Virus record (IMG/VR): IMGVR_UViG_3300046167_000912
Source of the DNA: an uncultured virus (IMG/VR IMGVR_UViG_3300046167_000912)
Taxonomy: Duplodnaviria > Heunggongvirae > Uroviricota > Caudoviricetes
Length of the DNA: 54,508 nucleotides
Direction: 5' to 3' (one strand)
The position numbers and the translations under genes were made by a program. Positions within the stretch are counted from its first letter, which is position 1. Every line of letters starts with the position of its first letter. The notes beneath the pieces were generated by a model. It searched no databases. It was not told where the DNA came from and saw only the letters and a program-made list of their open reading frames with translations. Below are positions 1 through 54,508 of the stretch, one piece after another.

Positions 1-3
1 AAA

Positions 4-3000
4 GTGTATTACCCTTCCTTGTTAGGCTATGAGGGGGATGCCGTAAATCCACCCCTGAAACCTTATGGGTACAGAGTCTCTCTCTCCGCCTCCGTGGTCA
101 CAGTAGACTCTCAAGTGTTGAAACAAGGACTTGTTAAGTTTCGACTTACCTCAAACCCTTGGACTACCCGTCGAGAGATCTCCTACTTCACAGAATCTTT
201 TGAAGCTATAGGTAACAATGCTGACGTACTAGACTTGCCTTCGAACTTCCAAAAGAAAGTTCTCAAGACTCACTCTGGTGTCCCTATCATTTCTTCCGAT
301 TTCATACTCAAAGTGAACGGGGTCGTATTAGAGGACTTCTTCTTGGATGTGGGGAAGAACAAGATAAGCTCCACAGGTGCCTTCGCTCGGGGTGATGACA
401 TCGAGATAACATACCCCAAAGCGAGTTCTGAAGTTAGGCTATTTCGAGAGTTGAACAACCTTGAAATAACCCTCAACGCCACAAGACCTGTGCGGAGTGT
501 GAGTCTGTCTGGCAGGGGAGGTGACAGTCAAAGAGTCATTTCCACCACGCCACCCCTTTCTTATGTCTTAAACTCCGTTGCAGGCGTATTACCCCTGACC
601 CAATCAGAGAAGACATCTACATATTCTGTTCAGAACTCTGACATCCTCAACACACGCAACCAAAATCTGAATAGTACGTTTACCTTGAACAGAGGGTCTC
701 TGAATCAAAACTTATCTCAAGATCAAGTTTACGCCCCCGCAACAAAAACTTTAACCGCCACCAAGAGCGAGATCTTCTTCACTCAGCTAGGGTTCATCCC
801 TTCTTTCGTCTATTCTGTAGTAGATCAGAATGCAATCAGTTACACCTTTAAGGTCACTCAAACTAGCCTCATCTTAGACGGTTACACAAGCCCCGTGACT
901 TTAACTATATCTGCCGTCTCCTCGATGCCCCTTAATCTTGAGCAAGATTGGTTTAAAGGAGAGAGGCTAGCTGAGGGGCAAGCCTTTCTCGCTAAGAAAA
1001 GTACATTAGGTCTCCCCGACCTTCTGGAAGATCGCCCGCAGGATATTATTCAAAACCCACTAGGGATAGACCGAGACCGCAACATTATAGCTAATCGAGT
1101 AGTCAAGGAGCTAGGGCATCGAGGAGAGTACGCCTTTTATGAGGACGAGGTCGCGAGTTACAATCTTAACGGGTCTTCGGGGTTCTTAAATGACCTCAAC
1201 ATCATGTCTTACAAAGACGAGATGCTTCATCAAGACCCCTCCCTATATATCTTAGGCCCTAGAACCGAAACAGAGACCTCAACGGTAAACACGATCCCAA
1301 CCTACCTGTTCTTTAACTATTTATTCCTTAACACTTTTGGAGGAGACAGCCACTACTTCTCTATTTACAGGGTTGGACTTGACGGCGTTAAGTATTACCA
1401 GACTATCACGCCGAGGGCTGACTCTAATGGTTTCTCTGCTGTTGAAGAATACCCAAACCTGCCTGCCCCCAACGGAGCACCTCTAGCCTACCGATTTGTA
1501 GATGATGGGTCTGGTGGAGGTTTCAATCTCAACTACTCGAACGGGGATCTTGCAGACAACTTTTTGGCCGAGGTTAATGCTTCATTCAACCACATACCAA
1601 ATCAGACGTACTTCATAGAGCTATTCATGGAAGAGGATGGAGGAGGGGCAGACTCCTTGTTCTTTTTCTCAAGTGGGTCAGACGCCTCGATTGTGTTAGG
1701 GGCATCTTGGGATACCTCCAATGAAACCTACAGGTTAGATGATGCTTTTGGTGGCGGGCTAGGTGTGACCTATTATTATGAGGTCTTGTTCGCAACCAAT
1801 CCAGGTGAGGTCGTTTCTTTTGATATCACATTAGACGAATTTCCTGCATACCCCAAAGACCCTGAGAATATCGGTCTTACTCATGATATCCTAGAGGTCG
1901 CCTATTACGCAGAGGATGTCTTCCCTACCCCGACATTAGGGTTTGATTCTAACGTTAACTTCATGCCCTCCAGCCCTGACGGAAGCACCCCTTATTTCCG
2001 TCAGGTTGAAGATGAACTCGCATTTGATGCAGTAGCAGAACATGGTTTAATCAACCTTGTCTCAGACAATGAGAGTGGATTAACTTTCTCAAGTCTCGTT
2101 AGTGCGAGCCTTTTCCTGAGACCTTCTTCTGTAGATGAGATAATTGCGACCCCAGAAGACGAGGTTGGAGTAGCTTTAAGATATCAGATACCTAACCTTG
2201 AAGAGGAGATCTCTTTATCCGACGAGATTGAATATACGTATGATCTCGGAAATGTTCTTATTGAAGACGACCTGTTCCTAGACGATGAAGTTTCTACCCA
2301 CCTTGAATACTTAGCCCCTCTTTTAGAGAGCGACGCAAGTCTCTCAGATGAAGTGACTGCGAGGATCACGTCGTTCAAAGTAGACTCAAACTCTTCTATC
2401 TCAGACGAAGTAGGCACAATCTACAGCTTCACTCCGTCGAGTGTGGGGGATAGTTCGCCTGCACCTTCTGATGTTGTCACAACCACCTTCAGTTACCAAA
2501 CACCAGAGCTGAATACAGACGTTCCCGTTCTCACTGACGGGGTTTCTATAAGAACGCCTTCCGTGTCGTTATCTTCTTTGCTAGAGTTGAGCGATGAGGT
2601 TTCAGCCTCGTATTCCCTATCCTCCGTCCATGTAGAAAGCTCTCTTGGCTTCTCCGACACAGTGTCTATTCTCCCGAACTATCAGCCTGTGACACTTGAC
2701 GATGACTACCCTTTGCCTACGGATGATGTCATAGATTCTCTTTCGTTACTGACATCAGATACTGTTTTCATATCTGACGAGGTAGACACTTCTTATCTGC
2801 TCTCCAATATCGCGATAGAAGACAACGTGACAGTTGACGACGAGACTACTGTGGTATTCCGCTATACTCCAATATCAGTTGAGAGCTCAAATGCCTCTAT
2901 CAGTGATGGTACCGAAGAGTCTTTGTCCCTGTTCTACACAGACACGACTTCATTATCCGACGAGGTGAGTACACAATATAACTATGCGTCTGTGTCTGAG

Positions 3001-4452
3001 GGCTCTGTGGCTTCTACCTATCTTGATGATGTCAGTACCACTTCAAGGTATTTGATGACAGGCACAGTTGAAGCTCAGGACGAGGTCTCAATATCTGTCG
3101 CACTCAACAAGAGTGTAGGAGACACCGTGTCCTGCACGGATGAAATCTCTATTACACCATCGCTCTCTCCCGTAGAAATAGGAGATGCCGTGAGTGCTAG
3201 TGATGAAGTGGATACATCATACTCACTCAGCATGGTATCCCTCGAAGATGTCGTAAGTGCTAGTGATGAAGTAGATATTACTTTAAATGAACCCATAGGG
3301 CCTCTTAATGTAGAAAGCCAATTAAGCTTCACAGACGAGGTGGTAATTGTGGAGCGTGCTGAAGTATCCAGCTCCCTATCTTTGTCTGATGAAGCAAACA
3401 CCTCTATAGGAGAGATTGTTACGCCCTCCCTCATACTTGGAATTAAGTATAATGACTTCGCATTTGCCGACAACGAGCTGTTCTCTATATACAAGGGATC
3501 AATGGATACTCTTGTGTACCCCGATGTCTTTGCAATACAGCCAGACTCAAACAGCATTAGCCCTGTTGTAGTGGCTGAAGACAGTAAGGAGATCAGGATA
3601 AGTGCGGCTCTAGCAGACACTAGCTACAGTAACGCCAATGATGATGCTAACCTGAGAATAGGTAGCTTAGAGTATGACACAAATTATACCTTATACGCCT
3701 ATACCGAGTTTTTGGACAGCTCCCCTGATATCTCCGCAGCATTCAGGGCAGGGTCTTCTGCCCTAGACCCCTCTGCTTTCTTGTTCGGGAAAGGATATAA
3801 CGACCTAATGCCTGGTAATCCCTCTTCAGGAGACTCTGGGAAATACTATTTGCACACTTTCCGTATTCGAAGCTCGGATGATGTCGTTGTTTTCAACGCA
3901 GATAATCCGAACACCTTCCCTTTCGGCTTCTCTTCAAATGCGAGGCTGTATATGCACTTTAAGTTCACACACTCTGTCTCAGGAGACGATTCGGCAGTAT
4001 TTAGACTTAGGGAAGCGAAATCGGAAGCCACGTTCTCTAGTCCTGACGGGTCTCCTGCGGACACAACAGGTTGGGTGGCTCCTAGCATACACGCAAGTAT
4101 CGCAGGGTTATCTAACTCCGCACCCAGCGGAAATTACGTTGAAACGACCCTACCTAATTCTACGGTGAGTAACACGGACAATGACGCTCAGGTGTCTTGG
4201 GATTTAACCGTCGGCACAAGATACCACTTGCAAACCACTCAGTACGACAACAACCCTGACTTTGAAGTCTGCCTAGAAGCGAGAGCTGAGGACAGCGGGG
4301 CTTCTTGGGACACCACATACTCTTCGTCAGACACGCTCGAATACACAGAGCTTCTCACTAACAATGATGGTCTCGAGACCACATGGAACCACTTCTTTAC
4401 AATCCGTAAAGACGGGTTCATCATCTGGGAGCAAGATCCTTCTGGGTCTTAA
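4..4452 (+). CDS. Large virion structural protein (fibre/baseplate appendage) with an acidic repeat stalk; probably 5'-truncated by the window edge
   Basis: 1482 aa ORF, frame open to base 1; S/D/E/V/T-rich repeats; upstream of tail-collar-like genes. Confidence 0.7.
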   Translation: MYYPSLLGYEGDAVNPPLKPYGYRVSLSASVVTVDSQVLKQGLVKFRLTSNPWTTRREISYFTESFEAIGNNADVLDLPSNFQKKVLKTHSGVPIISSDFILKVNGVVLEDFFLDVGKNKISSTGAFARGDDIEITYPKASSEVRLFRELNNLEITLNATRPVRSVSLSGRGGDSQRVISTTPPLSYVLNSVAGVLPLTQSEKTSTYSVQNSDILNTRNQNLNSTFTLNRGSLNQNLSQDQVYAPATKTLTATKSEIFFTQLGFIPSFVYSVVDQNAISYTFKVTQTSLILDGYTSPVTLTISAVSSMPLNLEQDWFKGERLAEGQAFLAKKSTLGLPDLLEDRPQDIIQNPLGIDRDRNIIANRVVKELGHRGEYAFYEDEVASYNLNGSSGFLNDLNIMSYKDEMLHQDPSLYILGPRTETETSTVNTIPTYLFFNYLFLNTFGGDSHYFSIYRVGLDGVKYYQTITPRADSNGFSAVEEYPNLPAPNGAPLAYRFVDDGSGGGFNLNYSNGDLADNFLAEVNASFNHIPNQTYFIELFMEEDGGGADSLFFFSSGSDASIVLGASWDTSNETYRLDDAFGGGLGVTYYYEVLFATNPGEVVSFDITLDEFPAYPKDPENIGLTHDILEVAYYAEDVFPTPTLGFDSNVNFMPSSPDGSTPYFRQVEDELAFDAVAEHGLINLVSDNESGLTFSSLVSASLFLRPSSVDEIIATPEDEVGVALRYQIPNLEEEISLSDEIEYTYDLGNVLIEDDLFLDDEVSTHLEYLAPLLESDASLSDEVTARITSFKVDSNSSISDEVGTIYSFTPSSVGDSSPAPSDVVTTTFSYQTPELNTDVPVLTDGVSIRTPSVSLSSLLELSDEVSASYSLSSVHVESSLGFSDTVSILPNYQPVTLDDDYPLPTDDVIDSLSLLTSDTVFISDEVDTSYLLSNIAIEDNVTVDDETTVVFRYTPISVESSNASISDGTEESLSLFYTDTTSLSDEVSTQYNYASVSEGSVASTYLDDVSTTSRYLMTGTVEAQDEVSISVALNKSVGDTVSCTDEISITPSLSPVEIGDAVSASDEVDTSYSLSMVSLEDVVSASDEVDITLNEPIGPLNVESQLSFTDEVVIVERAEVSSSLSLSDEANTSIGEIVTPSLILGIKYNDFAFADNELFSIYKGSMDTLVYPDVFAIQPDSNSISPVVVAEDSKEIRISAALADTSYSNANDDANLRIGSLEYDTNYTLYAYTEFLDSSPDISAAFRAGSSALDPSAFLFGKGYNDLMPGNPSSGDSGKYYLHTFRIRSSDDVVVFNADNPNTFPFGFSSNARLYMHFKFTHSVSGDDSAVFRLREAKSEATFSSPDGSPADTTGWVAPSIHASIAGLSNSAPSGNYVETTLPNSTVSNTDNDAQVSWDLTVGTRYHLQTTQYDNNPDFEVCLEARAEDSGASWDTTYSSSDTLEYTELLTNNDGLETTWNHFFTIRKDGFIIWEQDPSGS
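2100..3420 (+). repeat. Degenerate ~20-22 aa acidic coding repeats ([S/T]D[E/D/G]V core)
   Basis: Recurrent LSDEV/ISDEV/ASDEV/PTDDV units; DNA 17-mer agtgctagtgatgaagt at 3193 and 3256 (63 nt period); boundaries approximate. Confidence 0.8.
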
Positions 4453-4464
4453 TACTCTTTTTAT
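4453..4464 (+). promoter_or_regulatory. Putative late promoter motif (TACTCTTTTTAT)
   Basis: Copy of the shared TAVYYNNTWTAT motif, 36 nt upstream of ATG 4501. Confidence 0.55.
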
Positions 4465-4500
4465 ACACCCTTACCCTCAGACCAATCAAAGGAGAAACTG

Positions 4501-5208
4501 ATGTTTAACATTCAAGGATATGTAGAAGTCACCCTCAAGGACGCCCAAGGCAATGTCCTACAGCACGAAGAAGGCCCTAACACTGTTGTTCAAATGTCGA
4601 ATAACATCCTCATGGACTCAATTCTTCCTCGTCTAGGCTCAAACGGCGGTGCGACTGCCGTAGCTAACAGACCTGAAGGATCAAACATGGACGATGATAC
4701 CGCATTCCCTAATGGTGGTAATTACATCGGACCTGCTGGAGCGAGCACTAACACTTCAGCCGCACACACGATTAACAACATCGGCTATATCGCTGTGGGT
4801 GACAATGTCGGAACAGACTCTGCGGGTAACGCCCACCTTATCGGAGACCAGAACACTGACGTTGGGAGTCCGAGCACGCAGGTAAACATGGTGGACGATT
4901 CTTTCAGTCTCACTAGCACAGCCCCTTACTTCGCAAGGATTGTAGATTCGGTGTCTTTCCCTGCATATAACAAGATCCGTTTTACCTCTACGTTCGCCAC
5001 TACGGAAGGTAACATCACAAACGGAATAGCGGAGATCGGGCTTTGGACTGCGGGAGACAACGTGGACGCAGAGGGGTTTGTAAACACCACTACTCCTACC
5101 TCGACCTCCAACATGAGGCTTTTCGCGAGAAAAGTGCTTTCTAACACCATTACTAAGACCGACGATGGTACGCTTGAGATTAGCTACACCATCACACTTA
5201 ACGCTTAA
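4501..5208 (+). CDS. Structural protein, tail-collar/fibre-attachment (DUF3751-like) fold
   Basis: AAGGAG RBS; pattern N-x-VV...IAVG...FTSTF...EIGL...LFARK...ITK...LEISYTI typical of this phage family. Confidence 0.6.
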   Translation: MFNIQGYVEVTLKDAQGNVLQHEEGPNTVVQMSNNILMDSILPRLGSNGGATAVANRPEGSNMDDDTAFPNGGNYIGPAGASTNTSAAHTINNIGYIAVGDNVGTDSAGNAHLIGDQNTDVGSPSTQVNMVDDSFSLTSTAPYFARIVDSVSFPAYNKIRFTSTFATTEGNITNGIAEIGLWTAGDNVDAEGFVNTTTPTSTSNMRLFARKVLSNTITKTDDGTLEISYTITLNA

Positions 5209-5237
5209 TAATGGGTTGAAGTAGGAGGGGATCTTTT

Positions 5238-5249
5238 TAGTTATTTTAT
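5238..5249 (+). promoter_or_regulatory. Putative late promoter motif (TAGTTATTTTAT)
   Basis: Shared motif, 38 nt upstream of ATG 5288. Confidence 0.55.
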
Positions 5250-5287
5250 CACCTCCATGTCATACCCCAGAACTTGTGGAGGAAAAC

Positions 5288-5938
5288 ATGATCAAATCTA
5301 GAATAACACCCCCTCGTACTTCTGCATTTAACTTAGGATTTGGCTTCAAAGAAGCACAAATTCAAGTGAGAGGCGATGTCTTTGCAACCCTCACGTCCCC
5401 CTCTGGGGATGAAGAGATTGTCATAGATAAATCGAACATCTACACCCTAGACGGTGGGGTTCTTGCCGCGATCCTCTTTTCAAATAATGCAGGAGCGGGT
5501 AACGCCCGCTTTGTTAATATGTTATCCGTGGGTACGGGTGCATCTGGGTCTCAACAGAGCCCTGATATCCCCGACTACCAACAAAGGGGGTTGAATTCCC
5601 CTCTGTATAAAAAGACTTTCTCTAGTGTACTCTATCGAAAAGCAGACGGCTCTTTGAGTGAAGACGGTAACGGTAACCCAATACCTACAAACATTGTAGA
5701 CTTCACCACCACTTTTGAATCCGCAGAGGCTGTAGGTGCGTTGACGGAGATGGGTCTTGTCTCCTCTTTGAATGAGACACCTACGGGGTTTGTAAGCAAC
5801 CCAAATAATTTCCCTCAAGATAGGGACATCACCGAGAATATCAACGCTTACGACACTTTAGTGAATTACCTCACCTTTCCTGTAATCAACAAGCCTAATG
5901 GGGCGATACTCGCGATCACATGGCGACTTACTTTCTAA
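5288..5938 (+). CDS. Structural protein, paralogue of 4501-5208
   Basis: GGAGG RBS before ATG 5288; LSVGTG...FTTTF...EMGL...INK...LAITWRLTF aligns by eye with the upstream gene. Confidence 0.6.
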   Translation: MIKSRITPPRTSAFNLGFGFKEAQIQVRGDVFATLTSPSGDEEIVIDKSNIYTLDGGVLAAILFSNNAGAGNARFVNMLSVGTGASGSQQSPDIPDYQQRGLNSPLYKKTFSSVLYRKADGSLSEDGNGNPIPTNIVDFTTTFESAEAVGALTEMGLVSSLNETPTGFVSNPNNFPQDRDITENINAYDTLVNYLTFPVINKPNGAILAITWRLTF

Positions 5939-5950
5939 GAAGGGTTGATT

Positions 5951-8900
5951 ATGAAATTTCTTTCCTCTACCAGCAGAGACCTAGACCCTAAGAACTATGC
6001 TTGGGACTCTGTAGTACACCAATTCAACAGGCCACTGCTCGACAGTGAACTCAACTTAGCACAAGACTTGTTGAATAAGAAGCTCACTACACCATCAGGA
6101 GTTCTCTCTTCTCAGGCAACAAGGGATGCAGGCAAGATTGTATTTGAAACACCCTTCACAGGAGATAGTCCAAACAAGGTTTCTAACCCTTCTTTCCTCG
6201 CTAATACTCTGAACATTGAGAGGTTCAAGGCATCCGTAAATGGTATGCTGGTTGACGTTAAGGGAACCAACTCCACAGATCCAAGCATGAACCGTGTTAC
6301 TCTTTCAGAGCCTCTAGAGACAGGTAGTCTTGTAGACTTCGTGTTCCTTGAAGTATGGAGAAAAGAGGTCACTCCTTCTATGGGTGCACGGGCGAGGCTA
6401 CGAATAGCAAGCCCTCTTGACAATGACACCCTCTCCTTTGCAGACAGTGTCACCACTGTTACCTTAACAGCGGGTGTGGATTTTCAAGTAAGCAACTCTA
6501 GCCCAGAGACAGCTCGAAACCTCTCTGATGCAATCAACAATCATGGAGGGCAGGGACTAGGGCTGACAGTGGGTAATGTCAAGGTGACTTCTGAGACGAG
6601 AGGCACGCAATATCTCTTCCTTAGTTTAACAGGCGGAAGTCAGGGCAACTCTCCCACTTTTAACATTACGCCTAATAGCACAGGGGTAACTGTAGTAGGT
6701 GTCCCCGCAGGCGGGTCAGATGGAGAAGGTAAGCCGAACGCCAACAAGGTCTATTACGCAGGCAATCTGGATAGTCACAGCAGCCTATATCTAGACGACA
6801 ATATCCAAGACCCTACCCTAAATGTGTCTTCGAGCAGAAGAGTTCAGGTTCAATACCGACTGAGGGTACACCAAATCTTTAACTATGCTGTTTCCCAAAA
6901 CATCTTTGGATTTGAACATTTTAACCTTCGAGCTCAGGGGTCTAACCAAGCCCCCCTTAACAACTTCTCTTTTTCCAAACACATCGAAGATACGGGGCTT
7001 TGGTATTCGGGGTCGGGTTCAGAATCTGATTCAGAGAATCTAGGTACGGTGGACGGCTATATCTATGCGATCCCTGTTGCTTTTGTCTATCGAAGAAACA
7101 AGCCCGTTAGTGGCACAGAGGGGTTTCAACCGCTCGATAGATACAATACGGGAGTTCTACATGACCATGATGGAAGTTCGCTCTCTGGGAACATCTACAT
7201 AGATAATGTCCCCGCTACAGATTCAGACCGCCCTGATGGTTTGTTCGCTGATGAGATCTCCGAAGAAGATGTCTTGGATCTGAGGAGAAAGGTGTTTCCT
7301 CAAGGATTAGATTTGTCTTCGGAACTGAGACGCCAATACCACTCTCTTTTAGACGGAACAAATAAGACTTGGATTGCCTCAGCTCACAATCTAGCGGATA
7401 CGGGTAATGGGACGGCGGGGATATCACACACACCTCTTATGTGTGATGTTTTTGGAAGCTCCGCTAACACCTTGAACATAGGCAACCATAAGAGAGACTT
7501 CAATCACTTTTCCAGAAGGTTCTCAAATGCCCCTGTTGTAGAGAGGGTCTTCATCGTGATCTTGCCTAGTGCAGGAGGCAACCCGCAAGGTGTTTCTTAC
7601 ACAAATTCCCACCCTGTTCAAACGGGATGGCATGAGGGAGATGTGGTTGAGGTTGATATATCTCAACTCGACTCTAAGGGAGACATCAATTGGCAACCTC
7701 TAGATATCCTCCACACCCCTGTTAACGGCATTAACCTACCTGCAGGTACGAAGGTAACAGATATCGGGCTCTGTTGGCACAATGACGGACACTATGTGAA
7801 CACAATAGCTCAAGACGTTGTATTTACTAGCATCTTGGGGCTTGGTACTGACACGATCACTTTGACCTTTGCAGAGAACAGTCTCATATCAAATGGAGGC
7901 ACTCTTGCTGGTGCTGACAGACCCCTTGTTAGTAATGACTTCGCGGTGAGTGGTAGTGTCAACACTGTCTTGGTGGAGTTAATATTAGAAACACCATCTG
8001 GAGATTTAGGGCTAACAGGATTGGTCAGTGAAATACCTGACACGCATAAAGGCTCATACTCTACAGGGTCTGTCATCCCCTTAAATGATCCTGAGAACCC
8101 CCAGAACCTCTATCCGAGTGTCGGGAATGGGGTGACATCCCCGATTGTGAACTTCAGAAAAGGCAAAAAAGAAGTCACCCTAGAGTATGTCTATGGGCTG
8201 AGAACTGATAATTTTGTGTCCAGCAACAGCTCATTTACACGGCTACCTCACAGGGTGTATGGCGATACCTCTACTATCGTAATGACGGATATTTCAAACC
8301 CCGCAAGCCCTACTGTCCTAAATTTAGATTCTGCAAACTCTAAGTTCTCACACTCAGAACCTATTTTGAGCTGGGTTGGAGGATGGGTTAGTGGCCAGAG
8401 GGCAGTTGAAGTCCAATACCACCCTGTCCTTCCGTACCACGCTACGGACACCTCAAATAGTAGTGTGTTCGTCTTTTACAATAGAATTGCACCTCAGACG
8501 TGCGGGTCGGATTTCCCTCTCGCACAAGCCAATATAAGCACAAGTAGCGGTGGTGTTGTACCTGTTGAGTTGGAACTCCAGCCTTTGGCTATCGGAGACA
8601 ACATTACCTCTCTCTCAAGATCCGACTTCTCTTATCCTTTTGAAGAACCTCTTGAGCAGTTGGCTTCCGCACCTCTGGCGGAGAGTCAAGGATACAATGA
8701 GTACCTTGTCTTAAACAGCAACGAGGTCTTCTTAGACGACCTTACTATTAACACGGGAAGCGTAGACCTACCTGCATTGGTGCCAATATCTTCTAACACC
8801 AATATTCAGCTAGGGAGTACCTTAACCCCTCCTGTGAAAGACAACTACAATCGTGCTTTATACAGGACAGTGATTGAAGACACATACTTCCCTGCGAGCT

Positions 8901-9136
8901 TTGCTAAGAACCTTTCTAACATCAGCAGGCACTACAAGAACGTCGCCCCTTGTCTGATGAAAGTAACCTCTGACTCTCACACCCTCTTCAGAAAAGGAGA
9001 GGTGGTCTTGGTCTTATTCATAAAAACTTCTAGCTGGGGGCAGAGTGTCTCTGTAGACATGAGGTCTGACCTTAACACTAATCTTGTTGTAGCTTGTGTT
9101 TACCGCACTGACAATCTCATTCTCTTGGGGGAGTAA
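5951..9136 (+). CDS. Baseplate/tail-fibre structural protein with DUF4815/DUF6519-like N-terminus
   Basis: ~1060 aa; N-terminal SRDLDP...VVHQ..RPLLDSELN; DFVFLEVW, RRVQVQY and RPDGLFADEI blocks shared with 15642-20825. Confidence 0.65.
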   Translation: MKFLSSTSRDLDPKNYAWDSVVHQFNRPLLDSELNLAQDLLNKKLTTPSGVLSSQATRDAGKIVFETPFTGDSPNKVSNPSFLANTLNIERFKASVNGMLVDVKGTNSTDPSMNRVTLSEPLETGSLVDFVFLEVWRKEVTPSMGARARLRIASPLDNDTLSFADSVTTVTLTAGVDFQVSNSSPETARNLSDAINNHGGQGLGLTVGNVKVTSETRGTQYLFLSLTGGSQGNSPTFNITPNSTGVTVVGVPAGGSDGEGKPNANKVYYAGNLDSHSSLYLDDNIQDPTLNVSSSRRVQVQYRLRVHQIFNYAVSQNIFGFEHFNLRAQGSNQAPLNNFSFSKHIEDTGLWYSGSGSESDSENLGTVDGYIYAIPVAFVYRRNKPVSGTEGFQPLDRYNTGVLHDHDGSSLSGNIYIDNVPATDSDRPDGLFADEISEEDVLDLRRKVFPQGLDLSSELRRQYHSLLDGTNKTWIASAHNLADTGNGTAGISHTPLMCDVFGSSANTLNIGNHKRDFNHFSRRFSNAPVVERVFIVILPSAGGNPQGVSYTNSHPVQTGWHEGDVVEVDISQLDSKGDINWQPLDILHTPVNGINLPAGTKVTDIGLCWHNDGHYVNTIAQDVVFTSILGLGTDTITLTFAENSLISNGGTLAGADRPLVSNDFAVSGSVNTVLVELILETPSGDLGLTGLVSEIPDTHKGSYSTGSVIPLNDPENPQNLYPSVGNGVTSPIVNFRKGKKEVTLEYVYGLRTDNFVSSNSSFTRLPHRVYGDTSTIVMTDISNPASPTVLNLDSANSKFSHSEPILSWVGGWVSGQRAVEVQYHPVLPYHATDTSNSSVFVFYNRIAPQTCGSDFPLAQANISTSSGGVVPVELELQPLAIGDNITSLSRSDFSYPFEEPLEQLASAPLAESQGYNEYLVLNSNEVFLDDLTINTGSVDLPALVPISSNTNIQLGSTLTPPVKDNYNRALYRTVIEDTYFPASFAKNLSNISRHYKNVAPCLMKVTSDSHTLFRKGEVVLVLFIKTSSWGQSVSVDMRSDLNTNLVVACVYRTDNLILLGE

Positions 9137-9140
9137 TCAA

Positions 9141-12100
9141 ATGCCAAAGAAAACAGTAGAGACCGATTCCACCACGGTTGCTTCCTCTCAAGGTACAGAT
9201 CATATCAGCATGGTATCTTCAGGTAGCTCAAGTTCGGAGTTTATCGTCAGAGCCTCTGACATAAACTCTTCCAATAACTTAGGAGGGTTCATTGGGGAGA
9301 ACGTACAATCTAACTTGGATAGTCTCTCTTCAGAGGCAAGAAAGAACAGACCCCCCCTTATGGGACAAGATCCCGTCACCTTTCAAAATCAATCGGGTGC
9401 ATCTGCGACTCACGACGGGAGGCCTGATTGGGGAGCTACGAAGATAGTAGACACCCCAGCTTGGATGCACCGCAACAGGGTCTGGGTAGAAAATCGAGAG
9501 ATGCCCCACATTGGTTTTGGACACGCACAAGACGACGCTACGTTCACAAACTTCAAATGGGTAAATGAAGGCGGGGTTTATGATACAATCAACCTCAACT
9601 ATAGAGACAATGACCAAATGAGCTATTATGGGCTAGGGGACACCCAATTTACTCATGTTCTGTTCCCTCAGATCTCTCAGTCCGTGCCTCGATCTTCTTT
9701 CTCCTATGTAGAAGACAGTCTGATCTACCCCTTCTACTATCAAGAATCAATCTTCGGTAGTGAGACAAGGAGCGACTTCTTCAATGCCACTACGAGTAAT
9801 ACTCTAGGTATGAGTTCAGGTAGAGGCAGGTCTTCTTTTGGTGTCAAAGAAGGAGAGCCCTCAACTGCGGTAGCTCCAATAAGCTCTCAGGCTTATCAGC
9901 CTTACCTCAGTAAAGATCTCTTTGACAATAAATCAAACGATATCGGCCTCGTCATCTCTGGGACTCTGTTCCCCGCAGATCGGGGTGTCTTAGCCCTTAT
10001 TCGCTTCCCTTCTAATTCAGACTCTGTCTCTGCAGGTATTAACACCCCCGCAACAGACTATAGCGAAGTCTTGAGTCGTGTTGTCGGTGCGATCAACTTA
10101 GGTCAAGGGGTGGGGCAGAGTGACGGTTTACCTGGTGGCAGTATCTTCAGTACATCTGAAGGCTCTGACTTCCCCTCCCTCAGATCAGGGCAACACGATC
10201 TCTATGAGTTACACACAGGTAACTACGTTCTAGGCTCACATAGAACAGGAGCGAACCCCAATCTCACAGCAGACCCTACTATCGGTCAGGTCAGGTTGCT
10301 CACCGACCCTCTAGCATTTAACGTAGAGGATAACCAATACCCTCTTGGAGTCCCCATACTCTTCTCTCCATACGAGTACTCCACATCAAGCAACACAAAA
10401 ACCCTTGTCGATAATAGGAATTTCCTCTCTTATCGCCTCCCCGTGTTAGAAGACTACTCTCCAGACGGGATGGTCACGCAAACAGAAGAAAGGGATAGGT
10501 TTTTTGTTAAAAAGACCCCAAACCTAGATCAAGAGAACCCTGAGTACCGAACACTATTCTCAACAGCGGGGGGCTTCGTTACCTTTGGGGGGAAAGATAA
10601 CTACAGCTACCAAGTAGCGAGGTATCGACATGTCGTAAATCTCATGGATCTTGCCCCAGATACCTATGCGAACATCACCGCATTGACTGACAACCCTGAA
10701 TACAACTTCGGGTCTTTCGCTCTATTACACTTCAAAACAGAAGCGGGTTTTGAACGTCTTGTACGCGACGGCATACCCCCCTCAGATGAGGAGCTATACA
10801 GTCAAAATCTTTTAGACTACTCTGATCTTTCTGAGAACATCAGAGTTGATCAAGGTACGGTTGGAGGAGATGGGATCGAAGATGGGCGAGAATCCTATGC
10901 CTCTGCTTTAGGTTTGAGCCTGTTTAGGCCTAATGTCTGTTTCGAAAAAGCTAGGTTCAGTGACAGACCAGCCAACGCCGAGATCAATGCAAGTGTCAAG
11001 ACAGACTACTTGTACCCAAACTACAACTCAGCTAACTCTTCAAAGATAAACAGAGACAATAGCTATTTCTCTTTCATTTCGGGTGTGATCTATATCTCAC
11101 CTACGATGCCTTTTGTCTATGAAGGACACCCTGATGAAGACGGCGTCGCGATTGATCTCACACCAGAAGAAAGTAAATTCTCAAAGATAAGAAATGAAAT
11201 CCAAATCACGGGTACGGCTGACGACAACGATCTAATTCGATGGGTCGATTCAAGACCCTCAAAAACCTCTACTGTCAGACCCCACACCCAGCTCTTATCG
11301 AGTTCTTTGACTGCTCAGAATAACATTACTGCATTAGATAGCACGTTTAATGATTTTGTGCCTACAGGTCAAAGTGTGTGGGTTGAGGGGTACTCGGGAT
11401 CTTTATCGACAGAGGTTTACGCAAAAGGGGATGCCGTAAAGCCGATATCTGACCTTTCAGCCATAGACCCGAAAGACGGACTCTGCACCCTATCAAGCTC
11501 TGCGACTCGGACTTCAATTCTGATCAATAACCCGCACAGACAGTGGTCAAACGTAGGCGTCGATGTTGTGATCGACGACGTTGAGACCGTTCTAGGTAAC
11601 GCGGTCACTAATGACTCAAAGGTCTTATATCACTCAGCAAGAAAGATCTCTCTACTTGAACTTCATGGTTCAAGATTATCTCCATCGGGGACAACTCTTG
11701 GGGGTACTTCTATTTCTTCCATATCCGATGTATTTAGCCCATACGGAGACGACGGATACCCTGGGGGCAATGATGAGAGTTTCCTCCACGGTTATGTTTT
11801 TGCTTGGTGGCAGAACACAACAGCAGATGTCAGCCAAGACTACAACCCAAAGACATCAGGTCAATCCTTCTCTGTGTATCGGTACGACGAAGAAGGTTAT
11901 AAGGTGTATCAGAATCTAGAACTTCTCCCGATTGGAGGGGTTATAGCTAACGGATACGCTCTCGAGCTGTGTTCTGGCTGGAAGAGAGTTGATGAGAACG
12001 GAAACGATGTAAACACATCTAGCACGTTTAAATACCCACAAGACCGACCCGTATATAGGCCGACCGAGAGCAACTTCGAGAGGACATCTTTAAGATCTCA

Positions 12101-14819
12101 CGCGGACGCTAAATTCCTCATGGTTAAAGATGTGGAGTACTACATCGAATGTTACCCTTCAGTACCATTCACATCTGGGTTAGGGCCTGATCCTTCTACT
12201 TACGATGAAACCACCGTGAACCAGACAATCTTCACTCTTGGAGGTTCAGGGTACTCTGACCTACAACTAATCATTGAGGGGGAAGAGAATCCCGCACAAG
12301 ATGTTTGGGCAGGCTATTTGGGGACTAATGGCTTATATTCTAACTTGGGTGCTGTTAATGATAGTCAATGTCAATGGCTTGGTGTTAACCTAGACCCAAC
12401 TCAAGCCCCTTACAATGTTAGCCCTCAAGCAGATCTCGGTAACACGTCTCATGTCAGGGGTGTCATTTACATAAGGAGTTCTAGCTCCTTTTCCTATGAC
12501 GCGGCGAAGCCTCACCCCCATCCTCAACCTAGTGTTGACTACAATGGACACATCAATTATGGAGTCTCTTTCCTAGAAGTAGCTCCAACGGGGAACAGGG
12601 AGCTTCCTGAGTATGGGAACTTCACACAAGACGTAAGAGGGTACATCACAGTCTCAGGACTAGGTAATGAACCATTCTACACAGAAGATCAAATCCACGC
12701 AACTGCACCTGAGTACAATTCTAGAATACCCCTTAAGTCATTGTTCACACTCAGGAAAGACACCCAAGAAAGGTTCTTAGATGAGTCTTACCGAATGGAG
12801 TCTAGCCTCTATCACTTGTTGCTGACGCCAGACGATCCTCTATCTACCACAAGGTATAGCAATACCTCCGCAAGCAACAGCTATGATCCCTCATACCTGT
12901 TCGGTGCCAACAACTTCCTTATTGAGAATCTCCAAGGGCCAGGCATCCCTCATGCAGGGTCGGGTATAAACAAAGGGTACATCTGTGTTCCTGTTCGAGA
13001 TGAATCAACAATAAGTCCCGAACTCTTTACTCAGTTGAGAGATTCAGATCCTGCAGATGATCTTTTCCGAAGGACGGCGGGTCATGGTGGTGCAGGCTAC
13101 CTGCGAAATAGCTGGCATGTCAGAAGATCCTCAATGTCCTCTGACCTCGCTGAAAGTGATTGGAGAGAAGCTCAAGTCATCGGTTTCCCTGACATGACGC
13201 GAAATCTCTTGAGTGGGTCAAAGTACGGAACACCCCCTCGCGGCATCCTTGTTTACCCACACTTAGACTTTGACGGCAACAGTCCTTTCACTCTAGAAGA
13301 GCAAACCGTGGGGAGCAATAACCTCATCAGCTCGAACGAAGGATATTTCTTACCTAACGCAGGAAAGGGGTCTTCTGACACAAGAGAAGGTACCGATTGG
13401 TTAGATGATGATGGGGGCAACGGGGGCGTTAGCTTAAACCCTAAGCTGAGACACGCCCAACCTAACTACAACAAGGCTGCCCTCTTGAGTGACTTTGCAG
13501 ACCCTAACGAGTACCCTGATGTGGGTTACTTGAGAGCCTTTGATGTCAACTTTGGGAAGAACCCATCTCTTACCCCCCAACACCCTTATTGGAATCAAGA
13601 TTGGAACGAGACCACTTCTACAGGGACTATGTATAGGGGCGGAGGAGGGGCTCAGAACTACGGCTTGATTGAGAAGAAGCAGTGGGTGAGGGTGATGCAA
13701 GACTCAAGAGGCGAACTTGAATTTGCACCTGTGAAGCTAAGGCTCGTCGGCGTCGATTGGAATATGATTTCGTTCATGGACACGGGATACCCTCTCCAGA
13801 AGAGAGACGGCATGGTTCACGAAGTAGACGGAGGCTACTACTTAGTGAAGAAGAGAGTGATGAGAGTCTTTGTTAAAGTACCAGGCCTCACCTCTTGGCT
13901 CGATGTCGGCGTGTTCGACAACCAAGTAGGGGAGTCTTATCGGCAGTGGAGGGGTGATAAAACGGACTCGAATGTTGGTTTTGCTGACCCAAATGGGGCG
14001 ACCTCACTGAAAGACAGTACGGAATTGGATGGGGCGGGCTGTTGTATCTCCTACTCGGAAAAGTTTTTACCTGAAGAAGGACTCGTCTGCCTAGATTTGG
14101 ACTTAAATCTAGGCATGATTCCATCATTCAACTCATGGGGTGCGGACGAGAACTCTGCGATAGGTTATGACAGTAACTTGGTTTCAGATGAGTATCTTGG
14201 CTTTGTTAAAAACCTGAGAGTAGACAATTGCCCCTCCGACAGGGTTTACTTACATAGGCAAAACAATAAGTCTGCGAGAGACGTGGGCATAAATGGAGCT
14301 AAGAACTTCGAGTCTCCGATCCTCGTTAAGGTTATACTCTCACACCCAGAACACCCTAAGTACGAAGTACACCCAGATGACAATACGAAGCTAGTCAACT
14401 CGACAGATATTGATGACTTGACTCTTGAAATAGCGGATATCGCTAATGCGACCCCTAACAACGTCTCTATTGTAGATATACGCCCTTCTCCTAACACTTC
14501 ATATCTTGGGCATTCATGCCCACCAGATGACAGAAGCCCTCTCTGGTCTCGCAGGGGTTTGATGGGTATAGAGGTGCTTCGACAAGACGGGTCTAACTAT
14601 GATAGAGATCACGTCATGGGACGACCTGATTACACAAGTATTGACCTATATGGTAACCCCACTCTGTATTATGGGAGAACTGAGAACGGTCTGGTCTATG
14701 AGACGTATGAGATGTCTACAAGTGCTTTGACGAATAAGAGAACTTACACACATGGGTCTAATGTATCACCTTCAGAGCTAAGCTCCGATTACAAGAAGCC
14801 CGTGAAAGGAGAGGGTTAA
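9141..14819 (+). CDS. Very large virion structural protein, unknown fold
   Basis: ~1890 aa ORF, GGGGAG RBS before ATG 9141, tightly coupled to neighbours in the structural operon; S/N/G/D/Y-rich. Confidence 0.65.
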   Translation: MPKKTVETDSTTVASSQGTDHISMVSSGSSSSEFIVRASDINSSNNLGGFIGENVQSNLDSLSSEARKNRPPLMGQDPVTFQNQSGASATHDGRPDWGATKIVDTPAWMHRNRVWVENREMPHIGFGHAQDDATFTNFKWVNEGGVYDTINLNYRDNDQMSYYGLGDTQFTHVLFPQISQSVPRSSFSYVEDSLIYPFYYQESIFGSETRSDFFNATTSNTLGMSSGRGRSSFGVKEGEPSTAVAPISSQAYQPYLSKDLFDNKSNDIGLVISGTLFPADRGVLALIRFPSNSDSVSAGINTPATDYSEVLSRVVGAINLGQGVGQSDGLPGGSIFSTSEGSDFPSLRSGQHDLYELHTGNYVLGSHRTGANPNLTADPTIGQVRLLTDPLAFNVEDNQYPLGVPILFSPYEYSTSSNTKTLVDNRNFLSYRLPVLEDYSPDGMVTQTEERDRFFVKKTPNLDQENPEYRTLFSTAGGFVTFGGKDNYSYQVARYRHVVNLMDLAPDTYANITALTDNPEYNFGSFALLHFKTEAGFERLVRDGIPPSDEELYSQNLLDYSDLSENIRVDQGTVGGDGIEDGRESYASALGLSLFRPNVCFEKARFSDRPANAEINASVKTDYLYPNYNSANSSKINRDNSYFSFISGVIYISPTMPFVYEGHPDEDGVAIDLTPEESKFSKIRNEIQITGTADDNDLIRWVDSRPSKTSTVRPHTQLLSSSLTAQNNITALDSTFNDFVPTGQSVWVEGYSGSLSTEVYAKGDAVKPISDLSAIDPKDGLCTLSSSATRTSILINNPHRQWSNVGVDVVIDDVETVLGNAVTNDSKVLYHSARKISLLELHGSRLSPSGTTLGGTSISSISDVFSPYGDDGYPGGNDESFLHGYVFAWWQNTTADVSQDYNPKTSGQSFSVYRYDEEGYKVYQNLELLPIGGVIANGYALELCSGWKRVDENGNDVNTSSTFKYPQDRPVYRPTESNFERTSLRSHADAKFLMVKDVEYYIECYPSVPFTSGLGPDPSTYDETTVNQTIFTLGGSGYSDLQLIIEGEENPAQDVWAGYLGTNGLYSNLGAVNDSQCQWLGVNLDPTQAPYNVSPQADLGNTSHVRGVIYIRSSSSFSYDAAKPHPHPQPSVDYNGHINYGVSFLEVAPTGNRELPEYGNFTQDVRGYITVSGLGNEPFYTEDQIHATAPEYNSRIPLKSLFTLRKDTQERFLDESYRMESSLYHLLLTPDDPLSTTRYSNTSASNSYDPSYLFGANNFLIENLQGPGIPHAGSGINKGYICVPVRDESTISPELFTQLRDSDPADDLFRRTAGHGGAGYLRNSWHVRRSSMSSDLAESDWREAQVIGFPDMTRNLLSGSKYGTPPRGILVYPHLDFDGNSPFTLEEQTVGSNNLISSNEGYFLPNAGKGSSDTREGTDWLDDDGGNGGVSLNPKLRHAQPNYNKAALLSDFADPNEYPDVGYLRAFDVNFGKNPSLTPQHPYWNQDWNETTSTGTMYRGGGGAQNYGLIEKKQWVRVMQDSRGELEFAPVKLRLVGVDWNMISFMDTGYPLQKRDGMVHEVDGGYYLVKKRVMRVFVKVPGLTSWLDVGVFDNQVGESYRQWRGDKTDSNVGFADPNGATSLKDSTELDGAGCCISYSEKFLPEEGLVCLDLDLNLGMIPSFNSWGADENSAIGYDSNLVSDEYLGFVKNLRVDNCPSDRVYLHRQNNKSARDVGINGAKNFESPILVKVILSHPEHPKYEVHPDDNTKLVNSTDIDDLTLEIADIANATPNNVSIVDIRPSPNTSYLGHSCPPDDRSPLWSRRGLMGIEVLRQDGSNYDRDHVMGRPDYTSIDLYGNPTLYYGRTENGLVYETYEMSTSALTNKRTYTHGSNVSPSELSSDYKKPVKGEG

Positions 14820-15622
14820 TGCCTGCTATATTCAAGAGATCGGATGATGACCTCATTCAAGTCTTACCTTCCTACTCAAACTCTCTGCTGACAGAGATGA
14901 AAGGAAAGTACGTTATAGACTACCCTGAATTCTTGGAGGTCAATAGGGAGATGACCCAACTCGATATCTCTCTACCTATAGCAGATATCAAAGCTAATGT
15001 TAAAAGCATCGCTGAAGATAAGATGAGACAAGCGTTCCCCCAATTTGAGACGTTCCAATTCAATTACCTCGAAGACAGCACAGAGTTTTCAAACATTTTC
15101 TCTGCGGACAGCTTTCCTGACCCTCTCTCGAATGCTTTCTTGAGAGCGGGGTATAAGCAAGGGGACACCCCTAATTCTACTTGTGTGCTAGGTCGGACAC
15201 CTAGAAAGAATACAGTTGAGGGTTCTGTTCTAACAGTAGATTCTTCTTCTCCCTCTAATAGATGCCTTGTGACACTTGAAATAGATGTCGCATCCAGCAC
15301 ACAAGACGGACTTGGTAGGTTCGACTTCAAGATATACTTCAAGGACTGTGTGCGTAAATACACCAAGGATAGCACTAGTTTAGCAGGCACGCCCGCCGAC
15401 GGCTATTCCTTGAACAAGGCGGGGGATGTCGGATACCAGACAAAAGTAGGCAAGGATAATTTCCTTAGAGTTTATATCTCTGGAGATAACGGCAACTCTT
15501 ATTCAGAGATTGAGAACCTCACAACCTTCTCTTTCGGTCAAAGAAAAGATACAGTAAGGTTAGCTTTCGTGAATTACTCTGATTGGGACATCAACCTCCT
15601 AGCATACACATTGATGTACTGA
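14819..15622 (+). CDS. Putative structural protein
   Basis: 267 aa, TAATG stop/start overlap with the upstream gene. Confidence 0.6.
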   Translation: MPAIFKRSDDDLIQVLPSYSNSLLTEMKGKYVIDYPEFLEVNREMTQLDISLPIADIKANVKSIAEDKMRQAFPQFETFQFNYLEDSTEFSNIFSADSFPDPLSNAFLRAGYKQGDTPNSTCVLGRTPRKNTVEGSVLTVDSSSPSNRCLVTLEIDVASSTQDGLGRFDFKIYFKDCVRKYTKDSTSLAGTPADGYSLNKAGDVGYQTKVGKDNFLRVYISGDNGNSYSEIENLTTFSFGQRKDTVRLAFVNYSDWDINLLAYTLMY

Positions 15623-15641
15623 AAATATAAGGTGACGAGAC

Positions 15642-18600
15642 ATGGATGATTTCAAAAGCTACGCAAGCAGAACCCTGAATACAGATAATACTCAATATAA
15701 GAATGTTATCTGGCAAGCAGGAAAGCCCCCACTAGACAGCGAATTGAACCTTATGGGTCAGATCGCGACTCAAAACCAAGCAAGCTTAGTTAGATCTCAA
15801 GCACATAGCGGGGTTCTTATTGACCCTCGCTCTGCAGACAGAGACTTTAGCTTTAGAAAAACATGGTCGAACTACTTTAGGCTGAAGCCTTTCAGTGCAT
15901 TAGTAAACGGAAACCTCGTCACGGTTGAAGATCTCGACATTAAACTCCCTCCCCCTCCAGAATCAGGGGCTCGGACGGACTTCGTATTCCTTGAAATTTG
16001 GAATACAATCATATCCGCAGAAGGATCGGGAGCGGTAACTAATAAGCCTACCCCCACTACGATATACCAAAACGGTAATGTGGATGGTCAAGACACTCTC
16101 GAAGATGAGTTGGTAGACGGACAGGTTGGTTTTGAGACGACAAAGAGAGTACAAACACAATACCAAGTGAGAGTCGTCAGTGGCGTTGACACCAAATCAC
16201 ACCCTGAAGGTATTTCAAGTCCTCTAGTGACTGCGGTAGGCCCTACAGACGGCCTCGCGAATCAGCCCTTTTCAAACGTAACAGGAGATGCAGGGTTGTG
16301 GTCAGCGTCCGTTAATGACGTTTACCTCTCAGAGAACACCATCTATGCAATACCTCTTTGTTGCGTGTTTCGACGCAATGAAGAACCTTATAGGGATGTC
16401 GCAAATGCAGGTGGGCCTAACCATAATGGGGCGGTAAACCGTAAACCATCTTCCACTTCTACTAACGACGCGACTTCTCTTGTTCAATCTAGCCTTACTG
16501 TCGCTATTACTAGAGATCAAATAGGTAACGTCACACTCTCTGACCTTGTAGGTTCTGGATTAGATGATTCAGATCTTTTTCCTGCGAACACCTCACGATT
16601 CTTTGTTCTCGGGCAAGGCATTAACCGTGAAGTGATCAAGGTTTCTTCCATCGACACAAGTAACAACAGGATAGTTATTGAAGAGAGGGGCGTCGCGGGA
16701 TCTCAAGCTAAGTACCACATACCAGACACGCCTATTTCCCTGTTTAATCCGCGACCTGACTCAAAGTATGCCGACGAAGTCCAATTCGAAGATGTGCTTG
16801 ATATGAGACACGCGACGACATTAGGAGAGTGGGACTATCAGTCTTTACTTGAAAGTTCCGTGACAGACCTCTTATTCGGAAGACTTAAGACTACATACAA
16901 GCAAAGCTCCGTCAATGCCTTTAGCAAAGGCACTGTCATTGAAGAAGTCTCTTACCTTAGTAGCGTAGCTTCAAACAGAACACATCAGATGGACTTCCCA
17001 AATGGGTATCGTGACACATGGTCTGATGCTTCTTATCCCCAGATGGGTCTGACCCTTTACCTAAAACCTACGGTTGCTACAAATAACGCAGGTCTCAGCA
17101 CGGAGAACCTCGATGTGAGTAACCAAAACACATGGGAAATTGGGCCAGATCTCTCCCCCTCTGCATTCTTGTTCGATACCACACCCGTGCAAACAGGATC
17201 TATCCTGTTTCTTACTCTAGACGGTGCTTTAGATAATCTGGGGTATGGGGTCAAAGGTAACACCATTCAAGACAAGGGTATCAGGTTCATCGCCCCCTCT
17301 GAGATAGGGACGCTTGGTCAAGTGAAGAGACCTCCGTTCATCATCGAACAATTAGGTGCTGAACACAACAACCTGAGTTATCCTACTTTCGAGAGTAACT
17401 TTGAAAAGCCCTTTATCGTACTAGGGAGACTTAGAGGAGCTGAAACTTTCACAACCTCTACCTCAGACCCTGATCGCAACAACCACAACTTTACAGTGCT
17501 TTATAAGAAGACGGCATACTCGGATTCCGAGATGTCGATTTCACAGGGTGGTGTGAATATAGATTTTGATGAAGTCTTAGCTCTTCAATTGAACTCAATT
17601 CCTTTGACTCAAGAGGACATCAGCCTCATCTCTTCATATGACTCTAGTGTCGTGACCAGAGAAGAATCAAACCTTTATGCTCTTGTGTATGGAGATCCTA
17701 CAGACGGGTCTAGTGCTAATGGTGTATTTAGAGTCATCTCTGTGTCAGACAATTTCTCAGCCTCCGATTACTATCTTGATGTGGCGAACACTCTTTGGAC
17801 TCCTTCGGCAGGTATAACAAACACTGTTATCCTACAACCAATAGATGACAGAGGGGTAAGACTTGCTCAAATCGCAGATGGTCTTGATTTAAGAGTAGAG
17901 TTCAGAAGCCAAAAGATCACTGAGCTTGATGATTCAATCGCAATTGCAGTTACGAGCTCCGATCAAGCAAGCAACTCACTCTACACTCAGAACGAGTTTC
18001 AGTTGAGCGTTTCAATCTTGTACCCTCCTGCACTAGGGGCAACTGCGAACGTGCCTTCAAGTATTCACAAAGTAGGGATCACACCCCCTAACAGAGATCA
18101 CTTCTTGAGAAACGCACTCAGTGACTTAGATGTTTCTAATGCCTCTGCTCTGCCCCTGATCTCAGGTGAAATCGACCTTCCTACTAAGAACCATATCTCC
18201 TTGTGGAATAGGTTGCCCTCTTCTAATCTCCCCACGGGCTGGACTACCAACCTCGGAGGTAGGGTCATCAATGAAGAATCTGATCGGGAGAGTGAGGTCT
18301 TTAAAGATGAGGGATCTAAGACTCTTATCCTTAGACCTTACCAGAAGAAGCAGGTTATTCTCCACCAGCACATCGAAGCAGCTGACCAAATTCCCACAAA
18401 TTACTCAAACGGGCAAACTCTTGTAGATGGAGGCGGCCTCTTTGTTAAAAAAGGCGTGTATAGATTACCTGAAGCCCTAGTGCCTAGATTCGGTAGGCAA
18501 GACATCCCGATGCATACTCGGACATCTGGGAGCGATTCTTTCCTCTCAGGTCTAAATCACATATTCGCGGATAAAGTGACCGTCTCCGACGAGGTGTTTA

Positions 18601-20825
18601 ACATTGTCGGAGGCGTCTCAAATGTCGGCAACCAAGGGGTTGAACCTGTCCTCTTTGACACTCAAGGCAACTACGGCGAATACGCACAGAGTCTGGCGAC
18701 TGTGAATGCTATTGGTGTGCGGAAAAGAGAAGAAGGAGGTATTGCAGGAAATCGTACAGACTCCCTCCTTGTTCCAACAAGTGATTTTGGCACTTCACTA
18801 CAAGGTGTGGAGCTCCCCCCTTATTACGGAGTGGCTCGCATCTATGGTGTCTATGACAGGGAATCGTACATAGCCCATATTGCAGGCAACGGTAATACTA
18901 GTGGTCACAACTCTGAGCGTGTTCTGCCTATTGATGCCCTCACTAACGGTCTATGCCCGAACTTGTTGAGGACAGATGTATCAGACTTCACTCTCTACAT
19001 CAACCAGAATGGTGGTAATGAAGATGTGAATGACCCCTCTTACGGTGATGCACACACCTATGTACTCACAGAACACGCCATAGACATCACAAGAAGCCCT
19101 AACTACAATGACACGAAGTCCTTTAAAGACTTCGATTATGTCATAGAGGCTGTTGTCTTCGGGTTCGCAGATGGGTTCATTAATAAAAACCAAGACGTAC
19201 TTCTCAGGAAATATAATGGGTCTGGGGTACTCAGAAATGCGGTTGATACCAGCAAGATCACAATAGACTCCGTGATCCCTTTTGCCCCTCCTCAAGGATC
19301 AAAAGTCGCAGTCGCGTACAAACGAACCGTTTATCAAGGAAACCCCTTCTTTACAAAGGGCGTAAATATTCTTGATGACTCGGATCAAACCCTACCTTAT
19401 GGCAGAAAGAGTGTAGACGACCTACAGCTCGGCAACAGGGATCAAAACACCGTTGAATTACCCAACAGAAGAAACCTGCAAGTTCTCGCGAGCATGGACT
19501 TTTATACCACTCTAGGTACGGGCAAGCTCGGCGGTGAAGTTTACCCTACCACAGTGACGGACATAAACCATACTGAACACAAGCCTTTCAGGAATCCGAC
19601 CCTATACACAGGGGCATACCCTAGTACGAAAACCTCCACATTTTCCCAACCCCCTCAAAAGGGAGGGTATGCAACGATCTTCCTTTTTGATAACATCGCG
19701 ATCATAAATAAATACGCGACCGCGACTGTCTCGTTCTCAAATTCCAAAGAAAGCTTTAGCTTTCCTTTTGCAGGTTACGCAGACGCAACCATCATAGCGA
19801 CAGAGCTCATGAACTTCCTGCAAGGCAGGGGGTATGAGCTTTCCCAAGTTACGGGCGACTACACGCATGCAGGGTCAGATCACAAATACTATGGGATTTT
19901 GATCCGTGAACCTTATGCTAACTATAACACTATAATGTCTCTAGATACTCAGTTCGCGGGGAGAGATCTTCAGCTCTTCGAAGGCGTGCGGGAAGCTCCT
20001 ATGAGCTTCAACTTCTATGATTCCGTTGTTGTCGGTAACAGAGAAAATGAGTATGGCCTCCCAAGTAGGACGCGAACCTCTGTGTCATTCTCTAAACCTT
20101 CGTATAACCCAACAAATGCGGGATCTGGCATCACTCCTATATCTCTCGTAGGATTGACTTCGAGGCTTCCGCTGGGGTCTCTTGTCAGAGACGCAGATTT
20201 TGTGTGTGAAGACATACTCAATAACCAATCAAGCTACCTCTTCTCCTCTACAGGGAACATCTCTACACTGTCCAACAGTGTACCCGTCAACCCTGATGGC
20301 AGACCCTATTCAAGGTCTGTGGGCGTGTCTGGTGATATTCTCCAAATGACATCTGGAGACCTAAGTCAGTCTGTCCCTTTAGCTGAAAGCAATAACTATT
20401 ACTCTGTCTCTAGAGGAAGCGGTGCTGTCTTCGGCAGTTCTGGAGATGTAGCAGGTTCTCCTTTCAGCTTCCTCACGACATCTCTTAACGAAAGTTCAAA
20501 GCCTGTACTCAAGGGGTCGGCACTGGCGTGTAGGGCGATGCTTGTAAAGAACTTTTATGAAGAGTTTCAAGGAAACGTTAGATCCTACGGGGACGAACTC
20601 CAATTACTTGTCGTGACTCACTGTATAGACGGGGCTACAAGATCGCCTCTAACAGCAAACACAACCTCTTCTCAACTTACCATCGGAGGTGAGATCTCAC
20701 CGACAGGGTATGGAGAAGGGTTTGCCGCCGCTGACAGATACCGAATTAAAGGCAGGCCTCTTTCAAAGACCCATTCAAACCAAGAAGACTTGAACATCAA
20801 ACCTGCACCTTACAACTCCAAGTAA
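15642..20825 (+). CDS. Large baseplate/tail-fibre structural protein, paralogue of 5951-9136
   Basis: 1727 aa; SRTLNT...VIWQAGKPPLDSELN, DFVFLEIW, KRVQTQY, YAIP..VFRRN, RPDSKYADEV. Confidence 0.65.
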   Translation: MDDFKSYASRTLNTDNTQYKNVIWQAGKPPLDSELNLMGQIATQNQASLVRSQAHSGVLIDPRSADRDFSFRKTWSNYFRLKPFSALVNGNLVTVEDLDIKLPPPPESGARTDFVFLEIWNTIISAEGSGAVTNKPTPTTIYQNGNVDGQDTLEDELVDGQVGFETTKRVQTQYQVRVVSGVDTKSHPEGISSPLVTAVGPTDGLANQPFSNVTGDAGLWSASVNDVYLSENTIYAIPLCCVFRRNEEPYRDVANAGGPNHNGAVNRKPSSTSTNDATSLVQSSLTVAITRDQIGNVTLSDLVGSGLDDSDLFPANTSRFFVLGQGINREVIKVSSIDTSNNRIVIEERGVAGSQAKYHIPDTPISLFNPRPDSKYADEVQFEDVLDMRHATTLGEWDYQSLLESSVTDLLFGRLKTTYKQSSVNAFSKGTVIEEVSYLSSVASNRTHQMDFPNGYRDTWSDASYPQMGLTLYLKPTVATNNAGLSTENLDVSNQNTWEIGPDLSPSAFLFDTTPVQTGSILFLTLDGALDNLGYGVKGNTIQDKGIRFIAPSEIGTLGQVKRPPFIIEQLGAEHNNLSYPTFESNFEKPFIVLGRLRGAETFTTSTSDPDRNNHNFTVLYKKTAYSDSEMSISQGGVNIDFDEVLALQLNSIPLTQEDISLISSYDSSVVTREESNLYALVYGDPTDGSSANGVFRVISVSDNFSASDYYLDVANTLWTPSAGITNTVILQPIDDRGVRLAQIADGLDLRVEFRSQKITELDDSIAIAVTSSDQASNSLYTQNEFQLSVSILYPPALGATANVPSSIHKVGITPPNRDHFLRNALSDLDVSNASALPLISGEIDLPTKNHISLWNRLPSSNLPTGWTTNLGGRVINEESDRESEVFKDEGSKTLILRPYQKKQVILHQHIEAADQIPTNYSNGQTLVDGGGLFVKKGVYRLPEALVPRFGRQDIPMHTRTSGSDSFLSGLNHIFADKVTVSDEVFNIVGGVSNVGNQGVEPVLFDTQGNYGEYAQSLATVNAIGVRKREEGGIAGNRTDSLLVPTSDFGTSLQGVELPPYYGVARIYGVYDRESYIAHIAGNGNTSGHNSERVLPIDALTNGLCPNLLRTDVSDFTLYINQNGGNEDVNDPSYGDAHTYVLTEHAIDITRSPNYNDTKSFKDFDYVIEAVVFGFADGFINKNQDVLLRKYNGSGVLRNAVDTSKITIDSVIPFAPPQGSKVAVAYKRTVYQGNPFFTKGVNILDDSDQTLPYGRKSVDDLQLGNRDQNTVELPNRRNLQVLASMDFYTTLGTGKLGGEVYPTTVTDINHTEHKPFRNPTLYTGAYPSTKTSTFSQPPQKGGYATIFLFDNIAIINKYATATVSFSNSKESFSFPFAGYADATIIATELMNFLQGRGYELSQVTGDYTHAGSDHKYYGILIREPYANYNTIMSLDTQFAGRDLQLFEGVREAPMSFNFYDSVVVGNRENEYGLPSRTRTSVSFSKPSYNPTNAGSGITPISLVGLTSRLPLGSLVRDADFVCEDILNNQSSYLFSSTGNISTLSNSVPVNPDGRPYSRSVGVSGDILQMTSGDLSQSVPLAESNNYYSVSRGSGAVFGSSGDVAGSPFSFLTTSLNESSKPVLKGSALACRAMLVKNFYEEFQGNVRSYGDELQLLVVTHCIDGATRSPLTANTTSSQLTIGGEISPTGYGEGFAAADRYRIKGRPLSKTHSNQEDLNIKPAPYNSK

Positions 20826-20929
20826 GTATCCCTAGAGAAACCTATTCTCTGGAGTGAATTGATACACCCCACTTTTAATAAAGGCTAGTTCATGTTAACC
20901 GCCCCGCATTTAAGCAAGATTGAAAAGCA

Positions 20930-21214
20930 ATGAAAAAGACAAAAACTCCGACAAGAGAAAGGACACAAGGAAGGGCGAAGTGCAGGTGCTCTAGCTGTGG
21001 TGTACTTCTACCAAAGACCAAATTGGGTTGGGGTCTGATCTGGCATGACGGGTCAGGTATGTGTGCCAAGTGTCTGTATAAGTGGCGTAAAACAGGGGGC
21101 TACTTTGAAGACCTCAGAAAAAAGAAAGAACGAGCTGAGCAGAAAGAGTTAGAGAAGCTCAGCGTCAACGCCAAAATGGAATATAATTCTTCCAACCCCC
21201 AGATTGAGACTTAG
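20930..21214 (+). CDS. Small basic zinc-ribbon protein
   Basis: 94 aa with CSSC...CAKC; 3' end overlaps the convergent gene by 50 nt. Confidence 0.45.
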   Translation: MKKTKTPTRERTQGRAKCRCSSCGVLLPKTKLGWGLIWHDGSGMCAKCLYKWRKTGGYFEDLRKKKERAEQKELEKLSVNAKMEYNSSNPQIET

Positions 21215-22109
21215 ATCTGGCGGACTCTCTTAAGATCCCGTCTCGGATCTCGTTCTTGATCCCGAACATGAAAACAGAGGCAGAGGATATAAGCGAAGGG
21301 GGGACTTCAAGAAGCATGAGTCTTCGGTACTCTCGGGCAATCTCTTTACTTCTCTTCTTGAAACCAAAATTGAAGTCAACATTAGGGTCAAAAGAGGTAT
21401 CCTTGACGCTCTCGATATTTAAGCGACCCCCTCGACCTAACATACCCTTATAACGTCTAGTGCCTTCCATACTCCCATGTTCTCTGATAAGGGTGTCTTG
21501 AAGAGCTGCCTTGAGTGCTTCCTCTTCGTCCTTGACTAGTATCTTTGTCCGATTAAAAAGACTTTTGAACTTGCCTTCCAGCACCTTCACAAAGGCAGCT
21601 ACGCTCTGCACCGTGACAGACCCCTTATCCACATAGGACACCTTGTAAGAGAAGTCCCCCTTGAGGCCTATGTTAGAGAGAAGAGACAAGCTCTTCAAGT
21701 CAAATATAGCACCCTTGATCTTTGCACGCCTAAAAGAAGTGAAACGGTCAAACTCTGCACCTGTAAAGTCTGCCCCTTTTAGATCCGCACCGTCAAATGT
21801 CGCACCTTTAAGGTCAGTACCCTTGAAAACAGCGTCCGTTGCAATCATATTCTCAAGGTTAAGATCCCGCATATCCGAACCCGAAAAATCCCCCCCTCTA
21901 ACGTCCACCTTCTTGCCCGACCAATCGAACTTGGAGAACTCTTTTTCAACGGCGTTCCTGAAGTAAGCGGTGTTCTCTTTTACCAGAGAGCTAGGATTCC
22001 TTTTCTCTTCCTCTTCGAGTTCTCTCTTGAGACTAGAGATCTCGTTTTTTAATTTTTTGATGACCTTTTTTTGATTTCTCACAGTGCGTCCTGAGCTCAG
22101 CTTATTCAT
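21165..22109 (-). CDS. Pentapeptide-repeat protein with basic coiled-coil N-terminus
   Basis: RGGDF SGSDM RDLNL ENMIA TDAVF KGTDL KGATF DGADL KGADF TGAEF; AAGGAG RBS. Confidence 0.85.
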   Translation of the reverse strand: MNKLSSGRTVRNQKKVIKKLKNEISSLKRELEEEEKRNPSSLVKENTAYFRNAVEKEFSKFDWSGKKVDVRGGDFSGSDMRDLNLENMIATDAVFKGTDLKGATFDGADLKGADFTGAEFDRFTSFRRAKIKGAIFDLKSLSLLSNIGLKGDFSYKVSYVDKGSVTVQSVAAFVKVLEGKFKSLFNRTKILVKDEEEALKAALQDTLIREHGSMEGTRRYKGMLGRGGRLNIESVKDTSFDPNVDFNFGFKKRSKEIAREYRRLMLLEVPPSLISSASVFMFGIKNEIRDGILRESARSKSQSGGWKNYIPFWR

Positions 22110-22139
22110 GGGGTTCTCCTTTTTTTACAATTAGGAGAT

Positions 22140-22151
22140 ATAAATAAAGTA
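22140..22151 (-). promoter_or_regulatory. Putative late promoter motif (TACTTTATTTAT)
   Basis: Shared motif, 30 nt upstream of the pentapeptide gene start. Confidence 0.55.
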
Positions 22152-24452
22152 TTAGCCCGAAGCGAGATTCTGCCCTCGCGGGGAGCAGAACACAGAGTAA
22201 CGCACACCCAATATGGGGTGTATGTCAGAACCACAGACTATGGCTCCATGTGAAAGACCAGGACTAGTGAGACTGATGCTTGAACCCGATATTGAGACTC
22301 CTGTATTACCTCTAATGGAGACGGCATTAGAGGTTAAAGATACACTAAGCCCCGCTGAGACTATCACGCTCCCCTGAGGGGAAGCAAACTTACAACCCGT
22401 AACGTCAGTCGTTTGTGTTGTGCCTGATACAGACAATGTGTCTACGCCAGAGAGGATCGTCTTTGTCTCTGTGCCTACCGTCACTTTCCTAGTGTTTGTA
22501 GCGGGGCCTACAAACGTCTCTTCTTTACCCCCATAGGCGTTCACATAAGAATCTGAAGCCCCTCCTACGTGACCTGAGACAGGGGTTGCCAAAATCTTGA
22601 CTTTACGCACTGCACCATGAAGCGGATTTCCTTGAGGTGGTCCAGAAACGGAAATGTCCATCGACCCTACTGCGGTCTGTTTTATATTCTCGGAAGAGAG
22701 GTTTAACCCAGACCCCGTAGACAAAGTGAGTTGAGAAGAAGAGTTGAGTCGGATCTCTCCAGCTTGTGAGAAATCAACAAGGGGAGCTTTAAGTGATATT
22801 GAAGAAGCAGACTCGATAGAGATCCTTTTTTTACCGACAACCTCTACAGACACCTCCCTCCCATCTCCATCTAAGTTAGCTCCCTCCTTAGAGGATAGTC
22901 CTTCTATCCGAGTTGTCCCCCCTGACAAATGAAGAGACTCACTCCCTCTGAGTACGGTGTCTTCAGAGCCGATACTTATCTGACTGCTCTGTAGTCGAAC
23001 TCCACCAGCTACTGTCATAAGAGCGGCATCTTCGGACTCGCTAGATATGAACCCTCTGTACTTCCCTCCTTTTGTGAATGAAGAAAATGTGTCTAGAGTA
23101 TCTGGCAAGATTGGACTAATGCGTAGCAAAGTCGCCGAGTGGTTCTCAAACAAGGTATCTGCGTCTGCACCGTTAAGTGAACCACTCTCCTCATCTACAT
23201 CAGGCACTAAAGGAACGCCATATTGTTCAGAACCTTGGAAAGAGAAAGGGTCGTTACCTACAGGTGTGCCTAGAACCCACTCGATAAAGGTAGGTTCTCC
23301 TGATTCCCCCCGTGAGTTAGGTGCCCTGTCACTATCAAAGCCATCTGTCTGTTCTGTAACGGGGAGCATCCCATCTGTGGTGTGAGTCAGCTCAATGCGA
23401 TATTCAGTAAATGCCTCCCCTTCTTCCACCGCATTGGACGCAAGCTCCCTGCCCACCCTGAATATAGACTTGCCTCCATAAGTAATCGCAGACCCGTCAG
23501 TCGAGTCATAAAAGTTCTCATCAACAAGACCTGCGTGATACAAGAACCTATAAGGATCAAGCGGGGGAGGGAACTCTCCTTGAAAGCTCGACTCAAAATT
23601 GTACATCTCATTTTCATCGAAAACGGAATCAGGGCCTCGCTGAAACAGAGGGTGTGGGGTCAGCTTCCCCGCTTCTATCGGGTCTTTTTCAAAACCGTCT
23701 GCCAATGGGTAGTAGGGCTGACCTGAGTTGTCGAGCTGGATAGAGGAATTCCATTGGATTCCATCGGAGAACATCTCTTTAGGGAGACTCCTAGCGTCTC
23801 TTTGAACCATGCCACCATAGACCCTAGCTCCCGACATCGCATGAAACTGCTGTAGAGATCTCATCACGATAGCTTGGTCTTGGTCTCTTAAGACAATTTC
23901 ATTCGACCTGCGGTTACTTAGTAAAACGCTTTCATTTAGCACCAGATCTGAACCCTGAGAAGAACTACCCGCCACGTTACCTGGGTTGTAGTGTCTCATT
24001 TTATGTCTTGTTCTTTGGTGGTAGGCGGACACTTGTTGCCTTTTAACATTCGTGTCCACCCCCTCACCAGGAGCAAAGCTCTGAGTAGGCAACCAATCAT
24101 GACCTAAATAACTAGCCCTCGGCCACCAAGCTAAGATTGCAGGTGTCTTATTACTAGAAGGACCATTACTGTTACCCACAAACCAGCCCACGACGCATTG
24201 GTCTCCTACCTCTGGGATACCACCCATGAAATGCCTATTGCCCAAAGAGGGCATCAGCAATTCAACACCTGATAGAGGCTGAGACAAGTCTCCTTCCCCA
24301 TGTATGATCTGAAGGGTACAACGCATCTCCTCAGAATGAATCTCTACAATCTTGGCGATACAAAGGGAAAGGGCGTGTCTACCCCTTGAAGGGTCTCCCT
24401 CTCGATTTGCGATGTCCTGACTTTGCTGAGCTACTGTTTTCCCTTTATTCAT
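22152..24452 (-). CDS. Baseplate central spike (gp5/gpV/VgrG-like)
   Basis: N-terminal OB-fold signature IAKIVEI...GGIPEVGDQCVVGW; S/T/G/V-rich beta-strand C-terminus ending CGSDIHPILG; follows the hub gene. Confidence 0.7.
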   Translation of the reverse strand: MNKGKTVAQQSQDIANREGDPSRGRHALSLCIAKIVEIHSEEMRCTLQIIHGEGDLSQPLSGVELLMPSLGNRHFMGGIPEVGDQCVVGWFVGNSNGPSSNKTPAILAWWPRASYLGHDWLPTQSFAPGEGVDTNVKRQQVSAYHQRTRHKMRHYNPGNVAGSSSQGSDLVLNESVLLSNRRSNEIVLRDQDQAIVMRSLQQFHAMSGARVYGGMVQRDARSLPKEMFSDGIQWNSSIQLDNSGQPYYPLADGFEKDPIEAGKLTPHPLFQRGPDSVFDENEMYNFESSFQGEFPPPLDPYRFLYHAGLVDENFYDSTDGSAITYGGKSIFRVGRELASNAVEEGEAFTEYRIELTHTTDGMLPVTEQTDGFDSDRAPNSRGESGEPTFIEWVLGTPVGNDPFSFQGSEQYGVPLVPDVDEESGSLNGADADTLFENHSATLLRISPILPDTLDTFSSFTKGGKYRGFISSESEDAALMTVAGGVRLQSSQISIGSEDTVLRGSESLHLSGGTTRIEGLSSKEGANLDGDGREVSVEVVGKKRISIESASSISLKAPLVDFSQAGEIRLNSSSQLTLSTGSGLNLSSENIKQTAVGSMDISVSGPPQGNPLHGAVRKVKILATPVSGHVGGASDSYVNAYGGKEETFVGPATNTRKVTVGTETKTILSGVDTLSVSGTTQTTDVTGCKFASPQGSVIVSAGLSVSLTSNAVSIRGNTGVSISGSSISLTSPGLSHGAIVCGSDIHPILGVRYSVFCSPRGQNLASG

Positions 24453-27400
24453 GAATTACCTCTCCTCTTGGCTGCGTCTTCATATTTTTCTTTGTCCGTC
24501 AAATCGGTAATCGCCTCGCCGATGCTTTCAGTTTGATTCCCAAGCCCATTAAAAGCATCGCCCACCTGATCTATAACCGACCTAAGCATTTTCTGATTAC
24601 TTGACAATCCGAAACCTTCCGCCCTCAGTGCTTTCTGATGCTCAATCCAAGCAGGTGTTTTAGCTCTTGAAGCACGGAGGGCCTCTGCTACGAGAGGGTT
24701 CTCTATATCCACCCTAGAGTCTTCAAGGTTTACCGCATCATACAGCAAAGTCGCCTCTGAGGTAGTTCCCTTACAGGAACACATCGCTTGATTACCTAAG
24801 TTAGGTCGGATCTCCGCTAACGTCTTAGGTACATTCTGGATGACCTGCTCGTCTGACCTTGTCATCATCGCGTTAGCCAGAGTTTGGAAGTTAAAGCCTC
24901 CTGTGGGATCTTTAGACTCATCGTCTAAGTCTAGGCCGTATGCTTTATAGTACCTCTGAACGACTTCAACACCTTGTGTACTGTAGATCTCAGAGATGCG
25001 GTTAAGGATTCTTCTCTTATACTCTTTTTGAAAAGACTCAGAGCTATCAAAGTCCCCTAGACTATCTCTTAGATCCTTTAACTGTTGTTGAGTGAAAATC
25101 TTGGACGGGTCTTGTCTTAACAGTGCATCAAAAAGAGTATTTCTCGCAGGAGATAGCCCTCTACCATATTGGTATGCCCCAAACACCTCGTAACCAAGGT
25201 CGTCAGAGACAGGGAATATTGGAGAGACCATCTTGCCGTTCTTGAACTCTCTAATCTTCTCTTTCCTCGAAGTGCCACGATAAAAAGCTCCCTTGATATT
25301 CGGTCGGAATACCTTCTGAGCCTTTGAGAGAAGAGCACTTATCCTTGCGGATCTTGCCCCCTCTGTTGAACCCCATTCTCTATATAGATCGTCAAAGTCT
25401 CGGCCTAATGCGTTGAACAACTGAACATAGAGTTCCGAGGCTAAAATCCTCGCGAAGACTGTCTTATTAGTCACGTTAGGGATTGCGGCGGATAGTTTTT
25501 TTGTATCTCCCAAAACGGAAGCTTGAAAATAGAAATCCGATGGGTACAAGGCTGGGATTCTCTGTCGAGACTTAAAAACACTCTTCTTCAACTGACCTAA
25601 TGTTAACGAAGGCTTATAGGCTCTAGCAATCGTCCGACTCAGGACTGCCACTACATTATTCTTGAAAGCATTTCCGTAATTGCCACCCCTCTCCCATCTA
25701 GAGGGGTCAAAAGTCAAACCTACTTCAACCTCTCGCTCGACTAACGTCTGGTTTATTTGGAACGTTAAAGTCTTGATGTCCTTAGTAGGCACATACCCAA
25801 ACCCTGATGTGTACAGAGTCCTTGTGTTGAGACCTGCAACAACAGCACCTCGCTTCTGGCTAAAGACCACATTGTCTTTCCCATTGAGAGGGTCTGATTC
25901 CACCATGTTAATGTCTGTAGGGTCTGCTATCCCTGGCGGATCAATCCTTAACTCAGGAGTCTCTCCTGCACTGTCTGGGTTTATTGTAGGAATCGAAGGG
26001 CCTTGATGCTCTCGGCTCGGGTGGGAAGATGAGTAATACCTGTAGTAACCTGGAAGGTGTGGTGCAAAGCTGTTCTTCTTATTCTCTAACAATCTCAATA
26101 AGTTAGAGGTATTTATCTTCCCATCTTCGACCTCTTGACCCTTCGCTTTCCGAATAGCTAAGATAAGGTCGTAAACCGTAAAAGAAGCCTGAGCACCTCC
26201 TTGGGTTGTTAAAGAATCAATGGCTTCTTCCAATCGGAGCTCAGCTTCTCTAATAATCTTAAGCCTTTCCTTCTCGTTGGTACTAGAATACTTACCTTTG
26301 CCCGCGAGCTTCGCTGCTTTCTCCTCGGCTTTGACTTTCTGATAAGTCGCCCCCTCTAGAGCGGACTCCCCTAGAATAATCGACTTAGATTCAGCTTGAC
26401 CTCGAGAAATCTTGGACGTGCGAACACGCTTACCTTGCTTGGTTAAGTAAGGTGTTCCCTCTTTCTCCAAGCCTAACGACCCTTCTTGGTCACCTATCTT
26501 CACAATCCACGGGCCACTAAAAAGATCCCCTCCCGCACCTGTCTTGATGACCCCATACCTCTTACCTTCAATAAGGAGCATATTCCTGTATGCTTGCCTA
26601 GTCTCTGTCCCTAGACGACCCATAGATTGGTAGTCTACAGAGAATGTTAAAAACCCAGGATCCATTTTAAAGGGATCTAGAGCCATAACAACATTAGGGA
26701 AACCCACGATCTTCTTAGTGACGACCTTCTCATTGTTAAGGTTCGTCCTTGAGTTCGTTGTATATATGTATTTCTCAGGTAATGAAGTGTCCCCTAAGTC
26801 AACAGCCTGAGCTGGGTCTTCAGAGTATTTTTTATCTGTGCGACCTGGAGGAATGAACTTCTTCCTCTGGGCTGTCAGAGTGAGACTAGTAGTACACTCA
26901 CCTCCGTAAGAGAAATTGTGGTTCAAACCCTCGACATAGTAGAAGCAATCATTCTCCTCAATGTAGACAGGATATCCTGGTTTGAGTTCTGCCCTCAAGG
27001 GGATAGAGACACTACACCCCTCTGTCGCTTTATTGGCATTGTCTAACGCCACCACACCCGCGTAAAAAGCCTTCCTCGCAGAGTTGTAGAAGCTGGTGTC
27101 AAAGGAAAGCTGTTTCCAGCCGTACTTCGCCACAAGTTTATAGTCCACATACATCCCCTTGACGCCCCACTCCCCTTCTAGATTAGTTCCCTTGAGGTTT
27201 CTAAAAGGCCCTCCAGAACAGATTACATAAGTGTACTCTGGCTCATTGTGTTCGTAACTAATAGTCAACGTATCTTCCCGATTGATTCTATAGACCCTGT
27301 CATTACTAGTGTCCATGTTGTACATCGGAGGCTTGAATATAAGATCGCCGTCTAGATCTTGATAGAACTCGTACCCTATTTTCTCTGACACTTGGTTAGC

Positions 27401-28573
27401 GAGACTCATCTTGCTTGTGAACTGAGATTCGTAAAAACTGACTTGTCCTAGAGAGTTTATATCTGTGATGAACTCTTGCAAAGAGAGAACATTGACAGCG
27501 TCTTCTTTCCCTCCCAATATGGAAGGCAGTTGACGAACGTCTAAAGTCCTTAATACTCGACCTTGAGGGTCTTGAGCTATGAACCCTGCTTTCATCATGT
27601 TTGACAAAGCGGAACTTGAGTTTCTTTTTGACACGGTGTGGGGCTTGAGTTGCCTTTTAACAACCTTCTTATATTCGTTGTCCCTACCAGCAGGTGTATT
27701 GTCAACGAGAATAGACTGCTCAAAAGTGGTGTATGCACGACCCGATGCACCAAACATCTTTAACCCATATAGTCCGTTGCTAAATCGGTTCTCCAAGTAC
27801 CTCAAATAGAGCGAGTAGAACTGCTGACCTGTGGCGACTTTACCTGTTAGATTCGTCTTCTGCTGGAGGACAAAGTTCGTACCCTCAGGTGAACCACCCG
27901 TATCTCGAAAAAGGTCGTATATAATCTGATGTGGGGTCATGTTGGTATAAACATGACCCATGAGGTTGACTGAGCCTCTCGCTTCTTTGGGGTTAGCCGC
28001 AAAGAAGCCTTGCTGGGTGTTAATCATTTGACTATCCCAGAGACTCAACATGTTTCCTGTCCTTATAGAGACCTGATAGGCATTGTCATTGAGGGTGATG
28101 GACACGCCTTTAATAAAACCATGAAAGACAGGGTAGTAAGGACGATTTTGAATCTTGTTGAGATCCACGTTGTGTCTCTCTGTAGAACCGTCTTCTTTTG
28201 TATCAAAGAGCTCTACTACATCGTTTTTCAAAGAGAGCTGGTCTGTTTTGAAAAATCCTCGGTAGTAAACATTGACCTCGATGCCTGTCGTTAAAATGAA
28301 CTTGCCATCCCTATAGACCACATCACCAAAAGACTTCGGTATGATCAAGTCAATGCTACAGCTCGCTGAAGAGGACTGTATCCCACTACCTATACTCACG
28401 GCGGTTATGAAAGAAGAGAAATCTATGCGATTCTTGCACTCTGGACACCCTGGTAGGGTCGTGTCGCCATTAAATTGTACAATCACATCTGGAGTCCAAG
28501 ACACCACCGTCCTGTACTTATTCTGAATGTCTTCAGACCATGTACCAGAATAAGGTCTTTCATCAGTCTTCAT
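24449..28573 (-). CDS. Baseplate hub protein (gp27/gpD-like) with a long C-terminal extension
   Basis: YEFYQDLDGDLIFKPPMYN and LRAELKPGYPV...YYVEGLNHNF...TTSLTL motifs; position between tube initiators and spike. Confidence 0.7.
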   Translation of the reverse strand: MKTDERPYSGTWSEDIQNKYRTVVSWTPDVIVQFNGDTTLPGCPECKNRIDFSSFITAVSIGSGIQSSSASCSIDLIIPKSFGDVVYRDGKFILTTGIEVNVYYRGFFKTDQLSLKNDVVELFDTKEDGSTERHNVDLNKIQNRPYYPVFHGFIKGVSITLNDNAYQVSIRTGNMLSLWDSQMINTQQGFFAANPKEARGSVNLMGHVYTNMTPHQIIYDLFRDTGGSPEGTNFVLQQKTNLTGKVATGQQFYSLYLRYLENRFSNGLYGLKMFGASGRAYTTFEQSILVDNTPAGRDNEYKKVVKRQLKPHTVSKRNSSSALSNMMKAGFIAQDPQGRVLRTLDVRQLPSILGGKEDAVNVLSLQEFITDINSLGQVSFYESQFTSKMSLANQVSEKIGYEFYQDLDGDLIFKPPMYNMDTSNDRVYRINREDTLTISYEHNEPEYTYVICSGGPFRNLKGTNLEGEWGVKGMYVDYKLVAKYGWKQLSFDTSFYNSARKAFYAGVVALDNANKATEGCSVSIPLRAELKPGYPVYIEENDCFYYVEGLNHNFSYGGECTTSLTLTAQRKKFIPPGRTDKKYSEDPAQAVDLGDTSLPEKYIYTTNSRTNLNNEKVVTKKIVGFPNVVMALDPFKMDPGFLTFSVDYQSMGRLGTETRQAYRNMLLIEGKRYGVIKTGAGGDLFSGPWIVKIGDQEGSLGLEKEGTPYLTKQGKRVRTSKISRGQAESKSIILGESALEGATYQKVKAEEKAAKLAGKGKYSSTNEKERLKIIREAELRLEEAIDSLTTQGGAQASFTVYDLILAIRKAKGQEVEDGKINTSNLLRLLENKKNSFAPHLPGYYRYYSSSHPSREHQGPSIPTINPDSAGETPELRIDPPGIADPTDINMVESDPLNGKDNVVFSQKRGAVVAGLNTRTLYTSGFGYVPTKDIKTLTFQINQTLVEREVEVGLTFDPSRWERGGNYGNAFKNNVVAVLSRTIARAYKPSLTLGQLKKSVFKSRQRIPALYPSDFYFQASVLGDTKKLSAAIPNVTNKTVFARILASELYVQLFNALGRDFDDLYREWGSTEGARSARISALLSKAQKVFRPNIKGAFYRGTSRKEKIREFKNGKMVSPIFPVSDDLGYEVFGAYQYGRGLSPARNTLFDALLRQDPSKIFTQQQLKDLRDSLGDFDSSESFQKEYKRRILNRISEIYSTQGVEVVQRYYKAYGLDLDDESKDPTGGFNFQTLANAMMTRSDEQVIQNVPKTLAEIRPNLGNQAMCSCKGTTSEATLLYDAVNLEDSRVDIENPLVAEALRASRAKTPAWIEHQKALRAEGFGLSSNQKMLRSVIDQVGDAFNGLGNQTESIGEAITDLTDKEKYEDAAKRRGNS

Positions 28574-29526
28574 GATGGAGCTCCTGTATTACCAAAGCTA
28601 GTAGAAGGCTTAAACATAGGGTAAAGAACACTCTTCGCTTCAAAGTCTTGTTGGAAGTGTTTATACACCTCAAAGCTCATACTGAACTCGATACCTCCGT
28701 TTTGAGTGTCTTCTCCGAGAGAGAAGCTTAAGTCCTTAATCCTACCCACCCACCTCTGACCATCATAGTAAATACTATGTGTGCCGACATCGTGATTGGC
28801 TCTCGATCTACCTAGAACATCATGGATAGCCGCACCATTGCGATACGAAGCTAGAATGTTCATAAGTTGCCTCCATCCCGCACTGTCCCTTCTCGATGCG
28901 AACTGTAAACCAGACACACCTTTAAGATTGCCCTTCTGATCAGGGGTCTCTCTTTGAGCCCTGCCTGAGATGAAAGATCCTATCTTGCACTGAATGTCTA
29001 TAGTGGTCAGTTGCTCCCCCCACCTATAGAACACAAACCCATAGCGGGTTGATTCTGAGTAGTTTTGAATACTCTCATGCTTGAATGCCATTGAGAGCGG
29101 GTTTATTAAGAACACGATGGGTGGCGTATTCCTCATCTGAAGGTGCTGGCTCGCAATAGACATAAGCTGATCTTTGTCAGAGAAGCCCGCTTGATCTCGT
29201 AACTCAAGACCACTTACGGAACTCCTGATTGGACTCTTCGAGTAGGTAGGTAATCGAGGGCTGTACTTCAAGTCGTCATAGTTTCGTTCTGTAGCTATGC
29301 CATAAGAAGACCTCCTTTGACCTTGGAAGGGCTTCGCCTCTTTCGTGGTCAGGTAGTCTCCCATATCGGGAGGGTCGAGAGCCAAGACAAAAGGAGACAT
29401 CGACCTGAGATGTTGTTGGTTGGCGGGATCTAAAGGTATTGTCCCCTCATTGTCTTCGGGGAAAAGAAAGAACTCTTCTGTCGTAGCCAGCTTGAGAAAA
29501 GGCTTTGTGTCAATTGTGGCTTTCAT
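28570..29526 (-). CDS. Baseplate tube-initiator-like protein
   Basis: INP.SM.....Q...STRYGFVFYRWGEQLTTI pattern; paralogous to the next gene; synteny. Confidence 0.55.
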   Translation of the reverse strand: MKATIDTKPFLKLATTEEFFLFPEDNEGTIPLDPANQQHLRSMSPFVLALDPPDMGDYLTTKEAKPFQGQRRSSYGIATERNYDDLKYSPRLPTYSKSPIRSSVSGLELRDQAGFSDKDQLMSIASQHLQMRNTPPIVFLINPLSMAFKHESIQNYSESTRYGFVFYRWGEQLTTIDIQCKIGSFISGRAQRETPDQKGNLKGVSGLQFASRRDSAGWRQLMNILASYRNGAAIHDVLGRSRANHDVGTHSIYYDGQRWVGRIKDLSFSLGEDTQNGGIEFSMSFEVYKHFQQDFEAKSVLYPMFKPSTSFGNTGAPS

Positions 29527-30131
29527 CCAAACCTCCCGTTTATAGATTGACTCCGAACCCCATGAAACTCACGCTCTACTTGCATCGCTAAGCTTACCTT
29601 GAATTGATAAGGGCCAGACGCGTCGTCGGTCACAGAGAAACTCTGAAACCACCCAAACCAAGTACCCCCATCAAAGGTCATCTTGATTTTACCTTGCAAT
29701 ACAATCTGACCAATACTGTCATAGATAGACCCGTTGTTGTGGAACATAGCTAGGACATCTAGGTACTTGTCATAGGAGATCGTATCCCTTCTCGTACCGC
29801 CTATATTCGCCCCACCATTTTCAAGTGCGACAGGCCCTGTTACTGCGGAAAGACCCGTGAAGGGGCGGATAAAAGCACCTGAAGAGGCTTCGAAGCTGAC
29901 TGTGGTTGGCTCATCACCCCAATAGTATTCCACAAATCCATGAAGGGTCTTAGATATAGACCTTTGTTTAGAGTACTTGTACTCTATCTGATTTGGGTTA
30001 GCATGAAGAGTCATTTTGAGACCGTCTGGGAGTAGAGAAGTCACACCATCAGGAGCGACAATGTCGAATACAAAAGGTCTGATACCCAGCTTCGCGTCTC
30101 CGATATCTCTAGTTATAGGAGACCTGATCAT
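29523..30131 (-). CDS. Baseplate tube-initiator-like protein
   Basis: ANPNQI.Y.YSK...KTLHGFVEYYWGDEPTTV...WFGWFQSFSV; immediately downstream of the tape measure gene. Confidence 0.55.
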   Translation of the reverse strand: MIRSPITRDIGDAKLGIRPFVFDIVAPDGVTSLLPDGLKMTLHANPNQIEYKYSKQRSISKTLHGFVEYYWGDEPTTVSFEASSGAFIRPFTGLSAVTGPVALENGGANIGGTRRDTISYDKYLDVLAMFHNNGSIYDSIGQIVLQGKIKMTFDGGTWFGWFQSFSVTDDASGPYQFKVSLAMQVEREFHGVRSQSINGRFG

Positions 30132-33100
30132 TTAGCACCTCCCCTTATTCTCTTGTTGAGATTCTCCATCTCTCTCATCACAATGCGACCTACGGCTTCG
30201 GGATCTCCAGCACCGTTAACATTAATCGTGGCGTTTATAGTGCCTCCCCCTAGCTGACTCACAGCCCCTCCAGGCTTCATGGCTAAGATGTCATCCTTCT
30301 GGTCAAATCGGTACATCTTCCCATTTGTGAAGAGGCCATCGTTAATATTCTCTACCTTGATCCCTAGCTCTCGGAGAATCTGTTTTTCATAACCATACCC
30401 CAGCAGTTGCTCAGAAGTGAGACCTTTCTGATTTATCTTCTCGGCGATAGTACTCGCACCTGCATCAGCTCCATAGTTTACACCTAGTGCAGTAGCGAGA
30501 GAACTGAGCTTGTCTTTCTTCTCTGCATTTACGATCTCTTCAGCGAGGTGGGTGTTGTTTTTCTCTTTAGCTCTCTTGACGGTGGAGTCTTGAGCCTTTG
30601 CCTTTTCTTGTTCCACTGCCTCTTTCTTTTGCTTCTGAGAGTCAACGGAATATTCTAAGGCTTTAATTTGCCTATCAAGCTTTTTAGTTTGCTCGTCGAG
30701 GGATTTAAAAACGGCGGATTTATCCCCTCGAGTCGATTCGGAATCCTCACCACTCTCGAAATATTGGCGGGCTTCACTAGGACTATCCCCTTTTTTATAT
30801 ATCCTTGCCCCTGAGACGTTATACCCTTCTTGTTTAAAGTAGTCCATCTCTACTCGGCCTTTTGAAGCTTTCAGGGCATCGGGCAAACTCTCGTGAGAAG
30901 TACCATAGTTGGTGTTAAAACCTTTAAGTAATCTTTCAGACTCAGTGGCGTGTTTATCGTATGCCGTCCCCTTGAGAGCACCTCTACTTTGCAGGTCTTC
31001 TGTTGTTGTTCTAAGTGCCGACTTCCTGATTTCTTCCTTTGACACTGTTTGAGTCATACCTAAAAAAGTGGGGGTGTGAGTGCTTTTATTCACATTGTTT
31101 AATGAAGTCTTCAGTGCTACTTTCAGATCTTCTTGTTCCTTAATATCTTTCTCTAAAGTAGAAATCTGAGTCTTAATCTTTTTCTTCTCTTTCGGACTAG
31201 CCACTTTAAGAGACATCTGAGCCTTAAGGAGTTCGGATCTCTTCCCCCCAAGCAAGTCGCGGCTCTTACCTAGTTTACTTTCTAAGTCTCTCCGAACTAC
31301 TGCCTTGTTTGCTTTTGTCTCCTCGGTCTCACTCCTCCCGAAGAAATAGTTGACCATGTCCATGATACCGCCAGAGATATCCATCAAGATCTCACCCAGA
31401 TACTTGTTGATGCGATCTGCAAGGCTGACCGTGGCAACTACATTCTGAGACAAAAGCTGTTCCTGTGAGAGAGCACTATCCTTCGTTTTGTCTATCGACT
31501 CACTCTGGGCAAGTATGAAGGCCGCTATATCCTTGACCTCAATGTCTGTATCCTTCGTTAGAAGTTTCCCCCCCTTGGCCTTTAATCCCATAGCTGAAAG
31601 CTTCTGCTCTTCTTCCTTGGTCAAGGATCCTTTAGCCGCCATATCTTGTGAGGCTCGAAACTGACCCTTAAAGGTATCTTGCATACGACCAAATTGCTCT
31701 ACTTGGGCTTTAGTGAGATCCGTGAACGACATCATAGCTTTCTTTTGAATGTCACTCATATCACTTACGTCTCTGCCTCCTAAGTGAGTCTCCAATCTAG
31801 CATACTGCATCGCAAGGCCTGCTCCTGCACCCATCGAGTCAAACGCCCGCGAGCGATCCGTCCTCGACGCACCCTTCGAAGACCCGCGAACTACATCAAA
31901 AGACTTTGCAAGTTCTCTCCCAAGACCCGCAGTATCTTCGGACAGAGCCAACTCACCAAGCAACGCCTGGCGATTTTCTGTACTCATTTTCTGCATAGAA
32001 GCGACCAGAGCTTTATTGTCCCCTGTATCGAGACCTGCTTTCGCTAGTATCCCCATGCCCTTCTCACTAGCACCAAAAGTAGATCGTATATTGGAGGCTG
32101 ACCTCTGTGCCTCTGCTTCGAGAATATCCTTTGTCTTCCCCTTATCCGTGAGCATCTGTCTTTTGATTTGATCAAGGTAATCTTCATCCTTGAGAGAAGC
32201 AGTCCCTGAAAGAAGACCAGAGACACCATCAGGGCCTACAATTCTACCGAGGCGAATAAAGAGTGATCCCGCTTCCTTAGTTCTTAGGTTCATATTGTCC
32301 AACTGATCAGTCAGACCCTTTACCTTCGTATAGAAGTTAGCTGTAGAGTAGCCTGTCTGAACTGCCATGTCTCTGATGTCCCCGAAGTCGGAAACCATTG
32401 ATTTTAAGAAAGCACCGTCTTTCACAGAGACACCTATCTCATAAGCAAAGCTCTCTGCTCGAGATACTGCATCATCCATAGAGATGCCTAGCCGAAGACT
32501 CTCTGTTTTAATATCTTTCATTGCTTTCCGAGTGAGTTCAAGACCGCTATTCCCTCCACCCAAAGCTCTCATCCCTAAGTTTGCGTCATTTAACGACCCC
32601 CCAAGTGACACCAAATCATCGCTTGTCATCCCCAGCTCGTCAAGAAAGCTACCATCCGTGAACAGGCTTCTGAGAGTCTTGAACTTGTCTTGTACTTCTT
32701 CTCCAGACACCGCCATCAAGTCTGTGTAGGAGACAGAGGTGAGTATCGACTTATTCATGTCTTTGACCGCACCCTCAGCCATTGAGAACAGACTAACAAG
32801 AATGGTGACACTACCACCTACTACAGCGAGAGTCTTTGCGAGACCTCCCAGAGACTTCGCCATCTGCATAAAGCCCGAAGCTTTTCCAGGATCTTCCTCT
32901 GACCTAGCCTTCTCATCGAAAGATGCCGCCCTCTTGTGGAAGAACTTAGTAAGCTTGCCTGTGACCCCCTCAGTTAGACCCTCAAGACTAGAGACACCTT
33001 CCTTAAGAGCATCTGCACTACTCTTGATGCTACCTAACATAACCTCCTGAGCAATATAGCCTGCCTTCCCTAACTCTTCTACCTTCTCTCTCCTAGTCGT

Positions 33101-33523
33101 CAAGTCTTGAGTGAAGATCTTATTCGATGTCTCAAGAGCCTTGTTGTAAGACTCTATCTCTTTTGCAGACTCTCTTGACCTCTTCATGATATCAGAAACT
33201 ACAGAGCTGAGACGTGAAGCCTCCGCTTGGGCTATCTTCATCTCTGCTTCATTACCTGTCCGCAGAGCTTTCTGTACCTTCGCCTGAGCTTTTAACAGTC
33301 CTTTTGTAGACAGAGACAACTGCCGTTCAAGACCAGAGGCAAATCCCGCAAGCATCTTCTGCTGTGCGGCGTTGTTTCGACCTGTGGCCTTCTCCTCATC
33401 TTTACGGATCTTTTTAGAGACTTCAAGAGCCTCCTGCATAGAGTCTAGAGAGGTTTTGAAGACATCAATTCTTGCACTCTTCGCGAGTTGTGCAAACATC
33501 TTGTCCATAGCGGCTTGATTCAT
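30128..33523 (-). CDS. Tail tape measure protein
   Basis: 1131 aa A/K/S/L/M-rich helical protein after two chaperones; C-terminal INATINVNG..DPEAV....REM typical of TMP ends. Confidence 0.8.
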   Translation of the reverse strand: MNQAAMDKMFAQLAKSARIDVFKTSLDSMQEALEVSKKIRKDEEKATGRNNAAQQKMLAGFASGLERQLSLSTKGLLKAQAKVQKALRTGNEAEMKIAQAEASRLSSVVSDIMKRSRESAKEIESYNKALETSNKIFTQDLTTRREKVEELGKAGYIAQEVMLGSIKSSADALKEGVSSLEGLTEGVTGKLTKFFHKRAASFDEKARSEEDPGKASGFMQMAKSLGGLAKTLAVVGGSVTILVSLFSMAEGAVKDMNKSILTSVSYTDLMAVSGEEVQDKFKTLRSLFTDGSFLDELGMTSDDLVSLGGSLNDANLGMRALGGGNSGLELTRKAMKDIKTESLRLGISMDDAVSRAESFAYEIGVSVKDGAFLKSMVSDFGDIRDMAVQTGYSTANFYTKVKGLTDQLDNMNLRTKEAGSLFIRLGRIVGPDGVSGLLSGTASLKDEDYLDQIKRQMLTDKGKTKDILEAEAQRSASNIRSTFGASEKGMGILAKAGLDTGDNKALVASMQKMSTENRQALLGELALSEDTAGLGRELAKSFDVVRGSSKGASRTDRSRAFDSMGAGAGLAMQYARLETHLGGRDVSDMSDIQKKAMMSFTDLTKAQVEQFGRMQDTFKGQFRASQDMAAKGSLTKEEEQKLSAMGLKAKGGKLLTKDTDIEVKDIAAFILAQSESIDKTKDSALSQEQLLSQNVVATVSLADRINKYLGEILMDISGGIMDMVNYFFGRSETEETKANKAVVRRDLESKLGKSRDLLGGKRSELLKAQMSLKVASPKEKKKIKTQISTLEKDIKEQEDLKVALKTSLNNVNKSTHTPTFLGMTQTVSKEEIRKSALRTTTEDLQSRGALKGTAYDKHATESERLLKGFNTNYGTSHESLPDALKASKGRVEMDYFKQEGYNVSGARIYKKGDSPSEARQYFESGEDSESTRGDKSAVFKSLDEQTKKLDRQIKALEYSVDSQKQKKEAVEQEKAKAQDSTVKRAKEKNNTHLAEEIVNAEKKDKLSSLATALGVNYGADAGASTIAEKINQKGLTSEQLLGYGYEKQILRELGIKVENINDGLFTNGKMYRFDQKDDILAMKPGGAVSQLGGGTINATINVNGAGDPEAVGRIVMREMENLNKRIRGGAK

Positions 33524-33527
33524 TTTA

Positions 33528-34580
33528 CTACCCCTCTATTGTTGGCAACTTCCTTTTCGCCACCTGATCCATTAAAGACGATTTGTCTCGAATAAGCTCG
33601 CGAGCTGTCAGGTACTTATTCGAGATGATCTCGTCATAGTCCCCACTCTCGTCGAACGTAACTGTGTTACGGTTGCCTGAAGCAACCATCTTCTCGATCT
33701 CATCATCTGAATAGGCTTTCAAAGGCGTATTCATAGATAAACTATTTAGCTCATCAAAGCTCGAAGCCATGTCTTCAGAATCACTCTTCTGCCTAGAGAC
33801 AACCTTCCGCCCGTTTGAGATAAACCTAGTAAGGTTTTCTTTATACTCTCGGACAATCTTGTCATGCCCATCTTCAACCCCATCTACCCAATTCCGATAC
33901 TCAGTTTGAAGATCCTGAATCGTTTTCTCTCCACTTTGGTCTCTAGTCGAAGTCTCCCCCTTCTCTGCGAGCTTTAAAACCTTCTCTCTATGCCTCTTCT
34001 CTTGCCCACGCTTCTTATCCCATTCCTTCTGGATCTTCTCGACACCTTTAGGATTCATAGCGGATGCTTGGAAAAAAGCCCTTCTCCAAGCATCTTCTAA
34101 GTCTTCTTTCTTGTCTTCGAGTTCATTGAAAGCGATCCACTGTAAGTGTATGTCCGTAAGCTCATTACCCTCCAGAGGGAAGCCAAACTTAGAAGAGGAC
34201 TTCCACTTGCCCCAGAGGTATCTAGAATTCTCGGAGTAGCAAAAAGCCTCAAACATCTCAGCCGACTTCTGAGTCTCCTCTACAACCTTCCAGAAATGGG
34301 GCATCGCCCTCTTCTTGAGTCGGGGGAGTGACTTTAGGTGGTTGTAGAGCTTATACCTGTCTTTTTCAGAGACCTTGAAGCCGCCTACCCGTGTAAGACA
34401 ACAGGCGAGAAGAAATGTCTCTTGCTCTGAGAGAGACGCACTATATCTCAAGCACCCTTGATAGTCAGAGGCGGTAGGTGTCCTAAAAGACAAGGCTCTG
34501 CCTCTACAGGTTAAAACAAGCCCCTCCCCCCCAGAGCTTATGAACCTATAGAGGGGCTCATAGTACTTCGGTTGGCTCAT
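33528..34580 (-). CDS. Tail assembly chaperone-like protein (second)
   Basis: Between the first chaperone and TMP; FRTPT...LACCLTRVGG resembles LRPLT...LSRAIVQIG of the first. Confidence 0.55.
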   Translation of the reverse strand: MSQPKYYEPLYRFISSGGEGLVLTCRGRALSFRTPTASDYQGCLRYSASLSEQETFLLACCLTRVGGFKVSEKDRYKLYNHLKSLPRLKKRAMPHFWKVVEETQKSAEMFEAFCYSENSRYLWGKWKSSSKFGFPLEGNELTDIHLQWIAFNELEDKKEDLEDAWRRAFFQASAMNPKGVEKIQKEWDKKRGQEKRHREKVLKLAEKGETSTRDQSGEKTIQDLQTEYRNWVDGVEDGHDKIVREYKENLTRFISNGRKVVSRQKSDSEDMASSFDELNSLSMNTPLKAYSDDEIEKMVASGNRNTVTFDESGDYDEIISNKYLTARELIRDKSSLMDQVAKRKLPTIEG

Positions 34581-35115
34581 TAGAAGTATTCTCAGAGACT
34601 GAAGCCAGAGTATCAGCTTGCTTTATCTGCTCAGACCTCTCCTTGAGGTTCTCAGAGATCGCATCGGTGTCCTCTGTATTCAGTTTGAGACTACTGTCCA
34701 TCTCAGCTTCGATCTCTTCATTCAAGAAAGTGAACTCCTCGAAGACCTTTGAGAGTACAGGCCTACTCCACTCAGATAAGATCTTAAGGATCGCTTCTCC
34801 TTTTGTGATCTTTTGCTCAACACCAGAAGGCAAGGTCTGACCTGTGGAGACGGTCTTAACACTGCGAAGATCCATAGACCCTATTTGTACGATAGCTCTC
34901 GACAAGGTTTCCTTACGAAATACGTCGGCGAACTCTACCGCAGCGTAGGCTTCGTTGTTGATGTCGGGTAACATCTTTTGGACTTCTGTTTCTTCGATGG
35001 GTGTCAGTGGCCTTAGAGTAACTGACACACCACCTAAGTTTACCATCTTCTCTTTTTTGCACATGGCAGTAAGAGGGGATAAAAGTTCTTCTAGCTCTGA
35101 GAAATCAATCTGCAT
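34558..35115 (-). CDS. Tail assembly chaperone
   Basis: 185 aa acidic protein directly after the tube gene; VTLRPLTP.EE...ETLSRAIVQIG...LSEW...LSKVFEEF. Confidence 0.65.
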   Translation of the reverse strand: MQIDFSELEELLSPLTAMCKKEKMVNLGGVSVTLRPLTPIEETEVQKMLPDINNEAYAAVEFADVFRKETLSRAIVQIGSMDLRSVKTVSTGQTLPSGVEQKITKGEAILKILSEWSRPVLSKVFEEFTFLNEEIEAEMDSSLKLNTEDTDAISENLKERSEQIKQADTLASVSENTSNEPTEVL

Positions 35116-35136
35116 TTCATATTCTCCTGTATTATA

Positions 35137-35152
35137 AAGGGACGGCTCCCTT
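35137..35152 (-). terminator. Short hairpin downstream of the tail tube gene (possible attenuating terminator)
   Basis: AAGGGA-(4 nt)-TCCCTT stem with AT-rich flanks in the tube/chaperone spacer. Confidence 0.35.
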
Positions 35153-35171
35153 ATTATACTAAGGAAGAGAC

Positions 35172-36005
35172 TTAAAGAACTATAACCTCTTGTTCATCTC
35201 CCTCACCAGCTTCAACAAGACCTCCAAAGTTGCGGTCTGCACTAACGTCTAGATTATTTCCGACTCCCTCATAGATGATCGAAGAACCTTGACCGATTGT
35301 AGGGTCATTACCTGTGGCCATGAACTCACCATAGGTGCTGTAGAGATCATGCACGTCTGTCGCAGATGCTTGGATTGACTGAGTGATGATCCCACCTTCT
35401 GCGGCGAAAGTACCATTTCCGATGCTTGTAATCCAGCACGCCTCATAGTAAGTGATGAGTGCTTTATGCAGTGCTTCTGACGCCCCATCCTCATTTTTAT
35501 ATGCATCAGAGCCTGATGCATTCTGTGCTGTAAAGTCAATATCTACAAGGCCACCAACTTCAGTTGCGTCAGGAGCTTCCTTATCAGCGATAGTAGAGAA
35601 TACAATTTGTTGCTCTACGTCGAAAGGCCAACGGTGTTGCTGTAAGCTTCGAACCGCACCGTCAACACCACCCGCGTAACCAAATGCCTGATGACCATTG
35701 CTAAGATAGAGCATAGCTCTCTCAGCAGTAAAGGTCGCCACCTCTGTGACTGTTGGAACGAGCTCTGCGATTTGGTCGCCAAAGCCGACACCTCTGATCT
35801 CGTTAACACCTCTGCTTGAGTCGCTAGGGTCAAAGCTATTCACGACGCCAATCTGATAAAGAAGGCCTTCCTCACTGCCGTAGGCTGGAGTTAAGATTCT
35901 CGTCTTCTGTGATACTACAGCTCTTGTGTTTGGGCTGGAGTTGAACTTATACAGAGAAGAAGTTCCCTGTACGCCGCCTTGTGCATTTCGATCTAAGTTA
36001 GCCAT
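35172..36005 (-). CDS. Tail tube protein
   Basis: IGVVNSF...SRGVNEIRGVG...ELVP...ERAMLY...SLQQHRWPFDV...TYYEACWITS pattern of large-myovirus tube proteins; AGGAGG RBS; heads the chaperone-TMP operon. Confidence 0.8.
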   Translation of the reverse strand: MANLDRNAQGGVQGTSSLYKFNSSPNTRAVVSQKTRILTPAYGSEEGLLYQIGVVNSFDPSDSSRGVNEIRGVGFGDQIAELVPTVTEVATFTAERAMLYLSNGHQAFGYAGGVDGAVRSLQQHRWPFDVEQQIVFSTIADKEAPDATEVGGLVDIDFTAQNASGSDAYKNEDGASEALHKALITYYEACWITSIGNGTFAAEGGIITQSIQASATDVHDLYSTYGEFMATGNDPTIGQGSSIIYEGVGNNLDVSADRNFGGLVEAGEGDEQEVIVL

Positions 36006-36029
36006 GCTTTCCTCCTATAGGGGTTCTTG

Positions 36030-36041
36030 TAATTCTTTTAT
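36030..36041 (+). promoter_or_regulatory. Putative late promoter motif (TAATTCTTTTAT)
   Basis: Shared motif, 39 nt upstream of ATG 36081. Confidence 0.5.
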
Positions 36042-36049
36042 GGCGGTCT

Positions 36050-36061
36050 ATAAAGAAACTA
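36050..36061 (-). promoter_or_regulatory. Putative late promoter motif (TAGTTTCTTTAT) for the tail operon
   Basis: Shared motif, 44 nt upstream of the tube gene start. Confidence 0.6.
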
Positions 36062-36080
36062 TTAGAGGAGACATGACATC

Positions 36081-36788
36081 ATGGACTATTATGACATCTA
36101 CGGACTCAAGAAAGCAAAGAAGAAGCCAAAGAAGAAGAAGCGTAAGAAAGACCCTAAGTATGTACAAGAAAAGTACAAAGAGGTCTTGAAAGGCCAGAAG
36201 AGCAAAGACGAAGGCAAAGCCAAAGCTGTTGCGTGGTCAATCTACTGCAAATACAAAAACCCAAACTCCCCTCGTTGCCACAAGAGTCCTGACGAGTATT
36301 TTCAAAACAGAAAAGCCTATGCTGGCCGAAGAGAGATGAGAGGCCTCGCTAGAAAAGTTGGCGAGGAGCTAGGTAAATTAATCGGTAAAGGCATACTTTG
36401 CGTGTACGACATCGTTGAGGGGCAGGCATCCTCTGAATATGTATCTGATCTCGCGATCTATATGTGGGCTCGAGGTGAGGTTCCCCCGTACTTGTTAAAG
36501 TACGGAAAAGAGGCGATCATACTAGGAGAAATTTCAAACCGAATACATAGGGAAAGCAAGCCCCATAAAACCCCTACCAAAGAAGAGAGGGTAGAGGCGA
36601 TCTCACTCCTAGCTAGATCTTTCGAGAAGATATATATGGTCTGGTCAATCAAGGCTTGGTCACGCATGAAAAGTTTAATAGGAAATGCTGATATCACAAG
36701 CCTAAAATTAGAGCTTCTCTCCTATGACAACCGCATTAAACTCTCCTATGAATATGAAAAGCTATTATCTGTGATGTTCTTGGAGTAA
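36081..36788 (+). CDS. Highly basic protein with a ChaB-like N-terminal motif; probable DNA-binding/internal virion protein
   Basis: KKAKKKPKKKKRKK tract; EGKAKAVAWSIY resembles the ChaB A-x-x-x-AW helix. Confidence 0.5.
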   Translation: MDYYDIYGLKKAKKKPKKKKRKKDPKYVQEKYKEVLKGQKSKDEGKAKAVAWSIYCKYKNPNSPRCHKSPDEYFQNRKAYAGRREMRGLARKVGEELGKLIGKGILCVYDIVEGQASSEYVSDLAIYMWARGEVPPYLLKYGKEAIILGEISNRIHRESKPHKTPTKEERVEAISLLARSFEKIYMVWSIKAWSRMKSLIGNADITSLKLELLSYDNRIKLSYEYEKLLSVMFLE

Positions 36789-36826
36789 TCGTATAATAAG
36801 GTCAACTTCAAGAAAGGAAGCCTATT

Positions 36827-38431
36827 ATGATTGAAGACGAAAAGATAAAGAAAACAGTCGAGAAGCTCAGGATTATCAGAGCCAAAGAAGACCTCAACCC
36901 TCCACCTTGCCCTATCCTCAACAGCCATTTACCGACAGGGGCAGAACTGAAGTTGAGGCAATATCAAGTACAAGGTATCCTCCACCTGCTGGCTATGCCT
37001 AGATTTGTTCTTGGCGATGACACGGGTCTAGGTAAGACCTTACAGACGATTGCGGCTCTCTCTTATGTCTGGCAGAAAAACCCGAACATCCCCGCTATCA
37101 TCTGCACCACCAAGAGTGCCGTGGGGCAGTGGGATTCCGAGTTTGACAAATTCACCACAGGTGTGTCCGTATTTAAATGCTTAGGCACTAAAAAGAAGAG
37201 AGAGAAGATCCACAAAGAGTTTCAACTCTGTGAAGGACCTAAAGCTCTGATTATGGGCTACCGCACGGCGGTTATGGACTTTCAGCTCTTACAGCACATG
37301 GTAGGTCATGTAATGGTATTTGACGAAGCCACAAACTTCAAGAACGAGAGATCTCAGGTTCATCAGGTATGTAAGCATCTCTCAGGCTCTGCCGAGAAGG
37401 TTTGGTCTCTCTCTGCAACCATTATTAAAAACAGGCTGATGGAAGCATGGGCGATCTACCAAGTTACAGTGCCAGGTCTTTTCTCTAACAAGACCCTCTT
37501 CATGAGAGAGTACTGCATTACCAGAGATCAAGCGATCAAAGGATCTAGGAGAAAGATACAGATCGTAGTTGGACACCGTAAGAGAGACATCAAGGCATTT
37601 CGGGAAGTGATTGACCCATTCTTCTTGGGTCGCCCTAAGCATGAAGTCGCTAAAGAGTTACCTCTTCTTACAACTAAAATCATCGAGTGTGAACTTAACA
37701 AAGTGCAGAAGAGCAAATACAAGGAAGCACTAGAGGGTCTCTTGGAAGTTGTAGACAAGGATACAGGTGAGGTAACTGAGAAAGAAGTCTCTAAGCTCAC
37801 AGCAGTTACGATCTGCCAACAGATTGTTAACCACCCTGTTCTCGTAGGCTGTGACGGAGACTCAAGTAAGCTCGAATCTCTTTTAGATCTCCTCACTAAC
37901 GAGTTAGAAGGCGAGAAAGTTATTGTCTTCAGTCGGCTCAGGCAGATGGTAGATATCATGGAAGCTGAGATAGAAGCCAAAGGGATCAAGACCTGCCGTA
38001 TTACAGGTGCAGAGAATGGAGACCAAAGACTTGCAAGCCAGAAGGCATTCCAAAACCCTGATGACGAGACTAAAGTGTGCCTGATAACAATGGCGGCGGC
38101 TGAAGGTATAAACCTCCAGCTCGCTAAAGCTGTGATTTTCTACGATACCCCTTGGAGTGCGGGGGATTACTTACAAATCATCGGCAGGATGATCCGCATA
38201 GGTTCTATTCACGACAAGGTATTCAGCTACCACGTATGTGCAAAGAAAACCATCGACGAGAAGGTGATGAAGACCCTGAAGGCTAAGATGGGCTTGATTG
38301 AAGCTGTACTCGGAAAGCGATTAAAGGAAGAAGGAGAGTCTGATGAGGTACTTGAAGTAGGTCAATCAGAGCTTTCAGATATCTTTGATGGCTTGCTTGA
38401 AGATGCTAACGAGATCATAAAGGCGAAGTAG
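36827..38431 (+). CDS. SNF2-family (SF2) helicase/ATPase
   Basis: LRQYQ Q-motif, GDDTGLGKT (I), FDEAT (II), SAT (III), KVIVFS (IV), EGINLQ (V), QIIGRMIRIG (VI). Confidence 0.92.
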   Translation: MIEDEKIKKTVEKLRIIRAKEDLNPPPCPILNSHLPTGAELKLRQYQVQGILHLLAMPRFVLGDDTGLGKTLQTIAALSYVWQKNPNIPAIICTTKSAVGQWDSEFDKFTTGVSVFKCLGTKKKREKIHKEFQLCEGPKALIMGYRTAVMDFQLLQHMVGHVMVFDEATNFKNERSQVHQVCKHLSGSAEKVWSLSATIIKNRLMEAWAIYQVTVPGLFSNKTLFMREYCITRDQAIKGSRRKIQIVVGHRKRDIKAFREVIDPFFLGRPKHEVAKELPLLTTKIIECELNKVQKSKYKEALEGLLEVVDKDTGEVTEKEVSKLTAVTICQQIVNHPVLVGCDGDSSKLESLLDLLTNELEGEKVIVFSRLRQMVDIMEAEIEAKGIKTCRITGAENGDQRLASQKAFQNPDDETKVCLITMAAAEGINLQLAKAVIFYDTPWSAGDYLQIIGRMIRIGSIHDKVFSYHVCAKKTIDEKVMKTLKAKMGLIEAVLGKRLKEEGESDEVLEVGQSELSDIFDGLLEDANEIIKAK

Positions 38432-38519
38432 GAAACTAAAGGAGTATCTTTTTCGAGTCAGATCTCACCCCTATTTTATAACCTGCTAGAGAATAGCTCT
38501 TAAAACGCAGGTGTGGGAT

Positions 38520-39033
38520 ATGACAAAACCCATATCCGAGAGGGGCGTTGTTAAACACTCTGTCTTAGAAGAGGCTTCAGAATGGCGTAAGAACGAAGAT
38601 CCTTACTCCCCCCATGCATTGGTTCTCTAGGCGACCCTTTTCTTCCTAGAAGACCTTCTGGACATTGGGTAGAGCCTGTTGTCCGAGGAGCGAGAAAGAG
38701 CATCGCGGATCTCAACACTTGGGAAGTTATGAGACTAGACCGCGTTGCCCTCAACTATCGGATCGCTGAACTGCGGACACAAAAAAACCTCGACTTCGAC
38801 CAAGTACTCCTTTGGAAGTGTCCTCATACAGAGTAATCTTACTCACTTGAGGACACTAGGAAAACATTGATGTCGTCGAGGCTCTATGCCAAAAAAGAAG
38901 GGTAGAGTTTGAAGGAAAACTCATTCGAGTTGACCCTCATCCTCTACCCTATATCTCGAAGGAAGAGTACATGACTTTCCTTGAGGGCCACCTTGCTCAA
39001 GACGAGCTGAGCTTAATCAAAAAGAAGCTCTAA
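38520..39033 (+). pseudogene. Probable disrupted gene of unknown function (two frameshifts, one in-frame stop)
   Basis: A 600 nt gap filled by three consecutive protein-like frames: MTKPISERG...NEDP / LPPCIG...KCPHTE* / ENIDVVEAL...IKKKL*; AGGTG RBS-like site before ATG 38520. Confidence 0.4.
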
Positions 39034-39236
39034 CGCTCTTCTCTCCAAGGTGGCAAGAAGTGGAAGTTGAGATCCCCTTGCTTCACTGCTTCTGCTTCCG
39101 CCTTACGGCACTCAGCATAGTCAGGGCGAAGGGCCTCTTCGACCCTGCAATCTTTGCAGATTAGCTGGTTATTGTACCAGCTATAATAAGAGATGTTGTT
39201 CAGCGGTGCATTGCACCTATCACAAGTGTTGCTCAT
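39030..39236 (-). CDS. Small zinc-finger protein
   Basis: CDRC...ICKDC...RPDY..C..AE..AVK.G..NF; coupled to the upstream gene. Confidence 0.7.
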   Translation of the reverse strand: MSNTCDRCNAPLNNISYYSWYNNQLICKDCRVEEALRPDYAECRKAEAEAVKQGDLNFHFLPPWREER

Positions 39237-39511
39237 AGGTACTGCCCTTCATTCCTCAGTGCGATGATGTGGTCAAGTGCCTCAACGGTGCCACATCGCC
39301 TCGCCGCCTGATCCTCTAAATTCTTTAGTATCGGTCGAAACTCTCGGTTTGGAAGAGTTACGTGGGTGTACGCGTTACAGCCACCACGCCCATCGTTCTC
39401 AACGATGATTACAGGCTGACCATTCAGGTCGAGAGTTGCGGAGAAAGCAACGCCTCTGCGTGTGCGGATTTCAGTAAGGTTCTTGAGTCGGAGCTTATTG
39501 AGCTTAATCAT
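39233..39511 (-). CDS. Hypothetical phage protein
   Basis: 92 aa, AFSATL...VENDGRGG; ATGA overlaps on both sides. Confidence 0.7.
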   Translation of the reverse strand: MIKLNKLRLKNLTEIRTRRGVAFSATLDLNGQPVIIVENDGRGGCNAYTHVTLPNREFRPILKNLEDQAARRCGTVEALDHIIALRNEGQYL

Positions 39512-39870
39512 TTCGCATCCCCCTTCACATCAAAGTAGAACTTCACACAGCTTCCACTAAGCCCGCCAGAGATAACATCTCCTGCCTTTGCGTACTTCCA
39601 TTCTGATTTCTCATTGTCGATATAAAGAATCTCCCAACGAGCCCGATACCCATCAGAGTTAGTCTCGTTGAGTACTTTACCCGTGCTGACCGTGTGAGAA
39701 ATCAGCGTTGGACCACTGTAGCACTTCATCTCAGCCCGAGAGCCGTATTGACGATAGCTGTCCCATTCGGCGTCGGTACAACCCTGACCACCAAAAACAC
39801 AGATGGCGACCACAGCCAAAATCTGGGCGGTTAACCAAGCCCCAACAAAGTCTGAAAATTTAGCATTCAT
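39508..39870 (-). CDS. Secreted/lipoprotein-like hypothetical protein
   Basis: Hydrophobic N-terminus then GCTDA...CYSG...STGKV...SDGY; AAGGA RBS. Confidence 0.65.
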   Translation of the reverse strand: MNAKFSDFVGAWLTAQILAVVAICVFGGQGCTDAEWDSYRQYGSRAEMKCYSGPTLISHTVSTGKVLNETNSDGYRARWEILYIDNEKSEWKYAKAGDVISGGLSGSCVKFYFDVKGDAK

Positions 39871-39892
39871 TTTTTTAACAATCCTTTTTCGT

Positions 39893-39920
39893 AATATAAG
39901 TAAGTGTTATTACTTATCAA
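39893..39920 (-). promoter_or_regulatory. Sigma70-like promoter overlapped by an 8-bp inverted repeat
   Basis: Minus strand TTGATA-16 nt-TATATT; ATAAGTAA-N6-TTACTTAT at 39896-39917. Confidence 0.45.
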
Positions 39921-39946
39921 ATGGGAGGACGGTCGCCCCTTTTTTT

Positions 39947-40123
39947 TCAATAGTTAGCTAAAAAAACAAGTATCCAGCCTGTGACAACATAGAAGCTACG
40001 CTCCTTCAAAATCTTGACCCTCTCCTCAAAGGTCTTGGCCTCACTCACTTCCTGCCTCTTCTTGAGAGCGACGAGGAAAACAACCAACGCTAGGAAATTA
40101 GTCAGAACACGATAGGTGGCCAT
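39947..40123 (-). CDS. 58 aa two-TM membrane protein (below the ORF-track cut-off)
   Basis: Hand translation MATYRVLTNFLALVVFLVALKKRQEVSEAKTFEERVKILKERSFYVVTGWILVFLANY*; fills an otherwise empty gap. Confidence 0.5.
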   Translation of the reverse strand: MATYRVLTNFLALVVFLVALKKRQEVSEAKTFEERVKILKERSFYVVTGWILVFLANY

Positions 40124-40129
40124 ATTTTG

Positions 40130-40141
40130 TACTTTCTTTAT
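40130..40141 (+). promoter_or_regulatory. Putative late promoter motif (TACTTTCTTTAT)
   Basis: Shared motif, 29 nt upstream of ATG 40171. Confidence 0.55.
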
Positions 40142-40170
40142 ATAGGCTAGTTGGGAAAAGGATTGATCTC

Positions 40171-41532
40171 ATGACTAAAAAAAAGCTGACACCAACATCG
40201 GTAACTAACCTTGAAACCGACTCGGCTTTCAAGAAGTGGATAGGGACATCCCCTATAGAAATTAACGGGGTGAATAACCGCATTGGATATTGGACTCTAA
40301 AGTCATGGCTAAGTATACCAGAAAACAGGAGATCTGAAGGTTCTGACAACGAAATTAGATATCGGTATGCACGGGAAAAGTTTAATTCTTTCGAGAGAGC
40401 CCTTAGAGCGGAGAAAAGACAGAAGACCCCAAAGCAGAAGAAGAAGAAGAGGCGACGGAAGGAAGATAAAGTCAAACAGTTGCTAGCGAGAAAGAATTGG
40501 GGTCTACCGCGTGAAGTTTTTGAAAAGGTCGGGGTGGTTATAGAAAAAGTGGATGTGTCAGAAGAAGATGTTAGTGTCCTTGCAACTGAAATCAAGCAAG
40601 CATTCAAGTCTCCCACACATAAATTTTTCCCAGGGGAGAGTGTCGCGAATTCACTAGGGCTAGGCTCAGCCAAAGCGGTAGTGAAACTCGTGTCTACTTT
40701 TTACTCTCTCTCAAAAGAGAAAGGGGAATTCATGAGCCCCGAAGAGAAGATAGAAAAGATAAAGCTCAGAGAAAGTAACCCTGAAGTCAGGACAAGTAAA
40801 AAATATGTTTTTGCCCAAAACCTAGCAGGTTTTATCTTAGTACCCGCCATCTCTAAAATCTTTATGGGTCTAGGCTGGTTAGGGTTATCGAGAATTTTCT
40901 ATAACTTCTTCGAGAAGAGCGTCCATTTCACCAAGATGAAAGGGTTCGCGGGGCTTTCAGCTTCTTCTATAGCTGGTATGGGGGCATTCTTTACGGCAAT
41001 TGCATTGACGTATGTGATATACAGAGTCCTTTTTCAGAAGTATATCATACCTAAGAAGGCAAAAAAGTTGAAGGATGAGAAAGACCCTAATTATGACACC
41101 ACAGCCGCACAGATCGTCATGGGCTATCAGACCCCTAAGAAACTAGCAAAACAATATCAGAGTAGGGTGAATCTAATTCTCCAACAAGACATTGACTCTA
41201 ATAAAAAGAAAAGACTAATACTAGAGCTGTGGTCTGAGTTCCAAAACGATATCGCACCCTCAATAGACAAGGGTGAGTACCTCAGAGGCTATCAAGAGGG
41301 AGCTTCCTATAAAGACTTCCTGAAAAGAGGGTCTGTAGAGGACAATGAAGGCTTCAATTTCTTCTTGGGCTTTAAAAGCTTAACTCAGCGAATAGAGCTA
41401 GAAGAAGACATCCCTAGTATATTAGAAGAGAATAAGAGCGAAATCATTAAAGAAATGGAGGCGATAATCAGAGGAGATAAAAAATTGCCCGCGAAGTTCC
41501 TCAATAGCGTTAGGGCTTCACTCCAGACCTAA
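40171..41532 (+). CDS. Basic hypothetical protein with two hydrophobic segments
   Basis: 453 aa; KQKKKKRRRK tract; hydrophobic stretches near aa 215-245 and 262-288; AAGGA RBS. Confidence 0.7.
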   Translation: MTKKKLTPTSVTNLETDSAFKKWIGTSPIEINGVNNRIGYWTLKSWLSIPENRRSEGSDNEIRYRYAREKFNSFERALRAEKRQKTPKQKKKKRRRKEDKVKQLLARKNWGLPREVFEKVGVVIEKVDVSEEDVSVLATEIKQAFKSPTHKFFPGESVANSLGLGSAKAVVKLVSTFYSLSKEKGEFMSPEEKIEKIKLRESNPEVRTSKKYVFAQNLAGFILVPAISKIFMGLGWLGLSRIFYNFFEKSVHFTKMKGFAGLSASSIAGMGAFFTAIALTYVIYRVLFQKYIIPKKAKKLKDEKDPNYDTTAAQIVMGYQTPKKLAKQYQSRVNLILQQDIDSNKKKRLILELWSEFQNDIAPSIDKGEYLRGYQEGASYKDFLKRGSVEDNEGFNFFLGFKSLTQRIELEEDIPSILEENKSEIIKEMEAIIRGDKKLPAKFLNSVRASLQT

Positions 41533-41841
41533 ACCGAAGTCTCTAACCGCAAGGGCTAGATCTCGGTCTAGGCTACTTGGCACGACAAAGGTGTTTCTGT
41601 AAAGGTCAAGATCGGGGCGATCATACGCGACCTCGATTTGCTCAAGGACTTCTAAGTCAATAGGACTGCAACAACCTTCATCTAAATCTCCGTCAGATCG
41701 CCCTTCTATCTTCTCTTCTGAGACAACGGAGTGATCAAACTCTTGAGACTCCCCCTCTTTCTCTTTACGCTTGAGTGGCTTAGAAACCTCTTCGCCACAA
41801 GAAATGGATAGGGTTAAAAGAATAAGAATAAGGTGTCTCAT
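41518..41841 (-). CDS. Putative lipoprotein
   Basis: MRHLILILLTLSISC signal peptide II-like; AAGGAG RBS. Confidence 0.65.
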   Translation of the reverse strand: MRHLILILLTLSISCGEEVSKPLKRKEKEGESQEFDHSVVSEEKIEGRSDGDLDEGCCSPIDLEVLEQIEVAYDRPDLDLYRNTFVVPSSLDRDLALAVRDFGLGLE

Positions 41842-41941
41842 GAGTTGCTCCTTTCAAGACAAATGAGTAGATAAGGACTAGGGCTTTGTAACCAAAACCT
41901 GTTATATGTCAACTACTACTTACCTTAAAACCTTACGCCCC

Positions 41942-42403
41942 TCAGATACCGTCTATGGGATGCCTAAACGCGTACTCTCGCCTCTTCTGATACTCAAGAA
42001 ATGCCCTAGTCACCTCTACCATGTCCCTGTATTCCCAAACCACATCTTGAGTGGGGTCTCCCTCAATATCCAGACCCTCCTCGTCAGGGTCGGGGAGGTC
42101 AGTTAAGACTTTTGCGAGGATATGAGTTTCCCCCTGTGCTAAGGCTTTAACTACCCTGTGACAACCATCCACAATCTTACCCTCATGCACTAAGATAGGG
42201 TAAGAGAGATCCGCTGATAGACATCTATCTATATGCTGAGAAAGATGAGTTCGACCCCAACTCCAAGAGTCAAGGAAACCCGCAGGGATCTCCCAACACG
42301 ACGTTTTGAGATGCTTAGAAAGACCCCACAGAGTCTCCACACTCCAAGAGAGACGCAAATCTCCTTTGACTGTACTGTACGTGTGGCTCATGCTAATAAC
42401 CAC
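41942..42403 (-). CDS. ParB/sulfiredoxin-like N-terminal domain protein
   Basis: ADLSYPILV...IVDGCHRVVKA motif; start may be ATG 42391. Confidence 0.7.
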   Translation of the reverse strand: MVISMSHTYSTVKGDLRLSWSVETLWGLSKHLKTSCWEIPAGFLDSWSWGRTHLSQHIDRCLSADLSYPILVHEGKIVDGCHRVVKALAQGETHILAKVLTDLPDPDEEGLDIEGDPTQDVVWEYRDMVEVTRAFLEYQKRREYAFRHPIDGI

Positions 42404-42575
42404 CCGTGTTAAACCAGCCTTTACCCTTCAAGATGAAGGCACTCTTGCTGATAAGCCTCTCTACCTCTTCGTGGTTGCACTTTGGGCAAGGTGGGTGAGG
42501 AGCACTCATTTTATGTAGGGCTTCAAACTCATGTTCACACTCTTTATTTTTACATCGGTAGTTATACGTCGGCAT
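42393..42575 (-). CDS. FmdB-family zinc-ribbon protein
   Basis: MPTYNYRC....C.HEFE......CPKC....VERLIS...FILKGKGWF. Confidence 0.88.
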   Translation of the reverse strand: MPTYNYRCKNKECEHEFEALHKMSAPHPPCPKCNHEEVERLISKSAFILKGKGWFNTGGY

Positions 42576-42795
42576 CGGGCTTACCTTTCTGTCGTTTCTC
42601 TTCTCGGGCAATCTTCTCTATCATACCTCTCAACTGCTCCAATTCTCTCTCTACCTTCTTCACTTTAAAAAAAAGGTCGTTATTGTCCCAAACAGAGCCC
42701 TTGTTCTTATAAGACTTGACGAAAGACCGTAAGTCCCTCAAGGACTGCGACAACCTATTTATGTCAGAAACATTGTTCAATAAGGAGCGGTTCAT
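42562..42795 (-). CDS. Small coiled-coil hypothetical protein
   Basis: ~77 aa, overlapping and co-oriented with the FmdB gene. Confidence 0.5.
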   Translation of the reverse strand: MNRSLLNNVSDINRLSQSLRDLRSFVKSYKNKGSVWDNNDLFFKVKKVERELEQLRGMIEKIAREEKRQKGKPDADV

Positions 42796-43176
42796 ATGCA
42801 AACACCTTCCACTTTAAAATATACAGCGAGCAAGCTCATAAAGATATTTATCAAATCAGCTTCTCAGACAGAATTGAGTATCTCCTCAATGCCTGTTCAC
42901 ATAGCTTACCAGAAAGATGGTCTAGCTGTACTCGATACTTTGGTAGACCCCGATTGGCTTAGTGCCATTAACAATTTGTATCCTAATAGAATGTTCTTGT
43001 GGTATTACCGCCAAGAGTGGGATCAGATAATCTGCCACATCTTTGAAAGCGAATACGATTACCCCATCACATTCTCCCTTGATGGGAAAGACCCTGTCAG
43101 CTCAGACCCCATAGAAATAGATTTCTTCGAGGTCAACCCTGATCTTGCCTCCTGTAAATTTGTGAGGGTTCACTAG
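42796..43176 (+). CDS. Hypothetical protein
   Basis: 126 aa, AAGGAG RBS before ATG. Confidence 0.55.
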   Translation: MQTPSTLKYTASKLIKIFIKSASQTELSISSMPVHIAYQKDGLAVLDTLVDPDWLSAINNLYPNRMFLWYYRQEWDQIICHIFESEYDYPITFSLDGKDPVSSDPIEIDFFEVNPDLASCKFVRVH

Positions 43177-43185
43177 TTTATATAT
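43174..43185 (+). promoter_or_regulatory. Putative late promoter motif (TAGTTTATATAT)
   Basis: Shared motif, 31 nt upstream of ATG 43217. Confidence 0.5.
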
Positions 43186-43216
43186 GGTGAGACTTCTAAA
43201 TAAAAGGAGTATTCGC

Positions 43217-44794
43217 ATGGCTAGAACAGACCAAGATAAAAAAGAGATCTTCCGAAAGTGGAATGAACTCATCAATATGAACCAGAAGTCCCTAGATAGC
43301 TGGGCTAAAGACGAAGACCGCCTTCTAGCCTCCATTAACAGGTCAGAGGCAAAACAAGAGGGGGGCATTCAATCAGGATATGACTCCTTCCATAGGATCA
43401 AGAGAAGAAAAGGGAAGAAGTTCGAGGATTGGACAAGCCAAGACTTTGACAATGCTAGTCAAGAGATCGGGTTCAATAGTCGAATGATCGGCGGTAAACC
43501 AGGTGACACCGTGGAGGAGTCTGGGATGTCTAAGTGGGAGATCTCCCTCAAGAATTGGGGACACGACCCTAGCCTCAAGTCTAGTCCAGCACACAGTAAG
43601 TGGAAGTCTTGGAAGCAGAAGCACGCGAGTGTAGAAGCAATCAATAAAGAGTTCCAGAAGAGTGCTCTGATTCGAGTCGCTCGGAAAATTGAGGTCAAGA
43701 GACAGGTAATCGCCTCAATGGAAGAGACCGAGAAGAAGTCTCTTATTAAGAGGTTTCTGGGGTGGCTTGTGCTTAAGCTTAAAAAGTTCGGACGAGAACT
43801 ACCAAAGCAACTCTTCATACCTGAGATCCAAGCGGTAATCAGAGACCTTATTAAAACATCTCAGGACAAGGTACAAGTGCCTATACCTAAGACAACCTCT
43901 GAAAAAGCTCTGTTCAAAGCGTCTAAGGTCTTAGGTATCAACAGACTCATAGCAAACATCAGGGATATCTATGTCGCAGATACAGCAGAGTCTTTTGACA
44001 ATTTATCAAAAGTGGCAGGTGGAAGTCTCTATGATGAGATCATAGAGAAGATGACTTCTGCCGAAAGTGACCTTCTCGAATCTAAAGCTGGCTTAAGTGA
44101 AGAACTCATCGCTATCAGAGAGGATATGAGTAAGAAGAGTCCTTGGTATAACAGCAAGCTCGACAATGCGATTGAATACCTCAAAACTAGAATAGGCTAT
44201 CTCTATAACAGAGCCGCTTATTATGGCACTGTAGGTAATATCTTGTACAGAAAAGCTGTCATCAAGTTGGCAAGGACTTATGAGTCTCTGATGTTCAAGC
44301 TCTCAGAGGTAAAAGACTCTAAGATATACGGAGTCAAGCTCCTGATGATCGCTGTCAAAGTTGGAGCCATCGCTGCCGTCTACGGCCTACTTTGGAAAAA
44401 GATGACCTTGTGGCAGGCTTCTAAATACTTTTTTGCATCAGGAAAGGCTTCCTTGGCCCTTATAATACTCAAGCAGATTATCCCTACCTTCCTAGCCACA
44501 GGCAGTTTTAAAGTAACGGCTTCAAGTGTTAGGAAAGCGGGTATCATGTTAGGCGTTATACCTCTGCATGTCTTCAATAAGTTCCTAGACTTAGCTGATT
44601 TCTTAGCCTATCTAGCTAAGACAGGATATGGTTGGGTCGTTGACAGATTGAAAGCTGGCTGGGATAAGCTCCCCAGCCTCCAAAGAACAGCCACTGAAGA
44701 AATCAGAGCCATCTTAAGAAGAGCTCACGAAGATCCTATATACAAGAGACAACTTCTACTTGAATACAAAATGGAACTCCGTAAGTGTCTGTAA
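43217..44794 (+). CDS. DUF3140-like domain fused to a helical/hydrophobic C-terminal region
   Basis: INMNQKSLDSW...SG..S..RI...KWEISLKNWGHDP matches the DUF3140 signature (VNM...L..W...SL.NWGHDP); AAGGAG RBS before ATG 43217. Confidence 0.7.
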   Translation: MARTDQDKKEIFRKWNELINMNQKSLDSWAKDEDRLLASINRSEAKQEGGIQSGYDSFHRIKRRKGKKFEDWTSQDFDNASQEIGFNSRMIGGKPGDTVEESGMSKWEISLKNWGHDPSLKSSPAHSKWKSWKQKHASVEAINKEFQKSALIRVARKIEVKRQVIASMEETEKKSLIKRFLGWLVLKLKKFGRELPKQLFIPEIQAVIRDLIKTSQDKVQVPIPKTTSEKALFKASKVLGINRLIANIRDIYVADTAESFDNLSKVAGGSLYDEIIEKMTSAESDLLESKAGLSEELIAIREDMSKKSPWYNSKLDNAIEYLKTRIGYLYNRAAYYGTVGNILYRKAVIKLARTYESLMFKLSEVKDSKIYGVKLLMIAVKVGAIAAVYGLLWKKMTLWQASKYFFASGKASLALIILKQIIPTFLATGSFKVTASSVRKAGIMLGVIPLHVFNKFLDLADFLAYLAKTGYGWVVDRLKAGWDKLPSLQRTATEEIRAILRRAHEDPIYKRQLLLEYKMELRKCL

Positions 44795-45117
44795 ACCCCT
44801 CCTACTTCTTACCCATACTAGGGCTCCTAGTCTCCTGTGTTATCTTCTGGTACAAAGGTAATGCAAAGACCCTCTACGGTCTTGAGTGGTCACCTTTCAG
44901 ATGGTGGTTGACGACTAGCCTGATCACTAGCTATATGACCCTCCACGCATGGTGGAAGCTCGTAGAGCTCGGTGACGTATGGAAAGCAGGAGTCATCTGG
45001 GGCATGTGTAGCATCACCATTGATCTCGCACTGAATACTTGGTATTACGGGTTCAATTGGAAGGGCATACTCGCTCTCTGTCTCGTCGCAATCGCCGCCG
45101 CAATTGTCCATAGTTGA
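44785..45117 (+). CDS. Small 4-TM membrane protein (SMR/DMT-like size and topology)
   Basis: 110 aa, four hydrophobic W-rich segments; GTG start overlapping the upstream stop. Confidence 0.65.
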   Translation: MSVNPSYFLPILGLLVSCVIFWYKGNAKTLYGLEWSPFRWWLTTSLITSYMTLHAWWKLVELGDVWKAGVIWGMCSITIDLALNTWYYGFNWKGILALCLVAIAAAIVHS

Positions 45118-45118
45118 A

Positions 45119-46321
45119 ATGAATACAGGCTTGAAACGTATGTCGATGAAGTTTAAAAACAAAAGCCTTGAGGATTCATTAACTCAAGCAAGTGTCAATC
45201 TTAACAACAAAACCCGCAGCAATTTGTTCAGTTGGCGAGGTCAATTCTCACCTCAACTCATCGAGTTGCTATTGACCTGCTACTCGTCCGAAAATGACGT
45301 AGTGTTCGACCCCTTCTTAGGAAGCGGAACCGTCCTCATGGAAGCCGCGATGCTGGGATTAGAAGCCTACGGATGTGAGATTAACCCTGCCGCCGTATCT
45401 TTTGCAAGCGTATACGAACTGATCAACCACCCCAAGGAAGAAGTTGCTCAGGCGATTGCCTATGTAGAGCACTTAGTATCTGATTATACTAACGACCCTT
45501 CTCTCTTGGATCATGGCGATCTGTCTGCCTTTCAAGTTGTATTGATTGAAGCTCTTGAGAAATCAGATAGCAAAGTACGAAGTACCATCCTAACAGCACT
45601 AATCACAGGAATGGACTTTAAAGCAAAAAAGTTAAACATAAAGAGAATTAACAATGTTTGGGGTACACTACGCTCCAATATTCAAAAGCTCCCCTTGTCT
45701 AATAAGAAACTAAAGTGCTACAACCGAGACTCTCGCTGCGTCCCATTAAAGGGTGGAACCATTGACTTTGTCGTAACATCCCCCCCTTATATAAATGTCT
45801 TTAATTACCATCAAAACTACAGAAAAGCAGTTGAGCTTATCGGTGCTGACATATTGAAAGTAGCCAAGTCTGAGATTGGAGCCAATAGAAAATTTCGTCA
45901 AAACAGGTTTTTAACAGTTGTTCAATACTGCATGGATATTTCCCAAGTTTTTATTGAGCTCAGGCGAGTCTGCAAACCTGATGCGAAGTTAATATTCATT
46001 GTTGGGCGTGAGTCTAATGTTAGAAAGACTGCTTTCAAGAACGCGGAGTTGATCTCAGAAGTAGCAACTATATGTGGCTTTGAATTAGTCGGTCAACAGC
46101 ACAGGGTTTTTCAAAACAAATTTGGAGATAAAATTTATGAAGAGATCCTCCGCTTCAGTATAAAAAAAATACATATCTCCGACTACATCAATGCAGCTAG
46201 AGAGGTTGGCAGAAAAGCCCTTCGCAAAGCTATACCTTTAGCAGACAAACAAGTTCGAGAGGATCTCCTTACAGCTTATGAAAAGTCATTGAGAATTAGC
46301 CCCTCACCTATACTCTATTAG
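45119..46321 (+). CDS. Orphan amino-DNA methyltransferase, alpha motif order, probably N4-cytosine
   Basis: VFDPFLGSGT (motif I) precedes VTSPPY (motif IV); no adjacent endonuclease; start uncertain (45119/45140/45146). Confidence 0.88.
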   Translation: MNTGLKRMSMKFKNKSLEDSLTQASVNLNNKTRSNLFSWRGQFSPQLIELLLTCYSSENDVVFDPFLGSGTVLMEAAMLGLEAYGCEINPAAVSFASVYELINHPKEEVAQAIAYVEHLVSDYTNDPSLLDHGDLSAFQVVLIEALEKSDSKVRSTILTALITGMDFKAKKLNIKRINNVWGTLRSNIQKLPLSNKKLKCYNRDSRCVPLKGGTIDFVVTSPPYINVFNYHQNYRKAVELIGADILKVAKSEIGANRKFRQNRFLTVVQYCMDISQVFIELRRVCKPDAKLIFIVGRESNVRKTAFKNAELISEVATICGFELVGQQHRVFQNKFGDKIYEEILRFSIKKIHISDYINAAREVGRKALRKAIPLADKQVREDLLTAYEKSLRISPSPILY

Positions 46322-46323
46322 TC

Positions 46324-46366
46324 TCCCTTTTGGTTTAGCTATGGACAATTGCTAAACCAAAAGGGA
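46324..46366. terminator. Perfect 16-bp inverted repeat; probable terminator between the MTase and the polymerase remnant
   Basis: TCCCTTTTGGTTTAGC-11 nt-GCTAAACCAAAAGGGA. Confidence 0.65.
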
Positions 46367-46577
46367 TTTGATAGACCGACCCTCATGCTGTACATTCCAT
46401 TCTTCTCTCAATACTTTCCTAGACTTGATCCATTGCACCAACTCCTCCACAGTGTTAGGGTCTAAAACCGATACTTGATAGACTTCGATGTGAGGCTGTT
46501 CTACAACTTCCTCTTTCGGTTTCTCTACCTCAATAGGCTTCTCCCCCCCCCAAAGATTTTGACCAACTCATCGTCGC
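46352..46577 (-). pseudogene. Diverged remnant of the 3' end of the DNA polymerase gene
   Basis: Colinear with 48151-48374; encodes DDELVKIFGG/EKPIEVEKPKEEVVEQPHIEVYQVSVLDPNTVEELVQWIKSRKVLREEWNVQHEGRSIKSLLV*; +2 frameshift in a C9 run. Confidence 0.93.
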
Positions 46578-46605
46578 AATCGCCGCCCTGATCGTTCATA
46601 GTTGA
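46571..46605 (+). repeat. Diverged copy of the last 35 nt of the 4-TM gene (45083-45117)
   Basis: tcgtcgcaatcgccgccctgatcgttcatagttga vs tcgtcgcaatcgccgccgcaattgtccatagttga (30/35 identical; VAIAALIVHS* vs VAIAAAIVHS*). Confidence 0.9.
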
Positions 46606-46610
46606 TATAT
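46599..46610 (+). promoter_or_regulatory. Putative late promoter motif (TAGTTGATATAT)
   Basis: Shared motif, 32 nt upstream of ATG 46643. Confidence 0.45.
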
Positions 46611-46642
46611 TGAAACCTTTCTCAAAACAGAGAGGTTTCAAT

Positions 46643-48055
46643 ATGAAAAAAGACATAAAAGAGAAGAAGCTACTCGCCTTTGAGAGAAAAGCCACCGCGT
46701 CTTTTAGGGCGGTCGCACGCAAGGTCTTTAAGCACAGACTTAAGGCGAAGGAGGAGTACCCTCGAAGAGATAGGGCTTCTTTGGATAAGAGATACAAATT
46801 CCTTGTTCGACTCCTAGACTCTGATCCTCAGGTTGCCCAATTTATGGATCAGTTCATCGGAGATAAAGAAGCAAATCCTAAGTCGAAAAAAAGGAGGCGA
46901 GAGACCGTGAAGATCTTCGCCTCTTACTTGCTTAACAGAGTCACCCTGAAAGATGCCTCAACTCTGTTTTACCCTATAGCTCAAGAGTCTTTCAGTGTAG
47001 TGGAGCTCAGCAAGAGACAAAACAAAGTCAAAAGCACATTCCCAGCCGAGATCCAAGCTTTCCTCCCTAAGTCTATTGTGATTGACACGGACAAAAACAA
47101 GTACATCACTAATATAAATGACCTGTTCGTGAATGAGAAGTACGACCTGTCAGAGAAGATAAAGGTTCAAAGAAAGCTGATTCTCAAATACAACACCATT
47201 GTTAAAAAAATAAAGAAAGACCTGAAGTCTCCAGATGAGATTACGAAGCTGGCCGCCCTTATCACCTCGATAATCATGGAGACAGGTATACGACCTGGCA
47301 AGATAGGCAACCATACAATACGTGTCATGGAAGATAAAGAAGTTGAAGTAGAAACCTTCGGTGCAGTGTCCCTCAACTCTGAACACGTCCGCTTCATAAG
47401 AGAAGACTTCGCGGTGCTCAACTTTGTGGGCAAGAAAGGCGGGACAAACATCGCTAACATTAGAGACAGGCACGTCCTATCTATCTTGCAAGGGTATATA
47501 GATAACGCCTTCACCAGAGGGTCTAAGTACATATTCACCACGTCGAGCGGTGAGCAGTTTGATTACAAACATCTATCAGCATACTTCAATAAGAACTTCA
47601 AAGGCTTCAAGGTCACGGATCTCAGAAAGCTCAAGGCAACCCGAGCGGTGTTCGACTCCTTGCAAGAAGAGAAAGACGCCCTCTACGCAAGAATAAGAGA
47701 GATCGCAGAACCCGAAGTTGAGAAACTCAAGCAACTTGTCATTCAAGAAGTTGTGGAGACGATTAACCTCGCCCATGAGAAAGCTCAGGCCGCCCTCAGC
47801 CATATGGACTCCTCTACTACACAAGACGCTTACATCAACCCTCAAGTCCTACTTAGGTTCTTGAGTACAGCGAAGGTAGAGAGTCCCTTCAGAGATTACG
47901 TCCTTAAAGGAAAGACAAAGCTAGAGTTCGACCCACTCATGTTCGTCAGAGAGGCCGAAAAGATGAGGCCTTCCAAAAAGGCTAGTGCTTGGATGAAACC
48001 TAAGCGTCTCAGGAAAAGGCACTTTCCTAGTCACCTTGTCGGCGTTCAACACTAA
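46643..48055 (+). CDS. DNA topoisomerase IB (poxvirus/bacterial type)
   Basis: GIRPGK (Arg), NFVGKKG (Lys), DLRKLKAT (Arg), LSH...AYINP (His, Tyr) match vaccinia TopIB R130/K167/R223/H265/Y274; AGAGGT RBS before ATG 46643. Confidence 0.82.
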   Translation: MKKDIKEKKLLAFERKATASFRAVARKVFKHRLKAKEEYPRRDRASLDKRYKFLVRLLDSDPQVAQFMDQFIGDKEANPKSKKRRRETVKIFASYLLNRVTLKDASTLFYPIAQESFSVVELSKRQNKVKSTFPAEIQAFLPKSIVIDTDKNKYITNINDLFVNEKYDLSEKIKVQRKLILKYNTIVKKIKKDLKSPDEITKLAALITSIIMETGIRPGKIGNHTIRVMEDKEVEVETFGAVSLNSEHVRFIREDFAVLNFVGKKGGTNIANIRDRHVLSILQGYIDNAFTRGSKYIFTTSSGEQFDYKHLSAYFNKNFKGFKVTDLRKLKATRAVFDSLQEEKDALYARIREIAEPEVEKLKQLVIQEVVETINLAHEKAQAALSHMDSSTTQDAYINPQVLLRFLSTAKVESPFRDYVLKGKTKLEFDPLMFVREAEKMRPSKKASAWMKPKRLRKRHFPSHLVGVQH

Positions 48056-48150
48056 TAAACCCAAGAAGAAGGCCGTGAGAGATCTGAAGGAAGGCAGACC
48101 CTTTTTGTGGGAACCGCGTTTCTAAGAGAGCCCTGATTCTTTAATGGTGA

Positions 48151-50748
48151 TTAAACCAAAAGGGCTTTAATAGACCGACCCTCATGCTGTACATCCCATT
48201 CTTCTCTCAAGACCCTCCTTGATTTGATCCACTGTGCCAGCCTCTCCACAGTTTCTGGATCTAAAGCCGACACTTGGAAGACTTCGATGGGGGGTAGGTC
48301 TGCGACCTCCTCTTTCGGTTTCTCTACCTCAATAGGCTTCTGCCCCCCAAAGATTTTGACCAACTCATCGTCGCCCTCTCCCTGCTCGATGTCTTTGAGA
48401 TCATAAGGGACAGTCCAAGTCTTACCGAGTTCCACATCGACGAGGAGAGGGATAGGCCAATTCATCTTTTGAATGACTGTGTTCTTGGTCATCAGGTTAG
48501 AGATGACTTCAATGGCTTCTTTGAGGATGTCCTTGTGGATCTCAAAAACAATCTCGTCATGCACTGTGAGGATCATAAGGAGTTTCTTTTGCCAACCCAT
48601 CTCAAGAACCTTGTCATAGATTAGTGCCATAGCCAGCTTAGTTACGTCTGCAGATGTTCCTTGAATAGGTCCGTTGAGAGCCTTGCGTTCATCTTTCGAC
48701 TTGAAGCGGTACTCGTCAGACTTGATATCAGGGAGTGGCTGTATTCTACCCATTGCAGTTTTCACATAACCATGAGCTCTCGCAAACTCATGTTGACGCT
48801 TCCACCATCTGATGAGACCCGAATATGTCTTTGTGAAGACTCGGTACTTCTCGTCTCCCTCTTTCGCACCACAACCGATAGATCGCTGTACTGCCTTCCC
48901 TGTGCCTCCATAACAAAGGGCGAAGTTACACGCTTTACCGTTGCCTCGCAGAACCTTCCAATCCTCTCTCTGCTTTGCACTATCGCCATAGAAGGCGACT
49001 GCCGTACCTGTATGGAGATCCCCGATCTTATCTGACCCGCAGGTGCAGATTGACGGAGGGGGCAGAGGAAACCCATCTTCACCCTCTGTCATATCATAAG
49101 CCTTGCCACAGTCACTACAGGAGTAGAATGCGTTGACCCATTTGGGTTCTCTGCTCAAGTTGGTCACAAGCCTAAGCTCCACGCCCGCATAGTCAACGGC
49201 GGCGAGCCAGAAGTCTTTATCGCGTACTGTGATGCAGTCCCTCATAAGTCTAATGCAGTCAGGCTTACTCTTGTCATAGGTAGCTGGGATACCCTGAAAA
49301 GGAACTCGGCATCCGCCATCTCTCACTTTCCAAGGCTGTTTGTTTGTCTTACAAGAAAACCTGCCCGTATCAGCAGACATCTGGTCAAACTTAGGCTTCA
49401 GAGTCCCGTCAATACCTACATCCTCGACAAAAGGAATCAGGTATTGACCAAGAGCTTTAGCTAGATTTCGGAAGGACTTTATCTTCCCCATGAAAGGGAA
49501 GTCTTTGGATGCGTTCTCTACTACAGATTCGAGAATGTCCCTAGCTGTTGCGACCTGCCCAGATTTCTCCGTAACGGTTAGACCTGGAACACTCATCTCT
49601 CTGAAAAGAAGACCTAGTTGCTGGGGGCTTAAGATGTCATAAACTGAGGGGAATTCAATGTCCTCTAGCCCTTCTGCTTTCCTTCTTGGGTCTGAACTCA
49701 AGCGAGGGACTTCTTTACGGATCTTCACTTGAGAATCAGGGTAGTTGCGAAGAGCTTCCTTTCTCGCCTCATCTACTCGAGTCTTGTAACTCATGCCTTC
49801 TACTTCCATAGGGTCAAACAAGTTAACACCTTTGATCTCACCCTTAAGAATACGGAGGTAGTTCGGTGTAATGTCACGACCCAAGATATCATTTGCACCG
49901 CCGTAGACCTCAAGAAGAGAATTAAACCATAACTTTTGCCCCTCCTGACAGAAGGTAAGGGCTCTCTTCCTATCGACGTAGACTCTGTTTCTCATCATCC
50001 ATCGAGTAGCTACTAGGACTTTCTTTTCAAGTGTATAGATGAAAGAAGAATGATGCACCGCCTCCGTGTATTCTTTGTTGAGTATTTCAAAAATACCCAC
50101 AGTGTTCATAGCGTCAGCTGCGGCATATAAAACACAAGCTGACCAACTAGGATCTAACTTAGAGTAATCTTTCACATTGCTCTTTGGGATGAGGTCTTCT
50201 AACTCAATCATCTCCCTCTTGAGTATCCCTTTTGACATCTGCTTCAGACCACGTCCGCCCTTTTCTCTAGGGTTTAGCAAGTACTTCAAGATCTTAGTAT
50301 CATGCCATAGTCGAGGAGTATTCCACCTCTCCGCACCAAGAGCGTCAACGTAGCCGTTAAACTCAAGGAACTCCATGTCAAAACCTGCATTCTGTAAGAC
50401 AGGCTGTGCTTTAACAGACACATCAAAGAGCCTCTTTAATGCACCACCCATGAGTCTCCAAGAAATATTGTGACTTGACCCCTCACTGTGAGTTAAAGGG
50501 AAATAATAGCCCTTGTCCTTGCTTGGAGCTAGGCAGATGCCTACGATCTTATCTTTGGTAACCCCGTCAAAGACCCTCTGATCTAAGCCCGTTGTTTCCA
50601 CATCAAGACCATAGAAGTCTGAATTAATGCATTCCTCGATGCACCCCTCAAGGTTATCTGTCGTCCCCAAGATGAGTTCGCAATCACTCATCCACTCTTT
50701 AGGCTCAATCTTTGGCCTGCGGAGTCCTTCAAGCATATCTGTAAACAT
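48151..50748 (-). CDS. polA: Family A DNA polymerase with 3'-5' exonuclease
   Basis: Exo I LDVETTGL, Exo II NAGFD, Exo III YAAAD; motif A DYAGVELR, motif B R...KACNFALCYG (Phe at the E. coli 762 position), motif C VHDE. Confidence 0.96.
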   Translation of the reverse strand: MFTDMLEGLRRPKIEPKEWMSDCELILGTTDNLEGCIEECINSDFYGLDVETTGLDQRVFDGVTKDKIVGICLAPSKDKGYYFPLTHSEGSSHNISWRLMGGALKRLFDVSVKAQPVLQNAGFDMEFLEFNGYVDALGAERWNTPRLWHDTKILKYLLNPREKGGRGLKQMSKGILKREMIELEDLIPKSNVKDYSKLDPSWSACVLYAAADAMNTVGIFEILNKEYTEAVHHSSFIYTLEKKVLVATRWMMRNRVYVDRKRALTFCQEGQKLWFNSLLEVYGGANDILGRDITPNYLRILKGEIKGVNLFDPMEVEGMSYKTRVDEARKEALRNYPDSQVKIRKEVPRLSSDPRRKAEGLEDIEFPSVYDILSPQQLGLLFREMSVPGLTVTEKSGQVATARDILESVVENASKDFPFMGKIKSFRNLAKALGQYLIPFVEDVGIDGTLKPKFDQMSADTGRFSCKTNKQPWKVRDGGCRVPFQGIPATYDKSKPDCIRLMRDCITVRDKDFWLAAVDYAGVELRLVTNLSREPKWVNAFYSCSDCGKAYDMTEGEDGFPLPPPSICTCGSDKIGDLHTGTAVAFYGDSAKQREDWKVLRGNGKACNFALCYGGTGKAVQRSIGCGAKEGDEKYRVFTKTYSGLIRWWKRQHEFARAHGYVKTAMGRIQPLPDIKSDEYRFKSKDERKALNGPIQGTSADVTKLAMALIYDKVLEMGWQKKLLMILTVHDEIVFEIHKDILKEAIEVISNLMTKNTVIQKMNWPIPLLVDVELGKTWTVPYDLKDIEQGEGDDELVKIFGGQKPIEVEKPKEEVADLPPIEVFQVSALDPETVERLAQWIKSRRVLREEWDVQHEGRSIKALLV

Positions 50749-50816
50749 GTGTTTCCTTAATGTCGGTTTGTTATCCCTCTCTTATAGATTACAGCCCAGA
50801 CATTAATATAAACTTG

Positions 50817-51491
50817 TCACCTTGATCTGCGAAACCGTTCTATCTCTTCTCGGTCACTAGGACTTTCAAGATCCTCGAAGTTAACACTTTGCTCTTCTTG
50901 AATCTTATCTTCAAGCTTGGAGGTCAATTCATACAAGAACTTCACAGGTGTGAGCACCGCTTTGAAGATAAATAGCGGGAACTTGATGAAAACAAACCCT
51001 AAGAAGGAGGCAAAGACTGACGGCAAAGAATCCGCAATTATAAGGAAAAAAATGTAGCCCATTCCAAAAATACAAATACAAGCAATAACTAGGACAGCAA
51101 AGCCGAAGGTGGACGCCGTGAGCCAAGCTAATGTCTTAATCAGCCAAGCGGGTGCCCCAAGGAAAGTCAAAAAGCTGGCTTTTTTACTTAGTGTATCCTC
51201 ATTTAAGAGACCTCTCGCAATCTCTTCTCTGTTTTCAAAAATATCAACGAGCTGATTGAATTGGTTCTTATGGGGCTTGGAAGAGATTTTATCTAAGACG
51301 ATGTCTCTCGACCTTATGACCTTACGGTTCTTGGCCTGCTTGACTACATTAGCTAGACCAACTTCGCGGATCGCACTCTTGATAACGGACGCTTCTTTTT
51401 TGTGTTTCTTCAAAGCACCCGCAACCAAACTATTGAAAGAGGCGACTTTATGCCTCCTCACAACTCTTTGTACGGCTAACTTTCTATTCAT
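50817..51491 (-). CDS. Basic protein with a long hydrophobic C-terminal half
   Basis: AGAGGT RBS before ATG 51491 (MNRKLAV...); 2-3 TM-like segments. Confidence 0.7.
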   Translation of the reverse strand: MNRKLAVQRVVRRHKVASFNSLVAGALKKHKKEASVIKSAIREVGLANVVKQAKNRKVIRSRDIVLDKISSKPHKNQFNQLVDIFENREEIARGLLNEDTLSKKASFLTFLGAPAWLIKTLAWLTASTFGFAVLVIACICIFGMGYIFFLIIADSLPSVFASFLGFVFIKFPLFIFKAVLTPVKFLYELTSKLEDKIQEEQSVNFEDLESPSDREEIERFRRSR

Positions 51492-51529
51492 ATCACACCT
51501 CTTTCTGTTATAGTCACCTGCAGTGTACG

Positions 51530-51541
51530 ATAAAAAAGTTA
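51530..51541 (-). promoter_or_regulatory. Putative late promoter motif (TAACTTTTTTAT)
   Basis: Shared motif, 38 nt upstream of ATG 51491. Confidence 0.5.
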
Positions 51542-51556
51542 TTAAGGAGATCGACA

Positions 51557-52645
51557 ATGCCAGAATTAAGTTTTAACTATGTAACATACGGACTTCTGAG
51601 CTTTTTCATGTTGTCCGTAGGAGGCAACGCTTGGACTGTGTACAAGACCACAAAGATGGAGAGTACTATACAGGAGCAACTAAGTGGGAAGCTCGCGAAG
51701 ACCGCTCAAGATATCGCATCTCTGAATGAGAGCGTTGGGACAATAACGTCTAAGATGGTCAAAAGATCAGAACTCGACAGCTTTGCGGACGAAATCATAG
51801 GGGGTCTAAGCGAGAAAACTCAATCCTCCATAAGAAGTTATATGGGTAAGACAGGAGCTCGTATAGATGATATCAGTGAGAGATTCGTTAAGATGGAAGG
51901 GGATTTAGATAAAGGTACCGCAAGGATCGGGAGTAGGACAACTAGGGCAAGAGAGCCTAAACCTAAGCCTCCTGAAAGCTGGAAAGGTGTCACCCGTGAC
52001 GACCAACACAAATGCGAAGACCACCCAGAGAGATGTGAGCCATTTCAGTTCACATGGGAATCCCCATTCTCCATAAACGGCAGACCTATCTATACGTTCT
52101 CTAGTGAGAACCTATGGGAAAAGCGAGGCAAGGTCTCTCTTAATCTAGCTTTCAAGGTAGTTGCGATGACCTTCAGAGAAGGGGATCGCCTTGGAGACGG
52201 AGCCGTTCAAAATCAAGGCGTTCACGTCATGGCAGGATACATCAGCCCTAAAGGGGGTTTTATCCCTATACCTGGATTAGAGAGTAAACTCCTCAGAGGC
52301 GACAGTAACCTCGACCCCAGATTGAAATACGTACCGAAAGTAGATGCTGGAAGAGAGCGACTTGGCTTGAGTTTATTCGAGCCGAGTCTCTTGGTCGGGT
52401 CTACATATCAAGGAGGGGGCTTTGGGCTGTCTGTGGGGGGGAGCTTTGTGAACTTCTATAAGGGTGACTACAGAATAGGAGCAAACCTTGTTTTAACTGA
52501 AGACACCCCCTATCTCGGGGCGAATGTAACATGGCACCCTAGAATCGCGGGTAAGAATCTCAACATCGCACCAAGTCTAGGGTGGGTCATAGATAAAGAG
52601 GGGGGCAACACTTGGTCTCTGGGAGTCCACTTTCAAGTGTGGTGA
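51557..52645 (+). CDS. Envelope protein: N-terminal TM/signal, coiled coil, C-terminal amphipathic beta-strands
   Basis: AAGGAG RBS; hydrophobic aa 8-29; alternating G/aromatic strands ending WSLGVHFQVW. Confidence 0.7.
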   Translation: MPELSFNYVTYGLLSFFMLSVGGNAWTVYKTTKMESTIQEQLSGKLAKTAQDIASLNESVGTITSKMVKRSELDSFADEIIGGLSEKTQSSIRSYMGKTGARIDDISERFVKMEGDLDKGTARIGSRTTRAREPKPKPPESWKGVTRDDQHKCEDHPERCEPFQFTWESPFSINGRPIYTFSSENLWEKRGKVSLNLAFKVVAMTFREGDRLGDGAVQNQGVHVMAGYISPKGGFIPIPGLESKLLRGDSNLDPRLKYVPKVDAGRERLGLSLFEPSLLVGSTYQGGGFGLSVGGSFVNFYKGDYRIGANLVLTEDTPYLGANVTWHPRIAGKNLNIAPSLGWVIDKEGGNTWSLGVHFQVW

Positions 52646-53031
52646 ACCTTCCTCTTCAAGTATTTCTCAAAGCACCTCCTGTCTTTAGGGTGAAGCTCTA
52701 GTTCGAGCACCTCTGGAATTGAAATCCACATATAATCACTGTGTTCACGGTCTAGGCGAGGCTTAAACTCCATTCCAACCTCGCCTATGAACATAGTGTA
52801 GAACCTGCTCTCAGTGTGGTCTGAGACTCTTATGAAGGGAACTGATATCCCTATCTCCTCTTCTGTCTCTCTAATTGCTGTCTCATAAGCACTTTCATCT
52901 TTCTCCGAAGTACCTCCTGGAAAGTCCCAATACCCAGAGAAAGGGTCTTCCTTGTAATGAGCCCTTTTTAAAACAAGGGTCTTCTTACCGCACACAACCA
53001 TAATCCCAGCTCCCATATCGTATGTCTCCAT
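52633..53031 (-). CDS. NUDIX hydrolase
   Basis: GGTSEKDESAYETAIRETEEEIGI fits the Nudix box; AAGGAG RBS before ATG 53031. Confidence 0.93.
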   Translation of the reverse strand: METYDMGAGIMVVCGKKTLVLKRAHYKEDPFSGYWDFPGGTSEKDESAYETAIRETEEEIGISVPFIRVSDHTESRFYTMFIGEVGMEFKPRLDREHSDYMWISIPEVLELELHPKDRRCFEKYLKRKVHHT

Positions 53032-53210
53032 TCTTTTTTCTCCTTTGTTCGAGTCATCACTGTTGGACAACAGTATAAGAAGATCGTTATCAAAGGAATG
53101 AGAAAATAAAAGAAAACGGAACTCAGATCTTATAAGTAAGTGGTCTTATTGGGTCTATTGGACCATGCATACGATTGTTTACAAAGTGTGAAACACGAAC
53201 AAGGATTAAC

Positions 53211-53816
53211 ATGAATATTAAAGAAACGGCAGTTAACGTCTTCTCACGGAGACACACCCCAGATTCCCCTCTCAGCCACTCAACTCTCGAACATGAAAAA
53301 GTCGCTGAGCTACTTCGGGTCGCGACCTCAATCCGAGATGGTTATGAGCCAGATAACTATGATAGTGGAGGTCGAGCCATTGTTGCCACACTCCCTTCTG
53401 AATACAATGAGCACTTCTTCAGCGGAGTCGCCATTGTCGAAGAGGGAGAAGAAGTACTTGAGGGGTTCAGGTCGAGAGTAGAGGGAGAATTGCCTCGACC
53501 CTACCGCGAGGTAATCCGAACCCAGAAGCCGAGTGCGAAGGCAGTAGAGCTTATCTTCTACAACTCAAAAGCACTAGCCTTAACAGGGAGTAATGAGCTT
53601 CCTATAGACGACGCGAATTGGGAACTCGTCTCAATTAATGCGTATCCCGATACCAACAACGCATTCCCCCCAATCCAACCATACGCTTTAAAAGCGAACT
53701 ACTATGGACTCGACGGCGGGACACCTACAAACTACACCGAAGAAGATTTTTTGGATCTCCTCACGATATCAGAAGCCTATTGGCATAACAAGGCTATGAT
53801 TCGAGTCGAGCCTTGA
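53211..53816 (+). CDS. DUF3228-like protein
   Basis: DGY...RVEGELP...ELIFYN...WELVSINA...PIQP...N..G..GGT...YW pattern recalled for DUF3228. Confidence 0.55.
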   Translation: MNIKETAVNVFSRRHTPDSPLSHSTLEHEKVAELLRVATSIRDGYEPDNYDSGGRAIVATLPSEYNEHFFSGVAIVEEGEEVLEGFRSRVEGELPRPYREVIRTQKPSAKAVELIFYNSKALALTGSNELPIDDANWELVSINAYPDTNNAFPPIQPYALKANYYGLDGGTPTNYTEEDFLDLLTISEAYWHNKAMIRVEP

Positions 53817-53840
53817 TGATGCCCTGCTATTCGAGGCTCG
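53807..53840. terminator. Hairpin between convergent genes
   Basis: CGAGCCTTGA-14 nt-TCGAGGCTCG (one G:U pair). Confidence 0.4.
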
Positions 53841-53843
53841 TAG

Positions 53844-54482
53844 TTACACACCCCTCTCATATTTGATGACCTCATCAACTAGGCCGAAATCAAGACACTT
53901 CTTAGGGTTCATGTATAGATCTCTCTTAAGGAGTGACTTAAGCTCTTTCTTTTTGATGTTTGTGTGCTTGAGGTAAATAGACTCTAGCATCTCCATCAAA
54001 GAGTCCATAGACTCCTTTTCGTCAGAGAGATTCTCGTAAGTACCCCAGACACCCGTGCTTACTTGGTGGATAAGCATGAAGCTGTGTTCTGTGATATGCC
54101 TTCGAGCCCCCACGCAAGACAAGACAGTCGCGGCGGACGCGGCAGAACCTTCCACATAAGTAAAAACGGGTACTTCAGACTCTAGTATATGACTCGCTCC
54201 CGCGAGACCACTAAAGACACACCCGCCAGGAGAGTTGATGTGAAGATGGATAGCTGGGACACTAGGGAGGCTGAGGTCGGTCATAAGATTAATGATCTGC
54301 TGGCCGACTGACCTAATAGCAATACCCATGTCCATGATAGACTTAGGTGTGATCGCTTGATAAAGGTAAATATGGTTCTCACAAACTGTAATATCCCCAT
54401 AATAAGGAGATCCGTCTGTGGCCATAGGCTGACGTGAAGTAGGGGAGTTCTCGCCCTCATAAATTCTTCTGTTGGCTCTCAT
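53844..54482 (-). CDS. clpP: ClpP-family serine protease
   Basis: INSPGG, AASAAT (Ser), MLIHQ (His), RDLYM (Asp). Confidence 0.9.
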   Translation of the reverse strand: MRANRRIYEGENSPTSRQPMATDGSPYYGDITVCENHIYLYQAITPKSIMDMGIAIRSVGQQIINLMTDLSLPSVPAIHLHINSPGGCVFSGLAGASHILESEVPVFTYVEGSAASAATVLSCVGARRHITEHSFMLIHQVSTGVWGTYENLSDEKESMDSLMEMLESIYLKHTNIKKKELKSLLKRDLYMNPKKCLDFGLVDEVIKYERGV

Positions 54483-54508
54483 TACAAGTCTTCCTCTCGA
54501 ATTACATA

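Follow-up and report, generated by a model that had tools for sequence, protein, structure and literature searches.

The 4-TM/MTase/TopIB/pol locus of this uncultured phage carries a real recombination scar, and the locus as a whole is very probably explained by a native microhomology duplication junction combined with a cassette swap between diverged relatives, since the flanks and the two sides of the junction are native and the foreign DNA forms an internal patch. Within the window, as we call the whole stretch of 54,508 nucleotides analysed, the scar lies between a 4-TM gene (44785..45117, plus strand), encoding a hydrophobic protein of 110 aa without a Pfam family, and an intact family A DNA polymerase gene (pol, polA; 48151..50748, minus strand; 865 aa, PF00476). 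The 4-TM gene is native up to 45099 and donor-type in its last six codons. It is followed by an orphan N6/N4-type DNA methyltransferase (MTase; PF01555) in an open frame of 400 aa (45119..46321, plus strand), a perfect hairpin of 16 bp (46324..46366), and a remnant of pol on the minus strand, which is stop-free and donor-type at 46353..46508, where 30 of 156 nt are unlike pol, and native-type at 46509..46577. The junction, a 7-nt microhomology (46571..46577, plus strand), has native pol on its left and on its right the native 4-TM gene end, which lacks a start (46571..46605, plus strand); beyond it stands the resident of the slot, a type IB topoisomerase (TopIB; 46643..48055, plus strand; 470 aa, PF01028). 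This order, from 4-TM gene through MTase, hairpin, pol remnant, 4-TM end and TopIB to pol, had been read in a first-pass annotation and matches the open reading frame and Pfam calls.

Ancestry of the junction and of its flanks

The 7-nt word TCGTCGC occurs on the plus strand of the window only at 45083, 46571 and 48368, and sequence comparison places the passage of homology from pol to the 4-TM gene precisely there, as previously noted. Its first occurrence opens a 17-nt perfect direct repeat (45083..45099, plus strand; second copy at 46571-46587 in the native 4-TM end), with the left native-to-donor switch at or before 45099, and its third (48368-48374) closes the remnant's partner in intact pol (48152-48374). 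The word stands at both parental ends and singly at the joint, with both sides from one genome, as in a microhomology tandem duplication. Furthermore, taking exactly 1488 nt out of the window yields the arrangement of the TopIB-only contig L004, whose two flanks are 99% identical, with 27 differences in the 3.4 kb of the left flank and none between 44777 and 45099. The ancestry switch that had been expected at the junction is consequently absent by comparison with L004, and the 4-TM end at 46571-46605, which had been taken for a diverged copy, is native and identical to L004; the foreign end lies at 45100-45117, in the intact gene.

The foreign DNA is confined to 45100..46508 (1409 nt) and comprises six 4-TM codons, the methylase, the hairpin and a relative's final 156 pol nt, bounded by switches inside genes common to the relative, as in a cassette exchange. 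The remnant itself, 85% identical to pol, is a diverged pol end, as first described, although its length is 225 nt rather than 226. It is mosaic, with 1 mismatch in 67 nt beside the junction vs 30 in 156 distally (p = 2e-4), and of the residues diagnostic against the donor-type polymerase P0198, all 4 at 806-815 are native, whereas 8 of 9 at 816-836 are of donor type. The dN/dS comparison of remnant and pol, run over the final 51 codons, gave 0.20 (dS 0.65, dN 0.13; Fisher p = 1.3e-4) and bears out the view of the diverged copy as an allele that was functional while it evolved; the reported +2 shift in the C9 run (46543-46551), in the native-type part, likewise holds, a single G of pol being replaced by CCC. 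The native 67 nt could alternatively stem from later gene conversion. Gene conversion does occur at this locus.

A donor-type relative exists in the protein collection, represented by P0198 and by the 4-TM protein P0208, which has the same ending as 45100-45117 and is only 83% identical overall; over the pol tract the donor is ~81% identical in nucleotides. P0198 is not the donor itself, as the remnant differs from both polymerases, native and P0198, at 4 positions and is native-like at 3. P0198 and P0208 are tied together solely by both deriving from 8870-nt contigs. The single-cargo arrangement 4TM-TopIB-pol, one of the two that had been anticipated, is found in L004 and in a short contig of run X1, and is very probably the ancestral arrangement of the phage species. 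In the 4-TM cluster 8 of 12 members, spread over several alleles, keep the native end; the MTase cluster consists of one member in 6 contigs, and the 61-71% relative L011 retains the 4TM-TopIB adjacency. L004 could be a precise revertant rather than an ancestor, but its 1% divergence and the allele spread speak against this. An inversion bringing pol next to the 4-TM gene in this lineage was considered and rejected, the two genes being convergent, 2.5-5.3 kb apart, also in 7 distant loci (L106-L109, L111, L112 and L154), so that L011/L104 may be the rearranged one.

The other anticipated form, 4TM-MTase-pol, was found in none of the viral, metagenome or genome contig searches, which may omit the records nearest the window. 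Among viral contigs, the MTase search yielded 3 loci and the donor-type 4-TM search 11, none of them MTase-only; a donor-specific 24-mer hit one locus, the junction contig, and the pol alignment gave no such haplotype in the best 80 of 257. Nor did one appear among the best 80 of at least 547 metagenome matches (best match 63%) or the best 80 of 364 MTase matches in genome contigs, where P0198 had no match. A native linker joined to a donor tail occurred in 0 of 7 pol cluster members reaching the C-terminus, and the pattern of an empty 4TM-pol slot fitted 5 loci, one being the junction contig and four lacking a 4-TM or pol homolog; G001 does not cover the region.

Hairpin, methyltransferase and topoisomerase

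One arm of the hairpin is formed by the remnant's final bases and the other by an inverted copy of them; the loop region (46339-46352) holds the 14-nt donor 4-TM end (45100..45113, plus strand) in inverted orientation. The hairpin's folding exceeds that of shuffled sequences (z = -8.5; 0 of 200 fold equally well), and terminator prediction did not call it. Judging from this arrangement of repeats, the hairpin is probably a template-switch scar from an older capture event.

The MTase is full length, with FxGxG and SPPY motifs, and no cognate nuclease of the Bpu10I family lies within the window, as befits an orphan type II enzyme; its homologs align from about Met10, and its GC content is 0.41 vs 0.46 for the window. 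Among the matches listed, the MTase homolog is accompanied by a Bpu10I-family nuclease homolog in most of the loci having at least 600 nt behind it (metagenomes, 63 of 68; genomes, 70 of 77). The partner nucleases carry D-K-M-D-R in 122 of 124 cases, at positions tied to a CCTN half-site and an unspecified centre by modelling-based assignments (PMC6326814). These residues, together with site depletion, point to CCTNAGG as the predicted target of the MTase. The window has 3 CCTNAGG sites vs 14 expected, the lowest of 64 3-N-3 palindromes (corrected p about 0.03), a depletion suggestive of anti-restriction selection. The site is avoided in 4 of 5 genomes tested; it is not avoided in the genome of the closest homolog tested (63%; 797 vs control 587) or in two more distant phage loci (6 vs 5.1; 5 vs 4.2). 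The methylase probably shields the phage from a host restriction enzyme. No literature linking CCTNAGG to a methyltransferase and m4C was retrieved.

TopIB belongs by domain (PF01028), conserved Arg/Lys/Arg/His/Tyr and fold to the type IB topoisomerases. R217, K264, R328, H387 and Y397 do not vary across the 90 homologs aligned, and we take their roles to be those of the analogous type IB residues. The structure model (pLDDT 89) best matches type IB topoisomerases at E 2e-8, and among the matches listed the first tyrosine recombinase follows 20 topoisomerase rows (E 2e-4 vs 2e-8). We found 116 proteins of this phage family; INPHARED held no relative in named phages, and no literature on type IB topoisomerases in jumbo or huge phages was retrieved. 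Vaccinia-type topoisomerases recognise (C/T)CCTT, a site absent from the 7-nt junction; one of its 25 occurrences in 3.5 kb lies in the hairpin arm, which provides no evidence for TopIB action at the scar.

Proposed history and rival explanations

We propose that a slip between the 7-nt word of the native 4-TM end and that of the native pol end would have produced the tandem-duplication junction of a 1.8-kb unit (46571-48374), and that two crossovers with a relative, one no later than 45099 in the 4-TM end and one close to 46508 in pol (between codons 815 and 816), would have put the relative's MTase cassette in place of the first copy's TopIB. The MTase itself probably derives from a type II system of bacteria and would have entered the donor lineage earlier, in an event that left an inverted insert of 29 nt just past its stop codon. 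As to the order of steps, we lean slightly towards duplication first; a cassette swap first, in a sibling, which amounts to the first-pass model in modified form, has a little under an even chance. Neither intermediate was seen among the contigs found. Methylation of CCTNAGG by the orphan MTase, guarding against a host nuclease of the Bsu36I kind, may be the reason why the arrangement persists, with TopIB retained as well.

The model as first put forward, one illegitimate crossover between a diverged MTase-type left half and a TopIB-type right half, accounts for the exact homology switch at the 7-nt word, and has in its favour a genome with TopIB alone and a relative of donor type. Against it, the left flank is 99% identical to L004, with no difference from 44777 to 45099, the donor-type 4-TM protein being only 83% identical, and the remnant is native beside the junction. 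With native flanks and native 67 nt, one crossover between diverged genomes is impossible and at least three switches are needed, and we regard the strict form as highly improbable; the idea would hold only for an MTase parent that was a near-identical sibling with the donor patch already in place. Misassembly of two co-occurring strains is more improbable still, with a negligible chance of being correct. Both alleles are present in run X1 (records 2 and 3), L003 and some runs may have a common source with the window, and the evidence consists of contigs, not raw reads. However, the region 46560-46610 is spanned by L003, a second viral contig 99.9% identical, and by record 20 of the independent run X13, which covers 46155-46740 (586 nt) with zero differences, the C9 run included. 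X7 and X1 hold junction-spanning pieces with short sides of 28 and 23 letters, below the 31-letter rule, X10 crosses the left switch (44634-45233), and a 7-nt overlap seems too short for misjoining 31-letter words. No contig carries two TopIB copies. The hint of a doubled TopIB was its depth, in X1 only, of 7.3 vs 4.4-4.7, or 1.6x the flanks (crude Poisson p = 8e-4, assuming 2x150 pairs), contig depth being a poor measure; the C9 version appears in no X1 contig, which is uninformative as contigs drop variants.

Two further readings invoke mobility. If TopIB were a site-specific recombinase, a circle of 46571-48374 integrated in the pol 3' end at the 7-nt core would have brought a new pol end and displaced the old, with an identical end product. 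Tyrosine recombinases typically use a 7-nt overlap, which fits, PF00589 weakly matches one TopIB homolog (E 2e-4, below cut-off), and some sources call the homologs 'integrase'. But the structure model is closest to topoisomerases, inverted arms around the 7-nt cores were not seen on reading the sequence, no empty site was found, L004 has TopIB yet no displaced pol end, and 4TM-TopIB is the resident pair in L011, which makes this reading very improbable. The perfect 14-nt inverted pair flanking the MTase (45100-45113 and 46339-46352) could instead be the terminal inverted repeats of a small mobile element; among 1000 resampled sequences, 7 gave a pair this long or longer, wherever it lay. Such pairs occur, however, in the background as well (3 of 101 overlapping windows), the element has no second copy among the loci found, the repeat on the left codes for the 4-TM end of donor type as in P0208, the right one lies within a hairpin built of pol sequence, 10 scanned ORFs gave zero transposase-family matches, and the pol remnant is left unexplained; we consider the element very unlikely. 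Integron attC sites and IS6-type ends were also considered and were rejected by eye.

Relation to known systems and meaning

The features of the locus have counterparts in four published accounts. The T4 dmd-tifA amplifications use microhomologies of 6-10 bp (PMC9391042) and likewise have a tandem junction at a microhomology (7 nt here), a single word between units and a likely counter-defence benefit; unlike in those selection experiments, the populations are wild, and replacement of one interior by a relative's DNA has left the units with different genes. As in lambda Red recombination at 22% divergence and phage mosaicism (PMC2327257), a foreign patch sits between ~80%-identical 'shoulders' in conserved neighbour genes, although here the exchange is additive rather than replacing. 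Protective orphan MTases of lactococcal 936 phages, captured from type II restriction-modification (PMC4190342), are also nuclease-less, with homologs in bacterial MTase-nuclease pairs and protection expected, whereas ours is of predicted N4/N6 class, has Bpu10I-family partner nucleases and comes from an uncultured marine phage. Finally, the hairpin resembles the 3-1-4-2 case of the four-point model of short-range template switches (PMC5453318), in which one inserted inverted segment yields two inverted-repeat pairs; it differs in that a 1.2-kb foreign gene separates the two members of one pair.

Each of these steps is already known, and the locus is ordinary phage evolution, unusually well preserved, and no new system. 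It is doubtful, though conceivable, that selection maintains the tandem as a reversible 'both alleles' state. If it were, the 17-nt repeat would allow exact loss of the methylase, and the pol repeats would allow loss or multiplication of TopIB and carry donor residues into the working polymerase, a small accordion in one wild population tracking host CCTNAGG nucleases; the three nested scars would record methylase entry by template switch at a near-empty slot between convergent genes. The locus offers a base-resolved wild case of additive gain, in which a counter-defence gene is acquired and the resident gene retained, and both forms are countable in public seawater data. It also draws attention to the phage type IB topoisomerase family, and CCTNAGG methylation would be a sharp, cheap prediction for a widespread family of MTases that have Bpu10I-type nucleases as partners.

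Architecture of the scar and reality of its junction

The locus consists of a 4-TM gene (110 aa, hydrophobic), an orphan DNA methyltransferase gene (MTase, 45119-46321, + strand), a hairpin, a remnant of the polymerase gene (46353-46577), a second 4-TM end (46571-46605), a TopIB gene and the intact family A polymerase gene pol (48151-50748, - strand), and every element lies where the first-pass annotation had placed it. The 7-nt word TCGTCGC indeed occurs three times on the + strand (45083, 46571 and 48368), and the homology changes from pol to 4-TM end exactly at this word. The remnant, 85 % identical to pol, carries the proposed +2 frameshift within a C run. Purifying selection acted while its last 51 codons diverged (dN/dS 0.20), as supposed for a formerly functional allele. 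The possibility that two strains had been joined during assembly was addressed in contigs of four of the 22 runs, among the records listed. A contig of metagenome run X13 spans the junction (46155-46740) without differences, being the sole bridging run of the four by the 31-letter rule, while junction-spanning pieces from X7 and X1 have short sides of 28 and 23 letters, respectively, and a contig of X10 bridges the left native/donor switch. The viral contig L003, which may share its source with the window, matches 44973-54508 at 99.9 %, junction included. An assembly chimera is thus unlikely.

Native and foreign pieces

The first-pass annotation saw the scar correctly but misassigned which of its pieces are foreign. 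It labelled the 4-TM end at 46571-46605 as diverged, whereas this copy is native and it is the intact 4-TM gene that carries the foreign end; nor does ancestry switch at the 7-nt junction, as both sides are native. Left of 45100 the window follows the related contig L004, with 27 differences in 3.4 kb and none after 44776. The remnant is a mosaic with respect to pol, differing at 30 of 156 nt in 46353-46508 but at 1 of 67 in 46509-46577 (p = 2e-4). The linker at 46509-46577 does appear variable among relatives, but the point is settled by a polymerase of donor type, P0198, which differs from the native protein at 84 of 865 aa. At the diagnostic residues the remnant is native in 4/4 cases within 806-815 and donor-type in 8/9 within 816-836; beyond 836 it is native at two positions. 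At four positions it is unlike both proteins. The donor-type 4-TM end is carried by protein P0208, whose contig, as for P0198, measures 8870 nt. Together, the mosaic remnant, the P0198 residues, the P0208 end and the L004-like left flank show that the foreign DNA forms one patch, 45100-46508, and that the 7-nt junction has native sequence on either side.

Both single-cargo haplotypes had been predicted. The TopIB-only form exists: L004 equals the window minus 1488 nt (41701-45120 plus 46571-54508, at 99 %), and a 17-nt direct repeat forms the exact joint between its two parts. Relative to the window, L004 also has 9 nt inserted between TopIB and pol, at the equivalent of 48134. An MTase-only form was found neither as a native-linker, donor-tail polymerase (0/7 pol cluster members with a C-terminus) nor as a locus among the matches listed from viral, metagenome and genome contig searches. 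At the 17-nt repeat X1 contains both branches: MTase has a depth of 5.1, and the TopIB-only branch is a piece of 43 nt at depth 2, weak alone. In the 4-TM cluster 8 of 12 members, representing several alleles, retain the native end; the MTase cluster consists of a single member found on 6 contigs; and a 61-71 % relative likewise has the 4-TM gene directly upstream of TopIB. From these observations we infer that TopIB is the resident of the slot and MTase the newcomer.

Order of steps and a possible older capture

Formally, the product is the native unit 46571-48374 duplicated in tandem, with a cassette from a relative in place of the first copy's interior. The native unit may have duplicated at the 7-nt microhomology before the cassette was swapped into the first copy; alternatively, a swap in a sibling followed by a crossover would give the same final sequence. 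Two weak reasons tip us slightly towards duplication as the earlier step: the searches above gave no MTase-only form, and in X1 the TopIB contig (46571-48337) has a depth of 7.3 against 4.4-4.7 in its flanks (1.6 times), possibly from extra TopIB copies, although contig depth is no copy number. Short-word junctions are shared with T4 amplifications, which start at 6-10-bp microhomologies (PMC9391042), and recombination across diverged DNA, here with a relative's cassette, resembles that of lambda Red, which recombines DNA diverged by 22 % (PMC2327257). A TopIB-like recombinase that integrated 46571-48374 as a circle would be another origin of the duplicate; this explanation is weakened because the resident is predicted to fold as a type IB topoisomerase rather than an integrase, the closest solved fold being Deinococcus TopIB. 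The phage TopIB family (46643-48055) comprises 116 related proteins with a large helical N-terminal part, and no relative was found among the named phages in INPHARED.

The terminal bases of donor pol, together with an inverted copy of them, make up the hairpin arms. The first foreign bases, 45100-45113, recur perfectly inverted at 46339-46352. With position ignored, 7/1000 resampled sequences and 3/101 overlapping background windows also contained an inverted pair of 14 nt or more, so the argument rests on the placement of the observed pair at both ends of MTase. On the - strand the 29-nt insert reads as a 4-TM end whose stop overlaps the pol stop, like an empty slot. Two inverted-repeat pairs from one inverted insert are also the pattern of a 3-1-4-2 template switch (PMC5453318), and from the insert and the arms we give about even chances that the hairpin is the trace of an earlier template-switch capture at an empty slot. 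None of the TopIB or MTase matches listed lies on a contig of 8870 nt, as would be expected if the slot of the donor clade were empty or held another gene; a pattern search for an empty 4-TM-pol slot found none.

The repeats seem still active, because the intact pol of L003 carries five remnant-type bases at 48211-48223 plus one private base (tract equivalent to window 48205-48223), most simply by gene conversion from the remnant. The resulting R845K occurs in 3/12 cluster members, L003 and two other protein records. Some of the native 67 nt of the remnant could likewise stem from conversion.

The cargo, its predicted target and the phage family

The best MTase homolog (69 % identical) is from Endozoicomonas. 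Behind a 62 % homolog lies an ORF for a Bpu10I-family nuclease. Counting any position in the locus, homologs of this nuclease occur in 63/68 metagenome and 70/77 genome loci with room behind MTase; none was found in the window. In an alignment to BbvCI the nuclease shows an Asp and an Arg of the R1 type, residues suggested to confer specificity for the outer C:G of the CCTN half-site, as well as the Met that occurs in centre-blind relatives (PMC6326814), and 122/124 loci covering all five positions have the same residues. A homodimer would be expected to cut CCTNAGG, like Bsu36I. Among the 64 3-N-3 palindromes, CCTNAGG shows the strongest depletion in the window (3 observed, 14 expected; corrected p about 0.03). 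It is absent from five of eight groups of loci from relatives, for which 20 sites would be expected in total, occurs once against 2.4 expected in a sixth and is not depleted in the other two. Of five bacterial genomes that carry the system, four have CCTNAGG below control, the exception being the one with the closest homolog; GCTNAGC is below its control in 2/5. One window site (46826-46832) lies inside the TopIB gene. We consider it fairly probable that the predicted MTase serves anti-restriction at CCTNAGG, for which the protective orphan MTases of 936 phages are a precedent (PMC4190342).

To judge from its long structural-type ORFs, the window appears to come from a large tailed phage. The viral contigs on which relatives lie measure about 300 kb, and the stretch, whole or partial, occurs in 20/22 listed runs, all seawater or marine. 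A 32-nt repeat pair (91 %) at 3183-3277 lies within the repetitive, acidic ORF 4-4452. The 4-TM-pol interval is variable across the family: in L106-L109, L111, L112 and L154 the two genes converge with 2.5-5.3 kb between them, and the four of these loci with listed ORFs differ in the genes inside. The 74 % relatives L102-L104 have a 263-aa methyltransferase-like ORF (SPPY motif), unlike the window MTase, directly behind pol. In the distant pol relatives L163, L166, L168 and L169 the match extends over 3.2-3.8 kb, compared with 2.6 kb here, and inteins or introns are the probable cause.

The window lacks CCGG and GCGC altogether, where about 173 and about 161 occurrences, respectively, would be expected on the two strands, and GGNCC, CCNGG, GCNGC and GGCC are likewise depleted, in relatives alike, a pattern that suggests that the family is under strong pressure from restriction. 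A search for stretches resembling the locus gave no match. The locus is a real scar, left by known processes and cleanly readable.
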